A stretch of 64,000 nt of DNA, from contig JBBSOK010000001.1 in NCBI GenBank assembly GCA_038259825.1, positions 3,125 through 67,124 on the forward strand, in the 5' to 3' direction. Every line of letters starts with the position of its first letter. Within the stretch, counting starts at the first letter, position 1. The stretch comes from Flavobacteriales bacterium. GTDB lineage: Bacteria > Bacteroidota > Bacteroidia > Flavobacteriales > Flavobacteriaceae. Made by a program: the position numbers and the translations under genes. Under the pieces are notes generated by a model, which saw only the letters and a program-made list of their open reading frames with translations, made no database searches and was not told where the DNA came from. Below are positions 1 through 64,000 of this stretch, piece by piece.

Positions 1-477
1 AGAGAGGAAAAGAATCGCACAAAAAGCATATCAAATATCTTACTTGAAGTTGAGAAATTCAATCGAGGTAGTAAACAAGAAAAAATCAACTTCCTAAATA
101 CAGGATTGACTATTGAACACGTATTACCTCAAAAATGGTTTGAGCATTGGCCTTTAGACGGCAAAAGTATTTCAGAAGAAGACTTCAATTTATCTGTCCA
201 CGCAGTAATGACCGAAGAAGATAAAGAAGGGAAATACCATCAAATAGAGGGGAGGAACAAAATGTTACACACTATTGGCAATCTTACAATATTGACAACT
301 TCACTTAATCCAAGCGTGAGTAATTCGGCGTTTTTAATCAAACAAAAGGAGATAGGAAGTCAATCAACCTTAATAATAAACCAATATTTTCAAAATAAAT
401 CGGATTGGAATGAAGAACAGATAAAGGAACGAAGTAAAATAATTTATGATTCTATCTCGAAAATTTGGGCGTATTAA
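1..477 (+). CDS. C-terminal fragment of a DUF262/DUF1524 (GmrSD-like) nuclease
   Basis: Frame 1 is open from base 1 to the stop at 477, so the Met at 106 is internal. The peptides TIEHVLPQ and GNLTILTTSLNPSVSN fit the His-Me-type DUF1524 nuclease domain. The N-terminus lies outside the window. Confidence 0.6.
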   Translation, partial: REEKNRTKSISNILLEVEKFNRGSKQEKINFLNTGLTIEHVLPQKWFEHWPLDGKSISEEDFNLSVHAVMTEEDKEGKYHQIEGRNKMLHTIGNLTILTTSLNPSVSNSAFLIKQKEIGSQSTLIINQYFQNKSDWNEEQIKERSKIIYDSISKIWAY

Positions 478-531
478 ATAGTTCCTATTTAAAAATGTAA
501 GAATTCATCCAAACAAAACCACAAGTACAAA

Positions 532-1593
532 ATGGAATACATAGTCCTCGATACAAATATTTTTATTAAAGAAAATTTTCTTGAAGGAAAAAGAATTCGG
601 CAACTTCTCAAACTTTCCGAAGAGGAAAAGATTAAGATTGTTATGACCAAAATAACGATTGGAGAAGTTAAAAGCCGATTTAAGAAATTTTCAAGAAAAG
701 CAGTCCAAGACTTAAATCAGTTTAAAAATCAATTTGAGTCCCGAGTTTTGCGGAACAATTCCGCAGGGAGGAAAATTTTTGAGCGAATCGTTAATAATGA
801 CATTGAAAAGGAATTTAATGATGAATTTGATGCTATTCTTCTAAAATCAAAAGTCCTTGTAATTGATTATCGAGAATTAAATATAGAAACCGTTTTTGAG
901 AAATATTTTGAAAATAAATTTCCATTTAATGGAGGAGACAAGAAAAATGAATTTCCTGATGCATTTGCATTGGACTTGATTGAAAAATGGTGTTTTGAGA
1001 AGAAAATAAAATGTACCGTATTTTCATCCGATAAAGATTTTTTAAACTTCGAGAGTGAACATTTCGAAATAACTAAAGACTACGAAAATTATCTTGATGA
1101 GAAGCTTAAATATTATCTAACAGAAGAACATAGAATTTCAATACTTAATAAACTATTTGAGCAAAACTCAAAGAAAATTGATGATGAGATTGAAGAGTGG
1201 TATCGGTATAAGTTAGATGATGACAGTTTGTATCATATGGTAGTTTGGAATGATATTCACGACATTGAAATAACGGAAGTCATTATCAAAAACAAATCAT
1301 TCCAAATTGTATCGATTGATGAAGAATCTATTGAAATTGAAATTGAGGCAGAGGTAACCTTCAAAGTTGAATTAGTCATAGATGATGAAGATTTCTCCCA
1401 TTATGATAATGAAGATAAAGTTACCTACTACTTCGAAACCAAAATTGAAGAAATAGAAAGAGACGTAACGGCAACTTTATCGGTTCTTGCCTATATTATT
1501 GATAAGGAAGAGTACGAGGAGGAATTTGAAATTCTCGAAATCAATAAAGATGAGAAGTTAAAAATTGAAGAACAGTATGAAGATTACAGATAA
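532..1593 (+). CDS. PIN-like (DUF4935-type) domain protein
   Basis: The N-terminal IVLDTNIF motif plus the downstream acidic motifs FPDAFAL and VFSSDKDF resemble PIN-fold acidic active-site residues. The acidic C-terminal half has no recognisable motif. Confidence 0.5.
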   Translation: MEYIVLDTNIFIKENFLEGKRIRQLLKLSEEEKIKIVMTKITIGEVKSRFKKFSRKAVQDLNQFKNQFESRVLRNNSAGRKIFERIVNNDIEKEFNDEFDAILLKSKVLVIDYRELNIETVFEKYFENKFPFNGGDKKNEFPDAFALDLIEKWCFEKKIKCTVFSSDKDFLNFESEHFEITKDYENYLDEKLKYYLTEEHRISILNKLFEQNSKKIDDEIEEWYRYKLDDDSLYHMVVWNDIHDIEITEVIIKNKSFQIVSIDEESIEIEIEAEVTFKVELVIDDEDFSHYDNEDKVTYYFETKIEEIERDVTATLSVLAYIIDKEEYEEEFEILEINKDEKLKIEEQYEDYR

Positions 1594-1930
1594 TCTATAA
1601 TTCAAACGTGAATTGAAGGTTTTCACTTGAAAAATTCTACAAAGTTTATAAAGTCGGTAGTCCTTTAGAGTCTTAATCTCATTTCAAGCAAGGCAAAAAT
1701 AGCCATAGCTTAAGATAAAGGATAGAAAGTATTTTTTCATAACTGAATACTTAAGACATAAGAGATTATAGGTAGGAACTGTTCAAATAGCTCCAAAACC
1801 ACCTATCCATAAACTTGGAAATATTCCAAATATTAATGAAATCCTGATTATCAAATTCGCAAAATCATTTGTACCTTTGAAAGGAATTTAGTATGTAATT
1901 AACAAAAAGGAATTTTAGACAATTTGCAAA

Positions 1931-4900
1931 ATGATTGATTTTGATATAATAGAAAATTTAGGTTTGGACAAGGCCGTATCTGTTATTTCAGAACCTAATC
2001 AAGTTTCTGAAAGTCAATTAGGTGTCATAAATCAAGTAAAGAATTTTGGTATTGATGAAATTTATTTCAGCACCGACGAAAATCACAACAGTTATCCAGC
2101 GGTATTCTTAAAGGAAGTCCAAAAATTTGATGACTTGGCTCTTCGAGAAATTGCCATTGCACAAAAAAAAATATGGAATTTTAAAAAGGTCATTTTTCTT
2201 TACGTTTATTCTGAAACGGAAATACGAATCTACAATTGCGCCGAGAAACCTCTGTTGATAAAATCCGACGATTTTGATTATAAAAAGGAACTCAAAACGC
2301 TTGAGATAGAGTCATACAAGTTTTCGGATAAAAATAAATTAAAAGAACTTCAAAACCTTTTTTCCACCATTGCTATCGATACCGGTATTATTTGGACTTT
2401 GAAGGAAGCTTTTGAGATTCGAAAGAAGATTAGTCTTAAGCGAAGAGTGGATAAATATCTCGTTGATAGCCTTACCCATACTGCCAAGCAATTACAGGAC
2501 GATGGGTTAGAGATTAACCTTATCCATAAAATAATAATGCGTTCTCTCTTTCTACTATATCTGGAAGATAGGGGCGCAACCGATGCAAAATTCTATTCTG
2601 GAATCAAAAAAGGAGCTCAATCTTATTTCGACATTCTGGATGATGAAGATAAAACGTATTCCCTTTACCGCAAGTTGGAGGAATATTTTAATGGAAATGT
2701 TTTTACTGTAGATAACAATGAGACCATTTCGAGAGAACACTTGCAAATTATAAAAAAGTGTTTTATCAATGGTAATGATGATTCACAGCAGCAAAATCTT
2801 TTTGAAGATTTTCGACTTTTCGACTTTAGTATTATCCAAATTGAATTATTGAGTGAAATTTACGAGAATTTTCTTTCCGAAATAAACCCAACACTAAAAC
2901 AAGATACAGGTACATATTACACACCTCCATCACTTGTTGAACTTATATTAAATGAAAAGTTACCAATTGCAAGGTCAGAGAGAAACTTCAATGTTAAGAT
3001 TTTGGACCCAACCTGTGGTTCTGGAATTTTTCTGGTAGAAAGTTTTAAAAGATTGGTAAAGCGTCACGAAAATGCGACCTCTGAAAAACTTACTGACTTT
3101 AATGAGCTGAAGAAGTTGCTGACGGATAATATTTTTGGCATTGAGATACATCCACAATCCATTAAGGTGGCAGCATTCAGTCTTTATCTGGCTTTGGTTG
3201 ATAACTTGAATCCTAAAACGATTTGGCAGAATAAAGATTACCGTTTGCCTTACCTGATTAACGACCCTACTGATAGTACATTGGTAGAGCAAGGCAATAA
3301 TTTGTTTCGTAGTGATACTATAAAATCGAATCCAGAGGTAGAAGCTATTAAATTTGATTTGGTTGTTGGGAATCCGCCCTTTGGCACGAAAAAACTATCT
3401 CAAACCATAAGGGATTATAGCGATAAATACGGTTTTGCCAAGGAAATGGTGCTTCCGTTTTTGCACAAAGCAACAACGTTCTCTGAAAATGGAGAAATTG
3501 CCTTGATTTTCAATACCAAAATACTCACTAACACGAAAATTACGTATCAAAATTTCAGAAAGTGGCTTTTCAATGAATGCTATGTAGAGAAGATTTATAA
3601 TTTCTCAATTTTACGGAATGCTCCGAAAGATTTTGGCGGGCAATTGTTTGGTTCGGCAACGGGGCCTATCAGCATTGTCTTTTATAGGAAAAATGCACCA
3701 AAGAAAAAATCTGACACCATTATTTATTATGCTCCCAAAACTTATATCAAATCCAATGTTATTGAAGGTGTTAGTATTGATGGGACAGATTTAAAATATC
3801 TTCCCCGAGAAGAATGCAAAAATCCGACTTCAAAAATTTGGAAAATTGCAATGTGGGGTGGAAATGGGGATATGAAATTGATTCATAAATTAAATTCTTT
3901 AGATAGTCTGGAGCAGTTTATTTCAAATGAAAAATTTGATAGAGGTTCTGGATTGCAATATTTGAATGATTCCACAAAGAATCCTAAAGTAGATACTGAA
4001 ATTCCTAATAGATATATTGCACCAAAGAATATTAGGAGATATGCGTCATATTCGTTTTCGGACTTAAATTCTGGGCTTTCTCTAAAATCTAAAGAAATAT
4101 ACGCTCAACATTATGGTGTGTCAGTTAGCGACATACCTGCTATAGATATTTTTAGACGTCTGGGAGCGAAAAAAACTTATTTTGCGCCACATATTCTAAT
4201 TAAAGAAGGTCTTTCCAATTGGAAAATTTGTGCTTCTTATGAAAATGAAGATTGCTCTTTCAATAGTAAAGTTTTAGGTGTCAGTCATAGTGATGCTAAT
4301 TTACTCAAAGGGTTAACTTGTTTCATAAACTCAAAACTTGCTTATTATTATCTTTTTCTTTGTTCGGCATCCATCGGAATAGAAAGAGAGGAAATTAAAC
4401 CAAACGAAATTTACAAACTTCCTTTTTCTCTATCAAAAGAGAATTTATATTATTTAGCTGAAATGTATGACAGAATGTGTAGTGAATCTGAAATTCTCAA
4501 TAACAATTTAAAAGAGCAAGAGAAGCAGATTGATGAATACATATTTAAGTGTTTTAACTTTTCAAAGGACGAGAATCTTATCGTAGATAATTTTGTTGAA
4601 TTTACTATCCCATTATTAATTAAGAGGTATCATTATGTTCTTGGACCGACAAACCTTAAGGAAATTCAAGATTATGCTGCGAAAGTATCACAACATTTGA
4701 ATGACTTTTTGCAAAATCAGAATCTGTATGCCAATTGTACAATATTTGAAAAAGTGAATCATTTTTCGCCTCTGATGATAACTAAAGTTACATTTGAAGA
4801 TACTGAAAAAGCAGTCTTAAAATCAATTGTGCAGATTGATGACATACTGAAAGATTTGGATAAGGAATTATGGCAAAAGAAGGCAACAAATATATATTTC

Positions 4901-5032
4901 AGAAAAAAATTAAATTACAAAACTGGTAACGACATTTTTATTATTCGTCCCAATCAGAAAAGATTCTGGACACAATCAATGGCAATTGAAGATGCTTCGG
5001 AATTAATTCTGGAAATTTTAAACGAAGTTTAA
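1931..5032 (+). CDS. Large N6-adenine DNA methyltransferase (Eco57I / type IIG / PglX-like architecture)
   Basis: SAM-binding motif I (ILDPTCGSGIFLVE) precedes catalytic motif IV (GNPPFG), which is the gamma-class order. A YYTPP motif and a helical LFLLYLEDRG segment are typical of this family. A C-terminal region of about 550 aa is plausibly for target recognition. Confidence 0.85.
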   Translation: MIDFDIIENLGLDKAVSVISEPNQVSESQLGVINQVKNFGIDEIYFSTDENHNSYPAVFLKEVQKFDDLALREIAIAQKKIWNFKKVIFLYVYSETEIRIYNCAEKPLLIKSDDFDYKKELKTLEIESYKFSDKNKLKELQNLFSTIAIDTGIIWTLKEAFEIRKKISLKRRVDKYLVDSLTHTAKQLQDDGLEINLIHKIIMRSLFLLYLEDRGATDAKFYSGIKKGAQSYFDILDDEDKTYSLYRKLEEYFNGNVFTVDNNETISREHLQIIKKCFINGNDDSQQQNLFEDFRLFDFSIIQIELLSEIYENFLSEINPTLKQDTGTYYTPPSLVELILNEKLPIARSERNFNVKILDPTCGSGIFLVESFKRLVKRHENATSEKLTDFNELKKLLTDNIFGIEIHPQSIKVAAFSLYLALVDNLNPKTIWQNKDYRLPYLINDPTDSTLVEQGNNLFRSDTIKSNPEVEAIKFDLVVGNPPFGTKKLSQTIRDYSDKYGFAKEMVLPFLHKATTFSENGEIALIFNTKILTNTKITYQNFRKWLFNECYVEKIYNFSILRNAPKDFGGQLFGSATGPISIVFYRKNAPKKKSDTIIYYAPKTYIKSNVIEGVSIDGTDLKYLPREECKNPTSKIWKIAMWGGNGDMKLIHKLNSLDSLEQFISNEKFDRGSGLQYLNDSTKNPKVDTEIPNRYIAPKNIRRYASYSFSDLNSGLSLKSKEIYAQHYGVSVSDIPAIDIFRRLGAKKTYFAPHILIKEGLSNWKICASYENEDCSFNSKVLGVSHSDANLLKGLTCFINSKLAYYYLFLCSASIGIEREEIKPNEIYKLPFSLSKENLYYLAEMYDRMCSESEILNNNLKEQEKQIDEYIFKCFNFSKDENLIVDNFVEFTIPLLIKRYHYVLGPTNLKEIQDYAAKVSQHLNDFLQNQNLYANCTIFEKVNHFSPLMITKVTFEDTEKAVLKSIVQIDDILKDLDKELWQKKATNIYFRKKLNYKTGNDIFIIRPNQKRFWTQSMAIEDASELILEILNEV

Positions 5033-5035
5033 GTA

Positions 5036-5656
5036 ATGGGATTGAACAAAGTAATAGTTGCCAGCTTCAAGAGAGGTTTCGAAGATAAATGTTTTCAGCT
5101 GATAACGGGATCTTATGCAAAAGCTTTAGAAACAAAGGTCATCCAACTCAATTGGGATGAGAATGATATCACATCGGAACTGCATACGCACATAAACCAA
5201 AATCCGCTACGATTAAAGTGGAGTATCGTAACGAATGTTGAGCAACATTTACCTAAAAAAGATACTAAAAAGGAAAAGGGTTTTGCCGCAAAGTTACCTC
5301 GTATAGACCTTCGATTGGTAACCATAAATTCCGACCTTGAATATGAATATCATTTGGAAGCAAAAAATCTTAAGGAAACTGATTCTGGCCTAAAGCGACG
5401 ATATATAGATACAGGCATCAACAATTTTGTATCACATAAATATGAGAATGGTTGCTTACTTGGCTATGTACTTGAAGGAGATTTGGATAAAACAGTTAAA
5501 GGAGTGAACAAACTTTTGATAAAAGATAAGAGGGCTTCCGAATGTTTAATTCCAAAGCCACATAATTTGCACAATGCTTATTACGAAACAGGACACATTA
5601 ATAACTTTACTCTAAAGCACTTAATGTTCGATTTCACACACCTTCAGAGTGCTTAA
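5036..5656 (+). CDS. Hypothetical protein, possible PD-(D/E)xK nuclease partner of the methyltransferase
   Basis: The gene starts 4 nt after the methyltransferase stop. The peptide PRIDLRLV...(x)...YHLEAK gives a D91...E108-x-K110 pattern with PD-(D/E)xK-like spacing. This rests on the motif only. Confidence 0.35.
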   Translation: MGLNKVIVASFKRGFEDKCFQLITGSYAKALETKVIQLNWDENDITSELHTHINQNPLRLKWSIVTNVEQHLPKKDTKKEKGFAAKLPRIDLRLVTINSDLEYEYHLEAKNLKETDSGLKRRYIDTGINNFVSHKYENGCLLGYVLEGDLDKTVKGVNKLLIKDKRASECLIPKPHNLHNAYYETGHINNFTLKHLMFDFTHLQSA

Positions 5657-5793
5657 AATATCAATTTTGTTATTAGGTATTGTTTTTTAGAATTTCCCGA
5701 TAATTTCTGACCCAGTGCGAACAATAATTAAAGTACAACAAATTTTCTTTGAGGACTTTTAAATTGGGCTTAAAGGTTGACCCTATGAAATTT

Positions 5794-6159
5794 TCAAAAA
5801 GGCCCTTTATCCCGCGGCCCATTATGCGTAACCTTCCATTGGCCATTTTCTTGAACCAGTTTAAAAACACCTGGTTTTGGGTCGTACGCTGTTGAATATT
5901 TTACCCAAACCACCTCGCCATCCATAGCTTCATCGACCACTTTAAAATTGGCTTCTGAATCTTTATCTTCAGCAAACATTGCTTGAATGCTTGAAAGGTT
6001 TGCATATCCTTCCGCAGTGGTATACTTTTTTAATGTAGCTTCATCGCCGTGATAAAAACTTTCGGCAACAACTTTAGCGGTTTCAGAAGGGGAGAGATTC
6101 TTGTTTTCTGAGCACGAGAAGAACAAAAATACGAGCGAGAAAATGACTAAATTTTTCAT
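5794..6159 (-). CDS. Small lipoprotein (DUF4878/NTF2-like) at the distal end of the tra operon
   Basis: It has a signal peptide with a lipobox (FLFFSCSENK). It lies directly downstream of traN on the same strand. Confidence 0.5.
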   Translation of the reverse strand: MKNLVIFSLVFLFFSCSENKNLSPSETAKVVAESFYHGDEATLKKYTTAEGYANLSSIQAMFAEDKDSEANFKVVDEAMDGEVVWVKYSTAYDPKPGVFKLVQENGQWKVTHNGPRDKGPF

Positions 6160-6166
6160 AACGTTA

Positions 6167-7057
6167 CTAATTTGGGTTATTGATATAACTATGTGATATT
6201 TTTAGTTCAATATTACGTTCACCATCTTTTTCGTGCAGTTCTAAAATTGCTCTACGGTCATTGGATAATGAAAACTTCGGAACTACATAAACAAACCGAA
6301 CCGATTCATTCTCTTTTATTTTGGAAGGCAGATTGTATTTAAATAGCGGTTCTTGATACAGACGTTGCAGCGATTTTCTTTTTCCCTTTTGTCTTGTTTC
6401 AACCGAGAGTTTTAAGAAATTCAAATCATAATCCAAAGTAGAATTATTCTTGATCTGGATTACGAAGTAAAGTTCTTCCGTATCAAAAACAATATTTTCA
6501 ACACTCAAAACAATACCCTCGGTTCGCTTTTTAATCCTACCAACACGCTGTTTTCTTTCAAGAAGATAGGAACTGAATTTCTGGTAATAATAATTTCTGT
6601 TATCAATATTACTTTCAGCAGAAGCAACAGAAATAGAATCATTCATTATTGGTCTTTCGTTTCCGATACTACTGGACTTCGGAATAAAATAATTGAATTT
6701 GGATATCTGCGCCTTATACCTTACAATATACGAAAAAATTGAACCATCTCTATTGACTATCAGAAGATTGCTTTCTTTTCCGGGCTTTGCCTGAAGCAGT
6801 CCGAAATATTGTTCTTTTTCACGATTATATGTAAATACGAAATTACCTGAGCCAGTTATACCTTGGCGTATAGGTTCAGGGAAAAACAGCGCAACATTTT
6901 TGGTGTCATTCGCATAGATGGTATCTATTACGATTGTTTCTTGTGCTGTAACCTGCGCCCGGCAAAGTCGAGGTGCAAATGTTAGAACAGCTACAAATAA
7001 TGAAGTTATGATATATTTTTTCATAATAATGAATTTTTGAGAACCCATTAGGTTCAT
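6167..7057 (-). CDS. traN: Conjugative transposon protein TraN
   Basis: Position and size match the Bacteroidota traK-traM-traN order. The signal peptide MKKYIITSLFVAVLTF...AQ suggests an alternative start at 7024. The start at 7057 forms an ATGA overlap with the traM stop. Confidence 0.7.
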   Translation of the reverse strand: MNLMGSQKFIIMKKYIITSLFVAVLTFAPRLCRAQVTAQETIVIDTIYANDTKNVALFFPEPIRQGITGSGNFVFTYNREKEQYFGLLQAKPGKESNLLIVNRDGSIFSYIVRYKAQISKFNYFIPKSSSIGNERPIMNDSISVASAESNIDNRNYYYQKFSSYLLERKQRVGRIKKRTEGIVLSVENIVFDTEELYFVIQIKNNSTLDYDLNFLKLSVETRQKGKRKSLQRLYQEPLFKYNLPSKIKENESVRFVYVVPKFSLSNDRRAILELHEKDGERNIELKISHSYINNPN

Positions 7058-7983
7058 AGTTTTGGTTTTAGAATAAGCTTGTAATTGTTCAACACCGTCA
7101 CTTTAATGCTTCGGTTTTTACGTTTTAAGATTTTTGTGATTCCGCCAACTTCTGGAACACTTGGAATATTGATATCGCCTATAACATCGTCCAAAACTTC
7201 CGTTGTTATCTCTGACCTAAAATTGTTTTGTACATAGATGCCCTCGCTACCATCCTGTAAATCGAACGCTTTGAGTTTGGTGGGATGATGCTTTATATTT
7301 TCAATCTCAATTAAAGCACGATTGGGCTGAAAGCTTATAAAGCCAAAAACGAGTGTGTTTTTTGGCATTCGCTTATTATTAATCATTGCAGCCTTGGTAA
7401 GTCGCATTCTCAATCGGGAGTTTGTTTTGACTACTTGGTCACCATCGACAACCACATAGATTGTTTCATCCGTATTTCCAATGATTGAAATGTCGTTTGG
7501 CTTGGGCGAAGCAGCAAAAAATAATTGATGTTCCAGGCCCAATTCTTTGGCTTCAATCTTCTGTTCTCTTTTTATGTCTGCGGAATCTACTTCTTGAATT
7601 TTTTTGGAAGCTGTTCTTCTGTTTCCTAGATTCTGATAGGTCAAATCAGAATATTTGATTTTTCCTGCTGAATAGATGCTATCCACGATACGTTCTTTTT
7701 CACGTTCGGGCAAATCTGTACTATAAAAACCTAGGGAATCAATGAGCTTTTCATCGTAGATACTCGGAGCATTGTTTTCACGTACTTCCTTCAAATCATT
7801 GATGGCATCAAGTTTTGAATCGTATTCTTTTTGATTTTCTTCCAAATCTGGTATTTGGGTCTGTTCAAGGTTTTCATTTTCACTTTCGTCATCGCCCATT
7901 ACCATAACGGAATAGGAAATTAGAAATATGAAAATCACAGCCAATACCGCTGCAAAGACAATTTTGTTTTTTTCAATTTTCAT
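7054..7983 (-). CDS. traM: Conjugative transposon protein TraM
   Basis: It has one N-terminal TM helix, an acidic linker and a beta-rich C-terminal domain. It overlaps traK and traN, and its position fits the Bacteroidota tra operon. Confidence 0.7.
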   Translation of the reverse strand: MKIEKNKIVFAAVLAVIFIFLISYSVMVMGDDESENENLEQTQIPDLEENQKEYDSKLDAINDLKEVRENNAPSIYDEKLIDSLGFYSTDLPEREKERIVDSIYSAGKIKYSDLTYQNLGNRRTASKKIQEVDSADIKREQKIEAKELGLEHQLFFAASPKPNDISIIGNTDETIYVVVDGDQVVKTNSRLRMRLTKAAMINNKRMPKNTLVFGFISFQPNRALIEIENIKHHPTKLKAFDLQDGSEGIYVQNNFRSEITTEVLDDVIGDINIPSVPEVGGITKILKRKNRSIKVTVLNNYKLILKPKL

Positions 7984-8587
7984 CGGATAGTTTTTTTAAA
8001 GTGTTTTCAAAGTAATCGGTTATCAATAATCCGTGCGGATTGTTTGGGAAGTTTCGATTGACCATAATGAGTTTTCCAGTTGAAACAAGTTCGTAGGTGT
8101 CAATTATGGAACCACTATTGATTTCAAAAATGGTAGTTGTAGTGAAACTATACGAACCATTATTTTCCATTATCCTCGAATCGATACTCAACACTTTTTG
8201 AACCAAGGAATATTGCAACAATCGGTTGTAAACACCATCGGCTTTTTTCTGACGGTACAAATTGTCTACTGAACTATTGCCCAACCAAAGCGCTTTTTCC
8301 AAGTTCCGTTCATAATTACTTGCATCGATATTATAGAAGTAATTGTGGAACAGTTCCAAATGCGCCAAAGCTTCTACCTGGAAATTTTCTTTTTGGGTAA
8401 CGAGTTTTAATGGAATGATGCTGCCATTGGTGTTGATGGCGAATGCACTATTGAGGGCATTTTGGTTAGTTCTAAAAGCTATCCAAACGGAAAATGTACT
8501 CGCCAAAAAGGCAAATACTACGACTGCCAAAACGATGAACCTATTTAATTTTAGGATGTTATAAATATTCTTATAGGGTGTTTTCAT
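7973..8587 (-). CDS. traK: Conjugative transposon protein TraK
   Basis: At 204 aa with one N-terminal TM helix, its size and position between traJ and traM fit TraK. Confidence 0.75.
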   Translation of the reverse strand: MKTPYKNIYNILKLNRFIVLAVVVFAFLASTFSVWIAFRTNQNALNSAFAINTNGSIIPLKLVTQKENFQVEALAHLELFHNYFYNIDASNYERNLEKALWLGNSSVDNLYRQKKADGVYNRLLQYSLVQKVLSIDSRIMENNGSYSFTTTTIFEINSGSIIDTYELVSTGKLIMVNRNFPNNPHGLLITDYFENTLKKLSDEN

Positions 8588-8599
8588 TCTGATTTTGCT

Positions 8600-9442
8600 T
8601 TAGTTAGAAAATAATCTTAACGTGAAAGAAGTGGCGCGCCTGTATAACTTGAATTTCAGGAAAACAATAAAGCCTACTGAACCAAGTTGTACTACAGGAG
8701 CAAAAAAGCCTTGACCTACATCTGTTCCAAAAAGGTTATTCCAAAAGTTTGTATTGATTTCTGTGTATAGCGCATTCACAAATACATTGACCAAAAAGAA
8801 GGCTGGCACGAGCATATATACCGCTGCATACAATTTGAAAAAATTATAGGCGAGGGAACGGAATTTCTCAAATACAGCTAAACTGATGACCAATGGGAAA
8901 AATGCTTGCATAATACCCAAAAGGAAAAACCGTTCTGCTAAAAAGAGCGGGTAGATAAACAGGTCTAAAATCCATAGGATAATCCCAATGATAAAGGCAA
9001 ATATTTTAAACCCGTAAAGTGGTGTTACCAAAGCTTCATAAAGCAATGTCATTGCATTTTTTGCAGCATCGATTAGATTTACGTCTTCCTCTATCGGAAT
9101 GTCCTGCATTTGCAATGGCAACAAAGCTGGTGCAGTTCCTCTATATTGTGCTTCTATAGAAACCAAGATGCTATCAAAAAAGCCTAACACCTGTGTCGAG
9201 AAAATGACCAAAAGAACTATGGCAAAATTCTTCGCCAGTTCTCCAGGACTCAATCCCCAAGTGTAACCGTCTTTATCTGCAACACCTTCATTGTATTTTT
9301 TAAGGATATTGACCAGAAAAAACAGAACAGCAAGCGTTTTCATTCCTGCAATAGTATATTGCGAGAAGCTGCTGTTCTGTATGGTCTGGAAAACCGTGTC
9401 TATATATTCCAGTCCAATCCCTAAAATGATTGTTGCAGTCAT
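8600..9442 (-). CDS. traJ: Conjugative transposon protein TraJ (polytopic membrane, VirB6-like role)
   Basis: This is a multi-TM 280-aa protein located upstream of traK and downstream of the traG ATPase. Confidence 0.75.
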   Translation of the reverse strand: MTATIILGIGLEYIDTVFQTIQNSSFSQYTIAGMKTLAVLFFLVNILKKYNEGVADKDGYTWGLSPGELAKNFAIVLLVIFSTQVLGFFDSILVSIEAQYRGTAPALLPLQMQDIPIEEDVNLIDAAKNAMTLLYEALVTPLYGFKIFAFIIGIILWILDLFIYPLFLAERFFLLGIMQAFFPLVISLAVFEKFRSLAYNFFKLYAAVYMLVPAFFLVNVFVNALYTEINTNFWNNLFGTDVGQGFFAPVVQLGSVGFIVFLKFKLYRRATSFTLRLFSN

Positions 9443-9444
9443 CC

Positions 9445-10014
9445 TTAATATTCGGTTTCACGGTTATTTATTTTATCCTGCATTTTTCTGAAGGAAATAA
9501 TATCCTTGTATCGTTTCGTTTTAGCCTTGACGTTAGAAACCATTTCCTTTGATTCAAATTCTTTTTGTTTAAGGATTTCAGCACGTTCAGCATCGCTCAT
9601 TTTCAGATAATCGCTGGATAGGATTTCATCTATAAAATTCATTGTATCTAGAGAATTTTCTACAATGGCAGTGAATGATTCAGAAACCCTTGCAACTTCT
9701 TCGGGCTTGATGTAAGGGCTATCAAGAATATCCCTTAAATCATCCTGCATTACATCGATGAGTCGCTGGTTGTTTCGACCAATCTCACGAACTGCATTCA
9801 ATTGCCTAACTACATCATTGACCTTTTCAATGTTTTCTTTTGCTGTTTTTAAGAACTTGACAGTCTTGATGATGTTTGCGGTTTGCTTCCCGGACTCTAA
9901 TAGTTGCTTTATTAAACTAATAAAATTGGTATTGTCATAAACTGGCATTCCCTGTGCTTTAATGTTCAAGCTGAACAGCAATGCCATTGCGAGTACTAAA
10001 ATTTTTGTTTTCAT
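9445..10014 (-). CDS. Secreted conjugal transfer protein (TraI/DUF4141-like)
   Basis: It has a signal peptide (MKTKILVLAMALLFSLNIKAQG) and a helical body. It sits between traG and traJ, as in Bacteroidota conjugative elements. Confidence 0.5.
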   Translation of the reverse strand: MKTKILVLAMALLFSLNIKAQGMPVYDNTNFISLIKQLLESGKQTANIIKTVKFLKTAKENIEKVNDVVRQLNAVREIGRNNQRLIDVMQDDLRDILDSPYIKPEEVARVSESFTAIVENSLDTMNFIDEILSSDYLKMSDAERAEILKQKEFESKEMVSNVKAKTKRYKDIISFRKMQDKINNRETEY

Positions 10015-10018
10015 AATA

Positions 10019-12421
10019 TTATGTTTTAGAAGTGAATTGAATTATTGCTTTTTTCATATCGTGATGCTCTTCGTAGAGCTTCATTATTTCTTCGTTTTCC
10101 TGTCCATCTGTCAAGTAGGCGGCATAGACTTCCTTCGGAACTTCAAGCCTAAAAATGTTACTTTCCCTACCGATTTTGATAAACATTTCGGTGTATTTTC
10201 GTGGTCCGGAAAGATTGTTTTTAATTGACTTCAATTGGTTCAAATCGTGGCTAGAAAGATTTAGTCTTTTGACCAATTCGTCATAACCCTTTTCATTATT
10301 TAGGCTATAAATAACTTGTGTATTTTCTAGTATGCTTGCGGATGTTGAATTATTCGGTAGCTGATTAATTGATTGTAGAATAATCCCAATAGCACCATTT
10401 TGTTTACGAATAGCTTGGTAATAGAATTCCACACTTTCTAGCACGTTATCGAACTTTAGTTGTTTGGCAAACTCATCGAATAGGATAATGCCTTTTTCGG
10501 CTCGGTTTTTCCATATAGTCCTTTGGATGGCTGACTTAATCAGCTTCAACATTACGGAAAGGATTTCTTTGTTGTCCTTGACTTCATCCAGTTCAAAAAC
10601 AATCAGTCGTTTGTCCTCAATTTTATACGTCTGGTCTTCACTCACTTCAAACAAGAAGCTATATAGACCATCGCCGACATATTCAGACATTACGTGTAAA
10701 AAGCTTGTAACATTGAAGTAGTCGGGATGGATTTTAAGAGTATTCAGAAGGTCTTTCTGATTCTTTTCTATAAAACCGTAAAACCCTTCCAAAGAGTGGT
10801 TTTCAGAAGTGCTATCGTAATAATGTTTTAGTATTTTCTTTACGGAAACGGATTGTGCTTTGGTCACTTTTAAATCTGAAGCGAACAGTTCAAACAGGAA
10901 AACGGACAAGTCTTCCAACCGTTCCGGTGTCAAATCTTTTACATCGCTGATGTAAAAAGGATTGATGCCTAAGTTCTTTCCGCTCTCATAACGAAGTACG
11001 GTATATTGTTCAGGATAGAGCTTTGCGAATTTGGTGTAAGAGCCACCCAAGTCGATAATGACCAGACGGACGCCACTTTCAAAATATTGGCGTAAAATAT
11101 TATTGGCCAGAAAGGATTTACCTTCGCCCGTCGGTGCGAAAATGGCAAAGTTCCGAGCTTTGATTCGCTTTTTACGGTCATCCCAAACATCTTTCAGAAC
11201 AGGAATGTTATGTTCCCGGTCGTTAAAGATAATTCCAGTCGCATCAGATTTATAATTGGTATTGTTGATGAACAGGCAAAGTGCGTGTTTCAAATCGGTA
11301 ACGTATAAATCGTTGTTTGAAAAGTTGGACGAAAAACAGCAGTAGCTGTTCAGTATATAATTCTTGCGTTCCTCGCCTCTTGGATAGTAGGGGATGATAT
11401 CCAATTCCTTAAATTCGGTCTTTATCTTTGATGTTATTTTGTCAAGCTCTTTGGCTTCCTTCGCCCAATAGACAATGTTTAGATGACCACGGATGATGCG
11501 CGCATTATCATCTGCATTGATTTGGTCAAGAATGTGCTGAATTTTGCCAAGTACCACTTTGTTCTGTGAACCGAAATTGGAACTTTTGTTAAGTTCCTCG
11601 ATTTTCTTATCTAGTAGTTTACGCCACTTTTGTTTATCGTCTAGATAAATAATCTGATTGACGATATGATTTTCATTAAGCGTAAGCCCTAAACCATCAA
11701 TAAACCCTTGATGAAATACAAAATCGTCTGAAGTGAATTTCTCATTGGTCTTGCTACTCTGTACACTTTCGCCAAAGCACAGTTCGCTATTGATGGCAAG
11801 GGCATCAAAATGGTTTTCGCCAATATTGACGCTTTTTTTATCAAGTAAAATATCCGTATCAAAGCCTTCGTTAAAACCATTGAAATAGCCACTTGTGAGT
11901 TGCTGTATTTCTTTCGCTTCAAGTGGAAGAAATGCCATTTTTCGGCTATTATTAATGAAGGAAACAGAATCGCTTACCGAGTTGACAAAGCTTTTAATGT
12001 TGTCGTCCAGCTCCTGTACAATTCCCTTTGAAATCTTTCGGAACGGATTGACATATTTTGGATTGTTGAGCGCTTTGTTTTTGGTCAAGATGAAAAACAA
12101 ATAGCATTTGTGTTCAATATGTCCACGACCTTTAAAATGCTCGTGTGTCGCCTTCTCTAAAAAAGTTCTATTCGGAAGCTGTTCAGAAGAATAGGATTTC
12201 TTCAAATAAATATCCTGTTTGTGAACCACTGTTCCCACAGGCAATGATTTCAAAGCCTGAAACCAGGCACCGTGCATATCTTCAAAATCCTTTTCGGACA
12301 ACGAATAAATCTCTGGCAAGTTACCTTCATAGCACAAAACGACATTACCATTATTGGCAAATACGATATTATCCTGAATATCTACAATGGGTTGATATGC
12401 TGAAAGGTTAATCTTGTTCAT
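10019..12421 (-). CDS. traG: TraG-family conjugative transposon ATPase (VirB4-like)
   Basis: The protein is 800 aa with Walker A FAPTGEGKSFLANN and Walker B IILFDEFAK. It overlaps traF by 14 nt. Confidence 0.9.
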   Translation of the reverse strand: MNKINLSAYQPIVDIQDNIVFANNGNVVLCYEGNLPEIYSLSEKDFEDMHGAWFQALKSLPVGTVVHKQDIYLKKSYSSEQLPNRTFLEKATHEHFKGRGHIEHKCYLFFILTKNKALNNPKYVNPFRKISKGIVQELDDNIKSFVNSVSDSVSFINNSRKMAFLPLEAKEIQQLTSGYFNGFNEGFDTDILLDKKSVNIGENHFDALAINSELCFGESVQSSKTNEKFTSDDFVFHQGFIDGLGLTLNENHIVNQIIYLDDKQKWRKLLDKKIEELNKSSNFGSQNKVVLGKIQHILDQINADDNARIIRGHLNIVYWAKEAKELDKITSKIKTEFKELDIIPYYPRGEERKNYILNSYCCFSSNFSNNDLYVTDLKHALCLFINNTNYKSDATGIIFNDREHNIPVLKDVWDDRKKRIKARNFAIFAPTGEGKSFLANNILRQYFESGVRLVIIDLGGSYTKFAKLYPEQYTVLRYESGKNLGINPFYISDVKDLTPERLEDLSVFLFELFASDLKVTKAQSVSVKKILKHYYDSTSENHSLEGFYGFIEKNQKDLLNTLKIHPDYFNVTSFLHVMSEYVGDGLYSFLFEVSEDQTYKIEDKRLIVFELDEVKDNKEILSVMLKLIKSAIQRTIWKNRAEKGIILFDEFAKQLKFDNVLESVEFYYQAIRKQNGAIGIILQSINQLPNNSTSASILENTQVIYSLNNEKGYDELVKRLNLSSHDLNQLKSIKNNLSGPRKYTEMFIKIGRESNIFRLEVPKEVYAAYLTDGQENEEIMKLYEEHHDMKKAIIQFTSKT

Positions 12422-12692
12422 AATCGAAGCCTGAATTTCTTTTGTTACTGATGATTTTTGGGAAGGCGTTAGCCATCTGGAATAGTTGTGGATTGTTTGT
12501 AATTCGGGTCAATGCAACGTAAAGCGCAGCATTAAAAATTAAGACACCTATAATTATCCCGAAACTGAATGAAAAAATGATAATCATTAAGGATCCAAGT
12601 ATGGACATCATCATTAAGGCAAACAGGGAAATGGGCAGCCCAAAAATGACTGCCTTTTTCCTAATATTTCTATAGACCTCGAACCGCTTCAT
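12408..12692 (-). CDS. traF: Small membrane protein TraF (DUF4133-like)
   Basis: It is 94 aa with two TM helices and lies immediately upstream of traG. Confidence 0.65.
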   Translation of the reverse strand: MKRFEVYRNIRKKAVIFGLPISLFALMMMSILGSLMIIIFSFSFGIIIGVLIFNAALYVALTRITNNPQLFQMANAFPKIISNKRNSGFDYEQD

Positions 12693-12979
12693 TATACTAC
12701 GATTCCAATTAGATAGGTAAATATCCCAACGACAGCACCCGCAATTAAGACGAATACCAGAACTCTGGTAATACCTTTTTTTAAATCGGCGTTCTCGCCA
12801 AAGAAATGTCCTGCATTAAAAAGGAAACCAACTAAAAAAATAACACCTAGTAAAATTGGAAAGATTGTTCTTATGGTATCACCTACATCATTTACAGAAT
12901 CTTCAATGCCCCCAATTTGTGCAAAAAGGGATGTTGAGATAAGTGAAAGAAATACTGCGAAATAATTTGATTTTTTCAT
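12692..12979 (-). CDS. traE: Small membrane protein TraE (DUF4134-like, pilin-like)
   Basis: It is 95 aa with a signal peptide and two hydrophobic helices. It is the first gene of the tra block in this window. Confidence 0.65.
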   Translation of the reverse strand: MKKSNYFAVFLSLISTSLFAQIGGIEDSVNDVGDTIRTIFPILLGVIFLVGFLFNAGHFFGENADLKKGITRVLVFVLIAGAVVGIFTYLIGIVV

Positions 12980-13162
12980 AACTGAAAAGTTTAAAAATTT
13001 GTGTTGTTTTTGTTATTGGAAAAATACATATATTTGTTTACAAATAATTGATAATCAGATATTTGTGAATAAAATATTATTTGATTCTGTTTGATTTCCT
13101 TTGCTATTATTTGGCATCAAATTCTATGAATTTTTGAACGGAAGTTGTTGATAACCTAAAAA

Positions 13163-13801
13163 ATGAAAATGAAAAAAGTGCTCAAAAACGTCAGTTTTGT
13201 CATTTTGCTTCTAAAAATGTGCATCATTTTTGGACAGGAAACTGCTACTCAAAAAAGTATAATTATTGATGTCGGACACGGTGGAAAAGATTCCGGTGCC
13301 ATTGGAATAAATGGTATCCAAGAAAAGGATATTGTACTAAATATCGCTTTGGAAATTTTGAAGCTAAACGAAAAGTCAGAAATGCCACTTGATATCTATT
13401 TGACGAGATATAGCGATACGCTTATTTCGTTATCAGATAGAACAAAATTGGCAAAAACATTGAAAGTGGATTTGTTCATTTCGCTGCATTGTAATCATTC
13501 CAATAATCCGAATGCTAGAGGAATTGAAGTGTATTTGGCAAATGCCACTTCACAATATTCAAAGGATGCCACTTGGTTGGCTTTTCAATTTCAAGCTGCA
13601 TTTAATAAAGAATTGGGATTTGAAAGTAGGGGTGTGAAGTTTGCAAATTTTCAGGTGCTACGGGAAACGATTGATTATTCTCCTAGTGTGCTTTTAGAAT
13701 TGGGCTTTTTGAGTAATGTCGATGAAGCAGTTTATTATCAGAAGTCCGAACCTTATCAATCTTTGGGTTTAGCAATATTAGAAAGTTTAATAAAAATTTA
13801 G
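13163..13801 (+). CDS. N-acetylmuramoyl-L-alanine amidase (Amidase_3 family)
   Basis: A signal peptide is followed by IIIDVGHGGKDSGAIG, then SLHCN and GFLSN motifs typical of AmiA/B/C-type amidases. Confidence 0.85.
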   Translation: MKMKKVLKNVSFVILLLKMCIIFGQETATQKSIIIDVGHGGKDSGAIGINGIQEKDIVLNIALEILKLNEKSEMPLDIYLTRYSDTLISLSDRTKLAKTLKVDLFISLHCNHSNNPNARGIEVYLANATSQYSKDATWLAFQFQAAFNKELGFESRGVKFANFQVLRETIDYSPSVLLELGFLSNVDEAVYYQKSEPYQSLGLAILESLIKI

Positions 13802-13891
13802 ATGGCTATGAGAGAATTGGGAATTGAGATAATCAAGGTAATTAAATCCATCATTGTTGAACTATATAAGTCACTTTTTTGCAGAAAAAAA

Positions 13892-14860
13892 TTATAGAAT
13901 ATTCCAAATCATCTGCTGTAAATTAAAGGATTCTTCTTCAATCCATTCTTCTTTATCTATAAGGGTCTTAATAAGCTTTAATTCTCTTGTAGAAAAATCT
14001 TGCAATGCTAATCCTGAAAATGCTTTCGTCAAATCCCAATGGCTGTAATGGTAGTCAATATAGGTGCTTATTCTTTTATTAGGTTCATTTGGGTACAATA
14101 GATGAAAATCTTTGTTTCGTACTTTCAGCTTGGCTTTTATTCTCAAATAAATCTTTAAGCCAGCTAAATCCCAATCGCAGGAATAGTAAATTGGCTTTGA
14201 AAGATCGTTTTCATCTATATCATCAATAATAGCGATGTTGTTTCCTCCAACGTACCATAATTTCGTTTGTGTTTCTTTAGCAATCCAAGGTTGTTTTAGG
14301 AAGGATTTATTTTCACACATTATTACAGCTTTCGGATGCGGGCTATCAACTACCAATCGCCATTGATTTTCTTTTTTGTCCAACGGAAATTGTGAAATAT
14401 CTAAAATTTTAAAAACTGCTTTTCTCACGCTCGTTCTATTCTTAAGATATTTTGAGGTGTCAAAAAACTCATTTGAGAAGTCTTCTATGTTAGTTGGATT
14501 GTTCTTTAGTTCTGCCTTGTTTTCTGCAATGAACATTAGGGTCTTTACGTCCTCGATTGTAAAAGCTTTATTTGCTGTTGGCTTAATGTCATTTTCTAAT
14601 AAAAATTTCTTTGCTTCTTCATAAGGTTTTTTGAATTCCTTTTCGTAGAACGTCTCAAACCAATCTGTGGAAACTATAACTTTTATGTTGTCCGGCTTTA
14701 AGTCTAAAATACCTATTTCGTGAATGAGATGGTTAATGTAAGGATGCCCTTGAATTATAGCCTTGGTTCTTTTATTTCGATATAAATCATCAAGAGCCTT
14801 AAGTTCTTTCCAAGTAATGTTCTTATTCATTATCTGATAGAGATTGTATGTATTCGTCAA
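13892..14860 (-). CDS. jetD: Wadjet JetD (Toprim-type nuclease subunit)
   Basis: It is the last gene of the four-gene operon. The Toprim-like acidic motifs are MCENKSF (Glu) and YSCDWDLAG (DxD). An alternative start at 14830 gives an ATGAATAA overlap with the jetC stop. Confidence 0.75.
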   Translation of the reverse strand: MTNTYNLYQIMNKNITWKELKALDDLYRNKRTKAIIQGHPYINHLIHEIGILDLKPDNIKVIVSTDWFETFYEKEFKKPYEEAKKFLLENDIKPTANKAFTIEDVKTLMFIAENKAELKNNPTNIEDFSNEFFDTSKYLKNRTSVRKAVFKILDISQFPLDKKENQWRLVVDSPHPKAVIMCENKSFLKQPWIAKETQTKLWYVGGNNIAIIDDIDENDLSKPIYYSCDWDLAGLKIYLRIKAKLKVRNKDFHLLYPNEPNKRISTYIDYHYSHWDLTKAFSGLALQDFSTRELKLIKTLIDKEEWIEEESFNLQQMIWNIL

Positions 14861-17800
14861 TGTCTTCAGTCACTTCTTCAGAGAATATACCTAAAGGTGG
14901 TACAAAACTATCTACATTGGCCAAGTTGTTCTCATTCATAATATAAATGTATTGACCGTTTTCTGTTATTTCGCCTGCGGTTTCAATTGCCATTGTTATA
15001 ATTTGGTATTTTTCTTTTTTTGCTAGGTCGTGCAGCATATCATAATTGCTTCCCAAACCTTCTGCTTCGTCTATTGGCATAATTTTTAATCCTTCTTTGT
15101 CCTTTTCTTCAATTAGTGATAGCCTAGCCAAGCATAATAAAGCATTAGCCGCATAAGTTTGGCCATTGCTGCCAGAGTTGACCTCTTCGTTTTCGAGTTT
15201 TAACTCAAATACCAAATCAAAATAGGATTTTGGGTTCATTAAATCTTCAGGTTCAACTTTAGTACTACCACCAAGTTTTTGAAATGCTTTAATCATCATC
15301 TCATTAATATCAATTTCTTCGCGTAGCTCACTAAACAAACCTGTATAGTTGAGTTGGTTATGAAGCTGTTTCCTAAAGGTGGTAAGCCAATTATCTGGGT
15401 AGTGAATTGAATTTTTAGAAGTTAATGATGCTTTGTTTCCACCTGTTATACCTCTGTTTCCTTTTTTGAGATAGCTATCAATTTCATTAATCTTGGTAAG
15501 GTATCCTGTATAAACTTTATAAACATCATTAAATATGCTTCCCAATATTTCTACTTTTCTAGAACCGATTTCCTGGATATCTTGAGTCAGTTTGTTTAAC
15601 CTTTCTACAATATCGTTTTCAATTAAATCTTCATTGACTTTGATATTAGGAAATACAGTTGGCAGGAGATAATTTGCCAATTGTCCTATTGAAGCCGTTT
15701 CATCATACGGGAGGTCTTTAGTTATTATCTTTAAATATTCAATATAAGCGAGTTGTGCCTTATTTGCTTTAGCTTGAAAAGAATTGTTTCCACCATTATC
15801 AGGGTCTAAAGCTTCTTCAGTATTTTCGTCAAAATTAATTTTTGATTTAAAAAGCTGTTCGTTTGATTGTTTGGTTTCATCTATTTGCTCTTGTGCCAAA
15901 GTGAGTTGTTTTTCTTTTTGCTCTAAATCTCTATCTAGTTCTTTGATAGCGTCTAAAAGTTGATGTTTTAGATTTAAGAATGCAAGTCTAGATTTAATAG
16001 CAATATCCTTGGAGTACGTTTCGAAAAATAACTTTACATCAAAGTTCTTTTTTTTCAAGTTTTTTTCTTGTTCTGCCAGATGTTGTTCCTCTGAAGCTAT
16101 TCTTTCTTCTATTAATTGATTATTAATAGGAATATCAGCGTCAAAAAGTTCAGACTGTATTTTTTTAAGTCTATTCTGATGATTTTCTAGAAGATTTTTC
16201 CTGCTTGTAAATTCCTCATATTCCTTCTGCAGTGACTTGTATTTTTTAAGGATATTAGTTTTGTTCTTATGTGTCTGTAGATGAAGTTTGAAAAAATCTT
16301 CAGAAAGGCCTGCCAAACTGATGTCAATTTGGAAATTAAATAGCTCGTTTTTTCTTTTATAAAGTCCAATGTGCTTTTCAAGACTACTGTATTCAAAAAG
16401 TGTGTTTTTAAGGTGTTCTATATTTTCCTTTTTCGTAATAAGTTTGGTTAATTTTTCTTCAACCCCTTCCTTTAGTTTAGATAAAGATTTTATAATATCA
16501 TTTGGGTCTTGAACATTTAGAGCACGATGTTCTGAATAATTTATAAACTCATAGACACCGTCTAGATTGAGCCAAAACCCGTGTTTACTTTTATCCTTGA
16601 TATTTAAATCTATATTGCGAAAAAGCTGCTCTGGAAAAGGAACGTATCTTTTGGAATTTTCTTCCGAAGGTTTAAGCTTACCATATTTTTGAAAGTAGAT
16701 TAAAACACTTTCAAGTATATGCGATAGTGGAAATTCTATATTATCTACAGCCCAGTTAACCAAAGATTCAGGGTTGTTTAGATCTGAAAATCTTGATAAT
16801 GATTCCAGTTCTGCTATGTCCTTTTCTAATTCATTGATTTTTTTTGAATGTTCCTTGCTTTCTTCTTTGTAAGCAGTTAGCCAATTGGATGCCTTAAAAG
16901 CATCTAGAATATTATTAGTGGTAAGGTATTTTGTAAATTCTTGTAAAGCAGATTTATTATTATTCTCTTCCAGTTGAGAAGCAAACCATCTAGTTACTTT
17001 TTCAATATTATTATCGTGAGAAGAAAGCCATTTTTCTACTATTTCGATTTGAAGTTTGGACTGACCGATATCTACAAATTGTTTTGCAATATTATTTTTA
17101 TCTTCGTTTTTATCAGTTAGTTTGATAACTTTTTTCATAACGTCCAACAGCTCTTTCAAATCCTCTATTTTTAATTTCAGAATTTCATTTTCGAGAAATT
17201 GTAGCTCGTTCTTTTTTAAATTTAGTTCCTTGGCAATTTTGAGTTTCTTGGTAGTTGTTTTCTTTTTGAAAGTATTCCAGTAACTGAACTTTTTTACTAA
17301 ATATTCCGTGTAGATGGTCTTGTAGTTCTTTTGTTTTTCTAGTACAGTTTTCAGTAAAACTTGCTTGTCATTTATAAGTTCGATTTCTTGAGAATATCTT
17401 TTGTGTTCGTGGAAATCATTACTTATGTTTTCAACTTCTTCATTGTATTTTTCTATGATGGCATTTTTTTCATCATCGCCAAAAAGGAATTTTTTTAAAT
17501 TTTCAGATTCAGTCTTAAAACCTTTCCCTCTTGAAAAAGATCTTAAAATATTCGCATAAGTTTTGAGAGTTTCATCTTTAGTTAAATCTAATGACAAAAT
17601 AGCATTATCGTAAAGGATTTGATGGTAGTCCTTTCTTCTGAACGATTTTATCCTCGCAAACTCAACTCGTTCGCAAAGATTCTTAAGTGTATCAATCTTA
17701 TTGTCTATTATTAAATCCTTATTGAAAACTGGCTTATTCAAAGTAGTCAGACCATCCCAATCGTAGCCATTTTGAATAATGAACATTTCTGCCGCATTGC

Positions 17801-18125
17801 TTGTTCCTTCAATGTAAACCCCAATGACAAAATATTTTTTTGGGCTAACCTCAATGTTCAGAAAAATATAACCTCTAGATGATGAATGACCTTTTTTGGT
17901 AATTAGCATCCCTTTGACATCTCTTTGCTTATTGCCTTCGGTTGCAGATTTAAATTCATTTGAACCTACGAGAACCAACTGAATCATATCTGCAATCATA
18001 CTCTTTCCACTACCACTCTCGCCACTGAAGTCTGTTCTATATGGATGGAAAAGGTAATCAGCATTGAAATGCTGTTTGATACTAATCGTGGACAGACTAT
18101 ATATACGTGGATAATTATTCTGCAT
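14823..18125 (-). CDS. jetC: Wadjet JetC (SMC/MukB-like ATPase)
   Basis: The protein is 1100 aa with N-terminal Walker A GESGSGKSMIADM, a very long K/E-rich coiled-coil middle and C-terminal Walker B IMPIDEAEGLG. Confidence 0.8.
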   Translation of the reverse strand: MQNNYPRIYSLSTISIKQHFNADYLFHPYRTDFSGESGSGKSMIADMIQLVLVGSNEFKSATEGNKQRDVKGMLITKKGHSSSRGYIFLNIEVSPKKYFVIGVYIEGTSNAAEMFIIQNGYDWDGLTTLNKPVFNKDLIIDNKIDTLKNLCERVEFARIKSFRRKDYHQILYDNAILSLDLTKDETLKTYANILRSFSRGKGFKTESENLKKFLFGDDEKNAIIEKYNEEVENISNDFHEHKRYSQEIELINDKQVLLKTVLEKQKNYKTIYTEYLVKKFSYWNTFKKKTTTKKLKIAKELNLKKNELQFLENEILKLKIEDLKELLDVMKKVIKLTDKNEDKNNIAKQFVDIGQSKLQIEIVEKWLSSHDNNIEKVTRWFASQLEENNNKSALQEFTKYLTTNNILDAFKASNWLTAYKEESKEHSKKINELEKDIAELESLSRFSDLNNPESLVNWAVDNIEFPLSHILESVLIYFQKYGKLKPSEENSKRYVPFPEQLFRNIDLNIKDKSKHGFWLNLDGVYEFINYSEHRALNVQDPNDIIKSLSKLKEGVEEKLTKLITKKENIEHLKNTLFEYSSLEKHIGLYKRKNELFNFQIDISLAGLSEDFFKLHLQTHKNKTNILKKYKSLQKEYEEFTSRKNLLENHQNRLKKIQSELFDADIPINNQLIEERIASEEQHLAEQEKNLKKKNFDVKLFFETYSKDIAIKSRLAFLNLKHQLLDAIKELDRDLEQKEKQLTLAQEQIDETKQSNEQLFKSKINFDENTEEALDPDNGGNNSFQAKANKAQLAYIEYLKIITKDLPYDETASIGQLANYLLPTVFPNIKVNEDLIENDIVERLNKLTQDIQEIGSRKVEILGSIFNDVYKVYTGYLTKINEIDSYLKKGNRGITGGNKASLTSKNSIHYPDNWLTTFRKQLHNQLNYTGLFSELREEIDINEMMIKAFQKLGGSTKVEPEDLMNPKSYFDLVFELKLENEEVNSGSNGQTYAANALLCLARLSLIEEKDKEGLKIMPIDEAEGLGSNYDMLHDLAKKEKYQIITMAIETAGEITENGQYIYIMNENNLANVDSFVPPLGIFSEEVTEDIDEYIQSLSDNE

Positions 18126-18795
18126 CTTTTACTTCCTCTATCAAATCGTCAATCGTTTCGATTTGGGGTTGATAGTTAATTCGCAAGCGTTCAAAAGATG
18201 GCATTATTTTGAATTTGTTCTTCTCATCTTCTCTTTCCCATTTTAACCAGCCCAAATCCCCAAATTTTTCAAAAGCCTTGGAAATTACTGTTTCAAATCT
18301 TTGGTCACTCAAATCTGTACTCTTATCGGAAGAATTGTCGTTTATCAGTTTCCTTAATGCATTTTTCTGTTCTTCATATTCCTCATATAAGAGGGTAGTG
18401 AATTCAGATACACTATCCAGTTCAATGTTTCCGTCGAGCTTATACATTTTTAGGTATAACATTCCTATAATGATATATTCGCTTTTTAGATAATCCCGAT
18501 TGTCAGATGGTACATTGCCCTTACCGTCTTCATTAAAGTTTAAATAGTAGTAGTTGTTAAAGTCAGTACCTTCTTTTAAGAGATTTAAATTGAAAAAATC
18601 TTTATAATAGTTTTTAAGTGATTCATAGTTTTCAGACTCGTTTAAAAATCGATATAGGTTTACATTTAAGGGATATTCCCTTTGAATATGAATACCATTT
18701 CTAAGTGTGTAATCAAGTTTTGCAAAAATGCTTTTTGCCTTCTTATTGTTTAAAAAACTATAGGTATCTATTTTTTCTGTATTGTCATCTGCCAT
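18115..18795 (-). CDS. jetB: Wadjet JetB (MukE-like, DUF4194-like)
   Basis: It is an acidic 226-aa protein that overlaps both jetA and jetC. Its size and position fit the jetA-B-C-D order. Confidence 0.65.
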   Translation of the reverse strand: MADDNTEKIDTYSFLNNKKAKSIFAKLDYTLRNGIHIQREYPLNVNLYRFLNESENYESLKNYYKDFFNLNLLKEGTDFNNYYYLNFNEDGKGNVPSDNRDYLKSEYIIIGMLYLKMYKLDGNIELDSVSEFTTLLYEEYEEQKNALRKLINDNSSDKSTDLSDQRFETVISKAFEKFGDLGWLKWEREDEKNKFKIMPSFERLRINYQPQIETIDDLIEEVKDAE

Positions 18796-20087
18796 AAGGA
18801 AATTCCTTTTTTTGCTGTATCGTACACAGGTTCTTTTTTAACACCTACATTGTATTGATTCCTGTATGTAGTGTTCTTTCTTATAATATTGTGGGCTGTT
18901 TTAACAGCGATTGTAAGTTGGTCTTCTTTTAGAATTTTAAAGAAAAGAGGTGTAAAATCAAGAAAACCTTGTAGCTCTAATTCTTTTAATGCTAAATTGG
19001 TCCAATAACGAATTCTCTCTTTGTCCTGCTTCCATTTTAAGGTCTTTTCTAATAGTTCTTTTCTTTTAGAAACATCGACCTTTCTTATTGTAACTTCAAT
19101 GGGCAGTTTAGGACTAATTTCCCTTATTGGGATAACATTGAATTTAAGATTGTGAGTTGTGGACTTTACGACTAACCCTAAAAGGTTATTAGGAAGCTGT
19201 ATTCTTTTTGAACTTCCTTCCCTAGCTACTACTGATTGTTGTAATAAATAGTCAATGAACTTGTTAGTTTTTCTATCAAAATTCTTTTTATTGAAATCAT
19301 AAATGAATTCTCTAATTCGTGGCTTTATTTTTTCAATTCTTTTACTTACTTGTTCTAACTGGCTTCTAGAATTATCGTGAAAATTTTGAACCCTATAAAT
19401 ATTTGAGATATAGTTTTGTCCTTTATTCTCTTCGAGAAGACCAATTAAAAGGTCATCTATATCATAGGAAATCTGAAATGCATTTCTAAGTTCAGATGCT
19501 TGTTCTTTAATTACTTCAAGACGTATTTCAATACCTTTAAGAACATCGAGAATGCCTTGGTTTTCAGAATTTATTTCTGTTTTAAAATCCTTTACAGAAT
19601 CGTTAACCTGTTGGTCTAATATTTCTATTTGTGAAGTAAGTTCGGGAAGCCTAACCTCAAAATGGTCTTCAATCCATTCGTTGAAGTCTTTATTTTGCTC
19701 AATGTTTTCAGTGAGGCTTTTGTGCAATTCCGCGAAGAACCTTTTAATTTTCGCTGGATTGTACTTTTCGATTAAACGCTTTTCAATATTCTGGCAAAGT
19801 TCTAATCCGTATTTTTTGAACTGATAAGTTTTCTTAGAAACATTTCGCCATAGAAAAGACTCTTGAAACCTAAGAATAATAGCATTGTTTCTGTTGAATT
19901 CTGTCCTTGAACTTTCATTGCCCTGGTCCTTGAAGACCTTGTTTATAGTTGATATAATAATCTCTTCTGTGAAGTCTTTATCCTTGTATTTTGAATATAG
20001 AGATAGAAGAATTAATCCATCGTTTTTCTCAGGGATTAGCTTCTCATATTGGTCTTTTGCTTCTCTGTATAGATTAAAACTGTCCAT
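18768..20087 (-). CDS. jetA: Wadjet JetA (kleisin/MukF-like, DUF3375-like)
   Basis: It is a 439-aa helical protein and the first gene of the operon. It is assigned mainly from operon architecture. Confidence 0.65.
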   Translation of the reverse strand: MDSFNLYREAKDQYEKLIPEKNDGLILLSLYSKYKDKDFTEEIIISTINKVFKDQGNESSRTEFNRNNAIILRFQESFLWRNVSKKTYQFKKYGLELCQNIEKRLIEKYNPAKIKRFFAELHKSLTENIEQNKDFNEWIEDHFEVRLPELTSQIEILDQQVNDSVKDFKTEINSENQGILDVLKGIEIRLEVIKEQASELRNAFQISYDIDDLLIGLLEENKGQNYISNIYRVQNFHDNSRSQLEQVSKRIEKIKPRIREFIYDFNKKNFDRKTNKFIDYLLQQSVVAREGSSKRIQLPNNLLGLVVKSTTHNLKFNVIPIREISPKLPIEVTIRKVDVSKRKELLEKTLKWKQDKERIRYWTNLALKELELQGFLDFTPLFFKILKEDQLTIAVKTAHNIIRKNTTYRNQYNVGVKKEPVYDTAKKGISLWQMTIQKK

Positions 20088-20288
20088 AGGTTTATACCTA
20101 AAATAAATTACTTCTAACTATAGTGCACAATTTCCTAATTTATTATCAATTCTCACAATTAATAGGTGTTTAAGTGTTAATTATTTTATATTTGATGTTA
20201 CGAATCGGTAATTAAGCTCAATGTTAAATTGTTGCTTATAAGATTATTAATAATATTATCTCATAATTTTTTTGATACTTTTTAATGA

Positions 20289-22049
20289 ATGACATATGCC
20301 TTTATAGATGAAATACTTGTTGGTTACAATATCGATTTAGAAATATTACGACCAAACACTACACTCTACCGTGCTTCACTGTTGCAACATAAAGGTACAT
20401 TTCATTGCGGTGATACTTTTTTTGGAAACCAAGCAGACGAAACGGGAAAGTTTGTGTCATTCTTTGAAGCTACTAAGGTTAACCATTCTAACCTTGTTGT
20501 AACGCCCGAATATTCCTGCCCTTGGAATGCAATAATACATTTTCTTGAAAATACAGAAACAGCACCAGATACTGGTAGCCTATGGGTTATTGGTTGTGAG
20601 TCTATATCTGTTGAGAGAATACGAGAAATCCAAGACCAGTATTCAGGTGAAAATAATATTGAGATACTTTTTAATGATGATATTGGCGTAGGTAATGTAG
20701 GTGTCCTTCTTGACCCTTGTTGCTATATGTTTAAAGCCCAGAATCCCTATGGTGTTGAGAAGCTTATAGTATTAGTTCAATTCAAAACGCAACATATGGG
20801 CGTTTGGGAGAGCGATTTAGAGCAACAAAAGCTAATTCCAGGTGAACATATATATATTCTTCGCAACGACCCTGATTCAATCAATTTGCTTACGATTATT
20901 TGTTCAGATGCCTTGGTCTTCAATGGTGCAGCAATTTCTGCCCAGCATCCAGGAAGATGGGAAAATTTACCATACATTGTTCTCAGTATTCAAATGAATC
21001 CCAAACCAGCTCACCAAGGTTTTAGAAATTTTAGAGATGGTATTTTACGATTAAATAACAAAGACATAATATCCTTAAATTGGAGCTCTGAAAGCCAAAC
21101 TTCTTTTTCGGCCACTTTTTTTAATAAGTTTTCAAAATCTAATATAACAATTAGTACAGACCATATTACAAATGAGTCTCGGGATGAACAAAATCTAATT
21201 AAAAGTAATCACGATAAAGGACTTTATTATGCGTTTATTAAACCAAAACGGCATACATTTTACTTTAGTGCAGCTAATGAGTTTGCAGTACTCAGAATGA
21301 GAAAACCCTATGCGGGTGCTATCAATCCTGCTTTAGATAGACGTAGAGGGCCTACTATGGATTCCGTTTATCAATATAATTTAGAGCAAAACAATTTCGT
21401 GGAAATAGAAATTATAGACGATGGTCTTCAAAATTTCTTAATGTCTATTGGTATTAGTAGTAATAGCCTAACTGGTGGAGGATTGGACATACTAGACAAA
21501 GAACGATTGATAAACCTGTCAGTTGGTGAGATTGAAATAAAAAATGGGAATGTACAGTGGCAAATCGTTAACAAGCTAAAAAGTTTTTTAATGGAAGATA
21601 CTGAAATCATCAGAAGATACACAGTTACTTTTGATGAGGACGGCAATGAATTCAGAGCAACTCGACTCACTAAATTTGATGAGTTAAATTTAAACATACT
21701 CAACAGACCTGAGTTATTTCCAGATGTTATTGCCACTTTCAAGGATAATTGTGGTGAGGTAATGTTCCTGAATGATGGAAGCTTCAACTACCAATACAAT
21801 TTGGTAAATAACGATGATGAGTATGCAACCGTGGCTCATATAGGAAATAAGGGTAAGGGCGCTGCACAAGCTTTATTGAAAAAGTTAACCGAGCTTTTCC
21901 CGAGAGAGTATAGACAAAACAATAGGATAGTGGTATGGTATAAGCCTAACGTAAATGATTATGACTGTGTAGCCACACCAGTACCTAAAATTTCTAATAC
22001 AGAACCTAACGACTTTACATCGATTACCAAGACTGATGAATCAAGATAA
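20289..22049 (+). CDS. Uncharacterised protein with an N-terminal nitrilase-superfamily (CN-hydrolase)-like domain and an unknown C-terminal domain
   Basis: A Glu-Lys-Cys signature appears in canonical order and context: LVVTPEY (E74), VQFKTQHMGVWE (K166), LIPGE, then LLTIICSDALVF (C205). The spacings are 92 and 39 aa. Residues from about 300 to 586 have no motif I recognise. Confidence 0.55.
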   Translation: MTYAFIDEILVGYNIDLEILRPNTTLYRASLLQHKGTFHCGDTFFGNQADETGKFVSFFEATKVNHSNLVVTPEYSCPWNAIIHFLENTETAPDTGSLWVIGCESISVERIREIQDQYSGENNIEILFNDDIGVGNVGVLLDPCCYMFKAQNPYGVEKLIVLVQFKTQHMGVWESDLEQQKLIPGEHIYILRNDPDSINLLTIICSDALVFNGAAISAQHPGRWENLPYIVLSIQMNPKPAHQGFRNFRDGILRLNNKDIISLNWSSESQTSFSATFFNKFSKSNITISTDHITNESRDEQNLIKSNHDKGLYYAFIKPKRHTFYFSAANEFAVLRMRKPYAGAINPALDRRRGPTMDSVYQYNLEQNNFVEIEIIDDGLQNFLMSIGISSNSLTGGGLDILDKERLINLSVGEIEIKNGNVQWQIVNKLKSFLMEDTEIIRRYTVTFDEDGNEFRATRLTKFDELNLNILNRPELFPDVIATFKDNCGEVMFLNDGSFNYQYNLVNNDDEYATVAHIGNKGKGAAQALLKKLTELFPREYRQNNRIVVWYKPNVNDYDCVATPVPKISNTEPNDFTSITKTDESR

Positions 22050-25000
22050 TTTAGAACAAATATTGCCTGATGGTTATTTAGTCAAGAACTTTGACAACGT
22101 GGAGCAAATTGCTAAGATTGAGCATAATTTTGGAAGTGCCTTAATATCAAAATATTTTATAGATTTAAAATCTGAATATAAAGATATAAATATTAAAGAG
22201 TACCAAGAAAAGTACATATCCAAAGATTATTTTGACGCTGACGGAAATGTACAATGGAACTATTATATAATTTTTGTTAGAGAAAATTTTGATACAGATA
22301 ACAAGCGAGCAATTGAGAAAGACGAAAGTTATGCAAGAAAATTTGTTTTTACGTCAGAAGAACTCAAAAATTACCTGCGTTACCAGCAATCGGATATTGA
22401 AAAAGATGAGGATGTTGTGTCCAGATGGAAACAACAATTAATGGCTGTTGACCTGCAAGAAGTATTCAGTGATGAGCCATACAATCAGGCTGTACCAAGA
22501 TTTGTCGAAGGAAAATCTAAAAAGCCAGATGAGCTTAACCCAATTGATAATAGACCAAACGACGATGAAGATTTTTTATTACAAAAGGTCAGACATCTTA
22601 AGTTAAATGATTCATATAGAAAATTTCCTGAAAAGCGAGATTTTACATTGGGAAAGGTGAATCTTATAACAGGGCCAAATGGGGTTGGTAAGACCTCATT
22701 AATGGAAGGCCTTGAACTTGTAATTACAGGAAACAATTCAAGAAATAATTCTGCAAATAATCATAATGATTGTATTTTGGCTGAATATGTTTCTGACGGC
22801 AAACCTGTTTCTGATGCCTATACCAATTCACTAGGGAAATATAAGGCAAGAGACTACTTCTGGTACAACAATCCTCTAAGTAGATTCAATGAGGCATATA
22901 GAAGTTTTAATCGATATAATTTCTACAATTCAGATAGCGCATATCAACTATCTAACAATCCAAATAGCGAAGAGCTTACCAAATATCTTTCGGCCATAGC
23001 TCTCGGCACAGAATTCGGTTCAATCCGAAAGAGGCTCATTGGTTTTCAAGAAAGATTAAATAAAGAACAAAACAGAATTTCTGATATTATATCTCGGGAA
23101 GAAGAAACTATAGTCAATTCTGAAGTGCAGATTGAAAAGCTAAAAAAGATTTCGAATCCAGAAGTTTTGTTTAAGCAGTTTATTGAGGATGCAAAGTCAA
23201 TAAATTGGCAAAAGCCACTACCTGAAAACCCAGAAGACAAAACTGAACTTTTTGAAAAGGATTATAAGACATTGCTTTCTTATTTAAACGCAATAGTACA
23301 TTCTAAAGTGGTTAGCCATTCTAATGCATTGGACAGACTTAATATACTTGAGGAACTTAAGAAAGACCTAGACCAAAAAGAAAAAGAAAAAAGCACCTTT
23401 AGAAAAGAACATAAAATATTAGAGTTAAGATTAAAAAAACTTAAATCGAACAAAGAGTTAATTAATTGGGCTCTAAAATATCTCGAAAGTCCAAATAATT
23501 TTAGAATTGAGTCTATTAAAGATGAAATAAATAAACTGGAACAAGATATCACGCGATTCGATTCTTTCGATAGTAATATTAAAAAGCTCAATCTTGCGGA
23601 AATTAGCAAGAGCCAAAAGAACATCATTCAACTGACTCGTGATAATGAACAGACTAGAGAGGAAAAAGAGAATAAAAAAGTAGAACTGCAAAGTCAACTT
23701 AAAACATTAAAGTCAACCGTAGATAAGCTCAAATCGGTTATTGCAGAGATAAGATATTATGGAAAAGAATTTGTAGAGATTAAAGGTGACGAGACAGACG
23801 CATGTCCTCTATGCGAAACGCCACAAACGAAAAGCCAGTTACTTCAAAAAGTTGAAAAAATTTATGATGAAGAAGGTGAGGCAAAAAAAATTGAAGGCTA
23901 TAATAAATCCATTGATAAGTTAGAAAAGGAAATTTTGGGAATAGCGAACGAATTAAAAGTCTTAGGTAGTTACCAGAATAATATTAAAAACATTCTATCT
24001 CAAGAGGATGTAAGTAAAACGCTTAATAACGTAAGCACCATTCTCCAAAAGAAAAGAGAGGAAATTGATACTCAACGCAAACAGTTAGAGGAATTGGAAA
24101 CTCTTGAAATCAATTTAAGGTCTAAAGGTTTCTCAGAAGATGATTTACAAGATTTGCAAAAACGAATGATCACAAATTTTAAAGAACTTCATTTTACTAA
24201 AGATGGCAAAGAGGATTTTGAGACCTTTAATAAAAAACTCATAGTCCAAGTCGATGAAACTCATGAAGCAATAGAGAACAGCAAGAAAAAGATAGATGAA
24301 TTAGATTCTAAAATTAAGGAATTGGTTGATAGTAAATATAAAGTTGATGATTATGATACAAAAATTGCTTTTGATATAAAAGAGCTTCAATCACTTCTTG
24401 AATTATTCGATAAAATCAAAAAGATTGTGTCTTTGCAATCCAAAGACTTTATCGTGGAAATTCGTCATTCTGTTGAAAGAGTGTATGAAAAGTTCAAAAG
24501 TTTTAAATCACTTTTGGTGAAATTCGAAGAGCTTAATCTGGCTAACAGTCTTATTATAAAAGCCGATGAAAAGATAAAGAACCAAACCGAAAAACTCAGT
24601 CGAGTTAAATCTGGACTGAAAGTCATCGATGAGATTCTTACGAAGGATAGCCAAGAAAACATACTCGACCTTTTCTTTAGAAAGAATGAAGAAGAAATCG
24701 GTGAAATATTTACTAGAATTCATTCGCCCAAAGAATTCACGGGTTTGTCTATAGATTCTGGCAAAATAAATCTAGAGAAAGGTCTTTTGGGTACAGCCAC
24801 ACCTATAAACGAAATCAGTACTGGTCAAAGAAGTGCACTCGCTTTATCCATATTTTTAGCTTTAAACAGAAAACTTAAAAAGGGGCCAAATATTATAATT
24901 TTTGATGACCCTGTCACTTATACTGACGATTTAAATATTCTTTCATTTTTGGACTATTTACGAACGCTCATTATCAATGAATCAAGACAGCTCGTTTTTG

Positions 25001-25098
25001 CTACGGCAAGTAAGAAAATCGCTGGACTTTTCGAAAAGAAATTCAATTTTTTAGATGAAGATTTCAAAACTTTTGAGCTTTCAAGGACAGATTTCTAA
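22036..25098 (+). CDS. Rad50/SMC-like ABC ATPase with a coiled coil, a CxxC zinc hook and an extra N-terminal domain
   Basis: Walker A is ITGPNGVGKTSLMEGLELVITG (K219). A K/E-rich coiled coil of about 700 aa carries CPLC at residues 590-593, near its midpoint. The signature-like motif ISTGQRSALALS and Walker B IIIFDDP follow. The start overlaps the upstream gene by 14 nt. Confidence 0.8.
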   Translation: MNQDNLEQILPDGYLVKNFDNVEQIAKIEHNFGSALISKYFIDLKSEYKDINIKEYQEKYISKDYFDADGNVQWNYYIIFVRENFDTDNKRAIEKDESYARKFVFTSEELKNYLRYQQSDIEKDEDVVSRWKQQLMAVDLQEVFSDEPYNQAVPRFVEGKSKKPDELNPIDNRPNDDEDFLLQKVRHLKLNDSYRKFPEKRDFTLGKVNLITGPNGVGKTSLMEGLELVITGNNSRNNSANNHNDCILAEYVSDGKPVSDAYTNSLGKYKARDYFWYNNPLSRFNEAYRSFNRYNFYNSDSAYQLSNNPNSEELTKYLSAIALGTEFGSIRKRLIGFQERLNKEQNRISDIISREEETIVNSEVQIEKLKKISNPEVLFKQFIEDAKSINWQKPLPENPEDKTELFEKDYKTLLSYLNAIVHSKVVSHSNALDRLNILEELKKDLDQKEKEKSTFRKEHKILELRLKKLKSNKELINWALKYLESPNNFRIESIKDEINKLEQDITRFDSFDSNIKKLNLAEISKSQKNIIQLTRDNEQTREEKENKKVELQSQLKTLKSTVDKLKSVIAEIRYYGKEFVEIKGDETDACPLCETPQTKSQLLQKVEKIYDEEGEAKKIEGYNKSIDKLEKEILGIANELKVLGSYQNNIKNILSQEDVSKTLNNVSTILQKKREEIDTQRKQLEELETLEINLRSKGFSEDDLQDLQKRMITNFKELHFTKDGKEDFETFNKKLIVQVDETHEAIENSKKKIDELDSKIKELVDSKYKVDDYDTKIAFDIKELQSLLELFDKIKKIVSLQSKDFIVEIRHSVERVYEKFKSFKSLLVKFEELNLANSLIIKADEKIKNQTEKLSRVKSGLKVIDEILTKDSQENILDLFFRKNEEEIGEIFTRIHSPKEFTGLSIDSGKINLEKGLLGTATPINEISTGQRSALALSIFLALNRKLKKGPNIIIFDDPVTYTDDLNILSFLDYLRTLIINESRQLVFATASKKIAGLFEKKFNFLDEDFKTFELSRTDF

Positions 25099-25761
25099 TC
25101 ACTTCCGTTTATCCCCAACCCTCTTATCAAACGCAATTAAATTAAACAGTTCACGCATTCTGCTACGTACACGGTTTCCGTAGCGTTCTTCCAGTTCTTC
25201 AGCGTTGAGATTAGTGGTGGCGTGGGTTTTAATTTTCTTTTTGGTTTGGAGATATAATTCGTAACGAGACAAGAGTACTTCGCCCATTACGTTCAAATCT
25301 TTGCCATAAAATCTTCCAGCAGGTTCAATGCCTAAATCGTCAAAGCAATAGAATTTGGTATTGCCAAATTCCTCGATCGTCTTAAATCCAAGATGGTTAA
25401 AACTAAACGCTACATTCCGGCAGGGAATCATTTCGTATGGTCGTTGCATTGGCACGATATGTCGCATTAGTTTCATCAAAGTAGTCTTTCCACAGCCAAC
25501 AGGTCCAGAAAGAAGAATGCCCTTGTCGGGGTCGATATCATCTTTCAGACAATTTTCTTTGTCTTTGATGAAATAGTGACATAGCTTACGAATGATAACT
25601 GTGTCGTCATCATAGATTCTAAATTGTTTTCCAAAGAGCAACTTCCCCTTTGCATCCAAATAAATTAGGATTTTGTCAAAATCGTATAGAACGCTTTTGC
25701 CATCAAATTTTCCGAGCGAATATTCCACGCAACCTTCGGTAATTTTAGAGGGGTTGTCCAT
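25099..25761 (-). CDS. DnaC/IstB-like AAA+ ATPase (putative helicase loader of the ICE)
   Basis: Walker A is LLSGPVGCGKTTLMKL, Walker B is CFDDLGIE, with sensor THATTNL and YGNRVRSRMRE. I chose the internal Met (MDNPSK) at 25761. The longer ORF to 25989 overlaps the upstream gene extensively. Confidence 0.65.
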   Translation of the reverse strand: MDNPSKITEGCVEYSLGKFDGKSVLYDFDKILIYLDAKGKLLFGKQFRIYDDDTVIIRKLCHYFIKDKENCLKDDIDPDKGILLSGPVGCGKTTLMKLMRHIVPMQRPYEMIPCRNVAFSFNHLGFKTIEEFGNTKFYCFDDLGIEPAGRFYGKDLNVMGEVLLSRYELYLQTKKKIKTHATTNLNAEELEERYGNRVRSRMRELFNLIAFDKRVGDKRK

Positions 25762-26497
25762 AGTCTTTGTTTTTAGTGGTTCGCAAGTTGTCCTTGATTT
25801 GGGACGGTTGTTTTTTGTTTGGTTTGTTTTCCTCGGAATATAATTCTGTTCTGTCCATCCAGTTCGTTGCCAAGGCACGCCAATCTCTAATTTCATTTCC
25901 ATCGCTTGTTTGCCAGTTCCGAGTTTCATAATGCTCGAAGAATTTTTTTCCTTCATCAGCATTAAAACCTTTTTCAATAAAAAAATCAATAACGGCCTGC
26001 CAGCCTTTTGGTTGTTTTATATTGTTTACTTGTTTGGTATTGTTTATAGTAGATACCAATGCTTGTCCACTGATGGGATGGTGCGAGTCCAAAGCTTGTC
26101 CATTTTTGGGATGGTGTTGGTACACTACTGGTTCACGTATGGGATGGTACTGTTCCGCAAGCTGTTCTAATATGGGATTGTACCGTCCCGTAACTGGTTC
26201 ATCACTTGTCCCAATAATGGTCATCTTAATTTTACTGCCTTTATATGGATTGTTGGATGGGAAATAGGATAGGTAAAGCCAAGAATCTAAATCCCTAACA
26301 CATCTGTGGTACGTGGATTTTGAGCCAATTTTAGAACAGCGCATTAAATCCCTTCGATTTACGTAAAATTCGTCTGCAAAGCGACTACTGTTCCATTCTT
26401 GAAATAGCGCCATATACAAACTGATATGTGTAGGATTAAGGCGATCATCAAAGTAGAATTTTTCAAAAGCCGCATTAAGTAGCTTTATATAGTTCAT
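25745..26497 (-). CDS. Winged-helix-like DNA-binding protein, possible replication organiser partner of the ATPase
   Basis: The N-terminal half (YFDDRLNPTHISLYMALF...STYHRCVRDL) looks winged-helix-like. The central part has four 11-aa repeats and the C-terminal segment is W-rich. It overlaps the downstream ATPase gene by 17 nt. Confidence 0.35.
   Translation of the reverse strand: MNYIKLLNAAFEKFYFDDRLNPTHISLYMALFQEWNSSRFADEFYVNRRDLMRCSKIGSKSTYHRCVRDLDSWLYLSYFPSNNPYKGSKIKMTIIGTSDEPVTGRYNPILEQLAEQYHPIREPVVYQHHPKNGQALDSHHPISGQALVSTINNTKQVNNIKQPKGWQAVIDFFIEKGFNADEGKKFFEHYETRNWQTSDGNEIRDWRALATNWMDRTELYSEENKPNKKQPSQIKDNLRTTKNKDYGQPL
26061..26192. repeat. Four tandem 33-bp repeats with a GGGATGGT core inside the winged-helix gene
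   Basis: Core copies lie at 26075-26082, 26108-26115, 26141-26148 and, as GGGATTGT, 26174-26181. The period is exactly 33 bp. The first two units also share GCTTGTCCA. Confidence 0.8.
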
Positions 26498-26500
26498 CTT

Positions 26501-26785
26501 TTAAGAATTTAGACCGTGCTGCACACGGTTGGCATCCATCACTTTTTGAATTTCCTCAGTATCGTAGTAGATGATGCCACCAACTTTGTTATAGGGCAAA
26601 GTACCATTGATACGAAGGTTCTGAAGTGTGCCTGGACTCACTTGAAGTAAATCCATAACCTCGGAAGATTTAAGGTATTTTTTGAGCTTTCCCTTGGATT
26701 GATTGGTAAGCAGTTTCTTGATGTCATCGAGTAATTCCATTTTGAAATCTCGAAGATCGTCTGTAGTAATTATTGATGTTGGCAT
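26501..26785 (-). CDS. Excisionase-family helix-turn-helix DNA-binding protein
   Basis: It is 94 aa. The peptide LKSSEVMDLLQVSPGTLQNLRINGTLPYNKVGGIIYY is a typical MerR-superfamily Xis/AlpA-type HTH. Confidence 0.7.
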   Translation of the reverse strand: MPTSIITTDDLRDFKMELLDDIKKLLTNQSKGKLKKYLKSSEVMDLLQVSPGTLQNLRINGTLPYNKVGGIIYYDTEEIQKVMDANRVQHGLNS

Positions 26786-26908
26786 AATAGAACGGTTTTA
26801 AAGAAAAGGACTATCAACGATTTTAAATTTTTAATTGATAGCCCTTAACCTGATTTGACTTTCGTTCTACAAATTTGGTTAGGTTTATTGGATTTTATTC
26901 CCCAGTAC

Positions 26909-26923
26909 GACCGTACTACGGTC
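26909..26923. promoter_or_regulatory. 15-bp palindrome GACCGTA-C-TACGGTC (putative operator)
   Basis: It is a perfect 7-1-7 inverted repeat in the intergenic region upstream of the xis-like gene. A near-identical copy lies 138 bp away. Confidence 0.4.
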
Positions 26924-27046
26924 AAAATTTAACATTTTGAAATTTGGGAAGTTTTGGTACATTTTGAGCTAGTTTTTGTAAAATTATAACCTCAAAACAT
27001 ATTAAATTTTATGGAAAATAGATGCAGAATTCAGTTACCTCAGTTC

Positions 27047-27061
27047 AACCGTAGTACGGTC
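27047..27061. promoter_or_regulatory. 15-bp palindrome AACCGTA-G-TACGGTC (putative operator, second copy)
   Basis: This inverted repeat has the same half-sites as 26909-26923. The 1-nt spacer is too short for an RNA hairpin loop. Confidence 0.4.
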
Positions 27062-27107
27062 TTTTTTTAAGAGATCTAAAAAAGAAGTGTTGGTTGAAAC
27101 TAACGAT

Positions 27108-27944
27108 TTACTCTTCGCTTTTATCCATTTCTATAAGTAAGGATGTGGAAAGTTGGTCCAGAAAAAGGGTTCTGCTATTCTTCCTTTTTTTGATTTCTTG
27201 AAAGGTTTTATAGATGTCTTTTGGTGTAAAGTCAAATATCTGTTGCAGTTTTTTAGAAACTTGCATTATGCTTTGGCTATCCTGCTTTCCTAAACCTTTT
27301 GCACAGAGCGCATAAAGTAGTTCCACGTAATCTGTATTAGAAAATGGCCAATGTATTTTTTCTATGGGTTTAATGCTTCTCGATTTACCATTTATACCTT
27401 TTCGAATTTGGAATTTTTTCTCATTTAAATAAACTATTAACGAATCATAAGCCTTGTATTTGCCAAGAAGCATATCCCGAGGTGTGCAAAATTCAGGGTC
27501 TTGGAAATAGAATTTTGAGGTTGTAATGTGAAATGTATCAAGGTAATCCCGTGTGTAGTATTCTTTGTCAAAATGGGTAGCCCCAGAATTGATATATCGT
27601 CCAAAATCTATATTGATAAGAAAAAACCTATTTATCTTTTTGACTTTCTTTCTAATGAATTTTAATTGGTCATCCTTATTTCCTTTTGGAAACTGAACTT
27701 CAAAAGAATGGATTTCTGAAAAGTAAATTAAGTTTATAAGCGGAATTTGTTTGATTTCCTTAAAGAATTTTATTTCTTCCTTAATAGTTTGGAATTCTTT
27801 ATAGAGTATTTCTTTTTTATAGGTTGTCAATAAATTACGACAAGACCTAATAGAACGGTTAGCCCTTTCTAAAATATTATCATATTGATTTTTTATATCA
27901 TCAAGGTCCTGAAGCAATATTTTCGATAGTATTTGAGAATTCAT
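27108..27944 (-). CDS. rteC: RteC-family regulatory protein
   Basis: The C-terminal region (IHWPFSNTDYVELLYALCAKGL...IYKTFQEIKKRKNSRTLFLDQL) matches the conserved RteC pattern of Bacteroidota conjugative transposons. Confidence 0.7.
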   Translation of the reverse strand: MNSQILSKILLQDLDDIKNQYDNILERANRSIRSCRNLLTTYKKEILYKEFQTIKEEIKFFKEIKQIPLINLIYFSEIHSFEVQFPKGNKDDQLKFIRKKVKKINRFFLINIDFGRYINSGATHFDKEYYTRDYLDTFHITTSKFYFQDPEFCTPRDMLLGKYKAYDSLIVYLNEKKFQIRKGINGKSRSIKPIEKIHWPFSNTDYVELLYALCAKGLGKQDSQSIMQVSKKLQQIFDFTPKDIYKTFQEIKKRKNSRTLFLDQLSTSLLIEMDKSEE

Positions 27945-28214
27945 AAGTAGGTAGATTTAATTTTGAGACCATAGTTATTTGATTTAATTGATTAGGTTGA
28001 TTTAATTTTTTATTAAAATGAAAACTTTAAAAATAGCCCCCGTAATTCATTAATTTTGTGGCTAATTAATAGATTTTGTGGAACTTGTGGAAGATAACCT
28101 TAAACAAGAATTATTTAAGAAAAAATTTCCGTATTTAATTACGGATTTCACCGTATTTTTCTACGGACTTTTTATCAGATACAGCAAGCACAGCTATTTC
28201 AGATTGATTTCGAA

Positions 28215-29132
28215 TTATTCCACTTTCTTACGAAACCGTTTTAAGAACTCACGTCTATTTTTGACACTTGTCTTTTTAAAAATATTTGAAGCGTGTTTTG
28301 ATACGGTGCTTTCTGCAATGAATAAATCTTTAGAAATATTTCTATAGCTTAAATCACTTAAAATGGAAAGAGCAACCTCAATTTCTCTTCTTGTCAAATC
28401 TTCATAAAAAAACTTACGTTCAATCGCTTCGATCTTTTGCTTTTTTTTGAGAGCGAACACTTCGTGCATTCGGTTATTATTTTCTATAAAGTATAAATAC
28501 CTATCTACTTCAATAGTGGTTATGGCATAGAAGGCCAAGTTCATCACTGTAAAGGTCAACCATTGGTAATCTCCAATAACTGTACAAATAGGTAACAATG
28601 CTATACTTCCCACACTTATAATAGATAATCTATTACGCTTTAAAATAAAGGCATTCGAATTACTTGGATTCGAAATTCGTCTGTAAAATATGAATAGAAA
28701 AATAATGGCAGCTACTGAAATTGGTATGGTAAAAAGAATTCTAGCAGAGGCCAAAGAACCTGTGACAAGATAGGGAACTAAAAATAGAGTGATAAAACTA
28801 ACGGTGGTAAATATGGCAAGATTCCGAATTGAAGAATTAAATTTCAGAACGACAATATCATACTCCTTATAGAGATAATATACAATGTAAATGCACAATG
28901 TGATTGCCACACTATATGTTATGATGTATTGAAGTATAAATGGTCCAGGGAAATTATCAGTAGGAAGAAACCCGCCAGTAGCGTTATAGACAACAAATAA
29001 TAAACCAAGAATTAGAAACCGCTTAAAGTTACTGCCCGGTTTCTTTCCAGAAAAGTAGAGTGTAAACAATACTATAACCGTATCTACTAATAGATAGAAG
29101 AACGTCGTCCAATGTATTGAAGTTCCAAACAT
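28215..29132 (-). CDS. Membrane-anchored LuxR-family transcriptional regulator
   Basis: About 6-7 TM helices are followed by a C-terminal LuxR HTH (LTRREIEVALSILSDLSYRNISKDLFIAESTVSKHASNIFKK). Confidence 0.7.
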   Translation of the reverse strand: MFGTSIHWTTFFYLLVDTVIVLFTLYFSGKKPGSNFKRFLILGLLFVVYNATGGFLPTDNFPGPFILQYIITYSVAITLCIYIVYYLYKEYDIVVLKFNSSIRNLAIFTTVSFITLFLVPYLVTGSLASARILFTIPISVAAIIFLFIFYRRISNPSNSNAFILKRNRLSIISVGSIALLPICTVIGDYQWLTFTVMNLAFYAITTIEVDRYLYFIENNNRMHEVFALKKKQKIEAIERKFFYEDLTRREIEVALSILSDLSYRNISKDLFIAESTVSKHASNIFKKTSVKNRREFLKRFRKKVE

Positions 29133-29140
29133 TTATATTC

Positions 29141-29626
29141 CTATTCATTTTGCTCAAATTTGTTAGTTTCTAAATTTTTGGTAACATTTTTCCAATGAAA
29201 AATTTGTCCGTTCATAGCAATATAAACATCCGGTTTTAGAAATTGCAATGAGCTTATTGCATACCCTAAATTAAAAGATGCATCTGTGTCAGCTGATGAA
29301 CCTAATATGAAAGAACCAACTAAAACAATGGTTTTGTTCAAGTCTTTCTTTCCTATATATTTTGCAGTATCTTCCATTGTGAAAGTGCCGTGAGTTATTA
29401 ATATCTTTAAAGCCTCAGATTCAACAATCTTGCTGACTAATTGTTCTCTATCGCTCTCATTTATTGCTCTACTATCTTTTTTAAATACACTTTCTATGGT
29501 ATATTCAAAATCAGCATTGGCAGCTGTTAGAAAATCTTTAATTGAAATATTTGAATTCGTTTTATCTTTGCCGTCAATATAATCAAGACCTTCAATTGTA
29601 CCGCCTGTAGTTAATATAGCTATCAT
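29141..29626 (-). CDS. Asparaginase N-terminal-domain-like protein
   Basis: MIAILTTGGTIEG contains the TGGTI catalytic-Thr motif of L-asparaginases. At only 161 aa it corresponds to a single domain. It ends 8 nt upstream of the LuxR gene. Confidence 0.55.
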   Translation of the reverse strand: MIAILTTGGTIEGLDYIDGKDKTNSNISIKDFLTAANADFEYTIESVFKKDSRAINESDREQLVSKIVESEALKILITHGTFTMEDTAKYIGKKDLNKTIVLVGSFILGSSADTDASFNLGYAISSLQFLKPDVYIAMNGQIFHWKNVTKNLETNKFEQNE

Positions 29627-29797
29627 AATATTTTGCTATTTTTTACTACATAAAGGTAGGTGTTTTAACTTAGAATAAATAAACAGATTATACACTAAAG
29701 TAAAATTAGACAAAGGTAGTTATCTGTCTTAATCAATTAGAAGTTAGAGATATATTACTCAATTATTGATAATTTTTTGTAGAAGTAATTTACAATT

Positions 29798-31129
29798 TCA
29801 AAAATTAATTACACTGTCTAAGGCTTCATCTGCATCTTTGTGAATGAAATTAGCCTGATAATTTAAGGTAGTTTTCAAATCACTATGCCTATATAATTTC
29901 TGAAGCATTAATGGATGAATTCGGTCACCAGCAATATTTCCAAAGCTGTGACGCGCGATGTGGTTTGAGAGGTTTTTATCAATGCTGCATTCTAAGGCGA
30001 TTCGTTTTAAATACTTATTGAACAGTTTAGTGGCATTTCTTGTTTTCTTAAATACTTCCTCGTTGTCAGAAATGTTTGTGGTGCTAAGAAATGGAAATAC
30101 ATAGCCATTGTTTTCAGCTTTATATTTCTTATATAGGCTTAAAATATTGACTGCTTTTTCAGGTGTTTTTAAACTAACAGGCTTTTCATTTTTATGCATT
30201 ATGTAAAGGAGTCTATCGTCTTTAAAATCTGACCATCTTAATTGTACAGCATCGGAAATTCTGATTCCTGCAAAGTAAAACGCAATTAACCAAACGTTTT
30301 TGGTATGCCAGATAGAAGTATTTGGTTCTAATTCCAAGATTTCAATCTTTTCAATTTCCTTAGAGGTAAGACCAATCTTATGGCTGGAGCCTATGCGGAT
30401 TTTTTCTTTTTCTCCACCAAAGGGGTAGTACTTTACATCAACAACTCCAATTTTGATAGCTTTGTTGAATAGTGTACGTATAAAAATAAGTTGATTGGTA
30501 ATTGTACGCGTTTTTTGTCCAAGATAGACCAAGCAGAAGTCCTTGTATTTATCTAAAAAAGACTCGTTGATGTCTTGAAACTTTAATGTTTTATCCTTTT
30601 TAAAATACGCTACGGAATCCATAAAAGAATGCTTACCCTTTCTTCCTTTACTTACACGTTCCTTTCTGCGTTCCTTAATCTCCTGGATAATGACTTCTTT
30701 TCCTTGAGCTGTGTTGAGGCTTAAAAACTCTTCTAAGTTGTAAAGAATAGACAGTTCGGATTTTGCAACGGAAAATGTGCCGCGCTCATATTTGTTTTTT
30801 ATTCTATCTGAAGCAACGGCAAAAAATGATTTCGAACCTCCTGCACCCTTTAATTTTTGCTTGACTTGCTTAGTTGTGAGTTCTTTCTTGGAATCGAAAT
30901 ATATATCATTGGCCTCAGTAAGCTTTTTCATTAAGAAGTTATTTAACTTCTTTGAATAAGGATGCGTTCTTTTCACCTTTCCCGCATTTTTATCCCAATC
31001 TTTTTCAAGTACATACTGACCAAGCCACTTATAGTTGGTTTTATAGTTTTCGCTGATACGAATGGCAAGGGGTATTGTATTGTCTTTGCGTATCATATTT
31101 TTTCTCAAAACAATTTTTATACTCGCCAT
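29798..31129 (-). CDS. int: Tyrosine-type site-specific integrase
   Basis: The protein is 443 aa with an N-terminal arm-binding-like domain and C-terminal catalytic motifs (AGIRISD, HIARHSFGN, LYRHSDLKTTLNY). It is adjacent to the tRNA remnant. Confidence 0.9.
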   Translation of the reverse strand: MASIKIVLRKNMIRKDNTIPLAIRISENYKTNYKWLGQYVLEKDWDKNAGKVKRTHPYSKKLNNFLMKKLTEANDIYFDSKKELTTKQVKQKLKGAGGSKSFFAVASDRIKNKYERGTFSVAKSELSILYNLEEFLSLNTAQGKEVIIQEIKERRKERVSKGRKGKHSFMDSVAYFKKDKTLKFQDINESFLDKYKDFCLVYLGQKTRTITNQLIFIRTLFNKAIKIGVVDVKYYPFGGEKEKIRIGSSHKIGLTSKEIEKIEILELEPNTSIWHTKNVWLIAFYFAGIRISDAVQLRWSDFKDDRLLYIMHKNEKPVSLKTPEKAVNILSLYKKYKAENNGYVFPFLSTTNISDNEEVFKKTRNATKLFNKYLKRIALECSIDKNLSNHIARHSFGNIAGDRIHPLMLQKLYRHSDLKTTLNYQANFIHKDADEALDSVINF

Positions 31130-31178
31130 AATCTATTAGTTTTGTAAAACACAAATGTAATCAATTTGAAAATTACTT

Positions 31179-31200
31179 AGTACAGAATAAGTACAGAATA
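31179..31200. repeat. Tandem direct repeat, 2 x 11 bp (AGTACAGAATA)
   Basis: Two perfect adjacent copies lie between the integrase start and the tRNA remnant. They are candidate arm-type integrase binding sites. Confidence 0.6.
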
Positions 31201-31275
31201 ATTTGATTTTAATTGATTTCATAAGGTATTTGAAAAAATGTAAAACACTAAAAAACATTTAGTTTGCTGGTGTTT

Positions 31276-31346
31276 GGCGGGTTTTGTTTGAGGGTAACTT
31301 CAAGCTCATAACCCGAAGGTCACTGGTTCGAGTCCAGTTCCCGCTA
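31276..31346 (+). tRNA. tRNA-Met(CAU)-like sequence; only the 3-prime 42 nt (31305-31346) are canonical, so probably an attR remnant or pseudo-tRNA
   Basis: The canonical part comprises anticodon loop CTCATAA, the CCC of an initiator-type stem, variable loop AGGTC, T-arm ACTGG-TTCGAGT-CCAGT and acceptor TCCCGCT+A. On the 5-prime side, GGCGGGT pairs 6/7 with the acceptor. The D stem there has only 3 bp, and the anticodon stem (TCAAG versus CCCGA) has two A:C mismatches. Confidence 0.5.
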
Positions 31347-31348
31347 CT

Positions 31349-31377
31349 AAAAAACCACGCTTTTAGCGTGGTTTTTT
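31349..31377. terminator. Rho-independent terminator (bidirectional shape)
   Basis: The hairpin is AAAAAACCACGC-TTTTA-GCGTGGTTTTTT, located directly after the tRNA 3-prime end. Confidence 0.75.
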
Positions 31378-31405
31378 CATTTATAATAAATTTTTTACTT
31401 AAAAA

Positions 31406-31621
31406 TTACGGCCTGCCTTTAAGTCTAACTTCAATTTTTTTCTTTTTCTCTGTAAGACGTTTCATCAAATCCATATGTTCTGGATCTTTGCTCTCTTTGT
31501 AAATTTCATTAATGCCCAAAATAAGGCGTTTTGCCTCGCGCGATGCCTCAACACGGTCACTAGTGGACATATTGCTCATGCTGGCTTGTTCAAATTCTAA
31601 TGCTTCTTCTATAATTTTCAT
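31406..31621 (-). CDS. Small hypothetical protein
   Basis: This is a 71-aa charged helical ORF with no competing ORF. Its function is unknown. Confidence 0.35.
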   Translation of the reverse strand: MKIIEEALEFEQASMSNMSTSDRVEASREAKRLILGINEIYKESKDPEHMDLMKRLTEKKKKIEVRLKGRP

Positions 31622-31888
31622 TCTAAATTTTTTTGTATTTGCATTTATTTACTAATAAAGGATAGGTCTAAAAATTGGTCTTTCAATATAAGAATAATTG
31701 TTAAGCTATATGCTCGTTTACGGCATAAAATAATGCAATTTTTTGATGTTTAGCTAATTTTTTTTAATTGAATTTAAAATTTAATTAAAACTCTAGATAT
31801 GAGCAGTTTTTAATTTTATACGGATTTTATTTTCGGAGTACATGAAATAATTATGTAAATTGACACCAAACTAAACTAAACCATAACA

Positions 31889-33136
31889 TTGGACTATTTT
31901 TTAATAATTACAATTCTAGTTTCTCTGGCCGCTATTTTCGGCTATATAAATGTACGTTTTTTAAAACTGCCTAATAGTATTGGTTTAATGCTTATAACAA
32001 TTCTATTCTCACTTGGTGTTTTCTTGTTTGCATATTTTGACGATACATTGTTGAAAGCTGAAATTAGTATTATTAATCAAATAGATTTTAAGAGTGTCCT
32101 ATTAGATGTTATGCTTAGCTTTCTGTTATTTGCAGGTGCTTTGCATACTAATTTTCAGCAATTAAAAGTTCAACGTTGGCCAGTTTTAGTTTTTTCTACA
32201 ATGGGTGTTCTAGCGTCGACATTTTTGGTAGGCGCATTAACCTACCTCCTGTTGCTGTTCACAGGATTAGATATAGATTTTATCTATTGCCTTTTGTTTG
32301 GAGCACTTATCTCTCCAACAGACCCAATTGCGGTTATGGGGATTTTAAAAAAAGTAGGTATACCCAAAAAACTTGAAGCAAAAATAGTTGGCGAGTCACT
32401 TTTTAACGACGGAGTAGGTGTGGTTATTTTTCTTTCTATTTTTAAAATAGCAAGTTTAGGAAGTGGCGGTGGTAATGAGGATATAGGTATACGTTCAGTT
32501 TTAGGATTATTTGGTCAAGAGGTAGTCGGCGGTATAGCCCTTGGGTTGTTATTGGGTTATTTAACTTATAAACTATTAAAATCTATAGATGATTATGATA
32601 TAGAGGTGATAATAACCTTGGCCACAGTAATGGCAGGTACTACTGTTGCTCAATATTTTCATCTTTCTGCACCGTTGGCAATGGTTACCGCTGGTCTTAT
32701 AATTGGTAACGATACTATTAGAAAAGGATCTATGAGCGATATCACCGAAACGTATGTAGATAAATTTTGGGAATTAATTGATATTCTTTTAAACACTATT
32801 CTATTTGTATTAATAGGTATGGAAATGTTGGTACTCGATTTTGTGGGAAGCTACATTTTAGCTGGAGTTTTAGCAATACCAATTATTTTGGCGTCCAGAT
32901 ATGCATCATTAGTTTTACCTATAAACTTCTTCAAAAAAAGACTGGAATTTGTACCAAATACAACTCTGATTATGACTTGGGGCGGTCTGCGCGGTGGCAT
33001 TTCAATAGCACTTGCACTTAGTTTGACGGATTTTATGCACAGGGAATTATTTTTAGTAATTACTTATATTGTTGTTGTTTTTTCAATTTTAGTTCAAGGC
33101 TTAACGGTTGGAAAATTGATTGAAAAACTTCGGTAG
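31889..33136 (+). CDS. Cation:proton antiporter (CPA1/NhaP-like)
   Basis: It is a polytopic membrane protein with ISPTDPIAV and SLFNDGVGVV motifs typical of Na+/H+ exchangers. The start codon is TTG. Confidence 0.85.
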   Translation: MDYFLIITILVSLAAIFGYINVRFLKLPNSIGLMLITILFSLGVFLFAYFDDTLLKAEISIINQIDFKSVLLDVMLSFLLFAGALHTNFQQLKVQRWPVLVFSTMGVLASTFLVGALTYLLLLFTGLDIDFIYCLLFGALISPTDPIAVMGILKKVGIPKKLEAKIVGESLFNDGVGVVIFLSIFKIASLGSGGGNEDIGIRSVLGLFGQEVVGGIALGLLLGYLTYKLLKSIDDYDIEVIITLATVMAGTTVAQYFHLSAPLAMVTAGLIIGNDTIRKGSMSDITETYVDKFWELIDILLNTILFVLIGMEMLVLDFVGSYILAGVLAIPIILASRYASLVLPINFFKKRLEFVPNTTLIMTWGGLRGGISIALALSLTDFMHRELFLVITYIVVVFSILVQGLTVGKLIEKLR

Positions 33137-33283
33137 CAAATCAATGCTTAAGAATTAAAAGCTCATAGAAAGACGTTAGAAATTTATTTTTTACAGCTCA
33201 TAACTCTTTAAGCCATCAACTTAAATCCAAAATTCCTAATTCGGAATTCAGAATTAACCCTACCTTTACAAAAATGCAAAATT

Positions 33284-34165
33284 ATGGCGCATAAAGCAGG
33301 CTTCGTAAATATAATTGGTAACCCAAATGTTGGGAAAAGCACGTTGATGAATTCATTTATTGGCGAACGTTTATCTATCATTACATCAAAAGCTCAAACG
33401 ACCAGACATAGAATTTTAGGCATTGTAAATGGTGAAGATTTTCAGGTAATTTTAAGTGATACGCCAGGAATTATAAAGCCAGCTTACGAGTTGCAAGAGC
33501 GAATGATGGATTTTGTAAAAAGTGCCTTTGAAGATGCCGATGTATTGCTTTATTTAGTTGAATTGGGTGAAAAGGAATTAAAAGATGAAGCATTTTTCAA
33601 CAAAATTACCAATGCGAAAATCCCAGTTTTACTATTAATAAATAAGATTGATACCGGAAATGAAACACTACTTTCCGAAGCGGTAGATTTGTGGAAGGAA
33701 AAAGTGCCAAACGCAGAAGTTTTCGCTATTTCCGCGCTTCAAAATTTTGGTGTGCCAGAAGTCTTTAATAGAATTATAGATTTACTGCCCGATAGTCCGC
33801 CATTTTACCCAAAAGATCAATTAACAGATAAGCCAGAACGCTTTTTTGTAAACGAAATTATACGCGAAAAAATCCTAATTCATTATAAAAAAGAAATTCC
33901 GTATTCTGTTGAAATCGATACGGAAGAATTTTTTGAAGATGAAAATATTATAAGAATCCGAAGCGTTATAATGGTAGAGCGCGAAACGCAAAAAGGTATT
34001 ATAATTGGACACAAAGGTTCCGCACTAAAGAGAGTTGGAATAGAGTCGCGTTCAGATTTAGAAAAATTCTTCGGAAAACAAATACATATTGAGTTGTATG
34101 TAAAAGTCAACAAAAATTGGCGAAGCAATGATAGGCAGCTAAAACGTTTTGGTTATAATCAGTAA
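33284..34165 (+). CDS. era: GTPase Era
   Basis: It has G1 GNPNVGKSTLMN, G3 DTPG, G4 NKID and a C-terminal KH domain (GHKGSALKRVG). Confidence 0.95.
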   Translation: MAHKAGFVNIIGNPNVGKSTLMNSFIGERLSIITSKAQTTRHRILGIVNGEDFQVILSDTPGIIKPAYELQERMMDFVKSAFEDADVLLYLVELGEKELKDEAFFNKITNAKIPVLLLINKIDTGNETLLSEAVDLWKEKVPNAEVFAISALQNFGVPEVFNRIIDLLPDSPPFYPKDQLTDKPERFFVNEIIREKILIHYKKEIPYSVEIDTEEFFEDENIIRIRSVIMVERETQKGIIIGHKGSALKRVGIESRSDLEKFFGKQIHIELYVKVNKNWRSNDRQLKRFGYNQ

Positions 34166-34343
34166 AAAATCAGAAGTTGTTTATATAATTCGATATTTAT
34201 AATTTTAGAATGAATTAAATTCATATTTTCAATTCTTAATTTTTTGAAACAATTTTCAAAGAATAATTATCATTTGTTTTAACAATAAAAACAAAACCCT
34301 TTTTTAATTTTATCATTTCATTTAAAAATTTTAAGTAAAAATT

Positions 34344-36275
34344 ATGCAGAACATACAACGCAGCCTTTTCTTTGTGCTGCTTATTGCCCCTTTTCTTTAT
34401 GTGGCAAACGCACAACAACCAAACCCAAATAATCAACAACTATTTAATGACTTCACTTACCGAAGTGGCAACGTTTATAGAACGGCCAGCGGTAAACCGG
34501 GACCAGAATATTGGCAAAATGAAGCTGATTATAAAATTGAAGCTACTTTAAACGAAAAAGATAATAGTATAACCGGAAATGTTATTTTAACGTACACCAA
34601 CAACAGCCCAGAAACATTAGAGTTTTTATGGCTTTATTTGGAACAAAATAGATTTACGCCAGAGTCGCGCGGCACATTAACTACTCCCGTACAAGGGAAT
34701 AGATATAATGGTAATGTAGATGGAGGATACACATTGAATAAAATTCAAGTTGATAATTCATTTACACCAAAAACTATAATTAGCGACACTAGAATGCAGG
34801 TTTTCTTAAAAGAGCCTTTAAAAGCAAAAGGTGGTAAGGTTGAGGTTAGTATGAATTTTACATACAAAATTCCAAAAGAAGGTATGGACCGTATGGGAAG
34901 GTTGGATACAAAAGATGGCACTGTTTACGCAATTGCACAATGGTATCCGCGTGTTGCCGTTTTTGATGAAGTTGTGGGTTGGAATACAGAACCATATTTA
35001 GGTTCCGGCGAGTTTTACTGTGATTATGGTGATTTTGACTATAAAATAACAGCACCTTATAATTTTACAGTTGCAGGATCAGGACAATTACAAAACCCAA
35101 AAGATGTACTTACAAAAACACAAGTTGATAGGTTAGACCAAGCGTCAAAAAGCGATAAAACTGTTTATATTATTAAGCCAGAAGAAGTTGCATTACCTAC
35201 ATCGCATCCAAATACGTCAGGTACTAAAACGTGGCATTTTAAAATGGAAAATACGCGTGATGTAGCTTGGGCTGCTAGTAAAGCTTTCATTTGGGACGCT
35301 GCAAAAATCAATTTGGCTGATGGTAAAGCTGCAATGGCACATTCTGTTTATCCCATTGTTAGCGATGGTCAAAAAGCTTGGTCGCGTTCTACAGAATATA
35401 CAAAAGCGTCAATTGAATTTTATTCAAATAATTATTACCCATATCCTTATGCAACTGCTGTAAATGTTGGTGCAGATGTTGGAGGGATGGAATATCCTGG
35501 CGTTAGTTTTTGCAGTTACAAAAGTAAAGGAGAAAGTCTTTGGGGCGTAACAGACCACGAGTTTGGGCACAATTGGTTTCCAATGATTGTTGGTAGCAAT
35601 GAGCGACGATACGCTTGGATGGATGAAGGTTTCAACACTTTTATAAACCATTACAGTACATTGGCATTTAACAACCAAGAATATCCTTCTACTTTAAACA
35701 AAACTAGAAATACAGTTAGATATCTAACTTTTGAAAATAGAGAAGGTATAGATACGTATCCAGATGTAAGTAATGATTTCAACTTGGCGTATGTTGCCTA
35801 TTATAAACCAGCAACAGGTTTATTTTTATTGCGGGAATATATTTTAGGAGCAGAGCGTTTTGACAATGCCTTTAAAAGTTACATCAAAACATGGGCATTT
35901 AAACACCCACAGCCAAACGACTTTTTTAACCACATGGAAAATGTAGCAGGCGAAAACCTAAATTGGTTCTGGAAAGGTTGGTTTTATGGAAATGGAAATA
36001 TAGATATAGGTGTGGTTGAAGTAGATGAAAACAAAAATGGAAATGTAATAATACTTGAAAATAAAGGTGATTTTCCAATGCCAGTTATGCTTTTGGTAAC
36101 CTTTGAAGATGGTACGACAGAGCAGATAGATTTGCCAGTTGAAATTTGGGCCAAATCCGATACGGCAAAACATTTGGTTAATGGTAGTAAGGAAATTTCA
36201 AGAGTAGAATTTGATCCGAACAAAATGGTGCCAGATATCAACCAATTGAATGATGTTTGGATAAAAACAGATTAA
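34344..36275 (+). CDS. M1-family zinc metallopeptidase
   Basis: A signal peptide is followed by a GMEYPG (GxMEN-like) motif, HEFGHNWF (HExxH) and WMDEGF. Confidence 0.85.
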   Translation: MQNIQRSLFFVLLIAPFLYVANAQQPNPNNQQLFNDFTYRSGNVYRTASGKPGPEYWQNEADYKIEATLNEKDNSITGNVILTYTNNSPETLEFLWLYLEQNRFTPESRGTLTTPVQGNRYNGNVDGGYTLNKIQVDNSFTPKTIISDTRMQVFLKEPLKAKGGKVEVSMNFTYKIPKEGMDRMGRLDTKDGTVYAIAQWYPRVAVFDEVVGWNTEPYLGSGEFYCDYGDFDYKITAPYNFTVAGSGQLQNPKDVLTKTQVDRLDQASKSDKTVYIIKPEEVALPTSHPNTSGTKTWHFKMENTRDVAWAASKAFIWDAAKINLADGKAAMAHSVYPIVSDGQKAWSRSTEYTKASIEFYSNNYYPYPYATAVNVGADVGGMEYPGVSFCSYKSKGESLWGVTDHEFGHNWFPMIVGSNERRYAWMDEGFNTFINHYSTLAFNNQEYPSTLNKTRNTVRYLTFENREGIDTYPDVSNDFNLAYVAYYKPATGLFLLREYILGAERFDNAFKSYIKTWAFKHPQPNDFFNHMENVAGENLNWFWKGWFYGNGNIDIGVVEVDENKNGNVIILENKGDFPMPVMLLVTFEDGTTEQIDLPVEIWAKSDTAKHLVNGSKEISRVEFDPNKMVPDINQLNDVWIKTD

Positions 36276-36440
36276 CATAGTGGGATTTATACTATCTCAA
36301 TGATTGAAATATAAGACTTAAAAATCCAAACTTCTTAAAAGCAGCTTGGATTTTTTTATTTAAATAAATCTGAAAAGGTTAAATATTTAAAATAATATAT
36401 ATTTTATTACGTTAAATAATAAACCTTAACTCAAACTTTT

Positions 36441-36926
36441 ATGTTAAAATCAATTTCAACCCTCTTTTTAGGATGTCTAGCTTTATTTATTGTTTCTTGT
36501 TCTAGTGATGACGACTCGGATTCGAACAGTAACGACAACGCCGCTTTAATTGAAGCTTCAATTACAAATGCTACTAATGGAACTTGGCGCATTTCAAATT
36601 TTAATGATTCGGGCCAAGATGAAACATCAGACTTTACGGGCTATAGTTTTACATTTGGAGCAGACGGAACAATTATCGCCACAAATGGCACAACCACCCA
36701 AACTGGAACGTGGTCTATAACTGATGACAGCAATAGTAGTGACGATGATAGCAGTAATGATGATGATATAGATTTCAACATCAATTTCCCAGTGCCAGAT
36801 ACAAATAATTTTGAAGATTTAAATGACGATTGGGATATTGTAACTACATCAGAAACACAAATTAGTCTTATAGATATTAGTGGAGGTAATGGCGGAATAG
36901 ATGTTTTAATCTTTACCAAAATATAA
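36441..36926 (+). CDS. Acidic lipoprotein
   Basis: It has a lipobox (LFIVSCSSDDD) and D/S-rich low-complexity segments. Confidence 0.5.
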   Translation: MLKSISTLFLGCLALFIVSCSSDDDSDSNSNDNAALIEASITNATNGTWRISNFNDSGQDETSDFTGYSFTFGADGTIIATNGTTTQTGTWSITDDSNSSDDDSSNDDDIDFNINFPVPDTNNFEDLNDDWDIVTTSETQISLIDISGGNGGIDVLIFTKI

Positions 36927-36946
36927 AAATTCATTGAAATAAATAG

Positions 36947-36975
36947 TAAAAGCTTCAGTTTACTGAAGCTTTTTT
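36947..36975 (+). terminator. Rho-independent terminator
   Basis: The hairpin is AAAAGCTTCAG-TTTA-CTGAAGCTTTTTT. Confidence 0.7.
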
Positions 36976-37282
36976 TATCCAAAAAAATCAGAAATTTATA
37001 GTGTCAAAATTCTCTTCAGAAGTAATCTATAAATACCTACAATGCTGAAAGTAATCTAATAAAAAAACACGACCAAAGTCGTGTTTTAAAAAAAACTAAC
37101 TTGCAAAAGAATATCCCCACAAACCCCTGCAAGAAGTTTTATTTTTTTGTTCAAATTTTTATTAATTGAACGTTTTATACTGGATAATTATTTATTCATT
37201 CTTTTGTTTTCATCTAATATTTTTAAGTTAACCCAAATATAAAACAGTATTTTAAGAATTGGAATAAGGCATTTGCCTTATT

Positions 37283-37537
37283 TTAATTTCTTGAAAGGTA
37301 CATTGCCAAAAACGCTAGGCTCGACAATACACTTAGAGCAAAAAATACCCTATTATTTTTTGTAAACTTGTTATTTGGTTCTTCGGAATCTGCTTTTTTG
37401 CATAAATATAAACCTAGGATTAAGGCTGGTATGCCAAATAGCAAAACAATATAATAAAGCCAAATCCAAGAAATTATCAGGCAGAATATTGCTACTATCA
37501 AGGCAATTATATTGTAAACGAGAGCAAGTTTCTTCAA
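37283..37537 (-). CDS. Small membrane protein
   Basis: It is 84 aa with hydrophobic helices and lies immediately downstream of the 244-aa membrane protein gene. Confidence 0.4.
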   Translation of the reverse strand: MKKLALVYNIIALIVAIFCLIISWIWLYYIVLLFGIPALILGLYLCKKADSEEPNNKFTKNNRVFFALSVLSSLAFLAMYLSRN

Positions 37538-37543
37538 AATGAA

Positions 37544-38278
37544 TTATTCTGTAAATTGTTGAAGCTGTTTTTTAATTACGGAATATTCTACAGGTTCTTT
37601 TGCAAGTTTTTTTGCTGCCATATCTAACATTTTACTATCTTTTTTAATTGAGAATAAAGCTAGATCTATAACCAATCTGAAGAAAATTAATGTAACCGCT
37701 GCGGCAATTTCACTATTAAAAATTATGTACAGGAAGAATGAAAAGATAACCACAAACTGCTGAATAAAAATGCGAACATAGGGTTGATAAAAAATATCAT
37801 TTGGAGCATACTCTTTATATTTTTCGTTTTTATAGAAGTTTGAATAAAAATAACCCAGATTATTAACCAAGATAGAGCCCAATAATAATGTAATACCAGC
37901 ACTTGATAGGATAACTGTATAATTATCTATAAGATGAAAGCCATCTTTTAGTCCGGGAACAGACCCTTCAAAAATACTAAACGCAAAAATGGATTGTATG
38001 GCAATAAAAAAACCATAATGAAACGCAAAGAAAAACAACAATGGTATTCCGGACATTTGATTGGCATTTGGAACATCTTCCTTTCCGTATTTAATGACCA
38101 ACCAAAGCTTAACTAGATGTATAATGCCAATAATAATTGTTTCTGAAAAATAAGCAAAAACAATTGTTAAAGGATCAGCAATTTTTAAAAATAATAATAA
38201 AAGTAAAAAAAATGCATTTGCCCAAACTAAGGCATTATTACGTGTTAGTAATAGTAATTTTTTCCAAAAAATTTGCAT
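37544..38278 (-). CDS. Polytopic membrane protein of unknown function
   Basis: It is 244 aa with multiple TM helices. No catalytic motif was recognised. Confidence 0.5.
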   Translation of the reverse strand: MQIFWKKLLLLTRNNALVWANAFFLLLLLFLKIADPLTIVFAYFSETIIIGIIHLVKLWLVIKYGKEDVPNANQMSGIPLLFFFAFHYGFFIAIQSIFAFSIFEGSVPGLKDGFHLIDNYTVILSSAGITLLLGSILVNNLGYFYSNFYKNEKYKEYAPNDIFYQPYVRIFIQQFVVIFSFFLYIIFNSEIAAAVTLIFFRLVIDLALFSIKKDSKMLDMAAKKLAKEPVEYSVIKKQLQQFTE

Positions 38279-38386
38279 TCTTGAGGGGTTATGTAGTATT
38301 TATAATAATTTTTTAATTGTTTCTATGTTTAAATAGCTAAGCCCTACCGTATAGCAGGGCTTCAACTACTTTTGAATTTTTATTTA

Positions 38387-40276
38387 CTATTTTTTAAGAT
38401 CATACGCAAATATTGAATTATTGTCTGCCATATAGTACAGTATTCCTCCGATTTCATCTACTTGATATTCTGGTTTTTTATCCTTTAAAATAATTTCCTT
38501 TTCCATTTTACCAGTATCCTTGCTTAACTTCACAAGACCTACACCATCGTCTAATTTTGTTAAAACAAATTGATTATTTGCTGTTGCTGCGGTAGCCTTA
38601 AAACGCTTGAACAATTCAGAAACTGAAGCTCCTGCAGCTACTGCCATTCCGCCAGCAAGGTTTGCATCTATTTCAGATTCACGGTCGTAACCAGCTAATT
38701 TATTTTGCATAGAACTATTTGCAGCTGCCATTGCTGTAGTTGCTGCTGCAACAGCTGTAACACCAGCTATTATAGCACCCATTGCGCTTTTTCCTGGTGC
38801 TCGGTAGTACTCGTGCCAGCCTTTTGTACCTTCCCAATCTAGCATCATCATATTTTGGTCACTTGTTAATAACAATCCACCATTTCTAACTTCTATGTGG
38901 GTAGGATTTTCTTTGCCTTCAAATTTAGACTCTGCAAGATTTTTTACTTCGCCGCTATTTGCATCTACTGCAAAAAGTTGATCGTCTGCACTTATTAAAT
39001 ACCTATTTCTGTCTTTATCCATTGTTGAAGAAACTGCATCGGCACGTTTGTATTTTAATGGTTTATCCCAAACTTGTTCGCCTGTTTTAAGATTTACAAT
39101 ATTGGCATCTTCAGAAGTTATATATATTAAACCTTGAGGTGTATGCGCCATTGTTAAAATATTTTCGCCGGTCTTTAATGGTTTTTTAAACAGCGTTTTA
39201 CCATCAAAAGAAATTTTGTTTATCCCACCTTGGTAAATACCGAATAATATACCGTCTTCCATAACATAAAAATGTTGAACGTATCCTTTTGTCTTCGGTG
39301 CTTTATCCCAAAGATCCTCGCCAGTGGATGCGCTCAAAAAAGAAATATTACTTTCATTTTTGGCTGCAAAAACACTTTCATTACCACCATCGTTAGTATC
39401 ACTTACAACTGCAATACCATTTGGTAATATTTGAAAATTTGAAATTTGCCCTTTCACTTTATGATCGTCTTTCCAAAGCTCGGCACCATTAATTCCCAGT
39501 TTATGAATTCGTGTGTTTTTGCCTTGGTTAACTCCTTCAAAAGCATAAATTTCTTTTTCGGTTTCATCGGCTACAAGCCAATTCATATTTTTCATTTCAT
39601 TCTGCCAAAGTAATTCGCCAGTTTGTGCTTTCATATTAAATACGCCTTGGGAGGTTGGTATTACTAGGCTATTTTCTAAAAGTAGTGGTCGTCCTGTAAC
39701 CATATATGTTTTGGCTATACCAACTCTTCCAGGTTCGCCAATATCAAACCTATAGTCCTCTTTTCCTGTATTCAGATCATAAACTGCAACTTGTGCGGCA
39801 TATTTTTCTTTTGAAGTACGATTACCGCTAACAATCAATTTATTTTGCGGCATCATAACATCACAAGTTATTACGTCTTTCCAGCCGTTACCTTCGGTGC
39901 TAAAAAGCGTTTTGCCAGATATATAATCTATAACAGTTTTCTTTGAGCTAAGATTAGCAAAACCACCTTGGTAAATAATTACATACGGTGCATTTGGAAC
40001 GTAGGTTAATTCCTCTGGTTTAACCCTTCCATATTCTGTAAAATTGAAAAGTAAATTGTTGCTTCCTGGCTTAACGCCAACTAAGCCATCATTTGTTGCT
40101 ACAACCAAGGTTCCTCCTTGAGTAAGTGTCATTTCATTAATGTTTGCCCCAACATCGTATCTAAAGTCGGGATTTTCGGCTCTTTGTCCAAATACGGAAC
40201 TTGAAATTAGCAGTAAGCCAATAAATTTTAATAGTGTAAAAGTTTTCATAATCGTGGTTTTAAATTGTTTGATCAA
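38387..40276 (-). CDS. Secreted beta-propeller (PQQ-like repeat) protein
   Basis: It has a signal peptide and repeated motifs (G..LW, TGE.VW, G..LF) typical of PQQ/BamB-like propeller blades. An Ala-rich hydrophobic segment lies near the C-terminus. Confidence 0.5.
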   Translation of the reverse strand: MIKQFKTTIMKTFTLLKFIGLLLISSSVFGQRAENPDFRYDVGANINEMTLTQGGTLVVATNDGLVGVKPGSNNLLFNFTEYGRVKPEELTYVPNAPYVIIYQGGFANLSSKKTVIDYISGKTLFSTEGNGWKDVITCDVMMPQNKLIVSGNRTSKEKYAAQVAVYDLNTGKEDYRFDIGEPGRVGIAKTYMVTGRPLLLENSLVIPTSQGVFNMKAQTGELLWQNEMKNMNWLVADETEKEIYAFEGVNQGKNTRIHKLGINGAELWKDDHKVKGQISNFQILPNGIAVVSDTNDGGNESVFAAKNESNISFLSASTGEDLWDKAPKTKGYVQHFYVMEDGILFGIYQGGINKISFDGKTLFKKPLKTGENILTMAHTPQGLIYITSEDANIVNLKTGEQVWDKPLKYKRADAVSSTMDKDRNRYLISADDQLFAVDANSGEVKNLAESKFEGKENPTHIEVRNGGLLLTSDQNMMMLDWEGTKGWHEYYRAPGKSAMGAIIAGVTAVAAATTAMAAANSSMQNKLAGYDRESEIDANLAGGMAVAAGASVSELFKRFKATAATANNQFVLTKLDDGVGLVKLSKDTGKMEKEIILKDKKPEYQVDEIGGILYYMADNNSIFAYDLKK

Positions 40277-40497
40277 ATATTGAACTATTTGAAAGTGAAA
40301 TCAATAAGGCAATTGTCGTATACTCAATTTATTTATGTTTAGTATTCGGTGTTTGAATGAAATATAAAGGCGCAGTATAAATTTTGGGCCAAAGAATTTT
40401 TGAAGTTTTATTTGAAGACATAAAATTGATAAAGCCAAAGCGTGAAAAAATAGTTGCTTTGGCTTATTTTTATTAAAGTAAAATTTTTTCTGAATAT

Positions 40498-41997
40498 TTA
40501 ATCCTTTATTATTTTAATTGATTTTGACATTTCGTTTGCACTAATTTTTAAAAAGTATACACCAGCTGAACCTTTCACGGAAAATTCAACGATGCTTTGG
40601 TCATTAGCTTCAAGACTGTTTATTTCTTTCCCAAACATATCATATTGTACAATGTTAATTTTTGAAGTTACATTGCCTAAGTCAAATGTTACAATATCTC
40701 GTGTTGGATTAGGATATAGCACAATATTTGAACTATCTAAAACTTCATCGACGTTTAAAACGCCACCATTATAAACGCGAGCTACACCACTAAAAGCACC
40801 GTTTAAGCTAGATAAAGGTGTGCCAATTGCAATGGTCTCACCATTGGCCGATATAGCTGCCGAAAAGCCCATAAACTCTAAATCTACCACGCCGCTAATT
40901 GCATTGTCTACTTGTTGCCAAGTTTCGCCAACCAGTTTGAATACGCGCGACTGACCTCTAAATTGACCATCGCCTTGACTGTCTGGTGAGCCAATTAAAA
41001 TTGTGCTACCATCTGCCGAAAGCTTTACAGATGTTCCCGAACTATCCCCATTGTTTTCCCCAAAAATAGATTCTCCTTTTTTAATCCAAGAAGTTCCATT
41101 CCAATCGTAAGCTCTAATTTCTCCAGTAAAATTCAATAAACTTATGGAGGAACCTATAACACGGTTTCCATCTGCAGAAAAATCTACATTTTTCCCAAAA
41201 AAATCTGTTTCAGCTAGACCGTTTATAGTTTCGCCCAATTGAGACCAAGTAGTGCCATTCCATTCAAAAACACGAATATTTCCCGCGTCTGGAAAAGCTT
41301 CGTCATTTTGGTGTGAACCCATTGCTATTCTATTGCCATCTCCAGAAAGTTTAATTGAAAAACCCATTAAATCCATGTTAGCTTGTCCGCTAATTTTTGT
41401 GCCAATTTGTTGCCAAGTGGAACCAGTTAATTCATAAATGCGTACTTCTCCTAATTGAGATCCGTTAGCACCTGCGTACGGCGCGCTTACAGCAACTCTA
41501 TTTCCGTTTTCCGAAATTGAAACTGCCCAGCCAAAATTATCTCCATTAAAAAACCCGTTTATTTCATCGCCAACAGGTAGCCAACTACTGCCATTCCATT
41601 CTAAGACATTTGCTTTACCTGTAAAATTTCCGTTGGGAGTTGTAATAAATGTAGTACCAAAAATTACACGCGAACCACTATCGCTAAGTGCTACGCTATA
41701 ACCAAGTTTTGCGTTTGGAATATCGCCATTAATGGGCTCTCCAATAACTGCCCAATCATCTCCGTCATATGAAAGAATACGTACTTGTCCGCTATTAACG
41801 CCGCCAAAATCTGCATTCGGCGAACCTACGGCCAAGATAGTTCCATCCGCATTCATTGAAATTGCGTGACCAACCCCATAATTCTCGCTTCCAAAAATAT
41901 CTGTGCCAATTTGTTGCCATTGGCAGTACATTTGGTTTACAAACAAAAGTGTGAGTGACAGTAAAATTATTTTTAAATTAGAAGTATTTCTTTTCAT
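40498..41997 (-). CDS. T9SS type A sorting-domain protein with FG-GAP-like propeller repeats
   Basis: Repeated G..V.....W.Q.G segments are followed by a C-terminal IVLYPNPTRDIVTF...VYFLKI T9SS tail. Confidence 0.75.
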   Translation of the reverse strand: MKRNTSNLKIILLSLTLLFVNQMYCQWQQIGTDIFGSENYGVGHAISMNADGTILAVGSPNADFGGVNSGQVRILSYDGDDWAVIGEPINGDIPNAKLGYSVALSDSGSRVIFGTTFITTPNGNFTGKANVLEWNGSSWLPVGDEINGFFNGDNFGWAVSISENGNRVAVSAPYAGANGSQLGEVRIYELTGSTWQQIGTKISGQANMDLMGFSIKLSGDGNRIAMGSHQNDEAFPDAGNIRVFEWNGTTWSQLGETINGLAETDFFGKNVDFSADGNRVIGSSISLLNFTGEIRAYDWNGTSWIKKGESIFGENNGDSSGTSVKLSADGSTILIGSPDSQGDGQFRGQSRVFKLVGETWQQVDNAISGVVDLEFMGFSAAISANGETIAIGTPLSSLNGAFSGVARVYNGGVLNVDEVLDSSNIVLYPNPTRDIVTFDLGNVTSKINIVQYDMFGKEINSLEANDQSIVEFSVKGSAGVYFLKISANEMSKSIKIIKD

Positions 41998-42142
41998 CTT
42001 TTAGTTATTTAAATTTATAGTAAAATTGAAGATTTGAAAAAACAAAAACAATAAGGCATTTGTCCTATTTTGAACACATAAGAAGAGGTATAATGTTATT
42101 ACTAAATTAATTGGGTCGTTATTTTTTCTTTTTTAGTTAGGC

Positions 42143-42180
42143 AAAAAAAACCGAGAGCTAAGCAAATGCTCAACTCTCGG
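42143..42180 (-). terminator. Rho-independent terminator
   Basis: The stem CCGAGAG...CTCTCGG is followed on the minus strand by a run of 8 T. It lies downstream of the lipoprotein gene. Confidence 0.6.
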
Positions 42181-42222
42181 CCCACGTAAAAACCTCAACA
42201 CTTGAGATTTTTCTTAAATGTG

Positions 42223-42735
42223 TTACTGTCTTGTAATTGAAATATTAAATTCACCATCTGTTATTGAAACAGTATCACTTGCATTATTCAGGTTTACGCC
42301 AGTAAAGCTTAAAGTCCCACTAACTGTTGTTCCGTCATAACTAGACACATTAATTTGTCCACCGGCTCCAGTTACTGTTGTGTATATAACAACTGTGTTA
42401 GGGTCTGGATTGGCAGGATCTGGTAAATAGCTATAGGTACCAATGTTGAGAAGACCTAAATCATAAGTGCCAACACCATCAAAATCCTGTATAATAATCT
42501 GGAGATTTTCGGATGCTGAAGTGCCACCGCTCACGGCCAATGTTTTGATTGGGCCAGAATCTACCTCGCGCGCTACAACTGTTCCATCAAGCCCGGAAAA
42601 GTCATTGCCATTCACTTTAGCTGTAAAACTGCCAGAGCCACCAGTTGCTTCTGGACCAGCGTCATCATCACTTTTGCAAGATGTTATTGCCAAACTTACA
42701 AAAAGCGTCAGCATAATTGTTTTTAGAATTTTCAT
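42223..42735 (-). CDS. Lipoprotein of unknown function
   Basis: It has a lipobox (LAITSCKSDDD) and a beta-rich body. Confidence 0.5.
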   Translation of the reverse strand: MKILKTIMLTLFVSLAITSCKSDDDAGPEATGGSGSFTAKVNGNDFSGLDGTVVAREVDSGPIKTLAVSGGTSASENLQIIIQDFDGVGTYDLGLLNIGTYSYLPDPANPDPNTVVIYTTVTGAGGQINVSSYDGTTVSGTLSFTGVNLNNASDTVSITDGEFNISITRQ

Positions 42736-42920
42736 AATTGTATGTTTTAGTTATTTTGTTGAATACAAATTTGAAGCCTTTTGTAGTTTTTAACAATAGG
42801 GCAATTGTCGTATTCGCAATAGAAACTGAAATCAAAATCAAAAATGAATGGAGCGTCATCATTCCTACTGATAGGACTAATTGTACGGAATAAAATAAGT
42901 GTTAGTCGTAGTTTGGAGTG

Positions 42921-43916
42921 TTAAAACGCAATGTTTGGAAGCTGTAATTTTACCTTTTCAATTTTTTGTTGAAGATTTTTTTGAAATTGATTATGCGCTG
43001 CACTTTTCGGGTTAAAAGGCTTGTGCTTTAAACCATTTTGAATAGTTTCAATTTCGTTTTGAAGATTTTCAGTTTCATTTGCAATCCAAACTTCTTTAAA
43101 ATGCTGCCAAATAATTTCAATTGCAGTTTTATTTGGATGAAGCATATCTTCCGCATAAAAACGGTAATCCCGAAGTTCGTCCATCATAATTTCAAAAGAA
43201 GGAAAATAGAAAGATTGAAGATTAACGATTGAAGAGCGCTGACTGTCGATTTTTAAATATTGATTTATGGCTGAAATTAAATGTGCCTTGCTCAAGGTAT
43301 TTTCCTGAAAACCATCTTTTATATGCCGAACGGGCGAAACGGTAAGTACTAACGTTGCTTTCGAATTTATTTTTGAAATCTTATAGATTGTATTTTGAAT
43401 ACTTTCTGAAATTGTTTCAATAGAAAGTAATTCTTTATTGAAGTTTTTTTGAGGTACTTTATGGCAATTGGCTACAATTTGATTTTTCTGGTCACTGAGC
43501 GAAGCCGAAGTGTCTATATTACGGTAAACCCAAGAAGTGCCATACGTAATAATTATGTGTGTTGAAGAAAATAAAGCCTCGCGCAAATTTTGCAGAGCTG
43601 AATTTAAATTGGCTAAAATTTCAGTTCTATTTAAAGCCGAAAGTTCTGAATGTGCGTCAAAACATTTCCAGATTTCGTTCTGTAGAAAAATATCGTTTTC
43701 GGTAAATAAATTATTTGTAATTGCCCTAACAACTAATTTTTCAATTGAAACAGGATTAAAAATTACCCCAAATGGATTTTGAACATTTTGAAACTTATAA
43801 AACTCAAATTTTTCACCAATATTTTCACTAAAACAGCTACCTAATAATAAGACTTTAGAATTGTAGTCTATTTTTGGTAGCTGAGGTTTTAATGGTATTT
43901 TGGTTTGTAGTTTCAT
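42921..43916 (-). CDS. GSCFA-family protein
   Basis: An LLGSCFSENIG motif lies near the N-terminus, which is the namesake GSCFA signature. Confidence 0.8.
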   Translation of the reverse strand: MKLQTKIPLKPQLPKIDYNSKVLLLGSCFSENIGEKFEFYKFQNVQNPFGVIFNPVSIEKLVVRAITNNLFTENDIFLQNEIWKCFDAHSELSALNRTEILANLNSALQNLREALFSSTHIIITYGTSWVYRNIDTSASLSDQKNQIVANCHKVPQKNFNKELLSIETISESIQNTIYKISKINSKATLVLTVSPVRHIKDGFQENTLSKAHLISAINQYLKIDSQRSSIVNLQSFYFPSFEIMMDELRDYRFYAEDMLHPNKTAIEIIWQHFKEVWIANETENLQNEIETIQNGLKHKPFNPKSAAHNQFQKNLQQKIEKVKLQLPNIAF

Positions 43917-43939
43917 TTTTTGCGTAAATGCACAAAGTT

Positions 43940-46552
43940 TTAGTTCAGATATTCTTTTGCTTTTTCCAAAGCCTCATTAATACCATCAGGATTTTTACCG
44001 CCAGCTGTTGCAAAAAATGGTTGTCCGCCGCCGCCGCCTTGAATGTATTTTCCTAACTCTCTAACTATCTTGCCAGCATCAAACTTTTTATCTTCAACTA
44101 ATTCTTTACTTATATAACAAGCTAACAAAGCTTTCCCTTCATTCTCGCTTCCAAATATTAAAAATAGATTTTCAACTTCACCTCCAATTTCAAAAGCAAG
44201 ATCTTTCATTCCCCCAGCATCTAAATCTATTTTTTTAGCCAAAAAGTTTATACCATTTTTTGCTTCAATTTCAGTTTTAAAATCCCCTTTTAAATTTTTT
44301 GCTTTATCCTTTAAAAGCTGTTGAATTTGCTTTAGTAAATTATTGTTTTCTTCTTGCAAACCTTCAACGGCTTTTACGGGATCTGGATTGTTGTTTAAGG
44401 CAAGTTGAACTTCCTTAAAAGCATTACTTTTCTGAATAAAATATTCTTTTGCAGCATCGCCAGTAATTGCCTCGATTCTTCGTATTCCAGACGCTACAGC
44501 GATTTCGCTAGTTATAATAAAATGCCAGATATTTGCCGTATTTTGAACGTGGGTACCTCCACAAAGTTCCATAGACTTTCCAAACTTTATTGCTCTAACG
44601 CTATCGCCATATTTTTCTCCAAATAAAGCAATAGCACCTTCATCTAATGCTTGTTGATACGGAATACCGCGACGTTCTTCCAACGCTAAATCCTCTTGGA
44701 TTCGTGCGTTTACAAAATCTTCAACTTCCCTTAATTGCTCGTCTGTAACTTTGCTGAAATGTGAAAAATCGAAACGTAAATTTCTGCTATGCACGCTACT
44801 TCCCTTTTGACCAACGTGCTCGCCTAGAATAGTGCGCAAACCTTGATGCAATAAATGGGTTGCGGTGTGGTTTGAAGCTGTTCTGCTTCGCTGTTTTTCA
44901 TCTACAACGGCTTTAAAAGTTTCATCTAAATTGCGAGGTAAATTTTTTGCGAAGTGTATTATAAGATTATTCTCTTTTTTGGTGTCTATAATGTAAACAA
45001 GCCCACCATCAGGGCTTTTTAAATATCCTTTATCGCCAGTTTGGCCTCCACCTTCAGGATAAAATGGCGTAAGATTAAATACAAGTTGAAACAAAGTTCC
45101 ATCCTTTTTACTTTCAATTTGGCGATAACGTGTTATTTTTACTTGAGTTTCCAGATAATCATAACCGACAAATTCTTCAATAGCATCATCACTTAAAATA
45201 ATCCAATCTCCAGTTTCTACTTTGGTTGCCGAGCGGGAACGGTCTTTTTGTTTTTGAAGCTCTTTATCAAATTCTTTTTCATTTAAAGAATATCCTTTTT
45301 CGCTTAAAATTAATGAGGTTAAATCTATTGGAAAACCAAATGTATCATACAATTCAAAAGCCTTTTTTCCTGAAATTTCTTTGGAATTGGCTTCGTTAAT
45401 AACATTATCCAATAATACCAAACCTTGGTCCAACGTTCGTAAAAAAGATAGTTCTTCTTCTCTAATAACATTTGTGATCAGATTTTTTTCTGAAACAAGT
45501 TCGGGGAATGCTTCGCCCATTTGTTTGCTAAGCGTTTCAACCAATTTATAAATAAAGGGTTCTTTCGTATTTAAAAATGTGAAACCGTATCGGATTGCTC
45601 TTCGTAAAATTCGTCTAATTACATAACCAGCACCTGTATTACTTGGCAATTGTCCATCTGCTATTGAAAAGGAAACCGCACGAATGTGGTCTGAAATTAC
45701 CCGGATTGCAATATCAACTTCTTCATTCTCGCCGTATTTACTATTTGTAACTGCCTCAATTTCTCTGATAATTGGCACAAAAACATCGGTATCATAATTA
45801 CTTTGAGTGTCTTGCAAAACCATACAAAGTCTTTCAAAACCCATTCCGGTATCTACGTGGCTTGCAGGTAATTTTTCTAAAGATTTGTCTGCTTTTCGGT
45901 TAAATTGCATGAAAACCAGGTTCCAAATTTCAACCACTTGTGGGTGGTCGTTGTTTACCAAATCTGCACCAGGGATTTTTGCTTTTTCTTCTTCCGAACG
46001 AATATCTACATGAATTTCACTACAAGGTCCACAAGGCCCTTGGTCGCCCATTTCCCAAAAGTTGTCTTTTTTATTTCCGTTTAAAATTCGGCTTTCGGGT
46101 ACAAATTGTTTCCACAAATCATATGCTTCGGTATCTCTTTCGAGATTTTCAGAGGTGTCTCCTTCAAAAACTGTAACATATAAAATATCTTTATCAATTC
46201 CATAAACTTCGGTTAAAAGCTCCCAAGCCCATTCAATAGCTTCCTTTTTAAAATAGTCTCCAAAACTCCAATTGCCCAACATTTCGAACATTGTGTGGTG
46301 ATAGGTATCTTTTCCAACCTCTTCAAGATCGTTGTGTTTACCACTTACACGTAGGCATTTTTGAGTATCTGCAATACGCGGATTTTTAGGTGTATTGTTG
46401 CCAAGAAAATACTCTTTAAACGGAGCCATCCCGCTATTGGTGAACATTAACGTAGGATCGTTTTTTAAAACCATTGGTGCAGAAGCAACAATTTCGTGCT
46501 GTTTACTGTGGAAAAATTCTAAAAATTTTGAACGTATTTCGCGAGACTTCAT
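43940..46552 (-). CDS. alaS: Alanine--tRNA ligase
   Basis: The protein is 870 aa with [28 protein letters not shown], the editing-domain motifs HTATHLL and CGGTHV, and a C-terminal DHHA1-like tail. Confidence 0.97.
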
Positions 46553-46674
46553 TTATCTAAATTTATGCTAAAGTTTGTAGTTATGGCGTGTGTAAAAACA
46601 ATTTCTATATTTGTAATCCGTTATCTTTGGCTATTGCCAAATTATAACGGGCAAAAATAGCAATTTTTTAACGT

Positions 46675-47652
46675 ATGAGTAAGGTTAAATATTACTATGA
46701 TAGCGATACGCTGTCTTATCAAAAAATAGAAAAGAAGAAAGGGCGAAAATTAGGGATATTTTTCCTTAGTCTCGTAGGGATGATTTTGAGCGGATTTTTA
46801 CTTTTATTGGTTTATATAAATCTACCTTTTGTTGAAACTCCTAAAGAAAAAGCACTGCGCCGAGAGTTGGATAATACCAAACTTCAATTTAGGTTGATAA
46901 ACAAAAAGATAGACGAGGCGCAAGCCGTTCTTTCTGAAATTGAAGAACGCGACAACAATCTTTACCGAGTTTATTTTGAAGCTAATCCAATACCCGAAGA
47001 ACAGCGTAAAGCTGGTTTTGGTGGTGTAAATAGATATAAAACTTTAGAAGGTTTTGATAATAGTGAGCTGATTATTGCAAGCAGCCAAAGAGTGGATATT
47101 CTTACTAAACAAATAGTTGTACAGAGTAAAAGTTTGGATGAAATTGCCAAGTTGGCATCGGATAAAGAGAAACTTTTAGAAGCTATACCGGCAATACAAC
47201 CCGTAAAAAATGCGGATTTGACACGGATTGCGTCAGGTTACGGTTATAGAACAGATCCATTTACAAAAGCAACAAAATTCCATTATGGGATGGATTTTAC
47301 AGCGCCACGTGGAACACCCATATACGCCTCTGGAAATGGGAGAGTTGCTAGGGCAGATGCAACGGCCACAGGTTATGGAAACCACGTAGTTATAGACCAC
47401 GGCTACGGTTATCAAAGTTTATATGCACATTTGTATAAATACAATGTAAAGCCCGGGCAAAAGGTAAATAGAGGAGATGTTATTGGTTTTGTTGGTAGTA
47501 CGGGAAGGTCTGAAGCGCCCCATTTGCACTATGAAATCTTTAAAGACGGAGACCGTATTAACCCGATAAATTTTTACTATGGAAACTTAACACCAGAGGA
47601 ATTTGCAGAAATTTTAAGAAAATCTCAACAGGAAAACCAAAGTTTGGATTAA
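46675..47652 (+). CDS. M23-family peptidoglycan metalloendopeptidase
   Basis: It has an N-terminal TM helix, a coiled coil, HYGMDF, and GNHVVIDHGYGYQSLYAHL with PHLHYEI. Confidence 0.85.
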   Translation: MSKVKYYYDSDTLSYQKIEKKKGRKLGIFFLSLVGMILSGFLLLLVYINLPFVETPKEKALRRELDNTKLQFRLINKKIDEAQAVLSEIEERDNNLYRVYFEANPIPEEQRKAGFGGVNRYKTLEGFDNSELIIASSQRVDILTKQIVVQSKSLDEIAKLASDKEKLLEAIPAIQPVKNADLTRIASGYGYRTDPFTKATKFHYGMDFTAPRGTPIYASGNGRVARADATATGYGNHVVIDHGYGYQSLYAHLYKYNVKPGQKVNRGDVIGFVGSTGRSEAPHLHYEIFKDGDRINPINFYYGNLTPEEFAEILRKSQQENQSLD

Positions 47653-47777
47653 GGAGAAGTGAGATTTTAGATTTGAGACGAAATTTTTTTATTTCGTGTA
47701 ACAAATTGTGGTATTATTGAACATATATCTGAATGCAAAATTGAAAAATCTTAATTCCGAGTTTATAATTAAAACAA

Positions 47778-48107
47778 ATGCACATCAACCTTCCAGAAAA
47801 AAGATATTATGGTATTGGCGAAGTCGCTGAGGCTTTTAGCGTGAATACTTCGTTAATTCGCTTTTGGGAAAAAGAGTTTGATGTATTGCAGCCAAAAAAA
47901 AACGCAAAAGGAAACCGAAAATTTACACCTGCCGACATCAAGAATCTTGAGCTTATTTACCATTTGGTAAAAGAGCGGGGCTTTACATTGGAAGGTGCAA
48001 AAACGCATTTAAAAGAGAACAAACAAAAAACGCTGAATACATTTGAAATTATTCGAAAATTAGAAGGTGTTAAAACAGAATTAATCAAAATTAAAAATCA
48101 ACTTTAA
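47778..48107 (+). CDS. MerR-family transcriptional regulator
   Basis: YGIGEVAEAFSVNTSLIRFWEKEF is an N-terminal MerR HTH. Confidence 0.8.
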   Translation: MHINLPEKRYYGIGEVAEAFSVNTSLIRFWEKEFDVLQPKKNAKGNRKFTPADIKNLELIYHLVKERGFTLEGAKTHLKENKQKTLNTFEIIRKLEGVKTELIKIKNQL

Positions 48108-48119
48108 ACAAATTATATT

Positions 48120-48743
48120 ATGAAAAAAGGACTAGGGTGCGTAATTGCAATAGTTGTTGTAATTGCCATTGTTGCAATAGCTGCATTTACAATGGGACCA
48201 AAATTTTACAATACTGGTATTACACTTCAGGAAAATGCTGTAGCGCAATGGGGTAATGTTGAAAGTTCATACCAACGTAGGTCAGATTTAATACCAAATA
48301 TTGTTAATACCGCAAAAGGCTATGCAGAGTTTGAGCAAACCACATTAACCCAAGTAATTGAAGCAAGAAGTAAAGCTACAGGAGTAACCATTGATCCAAG
48401 CAATGTAACTGCGGAACAAATGGCTCAGTTTCAACAAGCACAAAGTAACGTTTCTGGTGCTTTATCGAGATTATTAGTTACTGTGGAGAGATATCCAGAC
48501 CTAAAAGCTAATGAGAACTTTAAAGAACTAATCAACGAGCTTGAACGTACCGAAAACCGCATAAATGTTGAAAGAAATAGGTACAATGAATCTATTAATC
48601 CATTTAATCAGCACATTAAAAAGTTCCCTAATAATTTGATCAATAATTTTGTGGGCAAATTTGAGCCTATGGAATATTATAAAGCAGATGAAGGAAGTGA
48701 AGATGCTCCAGAAGTTGATTTTGATTTTGGAAATGATAAATAA
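48120..48743 (+). CDS. LemA-family protein
   Basis: It has one N-terminal TM helix and RYPDLKANENFKELINELERTENRINVERNRYN. Confidence 0.85.
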   Translation: MKKGLGCVIAIVVVIAIVAIAAFTMGPKFYNTGITLQENAVAQWGNVESSYQRRSDLIPNIVNTAKGYAEFEQTTLTQVIEARSKATGVTIDPSNVTAEQMAQFQQAQSNVSGALSRLLVTVERYPDLKANENFKELINELERTENRINVERNRYNESINPFNQHIKKFPNNLINNFVGKFEPMEYYKADEGSEDAPEVDFDFGNDK

Positions 48744-48749
48744 AGAAAT

Positions 48750-49217
48750 ATGTCTAAAGTAGAAAAATTTCTAAATTCTGAAGAAGAAAAAGAAATTATT
48801 GAAGCAATCCGAATAGCTGAAAAAAATACTTCAGGTGAAATTCGGATACATTTGGAAGAGAAATCTGTTTCAATAGATGAAAATGAAGAAGAAGTTGAAG
48901 TAGATTCCTTTGATCGTGCCGAAGAAGTTTTTGAAATGCTCCACATGGCAAATACAAAACACGCAAATGGTGTCCTCATTTATATTGCGGTTAAGGATAG
49001 AACGCTCGTAATTATGGGTGATAAAGGCATAAATGATGTGGTGCCTACGGATTTTTGGGAGAGTACAAAAGATACCATAATCTCGCATTTTAAAAATGGC
49101 GATATGAGAAAAGGCCTCGTTGAAGGAATTTTAAATGCTGGACAACAACTTAAAAAACATTTCCCATACCAAAAAGATGATAAAAATGAACTGCCTGATA
49201 CAATTTCAGTTGGATAA
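48750..49217 (+). CDS. TPM-domain protein
   Basis: The peptides SGEIRIHLE and NGVLIYIAVKDRTLVIMGDKGIN fit a TPM domain. The gene is part of a LemA-TPM-TPM cluster. Confidence 0.7.
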   Translation: MSKVEKFLNSEEEKEIIEAIRIAEKNTSGEIRIHLEEKSVSIDENEEEVEVDSFDRAEEVFEMLHMANTKHANGVLIYIAVKDRTLVIMGDKGINDVVPTDFWESTKDTIISHFKNGDMRKGLVEGILNAGQQLKKHFPYQKDDKNELPDTISVG

Positions 49218-49365
49218 ACTTTTTACTTTCGTCATTAATTTCAGTTGAACAATTTCTCAAGCAATGAAAAATCGAGCAATTTAACTTTCTGATATTTTAA
49301 ACCTTTAAATTAACGTACTCATCAACTTTTCAAAAAAATATAAATTTCTTTTTGTCATTTTCGTA

Positions 49366-50115
49366 ATGACGTTATTCAGCGGAAATAGTTTCGCGCAATA
49401 CGATATTCCCGAAAAGCCCGAATTGCAAACGTCTGTTTATGATTATGCAAATTTGCTTGACGATGGCCAAAAAAATGCACTCACCGATAAATTAATTAGG
49501 TATGCAGATTCTACTTCAACACAAATAGTTTGCATAATAATTCCTTCAACCAAAGGGGAAGATATAAGTTTTTTAGGTGCGAAATGGGGACAGAAATGGG
49601 GGATTGGCCAAGCAAATGAAGACAATGGGATCGTAATTACACTTGCAACAGAGGACAGAAAAGTTGATATAAATACAGGTTATGGAATAGAATATCGAAT
49701 AACCGATATGATGGCTGAGAGAATTATAAACGGAGTCATGATTCCTGAATTTAAAACAGGAAACTATTACGGCGGACTAGATAAGGGTAGTGATGCAATC
49801 TTTGCAGCTTTAAATGGTGAGTTTAAAGAAGAGAGAACTTTTAAGAAAAAAGAGAGTTTACTTTCAAAATATGGTGCTCTCATTTTTATAGTATTTGTCT
49901 TTTTCATGATTATTATAAGTAGAAAAGGCGGTCGTGGGGGTAAAGGCGGCGGCGGCGGAAGTTTGTTAGACATTATTATACTTAGCAGTCTTGGCAGGAC
50001 AGGCGGCTTTGGCGGCGGAAGCTCAGGAAGCGGTGGTTTCGGTGGCGGTGGCGGCTTCGGAGGTGGTTTTGGCGGCGGCGGTTTTGGCGGCGGTGGTGCT
50101 TCTGGTGGTTGGTAA
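49366..50115 (+). CDS. TPM-domain protein (YgcG-like) with a TM helix and glycine-rich tail
   Basis: The peptides VYDYANLLD...STQIVCIIIPS...NGIVITLATEDRKVDINTGYG fit a TPM domain, and the C-terminal GGFGGG repeats are YgcG-like. The true start may lie upstream (see findings). Confidence 0.75.
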   Translation: MTLFSGNSFAQYDIPEKPELQTSVYDYANLLDDGQKNALTDKLIRYADSTSTQIVCIIIPSTKGEDISFLGAKWGQKWGIGQANEDNGIVITLATEDRKVDINTGYGIEYRITDMMAERIINGVMIPEFKTGNYYGGLDKGSDAIFAALNGEFKEERTFKKKESLLSKYGALIFIVFVFFMIIISRKGGRGGKGGGGGSLLDIIILSSLGRTGGFGGGSSGSGGFGGGGGFGGGFGGGGFGGGGASGGW

Positions 50116-50186
50116 TGTTGTTCGCAGGTCACCGAGCGGAGCCAAATTGCAGTTTACCTTAATATGATAAATAATTCAAAAAATAA

Positions 50187-50226
50187 AAAGTCCCCAAAAA
50201 GGTTTTAAAACTTTTTTGGGGACTTT
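50187..50226. terminator. Bidirectional rho-independent terminator between convergent genes
   Basis: The hairpin is AAAGTCCCCAAAAA-loop-TTTTTGGGGACTTT. Confidence 0.75.
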
Positions 50227-50249
50227 AGTTTGTATTATTAATTCAGAAT

Positions 50250-51551
50250 TTACTTTTTCCTAAAATAAACAGTAACCGGAACACCGTGAAAATCGAACTT
50301 TTCACGCATTTTGTTTTCAATAAAACGTTTGTATGGGTCTTTTACGTATTGAGGCAAGTTGCAGAAAAATGCAAAAGCTGGATATGGCGTTGGCAATTGC
50401 GTACAGAATTTTACCTTCACGTATTTAGCTTTATGCGCTGGCGGTGGATACGCTTGTATTATTGGAAGCATAACATCGTTAAGCTCGCTTGTTTTTACCT
50501 TTTTGGTTTTGTTGTGGAAAACTTCAACTGCAGTTTCAATCGCTTTAAAAATTCGCTGTTTGTTTAATACCGAAATAAAGATAATAGGCACATCGGTAAA
50601 TGGCGAAATCTGCTCGCGGATATGTTTTTCAAATTCTTTTGTTGAATGGGTGTCTTTTTCAACTAAATCCCACTTATTGGCGAGGATTACAATTCCTTTA
50701 TTGTTACGCTGTGCAAGCCAAAAAATATTTTCAACCTGTCCATCAAATCCACGGGTTGCGTCAAAAATTAATATGATAACATCACAATGCTCAATGGCGC
50801 GAACGCTTCTCATTACGCTGTAAAACTCAAGATCTTCTTTTACCTTACTTTTTTTACGGATTCCAGCAGTGTCAACAAGATTAAATTCAAACCCAAAACG
50901 GTCATATTTTGTATCGATACTATCACGAGTTGTACCGGCAATATCCGTAACTATATATCTGTCTTTACCAATTAATGCATTTATAAAAGAAGACTTTCCA
51001 GCATTTGGACGCCCAACAACTGCAAAACGCGGTAGGGCACTATCATCTGGCTCTTCTCTATCAGGCAAAGCTTTTACAAGATCATCCAAAAGATCGCCCG
51101 TTCCGCTGCCGCTAATACTAGAAATGTTATAATACTGTTCAAAGCCAAGGTTATAAAATTCCATGGCATCGTTTACGCGGGACGCAGTATCAACTTTATT
51201 TACAGCCAGAAAAATTGGTTTTTTACTTTTACGCAAAAGTTTTGCAACTTCTTGATCCATACCTGTAATTCCGCTTTCAACATCTACCATAAATATAACA
51301 ACATCAGCTTCTTCAATAGCTAATTCTACTTGCTTGTCAATTTCAGCTTCAAAAACATCATCGCTTCCTTTTACATATCCGCCTGTGTCAATTAGCGAAA
51401 AATCACGACCGTTCCAGTCACTTTTTCCATAATGACGATCACGCGTTACGCCACTAGTGGCGTCTACAATTGCTTCTCTACGCTGGATTAATCTATTAAA
51501 AAATGTAGATTTTCCAACATTTGGTCGTCCTACAACAGCTACTATACTCAT
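50250..51551 (-). CDS. der: Ribosome-associated GTPase Der (EngA)
   Basis: It has two tandem GTPase domains (GRPNVGKSTFFN and GRPNAGKSSFIN, each with DTGG/DTAG and NKVD/NKWD) plus a KH-like C-terminus. Confidence 0.95.
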   Translation of the reverse strand: MSIVAVVGRPNVGKSTFFNRLIQRREAIVDATSGVTRDRHYGKSDWNGRDFSLIDTGGYVKGSDDVFEAEIDKQVELAIEEADVVIFMVDVESGITGMDQEVAKLLRKSKKPIFLAVNKVDTASRVNDAMEFYNLGFEQYYNISSISGSGTGDLLDDLVKALPDREEPDDSALPRFAVVGRPNAGKSSFINALIGKDRYIVTDIAGTTRDSIDTKYDRFGFEFNLVDTAGIRKKSKVKEDLEFYSVMRSVRAIEHCDVIILIFDATRGFDGQVENIFWLAQRNNKGIVILANKWDLVEKDTHSTKEFEKHIREQISPFTDVPIIFISVLNKQRIFKAIETAVEVFHNKTKKVKTSELNDVMLPIIQAYPPPAHKAKYVKVKFCTQLPTPYPAFAFFCNLPQYVKDPYKRFIENKMREKFDFHGVPVTVYFRKK

Positions 51552-51918
51552 TTATTTATATTTAAGGGTGCAAAAGTAATGCTAACTTGTTAGAAATGCA
51601 GTTTTAGTGAAGAAATACTTTGGTTATAGTTTCTAGTTACTTTCATTGACTAGTAATAGCATTGAGTAATAGTGTGTTCCATTTCTATAATTTATCTGGA
51701 CGCTTGTAAAATTTATGTTCGGTTAATTTAGAAATATCCATTCATTTTTAATATGAAATTTGAGTTTGACTTCGAGTTATTATACGGCAGTTGCCCTATT
51801 TTTTTCGGTGGTAATTAATTACACCTTTACAAATCAATTTTAAAACGGGTAGTACGTTTTAATTGGAAAATTTTGAATTTAGTATTAGTTACTTTGAAGT
51901 TGATTTATTCTTTTTTAA

Positions 51919-52164
51919 ATGAGTGTTTCTATTTACATATTTTTATTTTTAATAATTTCAATCAGCCTTTTACTGCTATATTTCAAGGTGCAGAAAGCTA
52001 AAATATCCGCGGATCATTTTAATAAAATAGATGGTATAGAATTGGAAATTGAAAGGAATAAACATCAAATTAAAGTTCGTGGTATAGGACTTAATAAATA
52101 TAATTTTTTAAAATATAATTTGGATGAAGCTTTAATTGTGCAGCCTGAAATTTTAGTACATTAG
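51919..52164 (+). CDS. Small hypothetical membrane protein
   Basis: It is 81 aa with one TM helix and lies just upstream of the histidine kinase. Support is weak. Confidence 0.3.
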   Translation: MSVSIYIFLFLIISISLLLLYFKVQKAKISADHFNKIDGIELEIERNKHQIKVRGIGLNKYNFLKYNLDEALIVQPEILVH

Positions 52165-52182
52165 TTCTTCAAAATTAGTACT

Positions 52183-53988
52183 ATGCAAAAAGCTTTTCTA
52201 TTTTTTACTTTAATTCTATTCCATAATCTTCTGTGTTCACAAAACAAGAAAGAAATAGATTCCATAAACAATCTTTACATCCAAGGTTTAAACATTCCGC
52301 AGGATTCAATTATTTCTTTATATGAAAGAAATATAAACAACGCCAAAAAAATAAAATATGCAGAAGGTGAGGCAGATGCTTTGTCAAAAATTTCATTGGC
52401 TTACGGCTATCAGGGAAAGTACGATGAAAGCGCAAAATATGGTTTGGATGCCGTAAAGCTGTATGAAAAATTGGGTTTAAGTGAAAAAGTGGCGTATAGA
52501 TACGCAGAACTTGGATATAGCTTAAAATATAGAGATATTGAAAAAGCTAGCCTCTATATGCAGCGCGGAAAGACAATTGCAGAGTCAAAGAATAACGAAG
52601 TAGTCCTAAAGGATATTTATAATAATTATGGCGTTATCAAGGAAATTAAAAATCAATTGGACAGCGCGCTTTATTATTACAACAAAAGCTTAGATATAAA
52701 GCAAAAAATTAAAGATACAATCGGCATTCCCTATTCATACAGCAATATGGCTGGCGTTTATGGGATACAAAAGAATTTTGAAAAAGCAAAAGAGTACTTT
52801 AATTTGGCGCTAATCAAAAGGTTGCAATGGAAGGATTCTACAACCATTGCAGAAAATTACACACAAATTGGAGAAGTCTATTTAGCTGAAGAAAAATTTG
52901 ATCAAGCTATTAATTGGATACATAAATCCTTGCCGCTTTCCAAAGCAAAACAGTATCAAAATTTAACACAGTATAATTATAAATTGTTGTCGGACATTTA
53001 TAAAACCAAGAAAAATACAGATTCTGCATTACATTATTTTGAGCAGTTTTCGACAATCAAAGACAGTATTCACAGCTTAAAAGTGGAACAAAGTATTGCC
53101 GCGCTTACCATTGAATATGAAACAGAAAAAAAGGAAAATGAAATCCTTAAACAACGCACGCAGCTGGCCGAAAAGGAAATTGAGGTAAAACGCAAAAACA
53201 CAATAATTTATGGCAGTTTGGCGCTTGCAGTTTTATTAGGATTAATAGGTTTTTTATTTTATAATCAGCAAAAATTAAAAAATCGTCAACTTAAAAAAGA
53301 AGGTGAACTTACAACAGCTTTGGCCAAAATTGAAACACAAAACCATTTGCAAGAACAACGTTTACGTATTTCTAGGGATTTGCACGACAATATTGGTGCG
53401 CAGCTAACATTTATTATTAGTAGTTTGGATAATATTAAATATGGTTTCACGGATATTGGTGAGAAACTAGAAAATAAACTTACCGGAATCAGCCAATTTA
53501 CGCGACAAACTATTTTTGAACTGCGGGATACAATTTGGGCAATGAATAAAAATCAAATAACTTTTGAAGATTTACAAGCCAGGATTTCCAATTTTATTGA
53601 ACAGGCAAAAGTAGCTTCCGAAACAACTTCATTCTCTTTTGAAATTGCCGCAGAAGTTGATAAAAATCATCTTTTTACATCGGTAGAAGGAATGAATATA
53701 TATCGAATTATACAAGAAGCGGTAAATAATGCTTTGAAGTATGCTGACGCAAGCGAAATTAAAACTATTATTTCGAAAACTCCTTTTAAAAATGCCGAAG
53801 CACTTAAAAATGATGAGCAATTTGAAATTAAAGTTACAGACAATGGAAAAGGCTTTGATATAGCTGAAATTGAGATGGGCAACGGCTTAAATAATATGAA
53901 GAAACGCGCAAGGGAAATAAATGGACAATTATTTATTACATCGGACTTGGTAGAGGGAACAACAGTTTCTTTAAAAATTCCAACATAA
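52183..53988 (+). CDS. TPR-repeat sensor histidine kinase (HisKA_3 / NarX-type)
   Basis: A signal peptide and TPR-like repeats are followed by a TM helix. The phospho-acceptor His is in RISRDLHDNIGAQLT, and the C-terminal HATPase_c domain has VTDNGKGF and GNGLNNM. Confidence 0.85.
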   Translation: MQKAFLFFTLILFHNLLCSQNKKEIDSINNLYIQGLNIPQDSIISLYERNINNAKKIKYAEGEADALSKISLAYGYQGKYDESAKYGLDAVKLYEKLGLSEKVAYRYAELGYSLKYRDIEKASLYMQRGKTIAESKNNEVVLKDIYNNYGVIKEIKNQLDSALYYYNKSLDIKQKIKDTIGIPYSYSNMAGVYGIQKNFEKAKEYFNLALIKRLQWKDSTTIAENYTQIGEVYLAEEKFDQAINWIHKSLPLSKAKQYQNLTQYNYKLLSDIYKTKKNTDSALHYFEQFSTIKDSIHSLKVEQSIAALTIEYETEKKENEILKQRTQLAEKEIEVKRKNTIIYGSLALAVLLGLIGFLFYNQQKLKNRQLKKEGELTTALAKIETQNHLQEQRLRISRDLHDNIGAQLTFIISSLDNIKYGFTDIGEKLENKLTGISQFTRQTIFELRDTIWAMNKNQITFEDLQARISNFIEQAKVASETTSFSFEIAAEVDKNHLFTSVEGMNIYRIIQEAVNNALKYADASEIKTIISKTPFKNAEALKNDEQFEIKVTDNGKGFDIAEIEMGNGLNNMKKRAREINGQLFITSDLVEGTTVSLKIPT

Positions 53989-54094
53989 GAATTAATCGTA
54001 CAGGAATGTTGAAAAATACGGCAATTGCCTTATTTCAGATTATTTAATTAATCCTAATTTTAGCTATCTTTAAAAATCAGTTAATCAATCCATT

Positions 54095-54745
54095 ATGAAT
54101 TTAAAAATAGCCATTGTAGATGATAACTCGTTTTTAATTCACGCCATTAAAGAAAAACTTTCTTTTTTTGATGATTTAATTGTGAAACACACCTCTTTAA
54201 ACGGTAGTGAGTTATTGACTAAATTGGAAGAAAACCATAATCTAGATGTTATCTTAATGGATATTGAAATGCCTGTCTTAAATGGTATAGAAACCACTCA
54301 AATTGTAAAACAAAAATACCCGCATATAAAAATTATAATGCTCACAGCTTTTGATAATGATGAGCACATCTTTAATGCCATTAAAGCAGGTGCAGACGGC
54401 TATTTGCTAAAAGAAACAAATCCAGAAGAATTGCATCAAGGTATTAAAGAAACCTTAAATGGCGGTGCTGCAATGAATCCTTCTATTGCATTAAAAACCT
54501 TGAAATTACTTAGAAATCCTATTGACATCAAAAACCGAGAGGATCAAGAAGAAATTTCACTTTCTGACAGGGAAGTTGAGGTTTTGGAGCAATTAAGTAA
54601 AGGTTTGAGTTACACGGCAATTGCTTCAAATTTGTTTCTTTCGCCAAGAACAGTTCGCAAGCACATTGAAAATATCTACAAAAAATTACAGGTACACAGT
54701 AAGATTGAAGCTGTTCAAAAGGCGAAAAATCATAATATTATTTAG
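54095..54745 (+). CDS. NarL/LuxR-family response regulator
   Basis: The receiver domain has VDDN, the phospho-acceptor in LMDIEMP, and LTAF. The C-terminal LuxR HTH is LSDREVEVLEQLSKGLSYTAIA. Confidence 0.9.
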   Translation: MNLKIAIVDDNSFLIHAIKEKLSFFDDLIVKHTSLNGSELLTKLEENHNLDVILMDIEMPVLNGIETTQIVKQKYPHIKIIMLTAFDNDEHIFNAIKAGADGYLLKETNPEELHQGIKETLNGGAAMNPSIALKTLKLLRNPIDIKNREDQEEISLSDREVEVLEQLSKGLSYTAIASNLFLSPRTVRKHIENIYKKLQVHSKIEAVQKAKNHNII

Positions 54746-54920
54746 AGTTTGAAGCCACTCTTCGTCTGTTGATAAATATTTATATTCATAAAGCTATTTA
54801 CATTTTTAGAAATATTTTTACAAATTAGAAATAGAAATTGCGGAAGTTATCTGTTAAAATAGATTTAATTACAGCCTATTACGGGATTATAGCTAGTATC
54901 TTCCCCAAAAAGATTCTAAT

Positions 54921-55841
54921 ATGAAAACTATGCTTCCTATCCTTATTTTTACAATTGCCTTTTTTATTTCGTGCAATAACGATGATGATGACGATGTGAT
55001 TGCTGTTCAAAATCCTACAGCGTTTGGACTGAGTTATGCGCAAAGTAATCAAGATTTTACATCAACCTTTACAACCTTGCAATCAGCAATTCAAGCAAAT
55101 GCGAATATTTCAATTGTCGCTACTATAGACCATCAATCAAATGCTCAAAACGTGGGTTTAGAACTTCGACCAACTCGCGAAATTATTTTCGGTAATCCCA
55201 CAATCGGTACGCCAATTATGCAAGCCAACCAACTTGCCGGATTAGATTTACCACAAAAAATGTTGGTATATCAAGATGCTGATAGTAATGTATTTGTAGG
55301 TTACAACAATGCTAATTATTTGGCAGCAAGGCATGCTGGCGTTAATAATGCTGAAACAATTGAACAACTATCAACTGCCTTATCAAATTTTTCCCAAGGA
55401 GCTACAAATGGTACGGTTTCAGAAAACGAAAGTACAAATGTTACTGATAAGCAAGGCATCGCAACCTATTTGAGCAATAATGATTTTGAAACAACCTACA
55501 GTAATCTTAGAAATGCAGTTTCGGGTAACGACAACTTAATTTTAGTTGCAGAAGTAGATCATCAAACAAATGCCGCATCTGTTGGTTTGACTTTACGACC
55601 AACTCGTTTGCTAATTTTTGGAAATCCTAATCTAGGAACGCCATTAATGCAGAATTCCCAAACAACGGGTATAGATTTACCACAAAAAATTCTTGTGTGG
55701 CAGGCAGAAGATGGTACAGTAAATGTTTCTTATAATGAGCCTTCCTATCTTGTATTAAGGCATTCAATTACTGGAAATACAGAAACTATAAATACTATTT
55801 CTAACGCTTTATTAATGTTGACAGAAGCTGCCACAAACTAA
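54921..55841 (+). CDS. Lipoprotein with two tandem DUF302-like domains
   Basis: A lipobox (FFISCNNDDDDD) is followed by two copies of DHQ(S/T)NA..VGL.LRPTR..IFGNP..GTP.MQ......DLPQK.LV(Y/W)Q. Confidence 0.6.
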   Translation: MKTMLPILIFTIAFFISCNNDDDDDVIAVQNPTAFGLSYAQSNQDFTSTFTTLQSAIQANANISIVATIDHQSNAQNVGLELRPTREIIFGNPTIGTPIMQANQLAGLDLPQKMLVYQDADSNVFVGYNNANYLAARHAGVNNAETIEQLSTALSNFSQGATNGTVSENESTNVTDKQGIATYLSNNDFETTYSNLRNAVSGNDNLILVAEVDHQTNAASVGLTLRPTRLLIFGNPNLGTPLMQNSQTTGIDLPQKILVWQAEDGTVNVSYNEPSYLVLRHSITGNTETINTISNALLMLTEAATN

Positions 55842-56019
55842 ATTTTAATCAATTATAAAAATTTGAAAAAGACCTTAAAGATTACAAAATCTTTGAGGTT
55901 TTTAAATTATGTAAACGCAATTGAAGTGTTTCAATTTTGTCTCATAACTTCAACTTAGAAAATTCATAAATTTTCTGTAGTTTTATAAATTGTTCCAATA
56001 AATCTATTCAGAAAAAAAC

Positions 56020-57567
56020 ATGAAAAACCTTTACATTTTATCTTTCAGCATTTTATTATTTTCTTCATCTTCAATATTTGCACAAAAAAACGAAGTAATT
56101 GAAAACATTCAAAAAGAAGCTTACAACAACTCACAACTCGAAATTTTAGGTCATGAATTGCTAGATGACATAGGCCCGAGATTGGTCGGCACACCGCAAA
56201 TGCAACAAGCGCACGATTGGGCGGTTGCGAAGTATAAAGGCTGGGGCATTAGCGCCGAAAACCAGAAATGGGGCGAATGGAAAAGCTGGGAACGCGGCAT
56301 TACACACATAGATTTAATTTCGCCAAGAGTAATAACCTTAGACGGTACACAATTGGCTTGGAATCCAGGAACGACAACAAAAGGTGTAACGGCTGAAGTA
56401 GTTATTATTCCTGAAATAGAAGACTCCCTTTGGTTTAAAAATTGGCTACCGAATGTAAAAGGAAAATTTGTGATGATTGCCGTGAAGCAACCAACCGGAA
56501 GACCGGACGACAACTGGGAAGAATGGGCAACACCTGAATCTTTTGAAAAAATGAAAAAGGAAAGGAATGAAATGAACGATGTTTGGAATAATAACATTAA
56601 AAAAAGCGGTTATGACCGCAGGAGCATAATTACAGCTTTAGAAGAAGCCGGCGCCGCTGGTATTATTGATAGTTATTGGTCTCGCGGTTTTGGTGTAAAT
56701 AAAATTTTTGGCGCACGTACAAAAAAAATCCCAACGGTTGATATTGAATTAGAAGATTACACAATGCTTTATAGAATGGTGGAACATGGTGATAAGCCTA
56801 AAATACGCGTAGTTGCAGAATCTAAAGATTTAGGAATGGCGCCAACTTTTAATACAATTGCGGAAATAAAAGGAACTGAGAAGCCTGAAGAATATGTTAT
56901 ACTTTCAGCACATTTTGATTCTTGGGACGCAGGAACAGGCGCAACTGACAATGGTACCGGAACGTTGGTGATGATGGAGGCAATGCGCATTCTCAAAAAA
57001 GTTTATCCAAACCCAAAACGCACAATTTTAGTAGGACATTGGGGTAGTGAGGAACAAGGTTTAAATGGTTCGTCATCCTTTGTGGCAGATCATCCCGAAA
57101 TTGTAAGCAATGTTCAAGCAGTTTTCAATCAGGATAACGGTACGGGCCGTGTAACAAAAATTAATGGCGCAGGTTTTTTACAGTCTTACGATTATATTTC
57201 ACGATGGCTAAAAGCTGTTCCAGATACTATTAGTAAGCATATTGAAACTACTTTTCCTGGAAATCCGGCTAGAGGTGGCTCTGACAATGCAAGTTTTGTT
57301 GCGGCAGGTGCACCGGCTTTTAGTTTAAGCTCTTTAAGTTGGGATTATTGGAATTATACTTGGCACACCAACCGTGATACGTACGATAAAATTGTTTTTG
57401 ATGATGTGCAAAACAACGTAATCCTAACCGCAATTATGGCATATATGGCTTCGGAAGATGATACAAAAACTTCTCGTGAACAAGTTATCTTACCAATTGA
57501 CGATAAAACAGGCGAGCCGCAAACGTGGCCAACACCAAGAGTTCCAGAAAGAAAAGGTGGACTGTAG
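56020..57567 (+). CDS. M28-family aminopeptidase
   Basis: It has a signal peptide, the zinc ligand motifs HFDSWDAGTGATDNGTG and WGSEEQGLNGS, a PA-domain-like insert, and a late H in YTWHTNRDT. Confidence 0.85.
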   Translation: MKNLYILSFSILLFSSSSIFAQKNEVIENIQKEAYNNSQLEILGHELLDDIGPRLVGTPQMQQAHDWAVAKYKGWGISAENQKWGEWKSWERGITHIDLISPRVITLDGTQLAWNPGTTTKGVTAEVVIIPEIEDSLWFKNWLPNVKGKFVMIAVKQPTGRPDDNWEEWATPESFEKMKKERNEMNDVWNNNIKKSGYDRRSIITALEEAGAAGIIDSYWSRGFGVNKIFGARTKKIPTVDIELEDYTMLYRMVEHGDKPKIRVVAESKDLGMAPTFNTIAEIKGTEKPEEYVILSAHFDSWDAGTGATDNGTGTLVMMEAMRILKKVYPNPKRTILVGHWGSEEQGLNGSSSFVADHPEIVSNVQAVFNQDNGTGRVTKINGAGFLQSYDYISRWLKAVPDTISKHIETTFPGNPARGGSDNASFVAAGAPAFSLSSLSWDYWNYTWHTNRDTYDKIVFDDVQNNVILTAIMAYMASEDDTKTSREQVILPIDDKTGEPQTWPTPRVPERKGGL

Positions 57568-57590
57568 ACTTTAAAGTTTCATAAATAACA

Positions 57591-57642
57591 AATCCCAAAT
57601 TTTAATTGCTGTCTTAGACATTTGCAATTAAAATTTGGGATT
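57591..57642. terminator. Long bidirectional terminator hairpin between convergent genes
   Basis: The stem is 19 bp: AATCCCAAATTTTAATTGC...GCAATTAAAATTTGGGATT, followed by T-rich sequence. Confidence 0.75.
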
Positions 57643-57670
57643 TTTCTTTAGTGTGTTACTTCAAAAAAAA

Positions 57671-59326
57671 TCAATTTTTAAAAGCTTTTGGGATTTTTCT
57701 AATTTTGCTTAAATCTTCAAATGCTTTGCCGATTTCAAGTAATTTCAATTCAGAGAAAGGCTCGCTGATAATTGTCAATCCAATTGGCTCACCGCTTTTT
57801 TTGTAACCCATTGGCACCGTTAAACAAGGATGAAGCGCAACTGCAGCATAGGCTGAATGATAATTGTTAATACTTAAAATTGCATCCAGATTATTCTCTT
57901 TCATAGGTTTGTCAAAAAACTTTATTCCGTTTTCTTTTAGTATTTTTTTCACGGTTTGAAAAGATTCTTTAGAAGTGGAATCCTTCATAATACCATCAAA
58001 AATTCCTTGATTATATGGCATTCTTTTCAGACTATCTAATTTATTGAAAGCCATCACGTCTTCAAGATTTTTTATTGATATATTTTTTGAAGCAGATTTT
58101 TTCAAGTATAATGGCAAATCTTCTTTCATTTCAAGATTTAGGAGCGTAAGAAAACTGGGTAAATCAATTTCTTCGGGTGTATATTCAACCAAAATAGCGC
58201 CAGCATTTTTAAGGCTTTCCATCGTTTTGGAATAAATTGAATCTGAAAGCAAACTTTTCATAACGCCCAATCTTTTCCCTTTCAATGTTGCAGATTTTAA
58301 GTTTGAATAAAAATTAATTTCATTAGCAACTGAAGCATTGTCATATTCATCTTTTCCAGTCATTGCATCCAATAATATAGCATTGTCTACAATATTTTTA
58401 GTCATTGGTCCAGGAGTGTCCAAAGTATGAGAAATTGGAACAATCCCAGTCCTGCTTAAAACACCAACAGTAGGTTTTAAGCCAACAACCGAATTTTGAC
58501 TGGATGGTGAAATAATTGAACCAGCTGTTTCCGTCCCTACTGCAGCAACTGCATAATTTGCAGCAATGGCCGTCCCGCTTCCTGCACTACTTCCGCCGGT
58601 TTCAAATTGCTTTCTGCCATATGGATTCAGTGTTTGTCCTCCAACAGCGCTATATCCAACCGGGCAACCTTGACAAAAATAATATGCCCATTCGCTCAAG
58701 TTTGCTTTCCCCAGAATTAAAGCACCATTTTTACGTAATTGTGAAACAATAAAAGCATCCGTTTTTGGACTATTTTCTATCAGAGAAAATGCGCCAGCCG
58801 TAGTTTTCATATCCTTTGTGTCTATGTTGTCTTTTAGTAAAATTGGCATTCCATAGATTAAACTTTTCTGATTTTTTTTGTTTTTGTCCATTGCTTTTGC
58901 CTCTTTTAGAACATTTGGGTTTAGTGCAATTATGGTGTGAAGCGAAGTTCCAGGATTTAATTCATATTTATAAATTCTTTTCAGAAAAAACAAGGTCAGT
59001 TCTTCATATGTAAAAAGATTTTTCTTGATGTGATTTTGTATGGTATGTATGTTCTGTTCTAAAACCAAGGGAAGAATTTCTAAATATCTCTTTTCTGAAA
59101 ATGCTGAAACAGCATCACTTAGTTCGCCAAAAACTTCGTTTTTATCTAAATAGTTAGATTGGATTAATTTGTATTTCATTCTATTGATAGAATGATTTTG
59201 TTGATTGGCTATTTCTTGTGTTTCATCGTACGGTTGCCATAATTTTTCTTGGGAAAGGAGACTTCCGAAATATAAAAACGATATAAGTAAGATTACTGGG
59301 CTAAGGATTTTAAATCTATTTTTCAT
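57671..59326 (-). CDS. Amidase-signature family amidase (secreted)
   Basis: It has the GGSSAGSGTAIAA signature and KDNID. I chose the start at MKNRFKILSPVILL (a signal peptide), because the longer ORF start at 59359 runs into the metK terminator hairpin. Confidence 0.85.
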   Translation of the reverse strand: MKNRFKILSPVILLISFLYFGSLLSQEKLWQPYDETQEIANQQNHSINRMKYKLIQSNYLDKNEVFGELSDAVSAFSEKRYLEILPLVLEQNIHTIQNHIKKNLFTYEELTLFFLKRIYKYELNPGTSLHTIIALNPNVLKEAKAMDKNKKNQKSLIYGMPILLKDNIDTKDMKTTAGAFSLIENSPKTDAFIVSQLRKNGALILGKANLSEWAYYFCQGCPVGYSAVGGQTLNPYGRKQFETGGSSAGSGTAIAANYAVAAVGTETAGSIISPSSQNSVVGLKPTVGVLSRTGIVPISHTLDTPGPMTKNIVDNAILLDAMTGKDEYDNASVANEINFYSNLKSATLKGKRLGVMKSLLSDSIYSKTMESLKNAGAILVEYTPEEIDLPSFLTLLNLEMKEDLPLYLKKSASKNISIKNLEDVMAFNKLDSLKRMPYNQGIFDGIMKDSTSKESFQTVKKILKENGIKFFDKPMKENNLDAILSINNYHSAYAAVALHPCLTVPMGYKKSGEPIGLTIISEPFSELKLLEIGKAFEDLSKIRKIPKAFKN

Positions 59327-59350
59327 TGCTTGAAGTTTTTTATAAATGTA

Positions 59351-59380
59351 AAAAACCATCCTGAATTTTCAAGATGGTTT
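59351..59380 (-). terminator. Rho-independent terminator of metK
   Basis: On the minus strand the hairpin AAACCATC...GATGG is followed by a run of T. Confidence 0.65.
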
Positions 59381-59408
59381 GCAATTTCATTTTACTCGGA
59401 ACGATTTT

Positions 59409-60662
59409 TTATAAATCGAAAGCTTTTTTCACAGTATCAACATAATCTAATTTTTCCCAAGTAAAAAGTTCAACTTCTCTTTCTATCCTTCCGTTATACG
59501 GACTTTCAAAAGTTTTGATAACGGTTTTCGGTTCTCTTCCCATATGTCCGTAAGAAGCCGTTTCAGAATAAATTGGATTTCTCAGTTTCAATCTTTTTTC
59601 AATAGACGCTGGACGCATATTAAAGATTTCCGAAACCTTTTTGGCAACTTCGCCATCAGAAATTTTTACATTTGAAGAATTATAAGTGTTTACAAAAATT
59701 GAAGTTGGTTCTACAACGCCAATTGCGTAGCTAACTTGTACTAAAACTTCATCGGCAACTCCTGCAGCAACAAGGTTTTTAGCAATATGTCTTGCAGCAT
59801 ATGCCGCACTTCTATCAACTTTACTCGGATCTTTTCCACTGAAAGCGCCACCACCGTGAGCACCTTTTCCACCGTATGTATCAACAATAATTTTTCTTCC
59901 GGTTAAGCCTGTGTCTCCGTGTGGGCCACCAATCACGAATTTTCCAGTTGGATTAATGTGATAAGTAATATCGTCATTAAACAATTTCTGAACATATTCC
60001 GGAAGCAATTTCTTCACTCTCGGAATCAAAATTTCAACAATATCTTTTTTAATTTTTGAAAGCATTATTTCATCTTCATCAAAATCATCGTGCTGCGTAG
60101 AAACTACGATAGCAACAATTTTCTGCGGAACATTGTCATCGCTATATTCAATAGTTACTTGGCTTTTCGCATCTGGACGCAAATATTTTATTTCATCTTC
60201 TTCGCGACGAAGCGCAGCCAATTCAATTAAGATTTTATGGGAAATGTCCAACGCCAACGGCATATAATTTTCGGTTTCCTTGGTAGCGTAACCGAACATC
60301 ATCCCTTGGTCACCAGCGCCCTGTTCTTCTTTATTTTCACGGTCAACTCCTTGGTTAATATCTTGTGATTGCTCGTGAATTAAGGAAATTACCCCGCAAG
60401 AATCGCCGCTAAATTTGTATTCGCCCTTAGTATAACCAATTTTGTTGATTACTTCGCGGGCTATATGCTGCACATCTAAGTAGGTATTGCTTTTCACTTC
60501 ACCAGCCAAAACAACTTGTCCGGTGGTAACCAAAGTTTCACAAGCAACTTTACTTTCGGGATCAAAAGCTAAAAAATTATCTAAAAGCGCATCGCTAATT
60601 TGATCCGCAACTTTGTCTGGGTGTCCTTCAGAAACACTTTCCGAAGTAAATAAATAGGCCAT
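59409..60662 (-). CDS. metK: S-adenosylmethionine synthase
   Basis: It has [32 protein letters not shown] and [16 protein letters not shown]. Confidence 0.97.
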
Positions 60663-60689
60663 AAAATGGATTTAAAAATTTATATTTTC

Positions 60690-60774
60690 AGAGGATTTGA
60701 CGAATGCCGACGAGGAAGTTTTCACTGCCTTTAGCATTTTTTATTGAGGTTGCAATCAGTCAAATCTTTCCTCT
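60690..60774 (-). promoter_or_regulatory. Candidate SAM-sensing riboswitch (SAM-I clan-like) in the metK leader
   Basis: On the minus strand, AGAGGAAAGATTTGAC pairs at long range with GTCAAATCCTCT (7+5 bp) and encloses about 57 nt. The enclosed sequence contains GCAACC and TGCTAAA, which recall conserved SAM-I core elements. No covariance model was run. Confidence 0.35.
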
Positions 60775-60915
60775 TAATTTGTCTTGGGCAAAAGTAAAAA
60801 AATTAAATGAATAGCAATTTTATTTGAAGTTTTTTGGCGAAATAATTAGTAGTGGTGCAATACCAACAAGTATGCATCTATGTTATTACTAAAAACCTTA
60901 TAATCGAATTACCTC

Positions 60916-61275
60916 CTATTTAGGTAAAAGCTGTTCAATCTTTGCTATCAAATCGGCCATATCAAAGGGTTTGGAGATAAAATCTGAAGCTCCTGCCTTC
61001 ATGCAGTTTTCTCGTGCGTTGCTAAGTGCAGACATCATTAGTACAGGGGTTTTGGAGGTAGCGGCTGTTTTTCTGATTTTGGCACAAACGTCCGTGCCGT
61101 CCACCCCGTAGATAAGTTTGTCCAGCAACACAAGTTTTATGTCATGTTCAATTATATCTTCATTGGTGTGCAGGGGTTTTCTAGACAGCATAACATCGTA
61201 GCCGCTAAACCCAAGCATTTCTTCGATCATGATTCCCAAATTGTGATCATCTTCTACTATTAGTATCTTGTTCAT
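60916..61275 (-). CDS. Single-domain response regulator (receiver only)
   Basis: It is 119 aa with ILIVEDD, the phospho-acceptor in VLLDKL, and MMSA and KPF motifs. Confidence 0.8.
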   Translation of the reverse strand: MNKILIVEDDHNLGIMIEEMLGFSGYDVMLSRKPLHTNEDIIEHDIKLVLLDKLIYGVDGTDVCAKIRKTAATSKTPVLMMSALSNARENCMKAGASDFISKPFDMADLIAKIEQLLPK

Positions 61276-61304
61276 TGGGTAGGTTGTTTAGTATTGTTTT
61301 ATTT

Positions 61305-61670
61305 TTAGTCGGTTTGGTTGAAGACCTTTTCAATCTTGTTAAAAAAGTCATTCATATCAAACGGTTTTGTTATGAAATCATGGGCTCCAGCCTGTATGCA
61401 TTCTGCTTTTGCCTCCTCCAGCGCAGACATCATAATAACGGGAACGTGTGCCGTGGAGCTGTTGGTTTTTATTTTGTTGCATATTAGCAAACCGTCCAAA
61501 CCGCCCAGAAACTTATCCAAGAGCACCAAGTCTATCCTATTTTCCTGGATATTATTATCTATTTCGCCCGGGTGTTGTTGCACCCAAACTTTATATCCCT
61601 TAGAAGTAAACATATATTTTAACATTTCCCCAATTATGCGGTCATCTTCAACTATTAATATGTTCTTCAT
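61305..61670 (-). CDS. Single-domain response regulator (receiver only)
   Basis: It is a 121-aa paralogue of the downstream receiver (ILIVEDD, VLLDKF, MMSA, KPF). It overlaps the kinase gene stop by 4 nt. Confidence 0.8.
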   Translation of the reverse strand: MKNILIVEDDRIIGEMLKYMFTSKGYKVWVQQHPGEIDNNIQENRIDLVLLDKFLGGLDGLLICNKIKTNSSTAHVPVIMMSALEEAKAECIQAGAHDFITKPFDMNDFFNKIEKVFNQTD

Positions 61671-64000
61671 ACATCCTTTATTTTATCGCTTCCAGAAATA
61701 ATGGGAAGGGTAAAAATAAATTCAGATCCTTTTCCTTTTTTGCTCTTTAGGTCAACGCGCCCATTGTGACGCTCTATAATTTCTTTGGCCAAATAGAGGC
61801 CAATCCCAAACCCGGTAAAGTTGGTTTCGTCTTTTCCACTTACACGGTAAAACCTTTCAAAGAGGTGTTCGTGATCCTTTTTGTCGATCCCGATTCCTTT
61901 GTCTTTTACGCTTACGGCCCCATTTTCTTCATCTACTTTGTAAACACGAACCATAATATTTTTATCATCTGGGGAATACTTGATGGCATTAGTAATGAAG
62001 TTGATAAGGACTTGGTTGATCCTGTCCTTGTCGCCATATACACTGAATGTATCATCATGGGTTATCTTTATTTTGTAATCGGCGTTGGTATATTTTATGT
62101 CCTGAACATTGCTTTCCACGAATTGGTTTATGCCGAATGTTTCCTTTTGCAATTCCAGTTTGCTCTCCTCCACACGCGAAAGATCCAGCATTTCTGAAAT
62201 TAGTCGGGTAAGTCGCGATACTTGGTTGTCTATGCGCTCCAGGCTAGGGATCATTGGAATGGCGCCCAAGGTTTCCTGCGTCCCACTTTCCAACATGCTC
62301 AACAACAATTGGGTATATCCTTTAATGGACGTAACCGGAGTCTTGAGCTCATGGCTTACCATTTTAAGGAAATCCTCCTTATTTTTTTCCTCATCCTTTA
62401 ATTTCTGTATTTGGGTACTGGCACCTACCCACATATTTATTTTTCCGGTTTCATCCTTCACGGGAACGGCGCGGTTAATATGCCATTTAAAATCGCCATT
62501 TTTGTCAAGAATTCTAAATTCCATATCAAAATCGTTCCCAGTTTTCACTGCTCTCATCCAGTTTTCTTCAATTGTGGGCAACTCCTCTGGGTGCATTAAT
62601 TTCCCCCAGCCTTCTTTTTTTATTTTTTTTAGATTCCATCCCGAAAAATCGGTCCAGACTTTGTTGAAAAAAAATACTTCCCCATCTGCAGTTGCATTGA
62701 TTATCATGTCTGGCACCAAGTCGGTCATTTGGTGGTAACGGGCTTCACTTTCCCTTATTTCTTTATTCAATTCTGCCTCTGCCGTGACCACGTTGAGGAT
62801 TATCGCCACACCCACAATATTTCCTTGAACATCCCTTTGGGGCTGATACACAAAATTATAATAGGAGAGTTCCTTTTTTCCGTGCCGCACTAAGGTTATG
62901 GGCACTTCATGTGCGCTATAGGGTTTCCCGGTTTTATAGACATCACGTAAAAGGTCGCCAAATCCTTGTTCTTCCAGTTCTGGTACAGAATCTAGGTATG
63001 GTTTACCGATAATCCCCTTCCCTTTTCCCAGTTGATTTAACAGGGCATCGTTTGCCACCGTAAGTATAAAATCTTCACCCTCGAGGATAGCAATAAGGGA
63101 GGGGGAAGAGTTGATCATTTCTTTGTACCTGTGCTCGCTTTCTTCTACTTTTTTACGGGCAATTACCTGGTCGGTTACTTCGTTGACGATCACCATGATC
63201 CCGGTAATAATGCTGTCTTGATCGTACATGAGTTGGCACATAAAATTATAATACCCCGGTTCGGACTTTTTGCCCCTGCCCATTTTCACTTCCATTTCGT
63301 TTGCGTAAAAAGGTTCCCCGCTTTTTAGTGCTTTGTACAGAAGTTTATTAATGCCTTGTTCTTTAAGTTCTGGCAACGATTCAAAAATGGGCTTACCCAC
63401 AAAGTTTTTCCCTTTTTCAACCAACTGCAAGAAAAGATCGTTGGCCAGTTCTACTTTATAATTTTTACCTTTTAAAAACATGATGGCCACGGGGGCCTGC
63501 ATTACCAAGTTTTTAAATTTCTCTAAAAGTTCTTGTTTTCTTTTCCAATGAAGCTTTTGTACCGTAATATCCTTAATTGCCAAGAGGATCAAATTCTTAG
63601 ATCGGTCCTCGCGTTTAATCTCCGTGGCATTTAAACACATGCTGCGTTCCCCAATGTGTTCAAAAGTATGGACTACCTCAAAATCTTCAAAGCTATTTTT
63701 TTTGGGCAGAATGGTTTCAAGCTGCCTCCGTAATTCGGGGATGTCCCATTGCTTGTTGCCCAATTCATAAATCAACTTGCCTTCAGTTTCCTTCTCTTTA
63801 GTATGGAAGGTTTTATAATAAGAATTGTTAGCGGCGCTTACTTTGAGGTTCTTGTCTAAAACCAACAAGGGTTCATGGATGGTTTCCACAATGCTTTCGG
63901 CATAATTGCGCTCTTCGGTTACCAGCTCGTTTAAGTTGATGAGCTCGTGGTTTATTACTGTTATTTCTTCATTAGTGCTTTGCAGTTCCTCCTTACTGGT
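61667..64000 (-). CDS. Multi-PAS sensor histidine kinase, N-terminus outside the window (probably a CheB/CheR-fusion type)
   Basis: It has HisKA (MVSHELKTPVTS) and HATPase_c (KDKGIGI, GFGIGLYLAKEI) domains after several PAS repeats. The ORF-track start at 63889 is an internal GTG. The frame stays open to base 64000 and there encodes TSKEELQSTNEEITVINHEL, a linker typical after CheR-like modules. Confidence 0.85.
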   Translation of the reverse strand, partial: TSKEELQSTNEEITVINHELINLNELVTEERNYAESIVETIHEPLLVLDKNLKVSAANNSYYKTFHTKEKETEGKLIYELGNKQWDIPELRRQLETILPKKNSFEDFEVVHTFEHIGERSMCLNATEIKREDRSKNLILLAIKDITVQKLHWKRKQELLEKFKNLVMQAPVAIMFLKGKNYKVELANDLFLQLVEKGKNFVGKPIFESLPELKEQGINKLLYKALKSGEPFYANEMEVKMGRGKKSEPGYYNFMCQLMYDQDSIITGIMVIVNEVTDQVIARKKVEESEHRYKEMINSSPSLIAILEGEDFILTVANDALLNQLGKGKGIIGKPYLDSVPELEEQGFGDLLRDVYKTGKPYSAHEVPITLVRHGKKELSYYNFVYQPQRDVQGNIVGVAIILNVVTAEAELNKEIRESEARYHQMTDLVPDMIINATADGEVFFFNKVWTDFSGWNLKKIKKEGWGKLMHPEELPTIEENWMRAVKTGNDFDMEFRILDKNGDFKWHINRAVPVKDETGKINMWVGASTQIQKLKDEEKNKEDFLKMVSHELKTPVTSIKGYTQLLLSMLESGTQETLGAIPMIPSLERIDNQVSRLTRLISEMLDLSRVEESKLELQKETFGINQFVESNVQDIKYTNADYKIKITHDDTFSVYGDKDRINQVLINFITNAIKYSPDDKNIMVRVYKVDEENGAVSVKDKGIGIDKKDHEHLFERFYRVSGKDETNFTGFGIGLYLAKEIIERHNGRVDLKSKKGKGSEFIFTLPIISGSDKIKDV

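Follow-up and report, generated by a model that had tools for sequence, protein, structure and literature searches.

The window analysed here is a stretch of 64,000 nucleotides of contig JBBSOK010000001.1, from a Flavobacteriales bacterium, in which two adjacent genes of the plus strand, gene 1 and gene 2, retained our attention. Both open reading frames, and the 14 nt that they share, were confirmed from the ORF list in agreement with the preliminary description of this DNA. The position proposed for the pair, between Wadjet and the module of an integrative conjugative element (ICE), is broadly right, as judged from the Mks/Wadjet-like operon, RteC, the tyrosine integrase and TraG (Table 1).

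Upstream of gene 1, the neighbouring ORF lies on the minus strand and ends at 20087, so that the AT-rich spacer of about 200 bp, divergent from jetA, was found as announced. This spacer is presumed to be the promoter region. The motif TATATTTG, at 20187-20194 on its plus strand, resembles the Bacteroidota -7 box; because TAnnTTTG shows no enrichment over the window (82 occurrences for 102 expected), this box is uninformative and no weight was given to it. As for the neighbouring operon, its “Wadjet” label relies solely on an MksE domain and a weak JetC match (7e-11); no matches were obtained for the putative JetA and JetD. The pair itself was considered as a Wadjet system (JetABCD) and rejected: it lacks the kleisin, KITE and Toprim partners, gene 2 matches JetC at the level of the P-loop only (1e-5) and has a zinc hook, not a hinge, and it is the neighbouring operon that forms the Wadjet-like element.

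Table 1. Coordinates of the gene pair, of its domains and motifs, and of the surrounding features in the window
Feature	Position	Strand	Comment
TraG	10019-12421	-	
Mks/Wadjet-like four-gene operon	13892-20087	-	
Intergenic spacer	20088-20288	.	201 bp, 20.9% GC; separates the divergent Mks/Wadjet-like operon from gene 1
Gene 1	20289-22049	+	ORF with ATG start, 586 aa; putative effector, LmuA equivalent
Gene 1 N-terminal domain (aa 1-~296)	20289-21176	+	Nitrilase-superfamily (C-N hydrolase) fold, AF2 and Foldseek
Gene 1 E74	20508-20510	+	Putative catalytic residue
Gene 1 K166	20784-20786	+	Putative catalytic residue
Gene 1 E178	20820-20822	+	Putative catalytic residue
Gene 1 C205	20901-20903	+	Putative catalytic residue
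Gene 1 C-terminal domain (aa ~297-586, structured to ~567)	21177-22046	+	Conserved alpha/beta, confidently modelled
Gene 2	22036-25098	+	ORF with ATG start, 1020 aa; Rad50/SbcC-like ABC ATPase, predicted MC1-LmuB fusion
Gene 2 N-terminal alpha/beta domain (aa 1-~170)	22036-22545	+	Predicted fused ABC-3C Middle Component 1, LmuC equivalent
Walker A GPNGVGKTS (aa 213-221, K219)	22672-22698	+	K219 in 67/67
Antiparallel coiled-coil arms (aa ~301-895)	22936-24720	+	AF2 secondary structure
Zinc hook CPLC (aa 590-593), coiled-coil apex	23803-23814	+	Invariant, 67/67
ABC signature motif STGQR (aa 928-932)	24817-24831	+	
Deviant Walker B IIIFDD (aa 953-958)	24892-24909	+	Asp-Asp for Asp-Glu; DD in 65/67
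RteC	27108-27944	-	
Tyrosine integrase	29798-31129	-	

Gene 1 encodes a nitrilase-fold protein

Gene 1 belongs to a family that forms 508 clusters at 50% identity, almost all of them about 575-590 aa long; it is labelled “hypothetical” in every annotation source and has no match in Pfam, NCBIfam or PADLOC. Its AF2 model (pLDDT 90.8, pTM 0.90) was compared with the PDB by Foldseek: the best 45 matches are all nitrilase-superfamily enzymes, with a probability of 1.0, the best E-value being that of 5g3o (1.6e-6, TMt ~0.5), while the TM-scores are moderate overall (TMt 0.45-0.56). An Mre11/SbcD-like fold, which is also a four-layer sandwich, was rejected, its E-values of 0.17-0.5 standing against 1e-6 for the nitrilases.

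The CN-hydrolase-like Glu-Lys-Cys signature pointed out earlier is real. E74, K166 and C205 are invariant across 49 diverse homologues, and the four residues E74-K166-E178-C205 are kept in all 67 intact genome-derived copies of gene 1. In the model, E74 comes after strand 69-71, K166 ends strand 157-165, C205 stands between strand 199-204 and helix 207-210, and E178 belongs to a motif E178-x6-G185; these residues are thus predicted at the canonical nitrilase positions, i.e. strand-PE, strand-K and strand-C-helix. Profile methods gave no such signal: CN_hydrolase (PF00795) did not match any of the 49 gene-1 members at E<=1, the Pfam run on these members returned noise only, and the PDB profile search with gene 1 found no nitrilase, with a single spurious match (E 0.22).

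The rest of gene 1 forms the C-terminal domain that had been estimated at 280 aa, and which we find to be about 290 aa long. It contains the conserved motifs NHxKGLYY, RRxGP, KERL and VVWYK. No fold match was obtained for it in the PDB, solved LmuA chains included, nor in BFVD; no ABC-3C CTD family of Pfam matched the 49 gene-1 members at E<=1, the LmuA models of PADLOC did not match gene 1, and no similarity was seen to the CTD5 effector of the canonical MC1 system. It was not found on other effector domains either, all 40 matches of the profile search, which is word-indexed and may let distant relatives escape, being fragments of the same two-domain family. The modularity typical of LmuA was thus not seen for this domain. 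Its most likely role, we presume, is to dock or tether the effector to the ATPase or the middle component.

Gene 2 encodes a Rad50/LmuB-like ATPase

That gene 2 encodes a Rad50/SMC-like ATPase with a long coiled coil and a zinc hook, as the preliminary description had it, is well borne out: K219, C590 and C593 are conserved in 67/67 copies, and both hook and coils appear in the AF2 model (pLDDT 82.6). The Pfam Rad50_zn_hook profile matches 4 of 31 homologues. In the PDB, profile search retrieved Rad50 (4e-11), LmuB (9hqu, 2.5e-4) and SbcC (2e-3), and Foldseek retrieved Rad50 (1e-13) and LmuB (2e-7), the LmuB structures matched in these searches being 9hqu and 9uxh. Some sources name gene-2 homologues “exonuclease SbcC”.

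The PADLOC model of LmuB PDLC03865 matches gene 2 with an E-value of 2.8e-30 (aa 303-1004 versus model positions 242-986 of 1007), and further LmuB matches reach 2.4e-28 and 2.2e-15. At about 100 bits for some 700 residues, such scores point to a distant relative rather than to a member of any modelled subfamily. Once deprived of its N-terminal domain, gene 2 measures ~830 aa, and long LmuB proteins have ~800 aa (Haudiquet et al.). The Walker B hhhhDD is the consensus of long Lamassu, for which a single CxxC hook is also reported (Haudiquet et al.); gene 2 possesses both hallmarks. Besides, it lacks the H-loop histidine (FATAS at aa 988-992), which, together with the Asp-Asp of Walker B, suggests a slow turnover of ATP.

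The N-terminal domain of gene 2 as a probable fused middle component

The preliminary description noticed the lack of a separate middle gene; indeed there is none in any of 80 loci. It also guessed that the N-terminal extension of the ATPase could replace this gene, and two observations support it. The first is that the Pfam family MComp1 matches five gene-2 homologues at equivalent positions (aa ~48-122), including P0335, P0354 and the Polaromonas ATPase; P0346 is the sole homologue above the gathering score (30.6 versus 27.3 bits). The second is the colinear hhalign alignment of the N-terminal domain with the free-standing MC1 of a canonical ABC-3C operon of three genes, aa 71-156 versus 73-147, with 33% identity and an E-value of 1.5e-3, at a probability that is low (17%). 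The window protein itself stays below the report threshold of hmmscan for MComp1, and aligns gap-free with the MComp1-matching homologues over the MComp1 region. By this route, transitive in the case of the window protein, its N-terminal domain is predicted to be MC1; W74, Y77, R101 and K102 are its invariant residues. With the N-terminal extension of gene 2 as MC1, the “missing” middle gene would therefore be fused to the ATPase.

Conservation, spread and neighbourhood of the pair

Synteny was surveyed over 80 loci and neighbouring genes were examined, in line with a proposal of the preliminary description; the pair proved to be conserved and to lie beside defence genes. Genes 1 and 2 are adjacent in 77 of the 80 loci; gene 2 directly follows gene 1 in 75 (gap -14 to +9, a 4-nt overlap being the commonest), and the remaining adjacent loci are one with gene 2 inverted and one whose rearrangement left fragments of gene 2 on either side. 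At L066, an upstream ORF of 1081 aa was considered as an alternative ATPase partner and rejected as unrelated. The two proteins co-evolve: their pairwise identities are correlated with r = 0.96, and still 0.80 among the divergent pairs.

The distribution of the pair is patchy, over more than 10 phyla, methanogens and haloarchaea, on ICEs, conjugative plasmids and IncP plasmids; neither phage-borne copies nor viral structural relatives were found. Its immediate neighbours are mostly RM subunits, nSTAND3, BrxL, HD-CE, integrases and resolvases, with ResIII, N6_N4_Mtase and mad5 as recurrent ones, and at many loci the pair sits in a chromosomal defence island next to RM systems and not in the backbone of a mobile genetic element (MGE).

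Some associations are more precise. A JetABCD-like operon stands directly upstream of the pair, and co-directional with it, in L001-L003, L009, L011-L013 and L037. In L006-L008 the stop of an N6_N4 MTase gene overlaps the start of gene 1, and a UvrD helicase comes after gene 2; in several other loci, genes of similar size occupy the corresponding flanking places. The Leptospira and plasmid copies of the pair have neither the Wadjet-like nor the RM + UvrD partner.

Comparison with known systems

Long Lamassu/ABC-3C systems of the MC1-CTD5 (“Hydrolase-Protease”) type, taken here from plasmid NZ_CP039728 of Bacillus sp. S3 (locus L090), resemble the pair in many respects: a Rad50/SbcC-like ATPase with long coils, whose head matches gene 2 at 99% hhalign probability, the Walker B hhhhDD, the presence of MC1, the order effector-MC-ATPase and the location on mobile elements. 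They differ by an MC1 that is a separate protein of 185 aa, whereas that of the window system appears fused to the N-terminus of the ATPase. Their effectors are a trypsin-like protease with CTD5 and an MBL hydrolase, in place of a nitrilase-fold enzyme with a CTD of ~290 aa, and their ATPase reads “ISTH” where gene 2 has lost the H-loop histidine.

The nitrilase-superfamily domain as presumed effector is shared with the RT-nitrilase defence systems (DRT/UG class with a fused nitrilase; Rst_RT-nitrilase-Tm), whose sensor is entirely different, being a reverse transcriptase. No sequence relationship was detected between these systems and gene 1, which Pfam CN_hydrolase does not match at all.

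The type I Lamassu (LmuA-LmuB; short clade S, e.g. LmuAB of Bacillus cellulasensis) is, like the pair, a two-gene operon with the effector followed by the SMC-like ATPase, and its 2:1 LmuB:LmuA complex was demonstrated to sense DNA ends. It has lost LmuC, however, its LmuB is short (~600 aa) and its effector is a nuclease, whereas the window pair seems to have kept the middle component as a fusion and combines a long-type ATPase with an effector of amidase type. DdmABC, the Lamassu of Vibrio cholerae, which is active against plasmids and phages, shares the three functional parts and the presumed logic of sequestration then release; its MC3, CTD7, Cap4 nuclease effector and short hookless LmuB are all unlike the pair. 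Finally, SbcCD/Mre11-Rad50 gives the best PDB matches of gene 2 in sequence and fold and has in common the zinc hook and the length class of the coiled coil; it is the proposed ancestor of Lamassu (Haudiquet et al.). At the opposite of SbcCD, the pair comes without an Mre11/SbcD phosphoesterase, its Walker B and H-loop are degenerate, and it is patchy and linked to MGEs.

Discussion

We consider it probable that the pair derives from the long-type Lamassu/ABC-3C systems, of which it would be a compact version with two genes, and that it is carried as cargo on a Bacteroidota ICE. The order of the genes, effector then (MC-)ATPase, matches Lamassu, and the logic recognized from the start, an SMC-like ATPase associated with an enzymatic effector, is supported. 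The preliminary description went too far, on the other hand, in proposing an undescribed system: gene 2 matches LmuB HMMs and displays the hhhhDD of long Lamassu, which argues for a Lamassu/ABC-3C derivative and not for a new kind. With regard to full-coverage matches to named defence HMMs, gene 2 has matches, at the scores of a distant relative, and gene 1 has none.

Nor is a nitrilase-fold effector as unfamiliar in this role as was supposed, since “C-N hydrolase” is already listed among the LmuA/ABC-3C effector domains in a 2023 review (PMC10586767), which also indicates that LmuC is absent from some systems. Haudiquet et al. distinguish nine Lamassu effector domains, with no nitrilase or amidase, and report the loss of LmuC in a short clade only. 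Our searches of the literature for Lamassu with an amidase or a nitrilase gave nothing relevant. DefenseFinder has a “Lamassu-Amidase” subtype, which may or may not correspond to the gene-1 family.

In other Lamassu systems, the sequestration of LmuA and then its oligomerisation were shown structurally. By analogy with these solved complexes, gene 2 would be the LmuB-equivalent sensor, presumably dimerising via the CPLC zinc hook, and gene 1 the LmuA-equivalent effector, made of a C-N hydrolase domain of the nitrilase superfamily and of a CTD acting as a tether, which the ATPase dimer would keep as an inactive monomer. The complex might then sense aberrant replication intermediates or the ends of foreign DNA and, with the binding of ATP and its slow hydrolysis, the effector would be freed and could oligomerise; enzymes of the nitrilase fold generally need to oligomerise to be active. 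Once active, the effector might cleave an amide (C-N) bond of a metabolite or protein on which the cell depends, and the growth arrest would block the spread of the phage or plasmid. The co-evolution of the two proteins and their genomic context would lend indirect support to a complex and a protective role.

It is unlikely, in our opinion, that the pair represents instead a separate and unnamed SMC/Rad50-like defence system, with only a distant Lamassu ancestry, its own docking of the effector and possibly a different trigger. The absence of defence, Pfam or NCBIfam matches for gene 1 and of any known relative for its CTD could be read in this sense, as could the LmuB HMM scores, low for the length of gene 2, the fixed and non-modular architecture of the pair and the loss of an H-loop histidine that the canonical MC1-system ATPase retains. 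However, MComp1, hhhhDD, the single hook, the effector-then-ATPase order and the very matches to LmuB HMMs attach the pair to the ABC-3C/Lamassu lineage. Rad50 certainly comes ahead of LmuB in the PDB searches by sequence and by fold, but all solved LmuB belong to the short type, from which the long forms are expected to be more distant than from Rad50/SbcC.

Quite improbable is a function for the mobile element rather than immunity, i.e. DNA-end processing or repair derived from SbcCD, or maintenance/addiction, with a structural or regulatory role for the nitrilase-fold protein. The carriage of the pair on an ICE and conjugative plasmids would suit such a function, and so would the similarity of the ATPase to Rad50/SbcC, reflected in the annotation of some homologues; moreover anti-plasmid Lamassu such as DdmABC blur the line between defence and competition among MGEs. 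Against it, there is no nuclease partner of Mre11/SbcD type, the 100% conservation of the amidase catalytic tetrad argues for an enzymatic activity, many loci are defence islands of chromosomes and not MGE backbones, and the degenerate Walker B and H-loop are unfit for a processive repair ATPase. We give the least credit to a pair that would not stand alone but serve as accessory module of a larger system (the Mks/Wadjet-like operon in Bacteroidota, a type III-like RM with UvrD elsewhere): the upstream JetABCD-like operons, the MTase overlap with UvrD and the recurrent ResIII, N6_N4_Mtase and mad5 speak for it, but the flanking systems vary by lineage while the pair is constant, Leptospira and plasmid pairs occur without either partner, and the Wadjet-like operon of the window is inverted relative to the pair, which therefore excludes co-transcription.

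The derivation from long-type Lamassu/ABC-3C would extend a known family without overturning current concepts. Lamassu is among the most widespread SMC-based immune systems, and its mechanistic study has so far concerned nuclease (and lipase) effectors. The effector side of the present pair goes undetected by Pfam, NCBIfam and PADLOC 2.0, and is consequently missed by current annotation. A natural MC-ATPase fusion would set the stoichiometry and put the middle component by the head of the ATPase, which bears on the assembly of long Lamassu complexes. With only two genes, the system may offer a tractable route to what a nitrilase-type immune effector acts upon, a question that it has in common with the RT-nitrilase systems.

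A further-reaching proposal, which we find rather doubtful, is that the family constitutes a third self-contained Lamassu lineage, apart from the short and long groups already described, with a permanently fused MC, an effector docking by a fold not seen before, and a new chemistry of abortive infection, in which a specific amide bond would be hydrolysed in a manner triggered by DNA ends and dependent on oligomerisation; the bond would belong to an essential metabolite, such as a compound related to NAD or derived from glutamine, or to an essential protein, which might be deamidated. If true, it would provide the first handle on nitrilase-type effectors in prokaryotic immunity, including those of the defence-RT fusions. 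The spread of the pair over so many phyla, into archaea and onto ICEs and IncP plasmids, is that of a successful mobile module.

A conserved pair of coupled genes

One gene of the pair encodes an SMC-like ATPase to which a middle component is fused, the other an amidase-type enzyme that is presumably active; the two are strictly coupled and occur in defence and mobile-element contexts. Both plus-strand ORFs of the preliminary description proved exact in their coordinates and in their 14-nt overlap (see table); a 201-bp spacer of 20.9% GC separates gene 1 from the divergent ORF before it, which reaches to 20087.

When 185,579 species-representative genomes were scanned, 119 relatives emerged, the best 80 of which were analysed as loci. 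These come from Bacteroidota, Leptospira, Bacillota, Nitrospirota, Verrucomicrobiota, Planctomycetota, Acidobacteriota, Alpha-, Beta- and Gammaproteobacteria, Campylobacterota and Actinomycetota, and among archaea from methanogens and one Bathyarchaeota MAG; further copies are carried by an IncP conjugative plasmid and by haloarchaeal plasmids, and a search of phage genomes found none. The survey of synteny proposed at the outset gave this result: in 75 of the 80 loci gene 2 lies directly downstream of gene 1 on the same strand, with nothing between them and a gap of -14 to +9 nt, a 4-nt overlap being the commonest. It adjoins gene 1 but is inverted in one locus (L081), is broken into fragments on either side of gene 1 in another (L035), and could not appear in two where the contig ends first (L075, L076); a single gene 1 is an orphan (L066). 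The pairwise identities of gene 1 and gene 2 are correlated (r = 0.96, and 0.80 for pairs below 40% identity), so that the two genes travel and diverge together.

In the rearranged L035 (Methanosarcina sp. KYL-1, 4875-13433), the upstream ORF of 1687 aa keeps the two segments of the ATPase head, but its coiled coil is much shorter, and the downstream ORF of 560 aa starts with an MC1-like domain (Middle Component 1, see below) and diverges afterwards.

The residues singled out beforehand on sequence alone are also conserved: in gene 1, E74, K166 and C205 are the same in all of 49 aligned homologues, which reach down to 26% identity, K219 and C590/C593 of gene 2 do not vary across 31 homologues, and all of them, as well as E178 of gene 1, are present in 67/67 intact copies from species-representative genomes. 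This indicates a strong constraint and excludes a chance match.

Features of the gene pair and of its surroundings in the window
Feature	Position	Strand	Remarks
Type IIG RM enzyme	1931-5032	+	1033 aa; PADLOC REase_MTase_IIG, E 8e-50; further defence gene in the ICE cargo
Four-gene Mks/Wadjet-like operon	13892-20087	-	SMC subunit matches PADLOC JetC (7e-11) and Pfam MukB_N; second gene MksE
Gene 1	20289-22049	+	ORF, 586 aa
Gene 2	22036-25098	+	ORF, 1020 aa
Gene 2, bipartite ABC head	aa about 184-300 and 896-1014		AF2 model
Gene 2, coiled coil			About 600 residues, apical CPLC loop; AF2 model
Gene 2, H-loop position	24997-25011 (aa 988-992)	+	FATAS/FATAN in the family
Two overlapping ORFs	25099-26497	-	295 and 249 aa; immediately downstream of gene 2
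ORF	28215-29132	-	304 aa; weak CARF-like PADLOC match, 3.7e-4

Gene 2, an LmuB-like ATPase with a fused middle component

PADLOC, run on both proteins as had been suggested, recognised gene 2 but no part of gene 1. The five best ATPase-length matches to gene 2 are all LmuB, the SMC-like subunit of Lamassu, the best one (PDLC03865, E 2.8e-30) aligning residues 303-1004 with model positions 242-986 of 1007; Pfam and NCBIfam return generic ABC/SMC/Rad50 matches only. A PDB search with the family profile finds archaeal Rad50 (4e-11), the solved Salmonella LmuB 9hqu (2.5e-4) and SbcC (2e-3). Foldseek aligns the AF2 model (pLDDT 82.6) best with Rad50 (1e-13), Smc5/6, MukB and two Lamassu LmuB structures, 9hqu and 9uxh (2e-7 to 1e-5).

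The ATPase motifs are a Walker A GPNGVGKTS, a signature STGQR and a Walker B IIIFDD. The latter is exactly the consensus hhhhDD of long Lamassu LmuB, which also has a CxxC hook and averages about 800 aa (Haudiquet et al., bioRxiv 10.1101/2025.04.02.646746); gene 2 shares the hook and, without its N-terminal domain, measures about 830 aa. The H-loop histidine is absent from the whole gene-2 family, whereas the ATPase of a canonical MC1 system reads ISTH at this position. The Asp-Asp Walker B and the missing histidine suggest a strongly attenuated ATPase, with a slow, switch-like turnover of ATP.

In the AF2 model an alpha/beta domain of about 170 aa precedes the ATPase head, and the guess that this extension stands in for the missing middle gene has held up. 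Two gene-2 homologues carry a precomputed match to PF20289 (MComp1, ABC-three component (ABC-3C) Middle Component 1); over residues ~48-122 the homologues P0346, P0335 and P0354 score 30.6, 27.0 and 21.9 bits (gathering score 27.3), a Polaromonas plasmid homologue matches at residues 70-117, and overall MComp1 is detected in 4 of 31 family members. Gene 2 of the window itself falls below the report threshold for Pfam MComp1; it aligns without gaps to the matching homologues over the conserved core (QWNYY..IF, IEKD..YARKFVF). An independent check used tblastn with gene 2 against plasmids. It led to a Bacillus plasmid (L090) whose ABC-3C operon is of the canonical three-gene type, with an MBL hydrolase, a trypsin-like protease bearing the Pfam CTD5, a free-standing MC1 of 185 aa (MComp1, 46 bits) and an SMC ATPase of 963 aa. 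This free MC1 is colinear with gene-2 residues 71-156 (33% identity, E 1.5e-3, both motifs common), and the ATPase head matches the gene-2 family with 99% probability, its Walker B being also DD. The MComp1 matches and the colinear free MC1 thus support the view that the N-terminal extension takes the place of the middle gene; this MC1-like domain places the pair in the ABC-3C/Lamassu lineage.

Gene 1, a nitrilase-fold protein and probable effector

Gene 1 matches no model in PADLOC, Pfam or NCBIfam, nor does any of the 49 family members scanned against Pfam match one, and annotation sources name it "hypothetical". Clustering at 50% identity divides this large family into 508 groups, almost all of 575-590 aa. 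Its AF2 model, built on the family alignment, is confident (pLDDT 90.8, pTM 0.90), and the top 45 Foldseek matches in the PDB are all nitrilase-superfamily enzymes (probability 1.0, E down to 1.6e-6), among them formamidase AmiF, aliphatic amidases, N-carbamoyl amidohydrolases and the glutaminase domain of NAD synthetase. They span ~270-300 columns, i.e. the N-terminal half. In the model E74, K166 and C205 occupy the canonical nitrilase places (strand-Pro-Glu, strand-end Lys and strand-Cys-helix), and E178-x6-G185 fits the second catalytic Glu. Gene 1 is presumably an active amidase-type enzyme.

The C-terminal ~290 residues, also modelled with confidence, fold into an alpha/beta domain with no significant structural match in the PDB, solved LmuA chains included, or in BFVD. 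None of the Pfam ABC-3C CTD families matches the gene-1 family, and the domain does not resemble the CTD5 effector of L090. A profile search with this domain alone recovered nothing but fragments of the same two-domain protein, and so did not reveal the domain shuffling typical of LmuA families; this is the chief gap in the Lamassu assignment.

Genomic neighbourhood

Among the 121 nearest flanking genes of 70 loci, the commonest Pfam families are ResIII, DEAD, N6_N4_Mtase, type I S subunit, phage integrase, DUF2130 and RE_endonuc; N6_Mtase, RmuC, HD-CE, Eco57I, nSTAND3, resolvase and BrxL are also present, and five flanking genes match PADLOC "mad5" of the MADS system. In the window the pair is cargo of a Bacteroidota ICE, near TraG, RteC, a tyrosine integrase, the type IIG enzyme and the Mks/Wadjet-like operon. 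This "Wadjet" is very divergent: its SMC subunit alone matches PADLOC JetC, and neither Pfam nor PADLOC recognises the putative JetA (438 aa) or the putative JetD (321 aa). At least eight other Bacteroidota loci (L001-L003, L009, L011-L013, L037) have an operon of similar size immediately upstream, reading in the same direction as the pair; the window differs in that the operon is inverted relative to the pair. The 295- and 249-aa ORFs downstream of gene 2 have no Pfam or PADLOC match, and ORFs alike in size and position occur in the related ICEs L001, L009 and L013.

Outside Bacteroidota, L006-L008 hold the pair inside a larger co-directional cluster, in the order ResIII/RE_endonuc protein, DUF1016/YhcG, N6_N4 methyltransferase of ~950-1050 aa, whose stop overlaps the gene-1 start, the pair, and UvrD helicase; gene sizes are similar in L039, L047, L051, L052, L064 and L065. 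Either a composite island or a functional supersystem could explain such a cluster. On two plasmids, a DEAD/DEAH-box helicase gene lies upstream of the pair, directly adjoining in the haloarchaeal Natrarchaeobaculum pAArc1-01 (L091) and ~4 kb off in Polaromonas IncP pPNAP01 (L089).

Possible mechanism and relation to Lamassu

By analogy with solved Lamassu complexes (bioRxiv 10.1101/2025.06.23.660979, 10.1101/2025.04.02.646746), a dimer of the ATPase would hold the effector sequestered as a monomer, by way of the effector's C-domain; DNA ends and ATP would trigger its release, and the freed effector would then oligomerise into an active form.

Enzymes of the nitrilase superfamily generally need oligomerisation for activity, which is why this last step suits a nitrilase-fold effector well. 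As target we favour an essential amide-containing metabolite, or else protein deamidation, leading to growth arrest.

The pair was initially put forward as a candidate undescribed system. It is rather a subtype within the ABC-3C/Lamassu lineage, widespread and with an effector unnamed by current annotation, but not a categorically new system. Of the known systems, long-type Lamassu/ABC-3C with MC1 comes closest; the pair differs from it by the fusion of the middle component to the ATPase, by the nitrilase fold of the effector and by an effector C-domain that has no assigned family. Two-gene "type I" Lamassu arose when a short clade lost LmuC (Haudiquet et al., bioRxiv 10.1101/2025.04.02.646746), whereas here two genes remain with the middle component fused to the ATPase. 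The catalogue of nine effectors in the same work does not include a nitrilase-fold one; a C-N hydrolase already stands among the ABC-3C effector domains of a review (PMC10586767), which may or may not mean the gene-1 family. As a natural fusion of middle component and ATPase, the pair is informative for the architecture of Lamassu.

Follow-up and report, generated by a model that had tools for sequence, protein, structure and literature searches.

A divergent nitrilase-fold protein as the probable LmuA effector of a two-gene Lamassu locus

Lamassu systems, also known as ABC-3C or DdmABC, are among the most widespread defence families. To our knowledge their mechanism has been worked out for nuclease effectors only, and we know of no Lamassu whose target is a C-N bond outside the DNA backbone. 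DefenseFinder presumably holds a subtype called 'Lamassu-Amidase'; the literature searched contained no text on this name or on 'LmuA_effector_Amidase'. In the Lamassu layout an effector gene, coding for an N-terminal enzymatic domain followed by a C-terminal domain, precedes the gene of an SMC/Rad50-like ATPase, and LmuA has been described as a sequestered monomer that becomes active by oligomerising after its release (10.1101/2025.06.23.660979; PMC12663957). Long Lamassu are characterised by a Walker B motif of the hhhhDD type, one CxxC hook and an LmuB of ~800 aa (PMC12663957), type I Lamassu lack LmuC (PMC12663957; 10.1101/2025.06.23.660979), and the C-terminal domains of the solved LmuA proteins are reported to differ greatly from one another (10.1101/2025.06.23.660979). 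A 2023 review (PMC10586767) lists 'C-N hydrolase' among the LmuA effector domains, with reference to Krishnan et al. 2020 and Millman et al. 2022; therefore a nitrilase-type LmuA effector is not new in kind, and no characterisation of one was found in the literature searched.

The locus studied here shares this layout, being composed of an effector-like gene with two domains followed by the gene of an SMC/Rad50-like ATPase, and it lies in a defence island or mobile element, as Lamassu do. It occupies part of the window, i.e. the whole stretch of 64,000 nucleotides of flavobacterial DNA that was analysed. The 586-aa open reading frame that the sequence-only reading had placed on the forward strand is present on the ORF map exactly as described, and the features of the locus are as follows:

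20088-20288, no strand: divergent intergenic region of 201 bp, from the start of the Wadjet jetA-like gene to the start of lmuA (ORF map)
20289-22049, + strand: lmuA-like gene, 586 aa, ATG start, with a predicted N-terminal nitrilase-fold domain and a C-terminal domain (ORF list)
20289-21323, + strand: predicted N-terminal nitrilase/CN-hydrolase-fold domain, aa 1-345 (AF2 model, Foldseek, hhalign)
21324-22046, + strand: C-terminal domain, aa 346-586, presumed LmuB-docking, conserved across the family
22036-25098, + strand: lmuB-like gene, 1020-aa SMC/Rad50-like ABC ATPase, sharing 14 nt with the end of lmuA (PADLOC LmuB models, Pfam)
22036-22620, + strand: N-terminal extension of LmuB, aa 1-195, preceding the ATPase head, of no recognisable family
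22672-22695, + strand: Walker A of LmuB, GPNGVGKT, aa 213-220 (motif scan; AAA_29 P-loop match)
23803-23814, + strand: CPLC of LmuB, aa 590-593, the only CxxC of the coiled coil, of the zinc-hook type (motif scan)
24892-24909, + strand: Walker B of LmuB, IIIFDD, aa 953-958, hhhhDD type (motif scan)

By analogy with the described systems and from the structural model, we propose with a probability of roughly 0.78 that the first gene encodes the LmuA effector, with a nitrilase-fold N-terminal domain, of a two-gene, long-type Lamassu system directed against phages or plasmids. The argument comes from the partner gene, since the LmuB-like gene overlaps the effector gene, the pairing is kept in the homologous loci, with a full-length lmuB-like homologue immediately following the effector gene in 77 of 80 genomes, and lmuC is missing; the same pairing supports the sequence-only reading in its view of the protein as an immune effector. 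The lmuA-lmuB junction is a median 4-nt overlap across homologous loci (14 nt in the window) and therefore leaves no space for lmuC; the window and 70 of the 77 homologous loci have no gene between lmuA and lmuB. The lmuA-like gene is translationally coupled to the LmuB-like ATPase gene, and the pair is a conserved cassette travelling through many phyla. On the LmuA side, the window protein had no match among the PADLOC LmuA models; one of these, PDLC03850 (604 positions), gave weak matches in 4 of 71 family members (E of at least 0.001), and the one match inspected was colinear, residues 69-210 running against profile positions 66-209, that is, over the region from E74 to C205.

The second protein of the pair is readily recognised. 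PADLOC LmuB models PDLC03865 (2.8e-30) and PDLC03859 (2.4e-28) matched it, as did the Pfam families AAA_23, AAA_13 and SMC_N, all these matches starting at approximately aa 195-202. Searches with phmmer against the solved LmuB chains gave no match, and only weak matches to Rad50 were obtained. The hhhhDD Walker B and the single CxxC hook are those of long Lamassu, from which the LmuB proteins of this family differ by their length (~1020-1030 aa vs ~800 aa) and by the conserved N-terminal extension of ~195 aa. This extension is kept in the homologues, whose tblastn matches begin at query residues 1-57; an LmuC fused within LmuB residues 1-200 was considered and discarded, PADLOC giving no match for that piece. 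The missing lmuC is shared with type I Lamassu and sets the window pair apart from ABC-3C as defined with LmuC as its middle component.

The effector itself escapes the current models. Neither Pfam nor NCBIfam nor PADLOC matched the 586-aa protein, whole or as halves, in keeping with the sequence-only reading, which had called it otherwise unrecognisable; the profile search against PF00795 which that reading had proposed found no Pfam family in the window protein at E<=1. Among 71 homologues, PF00795 touched a single one, with a marginal E=0.0076. Sequence searches of the PDB with the protein or the family profile gave noise or nothing, and the N-domain profile run against 1.8 billion representative proteins retrieved its own family only, with no bridge to canonical CN hydrolases. 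The AlphaFold2 model of the N-terminal domain (pLDDT 92.1, pTM 0.90) predicts that the first ~345 residues fold as an alpha-beta-beta-alpha domain of the nitrilase superfamily. At E<=0.001 all 48 Foldseek matches of this model in the PDB belong to that superfamily, with probability 1.00 and target-normalised TM scores of ~0.45-0.53, in line with the nitrilase-fold likeness claimed from the letters; they comprise the formamidase AmiF, which is the best (6e-7), aliphatic amidases, NIT-type enzymes and the glutaminase domain of NAD synthetase. The first match outside the superfamily was RNase Z (E=7e-3, probability 0.51). Other alpha-beta-beta-alpha folds (metallo-beta-lactamase, EEP) were also considered and rejected: their sole match stood at rank 50 with probability 0.51, and the invariant residues of the 71-sequence alignment include no metal-binding His/Asp motif.

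Four residues of this domain are predicted to be catalytic:

20508-20510, + strand: GAA codon of E74, predicted catalytic base, motif TPEYSxPW; invariant, aligning with NIT2 E43 and AmiE E59
20784-20786, + strand: AAA codon of K166, predicted catalytic lysine, motif QFKT; invariant, directly after strand 157-165
20820-20822, + strand: GAG codon of E178, predicted second catalytic glutamate, followed by LIPG; invariant, aligning with NIT2 E128
20901-20903, + strand: TGT codon of C205, predicted nucleophile, motif (I/L)ICS(D/E); at a strand-helix junction, aligning with NIT2 C153 and AmiE C166

All four motifs of the sequence-only reading were found by script where it had put them: LVVTPEY at aa 69-75 with E74, VLVQFKTQHMGVWE at aa 161-174 with K166, LIPGE at aa 182-186 and LLTIICSDALVF at aa 200-211 with C205. 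T72, P73, E74, Y75, Q164, K166, E178 and C205 are invariant in the 71-sequence homologue alignment, which goes down to 26% identity, and the pattern formed by E74, K166, E178 and C205 is therefore not due to chance. A second set of 78 further lmuA-like copies, retrieved independently from genome assemblies, gave the same result (E74 in 79/79, K166 in 78/78, E178 in 78/78, C205 in 78/79), so that the conservation expected for E74, K166 and C205 is confirmed in both sets. The block read as K-x-H-L...E survives in part: K166 is invariant, whereas the closing glutamate, E174, is unconserved and the conserved one, E178, lies four residues further on. Similarly, the claim that the motifs mirror the canonical CN-hydrolase blocks is borne out by profile alignments for E74, E178 and C205 but not for K166, 3-7 residues off the template lysine. 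The correspondence of E74, E178 and C205 with the NIT2 residues comes from local hhalign against an omega-amidase/NIT2 alignment (P=1.3e-4, probability 53%), that of E178 being found also in HMMER alignments, and the correspondence of E74 and C205 with AmiE from a local hhalign of P=6e-4 and probability 28%; local mode was used because the global-mode alignment was meaningless. A homologue search with NIT2 yielded only vertebrate orthologues of >70% identity and was replaced by viral and metagenome locus scans. The displacement of the lysine recurs in every profile alignment, to NIT2 or AmiE, with an exact match in none, and K166 would nonetheless be the counterpart of the template lysine. In the AF2 model strand 157-165 ends right before K166, C205 sits where strand 199-204 passes into helix 205-210, i.e. 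in the nucleophile-elbow position, and the order of the secondary-structure elements agrees with the nitrilase fold.

The closest enzymes to which the domain can be compared are the branch 2 amidases AmiE (2UXY, 2PLQ) and AmiF (2DYU, 5G3O), the best structural matches of the window model. AmiE reads LVVFPEYS and LIICDD where the window protein reads LVVTPEYS and TIICSD, and the Glu-Lys-Glu-Cys arrangement would be common to AmiE, AmiF and the window protein, provided that the lysines are equivalent. Unlike these enzymes, with which it shares ~12-14% sequence identity and no similarity at the HMMER level, the window protein has a spacing of 12 rather than 8 residues from the lysine to the second glutamate, and it is fused to a C-terminal domain of 240 aa and coupled to an SMC ATPase. 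With the omega-amidase NIT2 of the Nit branch it has in common the identical E-x3-L-x-P-G spacing after the second glutamate, and it differs from it in a hairpin before the lysine that is ~7 residues longer and in an unrelated biological context. Membership of the nitrilase superfamily is thus a matter of fold and profile-profile evidence only, and the N-terminal domain, as modelled, is a highly diverged cysteine amidase domain of that superfamily, for which catalysis is predicted. Such a cysteine amidase-type effector differs from the nucleases of other Lamassu; by the review listing, it resembles the 'C-N hydrolase' class of LmuA/ABC-3C in that LmuA begins with a carbon-nitrogen hydrolase domain. 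The protein family is unrecognised by Pfam, NCBIfam and PADLOC and may be either the one behind that listing or a sister of it; the 'C-N hydrolase' as an LmuA effector domain is known (PMC10586767).

The same fold and the same Lamassu context would also accommodate an acyltransferase (like Lnt), a protein deamidase or an N-terminal amidase (like Nta1) acting on a macromolecule, e.g. a translation or replication factor. Acyltransferases and N-terminal amidases of proteins do occur in the nitrilase superfamily, the structural matches extend across that superfamily as far as the glutaminase domain of NAD synthetase, and further family-specific residues that are invariant in both sequence sets (W99, E104-S105, Q235, N237, N264-W265 and H308) point to a specialised pocket. 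We nevertheless regard such chemistry as unlikely, given that the best fold matches and the PEYS and IICxD motifs belong to formamidases and aliphatic amidases of small substrates and that the window protein has neither a membrane segment nor an Lnt-like partner domain.

A second question is whether the nitrilase-like domain is the active part at all. The window protein shows both domains, and the lmuA-like family retains this architecture, as judged from the alignment and the AF2 model, and the C-terminal domain has invariant residues of its own (G354, P355, E405, R443 and N504 in the 71-sequence alignment). Modelled alone it reached a pLDDT of 79, and its fold search gave no PDB match better than E=0.49, the solved LmuA proteins included, to whose C-terminal domains it has no detectable similarity; by analogy with Lamassu it presumably docks on LmuB. 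Because neither aa 346-586 nor LmuB residues 1-195 have a recognisable fold or family, and no alignment pins down the lysine equivalence, toxicity or defence might be attributed to one of these two pieces, with the nitrilase-like domain left as a non-catalytic scaffold or sensor. This is very improbable in view of four catalytic-type residues invariant over ~150 sequences from bacteria and archaea, down to 26% identity, when pseudoenzymes normally lose such residues, and of the N-terminal domain of LmuA being the effector in other Lamassu systems.

With regard to the genomic setting, the lmuAB locus is located inside an integrative conjugative element, a Wadjet system adjoins it in the window (Pfam, PADLOC), and homologous loci neighbour restriction-modification, SIR2 and Mrr genes. 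The lmuA-like family has a patchy distribution that takes in many phyla as well as archaea, and it occurs on plasmids and ICEs. Although the sole solved sequence relatives of LmuB are Rad50 heads and RefSeq gives one homologue the GO term 'double-strand break repair', a housekeeping or mobile-element maintenance module, for instance a repair ATPase akin to Rad50 together with an accessory amidase, is the least credible of the alternatives, since LmuB defence models give the best profile matches (1e-28 to 1e-30), the spread is patchy, the neighbours are Wadjet and the other genes just named, and no Mre11/SbcD-like nuclease partner is present.

If the Lamassu reading holds, its mechanism may be sketched by analogy with the solved complexes. 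The C-terminal domain of one LmuA would bind to an LmuB dimer, which would keep this LmuA inactive and monomeric; upon sensing of foreign DNA ends or replication structures by LmuB, LmuA would be released and would self-associate. This release-driven oligomerisation would complete the active site, because enzymes of the nitrilase superfamily have to be dimers or larger oligomers for activity (PMC4700190; PMC7616060). A C-N (amide-type) bond would next come under attack by Cys205; E74 would serve as the base, the reaction would pass through a thioacyl intermediate stabilised by K166 and E178, and either the destruction of an essential amide-bearing metabolite or the deamidation of a protein would result in growth arrest or abortive infection. 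That nitrilases have to oligomerise agrees with the 'sequestered monomer, active oligomer' logic of the Lamassu nucleases and offers a concrete activation model, in which the window effector would differ from AmiE and AmiF, metabolic enzymes that are constitutive homo-oligomers. As a side observation, the closest folds and the PEYS and IICxD motifs are those of aliphatic amidases and formamidases with small substrates.

An effector of the CN-hydrolase type would imply arrest or killing by the breakage of a C-N bond outside the DNA backbone. It is tempting to speculate, with the odds somewhat against it, that this locus represents the first tractable immune system with an SMC sensor that kills not with a nuclease, NADase, protease or lipase but with a cysteine amidase, in which a nitrilase fold would be activated by release-driven oligomerisation, the target would be other than nucleic acid (for example an essential amide metabolite or cofactor, or a protein side chain) and the 195-aa extension of LmuB would replace LmuC. 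Were this true, the family would define a distinct and currently unannotated Lamassu subtype in bacteria and archaea. Its size was estimated with the N-domain profile at ~690 clusters at 50% identity among the 1.8 billion representatives, and the 78 genome copies range over approximately ten bacterial phyla and archaea. Since Pfam, NCBIfam and PADLOC miss the lmuA-like family, these loci would go unnoticed by tools using those models; none of the 156 homologues, of ~580 aa each, has a Pfam domain. In the source names and in the RefSeq record examined, the members appear as 'hypothetical protein'.

The lmuA ORF (20289-22049, + strand) encodes a 586-aa protein and lies directly upstream of lmuB, the gene for an SMC/Rad50-like ATPase resembling LmuB of the Lamassu defence system. 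A first reading of the sequence alone had proposed four motifs in this protein and a nitrilase catalytic triad, E74/K166/C205; all four motifs were recovered in place, and the triad codons were located by a script check of the window sequence:

20508-20510, + strand, codon of E74
20784-20786, + strand, codon of K166
20901-20903, + strand, codon of C205

A database search retrieved 156 LmuA homologues, all of about 580 aa and none with a Pfam domain, those with a source-given name being called "hypothetical protein" or "uncharacterised protein". T72-P73-E74-Y75, Q164, K166, E178 and C205 are among the positions invariant in an alignment of 71 homologues reaching down to 26% identity, and the copies from a second, independent set of 78 genome assemblies conserve E74 (79/79), K166 (78/78), E178 (78/78) and C205 (78/79). 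This conservation in both sets indicates that the residue pattern is real and, judging from these sequences, under strong selection. The proposed K-x-H-L...E block stood only in part: K166 is invariant but its terminal glutamate, E174, is variable, the conserved second glutamate being E178, followed by x3-L-x-P-G.

The window protein has no match in Pfam, NCBIfam or PADLOC at E<=1, and PDB sequence searches were empty. The profile check against PF00795 suggested by the sequence-only reading thus failed for the window protein, and one of 71 relatives reaches that profile (E=0.0076). A search of 1.8 billion representative proteins with the family profile gave about 690 clusters, all with the same ~580-aa architecture and no canonical CN hydrolases among the matches. 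The predicted structure bore that reading out. Foldseek of the AlphaFold2 model (pLDDT 92.1, pTM 0.90) against the PDB returned 48 matches at E<=0.001, 48/48 nitrilase-superfamily enzymes (probability 1.00, target-normalised TM ~0.45-0.53, ~290 columns), which include formamidase AmiF, the Nesterenkonia and Geobacillus/Pseudomonas aliphatic amidases, N-carbamoylputrescine amidohydrolase, D-carbamoylase and the glutaminase domain of NAD synthetase. In the model E74 lies within strand 69-77, K166 directly after strand 157-165, E178 in a short helix (177-181) and C205 where strand 199-204 meets helix 205-210, a classical nucleophile elbow.

Profile-profile comparison was made with two template alignments, one of omega-amidase/NIT2 (50 sequences from viral and metagenome loci; the NIT2 sequence used is 99% identical to chimpanzee NIT2) and one of AmiE, the same as 2UXY across residues 1-341, with the G. 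pallidus amidase. Against the former, hhalign (P=1.3e-4, probability 53%) paired E74 with E43, E178 with E128, PG with PG and C205 with C153, and the Glu, second Glu and Cys pairings were recovered colinearly when individual family members were aligned to the omega-amidase/NIT2 HMM with HMMER; against AmiE (P=6e-4), LVVTPEYS was paired with LVVFPEYS and IICSD with IICDD. Since the template lysine falls 3-7 residues away from K166 in every profile alignment, the putative equivalence of K166 to the catalytic lysine rests on its invariance and strand-end position; relative to the templates, the preceding hairpin is longer and the following loop shorter. At the fold and profile-profile level, a nitrilase-superfamily N-terminal domain (aa 1-345) is therefore supported.

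The partner gene has PADLOC LmuB models as best matches (2.8e-30 and 2.4e-28) and its start overlaps the end of lmuA by 14 nt; a motif scan placed the ATPase motifs:

22036-25098, + strand, lmuB, 1020-aa SMC/Rad50-like ABC ATPase
22036-22620, + strand, N-terminal extension of LmuB (~aa 1-195) before the ATPase head and Walker A, kept in homologues
LmuB aa 213-220, Walker A GPNGVGKT
LmuB aa 590-593, single CPLC
LmuB aa 929, signature TGQ
LmuB aa 953-958, Walker B IIIFDD

The hhhhDD Walker B and single hook are the pattern of 'long' Lamassu described by Haudiquet et al. (PMC12663957). A 1024-1030-aa SMC_N gene directly follows lmuA homologues in Leptospira, a Sediminibacterium MAG and a metagenome, and the Polaromonas conjugative plasmid pPNAP01 carries the same pair, annotated "hypothetical protein" and "AAA family ATPase". 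Full-length LmuB-like genes lie 3' of lmuA in 77 of 80 genome loci, which cover Bacteroidota, Spirochaetota, Firmicutes, Nitrospirota, Planctomycetota, Verrucomicrobiota, Acidobacteriota, Proteobacteria, Actinomycetota and archaea (Methanosarcina, Methanolobus, Bathyarchaeota); the nearest genomic relative of the window LmuA is from a Dokdonia MAG (76% identity). The junction has a median 4-nt overlap, and 70 of the 77 fall between -115 and +9 nt, leaving no room there for lmuC, the middle component of some Lamassu systems. Within Lamassu the family is distinguished by its very long LmuB, the N-terminal LmuB extension and the lack of LmuC; given that lack, the extension, which matches nothing in Pfam or PADLOC, might stand in for LmuC. 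Archaeal cassettes occur in Methanosarcina sp. KYL-1 (L116), Methanolobus profundi (L129) and a Bathyarchaeota MAG (L153, L154), at 27-33% identity and with intact catalytic residues, which implies that this Lamassu subtype has moved horizontally between domains of life.

DefenseFinder presumably has a 'Lamassu-Amidase' subtype, for which we found no literature text. The PADLOC LmuA models do not detect the window protein; one of them, PDLC03850 (604 positions), weakly matches 4 of 71 family members, and the one match inspected is colinear across the E74-to-C205 region. A related LmuA class probably exists in current tools, though without detecting the window LmuA. 'C-N hydrolase' already appears in a 2023 review (PMC10586767) as one of the N-terminal effector domains of LmuA, with reference to Krishnan et al. 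2020 (ABC-3C) and Millman et al. 2022. Given these reports and the PDLC03850 matches, the kind of system is already known, and the window protein belongs to a large family within it that is both unannotated and uncharacterised. Which C-N bond a Lamassu effector would attack is well worth experimental study, the concept itself being already in the literature.

The family combines a nitrilase fold, an invariant Glu/Lys/Glu/Cys set and, in defence or mobile-element contexts, operonic pairing with an LmuB-like ATPase. In solved Lamassu complexes a monomeric LmuA sits on an LmuB dimer, is released on sensing of DNA ends and becomes active by self-association (10.1101/2025.06.23.660979; PMC12663957). 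By analogy, one LmuA would be anchored through its C-terminal domain on the LmuB dimer and kept monomeric, and upon sensing of DNA ends would be released and activated by self-association. Because the C-terminal domain (pLDDT 79) found no fold match in the PDB, its docking on LmuB is putative, suggested by the architecture; solved LmuA C-terminal domains are reported to differ greatly among themselves (10.1101/2025.06.23.660979). According to PMC4700190 and PMC7616060, a dimer is the building unit of every functional nitrilase-superfamily member, and true nitrilases must form higher oligomers to be active, so that this fold would naturally suit oligomerisation-gated activation. Cys205 would then attack an amide-type C-N bond. 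Its likeness is greatest to small-substrate amidases in both the fold search and the AmiE alignment, but LmuA may instead act as a protein deamidase or by acyl transfer.

The surroundings of lmuAB carry conjugative-element markers, namely TraG (P-loop ATPase), TraM, DUF4138 (TraN-like), RteC, a tyrosine integrase and tRNA-Met:

532-1593, + strand, PIN_12-domain protein, left end of the element
1931-5032, + strand, 1033-aa N6_Mtase/Eco57I/MmeI-type protein, left end
6167-12421 and 27108-27944, - strand, Bacteroidetes conjugative-element genes
13163-13801, + strand, Amidase_3 (N-acetylmuramoyl-L-alanine amidase) gene, between conjugation and Wadjet genes
13892-20087, - strand, four-gene Wadjet-like jetABCD cluster, upstream of and divergent from lmuAB
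25099-25989, - strand, 296-aa P-loop protein with weak DnaC/IstB-like NCBIfam matches, directly 3' of lmuB, convergent
25745-26497, - strand, 250-aa ORF without family, overlapping the P-loop ORF
26501-26785, - strand, 94-aa HTH_17 (excisionase-type) protein
28215-29132, - strand, 305-aa protein with C-terminal LuxR/GerE HTH, adjoining the next ORF
29141-29626, - strand, 161-aa ORF matching the N-terminal part of the asparaginase family only
29798-31129, - strand, tyrosine integrase
31276-31347, + strand, tRNA-Met, directly beside the integrase

Both lmuAB and Wadjet appear to be cargo of a Bacteroidetes-type ICE that has inserted at tRNA-Met and is immediately followed by housekeeping genes (Na/H exchanger, Era-like GTPase, M1 peptidase). 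The Wadjet-like cluster comprises a 439-aa protein in the JetA position with no family match, a 226-aa MksE/MukE-like protein, an 1100-aa MukB-N/JetC-like protein and a 322-aa protein with weak JetD_C/JetD3 matches, so that two SMC-based defence systems stand back to back. The PIN_12 protein and the N6_Mtase-type protein, the latter probably a restriction-modification enzyme of type IIG or IIL, are further defence-type cargo. The three minus-strand genes at 25099-26785 may serve element replication or excision, or be an IS21-type remnant, and the 161-aa asparaginase-like ORF could be a gene fragment. The Amidase_3 product has a fold unrelated to the nitrilase-type domain of LmuA, though both are called 'amidase'.

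What the first reader, a model, noticed from the sequence alone, without database searches (positions are those of the whole stretch)
22036..25098. SMC/Rad50-like ATPase with a mid-coil CPLC zinc hook and an extra 185-aa N-terminal domain
Walker A (K219) lies about 185 aa from the N-terminus, so an additional domain (residues 1-185, with IAKIEHNFGSAL and YYIIFVRENF) precedes the ATPase head. The CPLC motif (23803-23814, residues 590-593) lies near the midpoint between Walker A and the STGQRS signature / IIIFDDP Walker B. That is where a Rad50-type hook would sit at the coiled-coil apex. Hook-mediated dimerisation suggests DNA-end or DNA-topology sensing.
Basis: partly seen in the sequence, partly recalled or inferred. 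Interest (0 to 1): 0.7.

Follow-up and report, generated by a model that had tools for sequence, protein, structure and literature searches.

The report
Lamassu defence ATPase with fused LmuC
This gene encodes the Rad50-like DNA sensor of a Lamassu-type anti-phage/anti-plasmid system in which the usually separate small LmuC subunit is fused to the sensor's N-terminus, and the gene before it encodes a nitrilase-type hydrolase as the probable toxic effector; it is a new variant of a known system, not a new kind of machine.

Summary
ORF 22036-25098 (+) encodes 1020 aa. Walker A is at residues 213-220, a single CPLC at 590-593, the STGQRS signature at 928-933 and Walker B IIIFDDP at 953-959.

C590, P591 and C593 are three of only four invariant columns in the roughly 570-residue coiled coil across 34 homologues, down to 22% identity. 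The AlphaFold2 model reverses its helices at that loop.

The extra N-terminal region is a real domain, not part of the head. It matches Pfam MComp1 (ABC-3C "Middle Component 1", the MC1 type of LmuC). The window protein alone scores just below Pfam's cut-off.

The remaining 838 aa show three sequence features published for "long" Lamassu LmuB: Walker B hhhhDD, one CxxC, and about 800 aa. PADLOC LmuB models hit at E=2.8e-30.

The overlapping upstream gene (20289-22049, 586 aa) has a nitrilase-superfamily fold with an invariant Glu-Lys-Glu-Cys set, plus an unmatched C-terminal domain. It precedes the fused ATPase in every locus that holds readable upstream sequence, across at least eight phyla.

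Best reading: a two-gene long-type Lamassu with an LmuC-LmuB fusion and a C-N hydrolase effector, carried on a Bacteroidota conjugative element next to a Wadjet-like cluster. Defence activity, zinc binding and the effector's substrate are untested.

The parts
20289..22049 (+). Partner gene, 586 aa, LmuA-like effector subunit. Its last 14 nt overlap the start of the ATPase gene.
   Evidence: ORF. Overlap ACTGATGAATCAAGATAA read directly. 156 homologues of about 580 aa, none with a Pfam domain. Found immediately upstream of the fused ATPase in every locus with readable upstream sequence.
20289..21173 (+). Partner residues ~1-295: nitrilase-superfamily (C-N hydrolase) fold. Putative catalytic residues are E74 (20508-20510), K166 (20784-20786), E178 (20820-20822) and C205 (20901-20903). 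The domain boundary is approximate.
   Evidence: AlphaFold2 pLDDT 90.2, pTM 0.89. 39 PDB nitrilase/amidase chains at Foldseek E 7e-6 to 1.6e-4, probability 1.00, 270-300 aligned columns. E74, K166, E178 and C205 are invariant in 48 homologues. Each follows a beta-strand as in nitrilases: strands 69-71, 157-165 and 199-204.
21174..21989 (+). Partner residues ~296-567: mixed alpha/beta C-terminal domain with no detectable relatives. Presumed docking domain, the counterpart of the LmuA CTD. Residues 568-586 are disordered.
   Evidence: Confidently modelled, but no PDB, Pfam or PADLOC match. Only 1 of 48 homologues touches a PADLOC LmuA model, at E=1e-3.
22036..25098 (+). LmuC(MC1)-LmuB fusion gene, 1020 aa. 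This is the finding.
   Evidence: PADLOC LmuB PDLC03865 E=2.8e-30 and PDLC03859 E=2.4e-28. 53 homologues; the 51 complete ones are 1012-1051 aa.
22036..22515 (+). Residues 1-160: MC1-type LmuC domain (Pfam MComp1). The conserved core is QWNYY ... IEKD..YARKFVF, followed by three short helices.
   Evidence: Pfam PF20289 matches residues 45-113 at E=2.4e-5, 24.5 bits (cut-off 27.3). 21 of 28 family members match, best E=1.7e-8. W74, N75, Y77, R101, K102 and L135 are invariant. The core motif aligns with an independent MComp1-positive protein, P0313.
22516..22581 (+). Residues 161-182: low-conservation linker (SKKPDELNPIDNRPNDDEDFLL) joining LmuC to the ATPase head.
   Evidence: Mean column conservation 0.29 for residues 161-180. 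Variable length and gaps in the alignment. Mostly without regular secondary structure in the model.
22582..23007 (+). Residues 183-324: N-terminal half of the ABC ATPase head. Walker A GPNGVGKT is at 22672-22695.
23008..23793 (+). Residues 325-586: ascending coiled-coil arm.
   Evidence: Helices 325-368, 375-388, 404-421, 428-483, 486-516 and 530-586.
23794..23829 (+). Residues 587-598 (TDACPLCETPQT): hook loop. The CPLC is at 23803-23814.
   Evidence: Loop between long helices. C590, P591 and C593 invariant. A single CP[LVI]C in all 23 genome-derived family members. 2 of 34 members match Pfam Rad50_zn_hook, best E=7e-4. Aligns with the CPVC of P0313.
23830..24720 (+). Residues 599-895: descending coiled-coil arm.
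   Evidence: Helices 599-607 through 873-895. Breaks mirror those of the ascending arm.
24721..25095 (+). Residues 896-1020: C-terminal half of the head.
- Signature STGQRS at 24817-24834.
- Walker B IIIFDDP at 24892-24912, with D958 in place of the usual Glu.
- Ala991 where the H-loop histidine is expected (25006-25008).

Best explanation
Genes 20289-22049 and 22036-25098 form a two-gene, long-type Lamassu (ABC-3C) defence module.

The 1020-aa protein is an LmuC-LmuB fusion. It consists of an MC1-type LmuC domain (1-160), a flexible linker, and an 838-aa Rad50/SbcC-like ABC ATPase. The antiparallel coiled coil of the ATPase folds back at a CPLC zinc hook.

Proposed mechanism, by analogy with studied Lamassu systems and SbcCD:
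1. Two fusion proteins dimerise through the hook and heads. Fusion would give each sensor subunit its own LmuC (2:2), as in the symmetric Mre11(2)Rad50(2)/SbcC(2)D(2) complexes. Short Lamassu is instead built A1:B2:C1.
2. In the resting state this scaffold holds the 586-aa partner, through its C-terminal domain, as an inactive monomer.
3. Binding of foreign DNA ends or replication intermediates to the heads and LmuC, together with ATP binding and slow hydrolysis, releases the partner. Slow hydrolysis is expected from Walker B DD and Ala in place of the H-loop His.
4. The released nitrilase-fold domain (E74-K166-E178-C205) oligomerises and becomes active, as nitrilase-superfamily enzymes generally must.
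5. It hydrolyses an essential C-N bond, substrate unknown, arresting the infected or plasmid-bearing cell.

Shown here: domain architecture, motif conservation, predicted folds, strict gene pairing, and location in a defence island on a mobile element.

Inferred: zinc binding, stoichiometry, DNA-end sensing, sequestration and release, effector chemistry, and the defence phenotype.
For: LmuB identity
- PADLOC LmuB models hit at 2.8e-30 and 2.4e-28, far better than JetC, DndD or PtuA.
- Foldseek matches Rad50 best and also solved Lamassu LmuB chains 9hqx, 9hqu and 9uxh.

Published features of long LmuB (PMC12663957, read), all present
- Walker A Gx4GK[ST].
- Walker B hhhhDD (here IIIFDD; invariant D957, near-invariant D958).
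- Exactly one CxxC.
- About 800 aa (here 838 aa after the linker).

LmuC identity of the N-domain
- Pfam MComp1 hits in 21 of 28 members, best 1.7e-8.
- MC1 is the LmuC type reported to accompany large LmuB (bioRxiv 10.1101/2025.03.14.643221).
- Domain order LmuC then LmuB equals the canonical gene order lmuA-lmuC-lmuB.

Effector
- Nitrilase fold with an invariant catalytic set.

Coupling of the two genes
- 14-nt overlap.
- The pair is conserved in Bacteroidota, Verrucomicrobiota, Beta- and Gammaproteobacteria, Desulfomicrobium, Nitrospirota, Planctomycetota, Clostridium and Leptospira.

Defence and mobile context
- In the window the pair lies between a Wadjet-like jetABCD cluster and ICE genes, with a type IIG restriction-modification gene nearby.
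- Elsewhere it sits next to restriction-modification, SIR2 and AAA_21+HNH genes and on a conjugative IncP plasmid.
Against: - No member of this fused family has been tested for defence.
- The window protein's own MComp1 score (24.5 bits) is below Pfam's cut-off (27.3).
- No PADLOC LmuC model matches the N-domain, even at E<=1.
- I could not model the N-domain on its own, so its reported resemblance to the SbcD/Mre11 C-terminus is untested here.
- The partner is not recognised by PADLOC LmuA models or by Pfam models at E<=1 (which would include the ABC-3C CTD families, if my recollection that Pfam holds them is right). Its assignment as LmuA rests on position, strict co-occurrence and having an enzyme domain plus a second domain.
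- No nitrilase-type effector is described in the Lamassu papers I could read.
- The AlphaFold2 model is a monomer. Hook dimerisation and the N-domain's docking site were not modelled.
Confidence: 0.72

Rival explanations
1. It is a housekeeping DNA-repair complex of the SbcCD/Mre11-Rad50 type, whose nuclease partner has been replaced or lies elsewhere. It would process DNA ends or hairpins for repair rather than defend against invaders.
For: Best structural match is Rad50. Weak sequence matches to Rad50 and arcadin-4/ASRP profiles. CP[LVI]C hook as in Rad50/SbcC. RefSeq attaches a 'double-strand break repair' GO term to the Polaromonas homologue.
Against: - No Mre11/SbcD phosphoesterase gene is adjacent in any locus; the conserved neighbour has a nitrilase fold.
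- Walker B is DD rather than DE, and the H-loop His is Ala.
- NCBIfam Rad50 scores 31.6 bits against a cut-off of 700.
- The pair is patchily distributed and sits on an ICE, on a conjugative plasmid and in defence islands. That is the pattern of accessory defence genes.
Confidence: 0.07
2. The pair is an accessory module of the neighbouring Wadjet-like jetABCD cluster. The six genes would form one composite SMC-based system, not an autonomous Lamassu-type unit.
For: jetABCD homologues lie directly upstream of the pair in Tenacibaculum (L004) and Christiangramia (L016), on the same strand with about 70 nt between jetD and the partner gene. In the window they lie divergently adjacent.
Against: The association is confined to these Flavobacteriaceae loci. 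In some 20 other genomes of other phyla the pair occurs without any detectable jet gene within 10 kb. In the window the two clusters are on opposite strands.
Confidence: 0.06
3. It is an SMC-like two-gene system unrelated in function to Lamassu. The N-terminal domain would be an independent sensor or nuclease-like module, and the nitrilase-fold protein a metabolic or regulatory enzyme rather than a toxic effector. One example would be a toxin-antitoxin-like or plasmid-maintenance function of the mobile element.
For: The partner is unrecognised by any LmuA, CTD or Pfam model. The MComp1 match of the window protein is sub-threshold. The function of MC1 domains is itself not established experimentally.
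Against: LmuB-specific HMMs match strongly. The long-LmuB sequence features are all present. The family-wide MComp1 signal (21 of 28) and the LmuC-LmuB order are hard to explain otherwise.
Confidence: 0.12

Closest known systems
Long-type Lamassu / ABC-3C systems with MC1-type LmuC (Krishnan et al. 2020 as relayed by later papers; Haudiquet et al. PNAS 2025, PMC12663957; Gruber-lab preprint bioRxiv 10.1101/2025.03.14.643221)
   Same: - Rad50/SbcC-like LmuB of about 800 aa.
- One CxxC hook.
- Walker B hhhhDD.
- MC1 module placed immediately before LmuB.
- An upstream gene encoding an N-terminal enzyme domain plus a C-terminal domain.
- Defence-island and mobile-element location.
   Different: - LmuC is covalently fused to LmuB, giving two genes rather than three. 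This implies one LmuC per LmuB.
- The effector has a nitrilase (C-N hydrolase) fold. The long-type effectors listed in PMC12663957 are Cap4, Mrr, protease/hydrolase, Sir2 and FMO.
- The partner's C-terminal domain matches no catalogued model.
- The H-loop His is replaced by Ala.
Short Lamassu with solved structures (Vibrio cholerae DdmABC, Salmonella enterica LmuACB, Bacillus cellulasensis LmuAB; PDB 9hqu, 9hqx, 9uxh)
   Same: SMC-like LmuB dimer as DNA-end sensor. Effector probably held inactive and released to oligomerise. The zinc hook is required for defence in the Salmonella system. LmuB chains are among the Foldseek hits.
   Different: - Short LmuB is about 600-650 aa, with zero, one or two CxxC motifs and Walker B D[Q/S/T/E].
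- Its LmuC belongs to other types (MC2-MC8).
- The complex is asymmetric, A1B2C1.
- The studied effectors are Cap4 nucleases.
- Type I lacks LmuC altogether, rather than fusing it.
Rad50-Mre11 / SbcCD DNA-repair complex
   Same: Head, long antiparallel coil and CPxC hook architecture. Best structural match. The literature proposes that MC1 LmuC derives from the SbcD C-terminal Rad50-binding region. On that view the fusion recreates an SbcD-CTD-plus-SbcC unit in one chain.
   Different: No phosphoesterase nuclease. Walker B DD and no H-loop His. Coil about 200 residues shorter than SbcC, by the published comparison. Accessory distribution on mobile elements.
Nitrilase-superfamily amidases (for example Nesterenkonia amidase, formamidase AmiF, Geobacillus aliphatic amidase) and nitrilase domains of defence reverse transcriptases (RT-nitrilase systems)
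   Same: Alpha-beta-beta-alpha fold and an invariant Glu-Lys-Glu-Cys set in the partner. Nitrilase domains already serve as presumed effectors in RT-nitrilase defence systems (named; otherwise my own knowledge).
   Different: No sequence-level match to Pfam CN_hydrolase or to PDB sequences. Carries an extra 270-aa domain. Coupled to an SMC-like ATPase rather than a reverse transcriptase.

Membership tests
Lamassu LmuB, long type | SMC/Rad50-like ABC ATPase head split by a coiled coil; Walker A Gx4GK[S/T] | tested here: met
   GPNGVGKT at 213-220. Pfam AAA_23, SMC_N and AAA_29. PADLOC LmuB E=2.8e-30. Model and Foldseek hits.
Lamassu LmuB, long type | Walker B consensus hhhhDD (PMC12663957) | tested here: met
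   IIIFDD. D957 is invariant and D958 at least 90% conserved. hhhhDDP is found in 21 of 23 genome-derived members by a strict pattern search.
Lamassu LmuB, long type | Exactly one CxxC zinc-hook motif in the coiled coil | tested here: met
   A single CPLC at 590-593, invariant. A single CP[LVI]C in 23 of 23 members. Zinc binding itself was not testable.
Lamassu LmuB, long type | Length about 800 aa (short type about 600 aa) | tested here: met
   Residues 183-1020 make 838 aa once the fused N-domain and linker are removed.
Lamassu / ABC-3C system | LmuC (middle component) encoded between lmuA and lmuB; MC1 type for long systems | tested here: met
   Present as a fused domain, not a separate gene. 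Pfam MComp1 matches 21 of 28 members, best 1.7e-8. The window protein scores 24.5 bits against a cut-off of 27.3. No PADLOC LmuC hit.
Lamassu / ABC-3C system | LmuA: N-terminal effector domain plus a catalogued C-terminal domain (CTD1-CTD5 for long systems) | tested here: inconclusive
   The upstream partner has an enzyme fold followed by a second domain. No Pfam or PADLOC LmuA/CTD model matches: 0 of 48 in Pfam and 1 of 48 in PADLOC at E=1e-3. That Pfam includes the ABC-3C CTD families is my recollection, not checked here.
Lamassu / ABC-3C system | Protects against phages or plasmids, dependent on the ATPase and the effector | not testable with these tools
   Only context is available: defence-island and mobile-element location.
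Rad50 / SbcC | Adjacent Mre11/SbcD phosphoesterase partner and canonical Walker B hhhhDE | tested here: not met
   The partner has a nitrilase fold and no Pfam phosphoesterase hit. Walker B is DD. NCBIfam Rad50 scores 31.6 bits against a cut-off of 700.
Hinge-type SMC (SMC, MukB, JetC) | Globular hinge domain at the coiled-coil apex and a kleisin partner | tested here: not met
   The apex is a 12-residue loop with CPLC. JetC models match only the Walker A stretch. No kleisin-like neighbour.
Nitrilase (C-N hydrolase) superfamily (partner protein) | Alpha-beta-beta-alpha sandwich fold with a Glu-Lys-Cys catalytic triad (plus a second Glu) | tested here: met
   39 PDB nitrilase-superfamily hits at probability 1.00. 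E74, K166, E178 and C205 are invariant in 48 sequences and sit at strand ends. The Pfam CN_hydrolase HMM does not match. Membership is therefore at fold and active-site level only.

The most novel reading that the evidence does not exclude
This is a distinct, phylogenetically widespread two-gene Lamassu lineage that the PADLOC models do not call as a complete system. About 700 clusters at 50% identity match the N-domain profile, and nearly all of the best 150 are full-length fusions.

LmuC is permanently fused to LmuB. The resulting sensor would be symmetric and SbcCD-like, (LmuC-LmuB)2. That makes it a living intermediate between SbcCD and the asymmetric short Lamassu.

Its output is a C-N hydrolase rather than a nuclease, protease or NADase. 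This would be the first SMC-controlled metabolite- or amide-directed effector.
Probability: 0.4. Interest if true: 0.55.

Novelty: new variant of a known kind. Interest (0 to 1): 0.4.

Why it matters
Lamassu is one of the commonest SMC-based immune systems, but all solved structures and mechanisms come from the short type.

A natural LmuC-LmuB fusion fixes the LmuC:LmuB ratio at 1:1 and pins the C-terminus of LmuC near the N-terminus of the head. That is a direct test of the proposal that long Lamassu still works with SbcCD-like geometry. It also gives a convenient two-protein system for structural work.

The nitrilase-fold partner would add a new output chemistry to SMC-controlled immunity. 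Because nitrilase enzymes are generally active only as oligomers, it fits the 'release and oligomerise' activation model and offers an independent test of it.

Practically, the pair is annotated only as 'AAA family ATPase' plus 'hypothetical protein'. PADLOC misses the partner.

Tried and rejected
- Sequence searches of the N-domain profile and the partner profile against PDB sequences found nothing useful.
- Pfam and PADLOC scans of 48 partner homologues found no family.
- Foldseek of the partner against viral structures gave no hit at E<=0.001.
- A profile search meant to reach unfused relatives only returned the same fused family, then a sharp drop to unrelated ABC ATPases.
- One apparently stand-alone 175-aa MC1 protein (P0181) turned out to be a frameshifted copy of the fused gene on a low-coverage contig.
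- The 210-aa gene upstream of the unfused 794-aa ATPase P0314 is not related to the N-domain.
- Two loci from long-read MAGs (L028, L030) looked unfused, but the gene there is simply fragmented into several ORFs.
- The sigma-70 promoter scan gave no more sites than shuffled sequence and is not suited to Bacteroidota.
- A crude heptad score was uninformative.
- The Krishnan et al. 2020 paper that defines ABC-3C, MC1 and CTD1-12 is not in the held library. I therefore could not check whether MC1-ABC fusions or nitrilase effectors are already listed there.
- I recall from memory only that DefenseFinder has a 'Lamassu-Amidase' subtype. I could not verify it or whether it corresponds to this partner.
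- I considered a PD-(D/E)xK nuclease reading of the conserved IEKD...RKF motif in the N-domain and dropped it in favour of the MComp1 match.
Full report
**1. The observation**

The ORF at 22036-25098 (+) is real. It starts with ATG and encodes 1020 aa.
- Walker A GPNGVGKT at 213-220
- CPLC at 590-593 (nt 23803-23814)
- signature STGQRS at 928-933
- Walker B IIIFDDP at 953-959

The protein has only three cysteines. Placing three Cys at random gives a CxxC with P=0.006, and one starting within residues 540-640 with P=0.0006.

Homologues give the stronger argument. A search of the 5.8-billion-protein collection found 53 relatives; the 51 complete ones are 1012-1051 aa. In an alignment of 34 of them (22-77% identity), C590, P591 and C593 are invariant. 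Between G324 and F892, which spans the whole coiled coil (mean column conservation about 0.3), the only other invariant column is L602. In 23 further family members taken from genomes of other phyla there is always exactly one CxxC. It always reads CP[L/V/I]C and always lies about 375 residues after Walker A.

**2. The hook**

An AlphaFold2 model built on the alignment has mean pLDDT 83.2. It has a long helix at 530-586, a loop at 587-598 (TDACPLCETPQT), then helices 599-607 and 613-651. Interruptions in the helices are mirrored about the cysteines: 67 vs 64, 105.5 vs 105.5, about 166 vs 177 and about 194-218 vs 208 residues away. This is what an antiparallel coil folding back at the CPLC would give.

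Two family members match Pfam Rad50_zn_hook, best E=7e-4. Foldseek against the PDB gives Rad50 of the Chaetomium MRN complex as best hit (E=8e-13). Smc5/6, MukB and the solved Lamassu LmuB chains 9hqx, 9hqu and 9uxh follow. I could not test zinc binding or dimerisation.

**3. The N-terminal domain**

Generic head profiles start to align only at residues 195-208, on their positions 8-22. The first head strand in the model is 182-190. Residues 1-182 are therefore extra.

They form a compact alpha/beta domain (strands 14-20, 25-32, 35-43, 76-81 and 101-105, with helices), then three short helices (127-157), then a poorly conserved linker at 161-182. The domain is conserved throughout the family; W74, N75, Y77, R101, K102 and L135 are invariant.

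Scanned alone, it matches one Pfam family: PF20289 MComp1, 'ABC-three component system Middle Component 1'. The window protein scores E=2.4e-5 and 24.5 bits, just under the 27.3-bit cut-off. 21 of 28 family members match, best E=1.7e-8. The conserved core also aligns with the N-terminus of P0313, an unrelated 1123-aa ABC ATPase that passes the MComp1 cut-off at 39.7 bits. 'Middle component' is the older name for LmuC of Lamassu.

**4. What the system is**

PADLOC's LmuB models are by far the best defence-system matches (E=2.8e-30 and 2.4e-28).

The Lamassu literature divides the family into short and long types. Long LmuB is about 800 aa, has Walker B hhhhDD and always has one CxxC. It goes with MC1-type LmuC, which resembles the Rad50-binding C-terminus of SbcD/Mre11 (PMC12663957; bioRxiv 10.1101/2025.03.14.643221).

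The window protein meets each LmuB criterion: IIIFDD, a single CPLC, and 838 aa after the linker. It carries MC1 where the lmuC gene would lie in the canonical lmuA-lmuC-lmuB order. I therefore read it as an LmuC(MC1)-LmuB fusion.

The fused architecture is not an annotation artefact:
- A profile of the N-domain finds 699 clusters at 50% identity (566 at E<=1e-10). Of the best 150, most are 1000-1060 aa; the shorter ones I inspected were a truncated or frameshifted copy (P0181) and a 240-aa MC1-like+TPR protein (P0303).
- The words 'fused' and 'fusion' do not occur in the main text of PMC12663957.
- No held paper describes such a fusion.
- The founding ABC-3C paper is not held, so I cannot exclude that it mentions one.

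**5. The partner**

The 586-aa ORF at 20289-22049 overlaps the ATPase gene by 14 nt. It has 156 homologues of about 580 aa and no Pfam, PADLOC, NCBIfam or PDB-sequence match.

The alignment showed invariant TPEY (E74), K166, E178 and C205. That suggested a nitrilase-type Glu-Lys-Glu-Cys site. The AlphaFold2 model (pLDDT 90.2, pTM 0.89) confirmed it:
- 39 nitrilase-superfamily amidases, formamidases and Nit proteins match at Foldseek probability 1.00 (E 7e-6 to 1.6e-4) over 270-300 columns.
- The four residues sit at the ends of beta-strands, as in that fold.

Residues ~296-567 form a second, confidently modelled alpha/beta domain with no detectable relative. By position it corresponds to the LmuA C-terminal docking domain, but it matches none of the catalogued CTD models.

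The partner lies immediately upstream of the fused ATPase in every locus with readable upstream sequence. These include Aequorivita, Tenacibaculum, Christiangramia, Flavobacterium, Sphingobacteriia, Chitinophagaceae, Verrucomicrobia, Thauera, Variovorax, Undibacterium, Xanthomonas, Rhodanobacter, Pseudomonas, Desulfomicrobium, Nitrospira, Pirellulaceae, Clostridium, Leptospira and the IncP plasmid pPNAP01 of Polaromonas.

**6. Context**

The window is part of a Bacteroidota integrative conjugative element:
- TraG at 10019-12421
- TraM at 7054-7983
- DUF4138 at 6167-7057
- RteC at 27108-27944
- integrase at 29798-31129

The element's cargo includes a type IIG restriction-modification enzyme (1931-5032) and a Wadjet-like jetABCD cluster on the minus strand (13892-20087), as well as the pair described here.

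In other genomes the pair sits next to restriction-modification, SIR2 and AAA_21+HNH genes. This is the usual setting of defence systems.

**7. Mechanism (inferred)**

By analogy with the solved short Lamassu complexes and with SbcCD:
1. The fusion protein dimerises through the hook and heads.
2. It holds the partner inactive.
3. On sensing DNA ends or replication intermediates it releases the partner, which oligomerises and becomes active.

Two features refine this:
- Fusion would enforce one LmuC per LmuB. The resting complex should then be symmetric, like Mre11(2)Rad50(2), unlike the A1B2C1 short complexes.
- Walker B is DD and the H-loop histidine is an invariant alanine (A991, aligned to the His of P0313). 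That predicts ATP binding with slow hydrolysis.

Nitrilase-superfamily enzymes are generally active only as dimers or higher oligomers (established knowledge, not tested here). This suits a release-and-oligomerise switch. The substrate is unknown.

**8. Rivals**

- A repair-type SbcCD is unlikely. There is no nuclease partner, the catalytic motifs deviate, and the genes have an accessory, mobile distribution.
- A composite system with the neighbouring Wadjet is unlikely. The adjacency is confined to three Flavobacteriaceae loci out of about 25.
- A functionally unrelated SMC-like pair cannot be excluded, because nothing here is experimental.

**9. Verdict**

The thing is a long-type Lamassu-like module with two departures from the described systems: the LmuC-LmuB fusion and a nitrilase-fold effector with an uncatalogued docking domain.

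That makes it a new variant of a known kind, of moderate interest (0.4). The interest would fall if the ABC-3C catalogue or DefenseFinder already lists it. It would rise if the symmetric architecture or a new effector chemistry is confirmed.

Noticed in passing
window 13892-20087 (- strand); L004 1-6169; L016 2041-8172: A Wadjet-like four-gene cluster lies divergently next to the pair: 439-aa JetA-like, 226-aa MksE/JetB, 1100-aa MukB-like JetC, and 322-aa weakly JetD3-like. Homologous jetABCD genes sit directly upstream on the same strand in Tenacibaculum and Christiangramia, but not in about 20 other genomes. Two SMC-based systems therefore travel together in some Flavobacteriaceae.
   Followed up: partly
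window 24904-24909 and 25003-25008 (residues D957-D958, T990-A991): Besides Walker B DD, the position of the ABC H-loop histidine is an invariant alanine in this family. The other MC1-ABC fusion, P0313, keeps TTHD. This suggests a particularly slow ATPase.
   Followed up: partly
L010 2246-8372 (protein P0313): A second, unrelated lineage of MC1-ABC fusion: 1123 aa, Pfam MComp1 39.7 bits at residues 28-102, a CPVC hook and Walker B IIVDDP. It is preceded by a metallo-beta-lactamase-fold gene and a 475-aa gene of unknown family, next to an Eco47II-type restriction-modification pair. LmuC-LmuB fusion may have arisen more than once.
   Followed up: partly
L005 745-4852; L006 1-1799: An ATPase-like gene is followed by a partner-like 607-aa gene and then a 240-aa protein with an MC1-like N-terminus joined to TPR_12 repeats, with no LmuB after it. 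This arrangement is unexplained.
   Followed up: no
window 1-12421 and 25099-31129: Backbone of a Bacteroidota conjugative element:
- TraG, TraM and DUF4138/TraN-like
- a cell-wall amidase at 13163-13801
- RteC
- a LuxR-type regulator
- an HTH_17 excisionase-like gene at 26501-26785
- a tyrosine integrase at 29798-31129

Other cargo: a type IIG restriction-modification enzyme (1931-5032) and a PIN_12 protein (532-1593). Housekeeping genes (Na+/H+ exchanger, Era-like GTPase) start after about 31.9 kb.
   Followed up: partly
window 25099-25989 (- strand): A 296-aa DnaC/IstB-like AAA ATPase ORF ends at the base immediately after the stop codon of the fused gene (convergent, no spacer). It overlaps a 250-aa ORF at 25745-26497 with no family match.
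   Followed up: no
L048 (NC_008757.1 299906-304725): A family member (559-aa 'hypothetical protein' plus 1041-aa 'AAA family ATPase') is carried on the conjugative IncP plasmid pPNAP01 of Polaromonas naphthalenivorans CJ2. RefSeq gives it a double-strand-break-repair GO term.
   Followed up: partly
partner model: Below significance, E. coli SbcD and phage SbcD-like exonucleases recur among the Foldseek hits of the partner (E 0.15-1.1, probability <=0.23). This probably reflects the shared four-layer alpha-beta-beta-alpha sandwich and not homology, but I did not resolve it.
   Followed up: no
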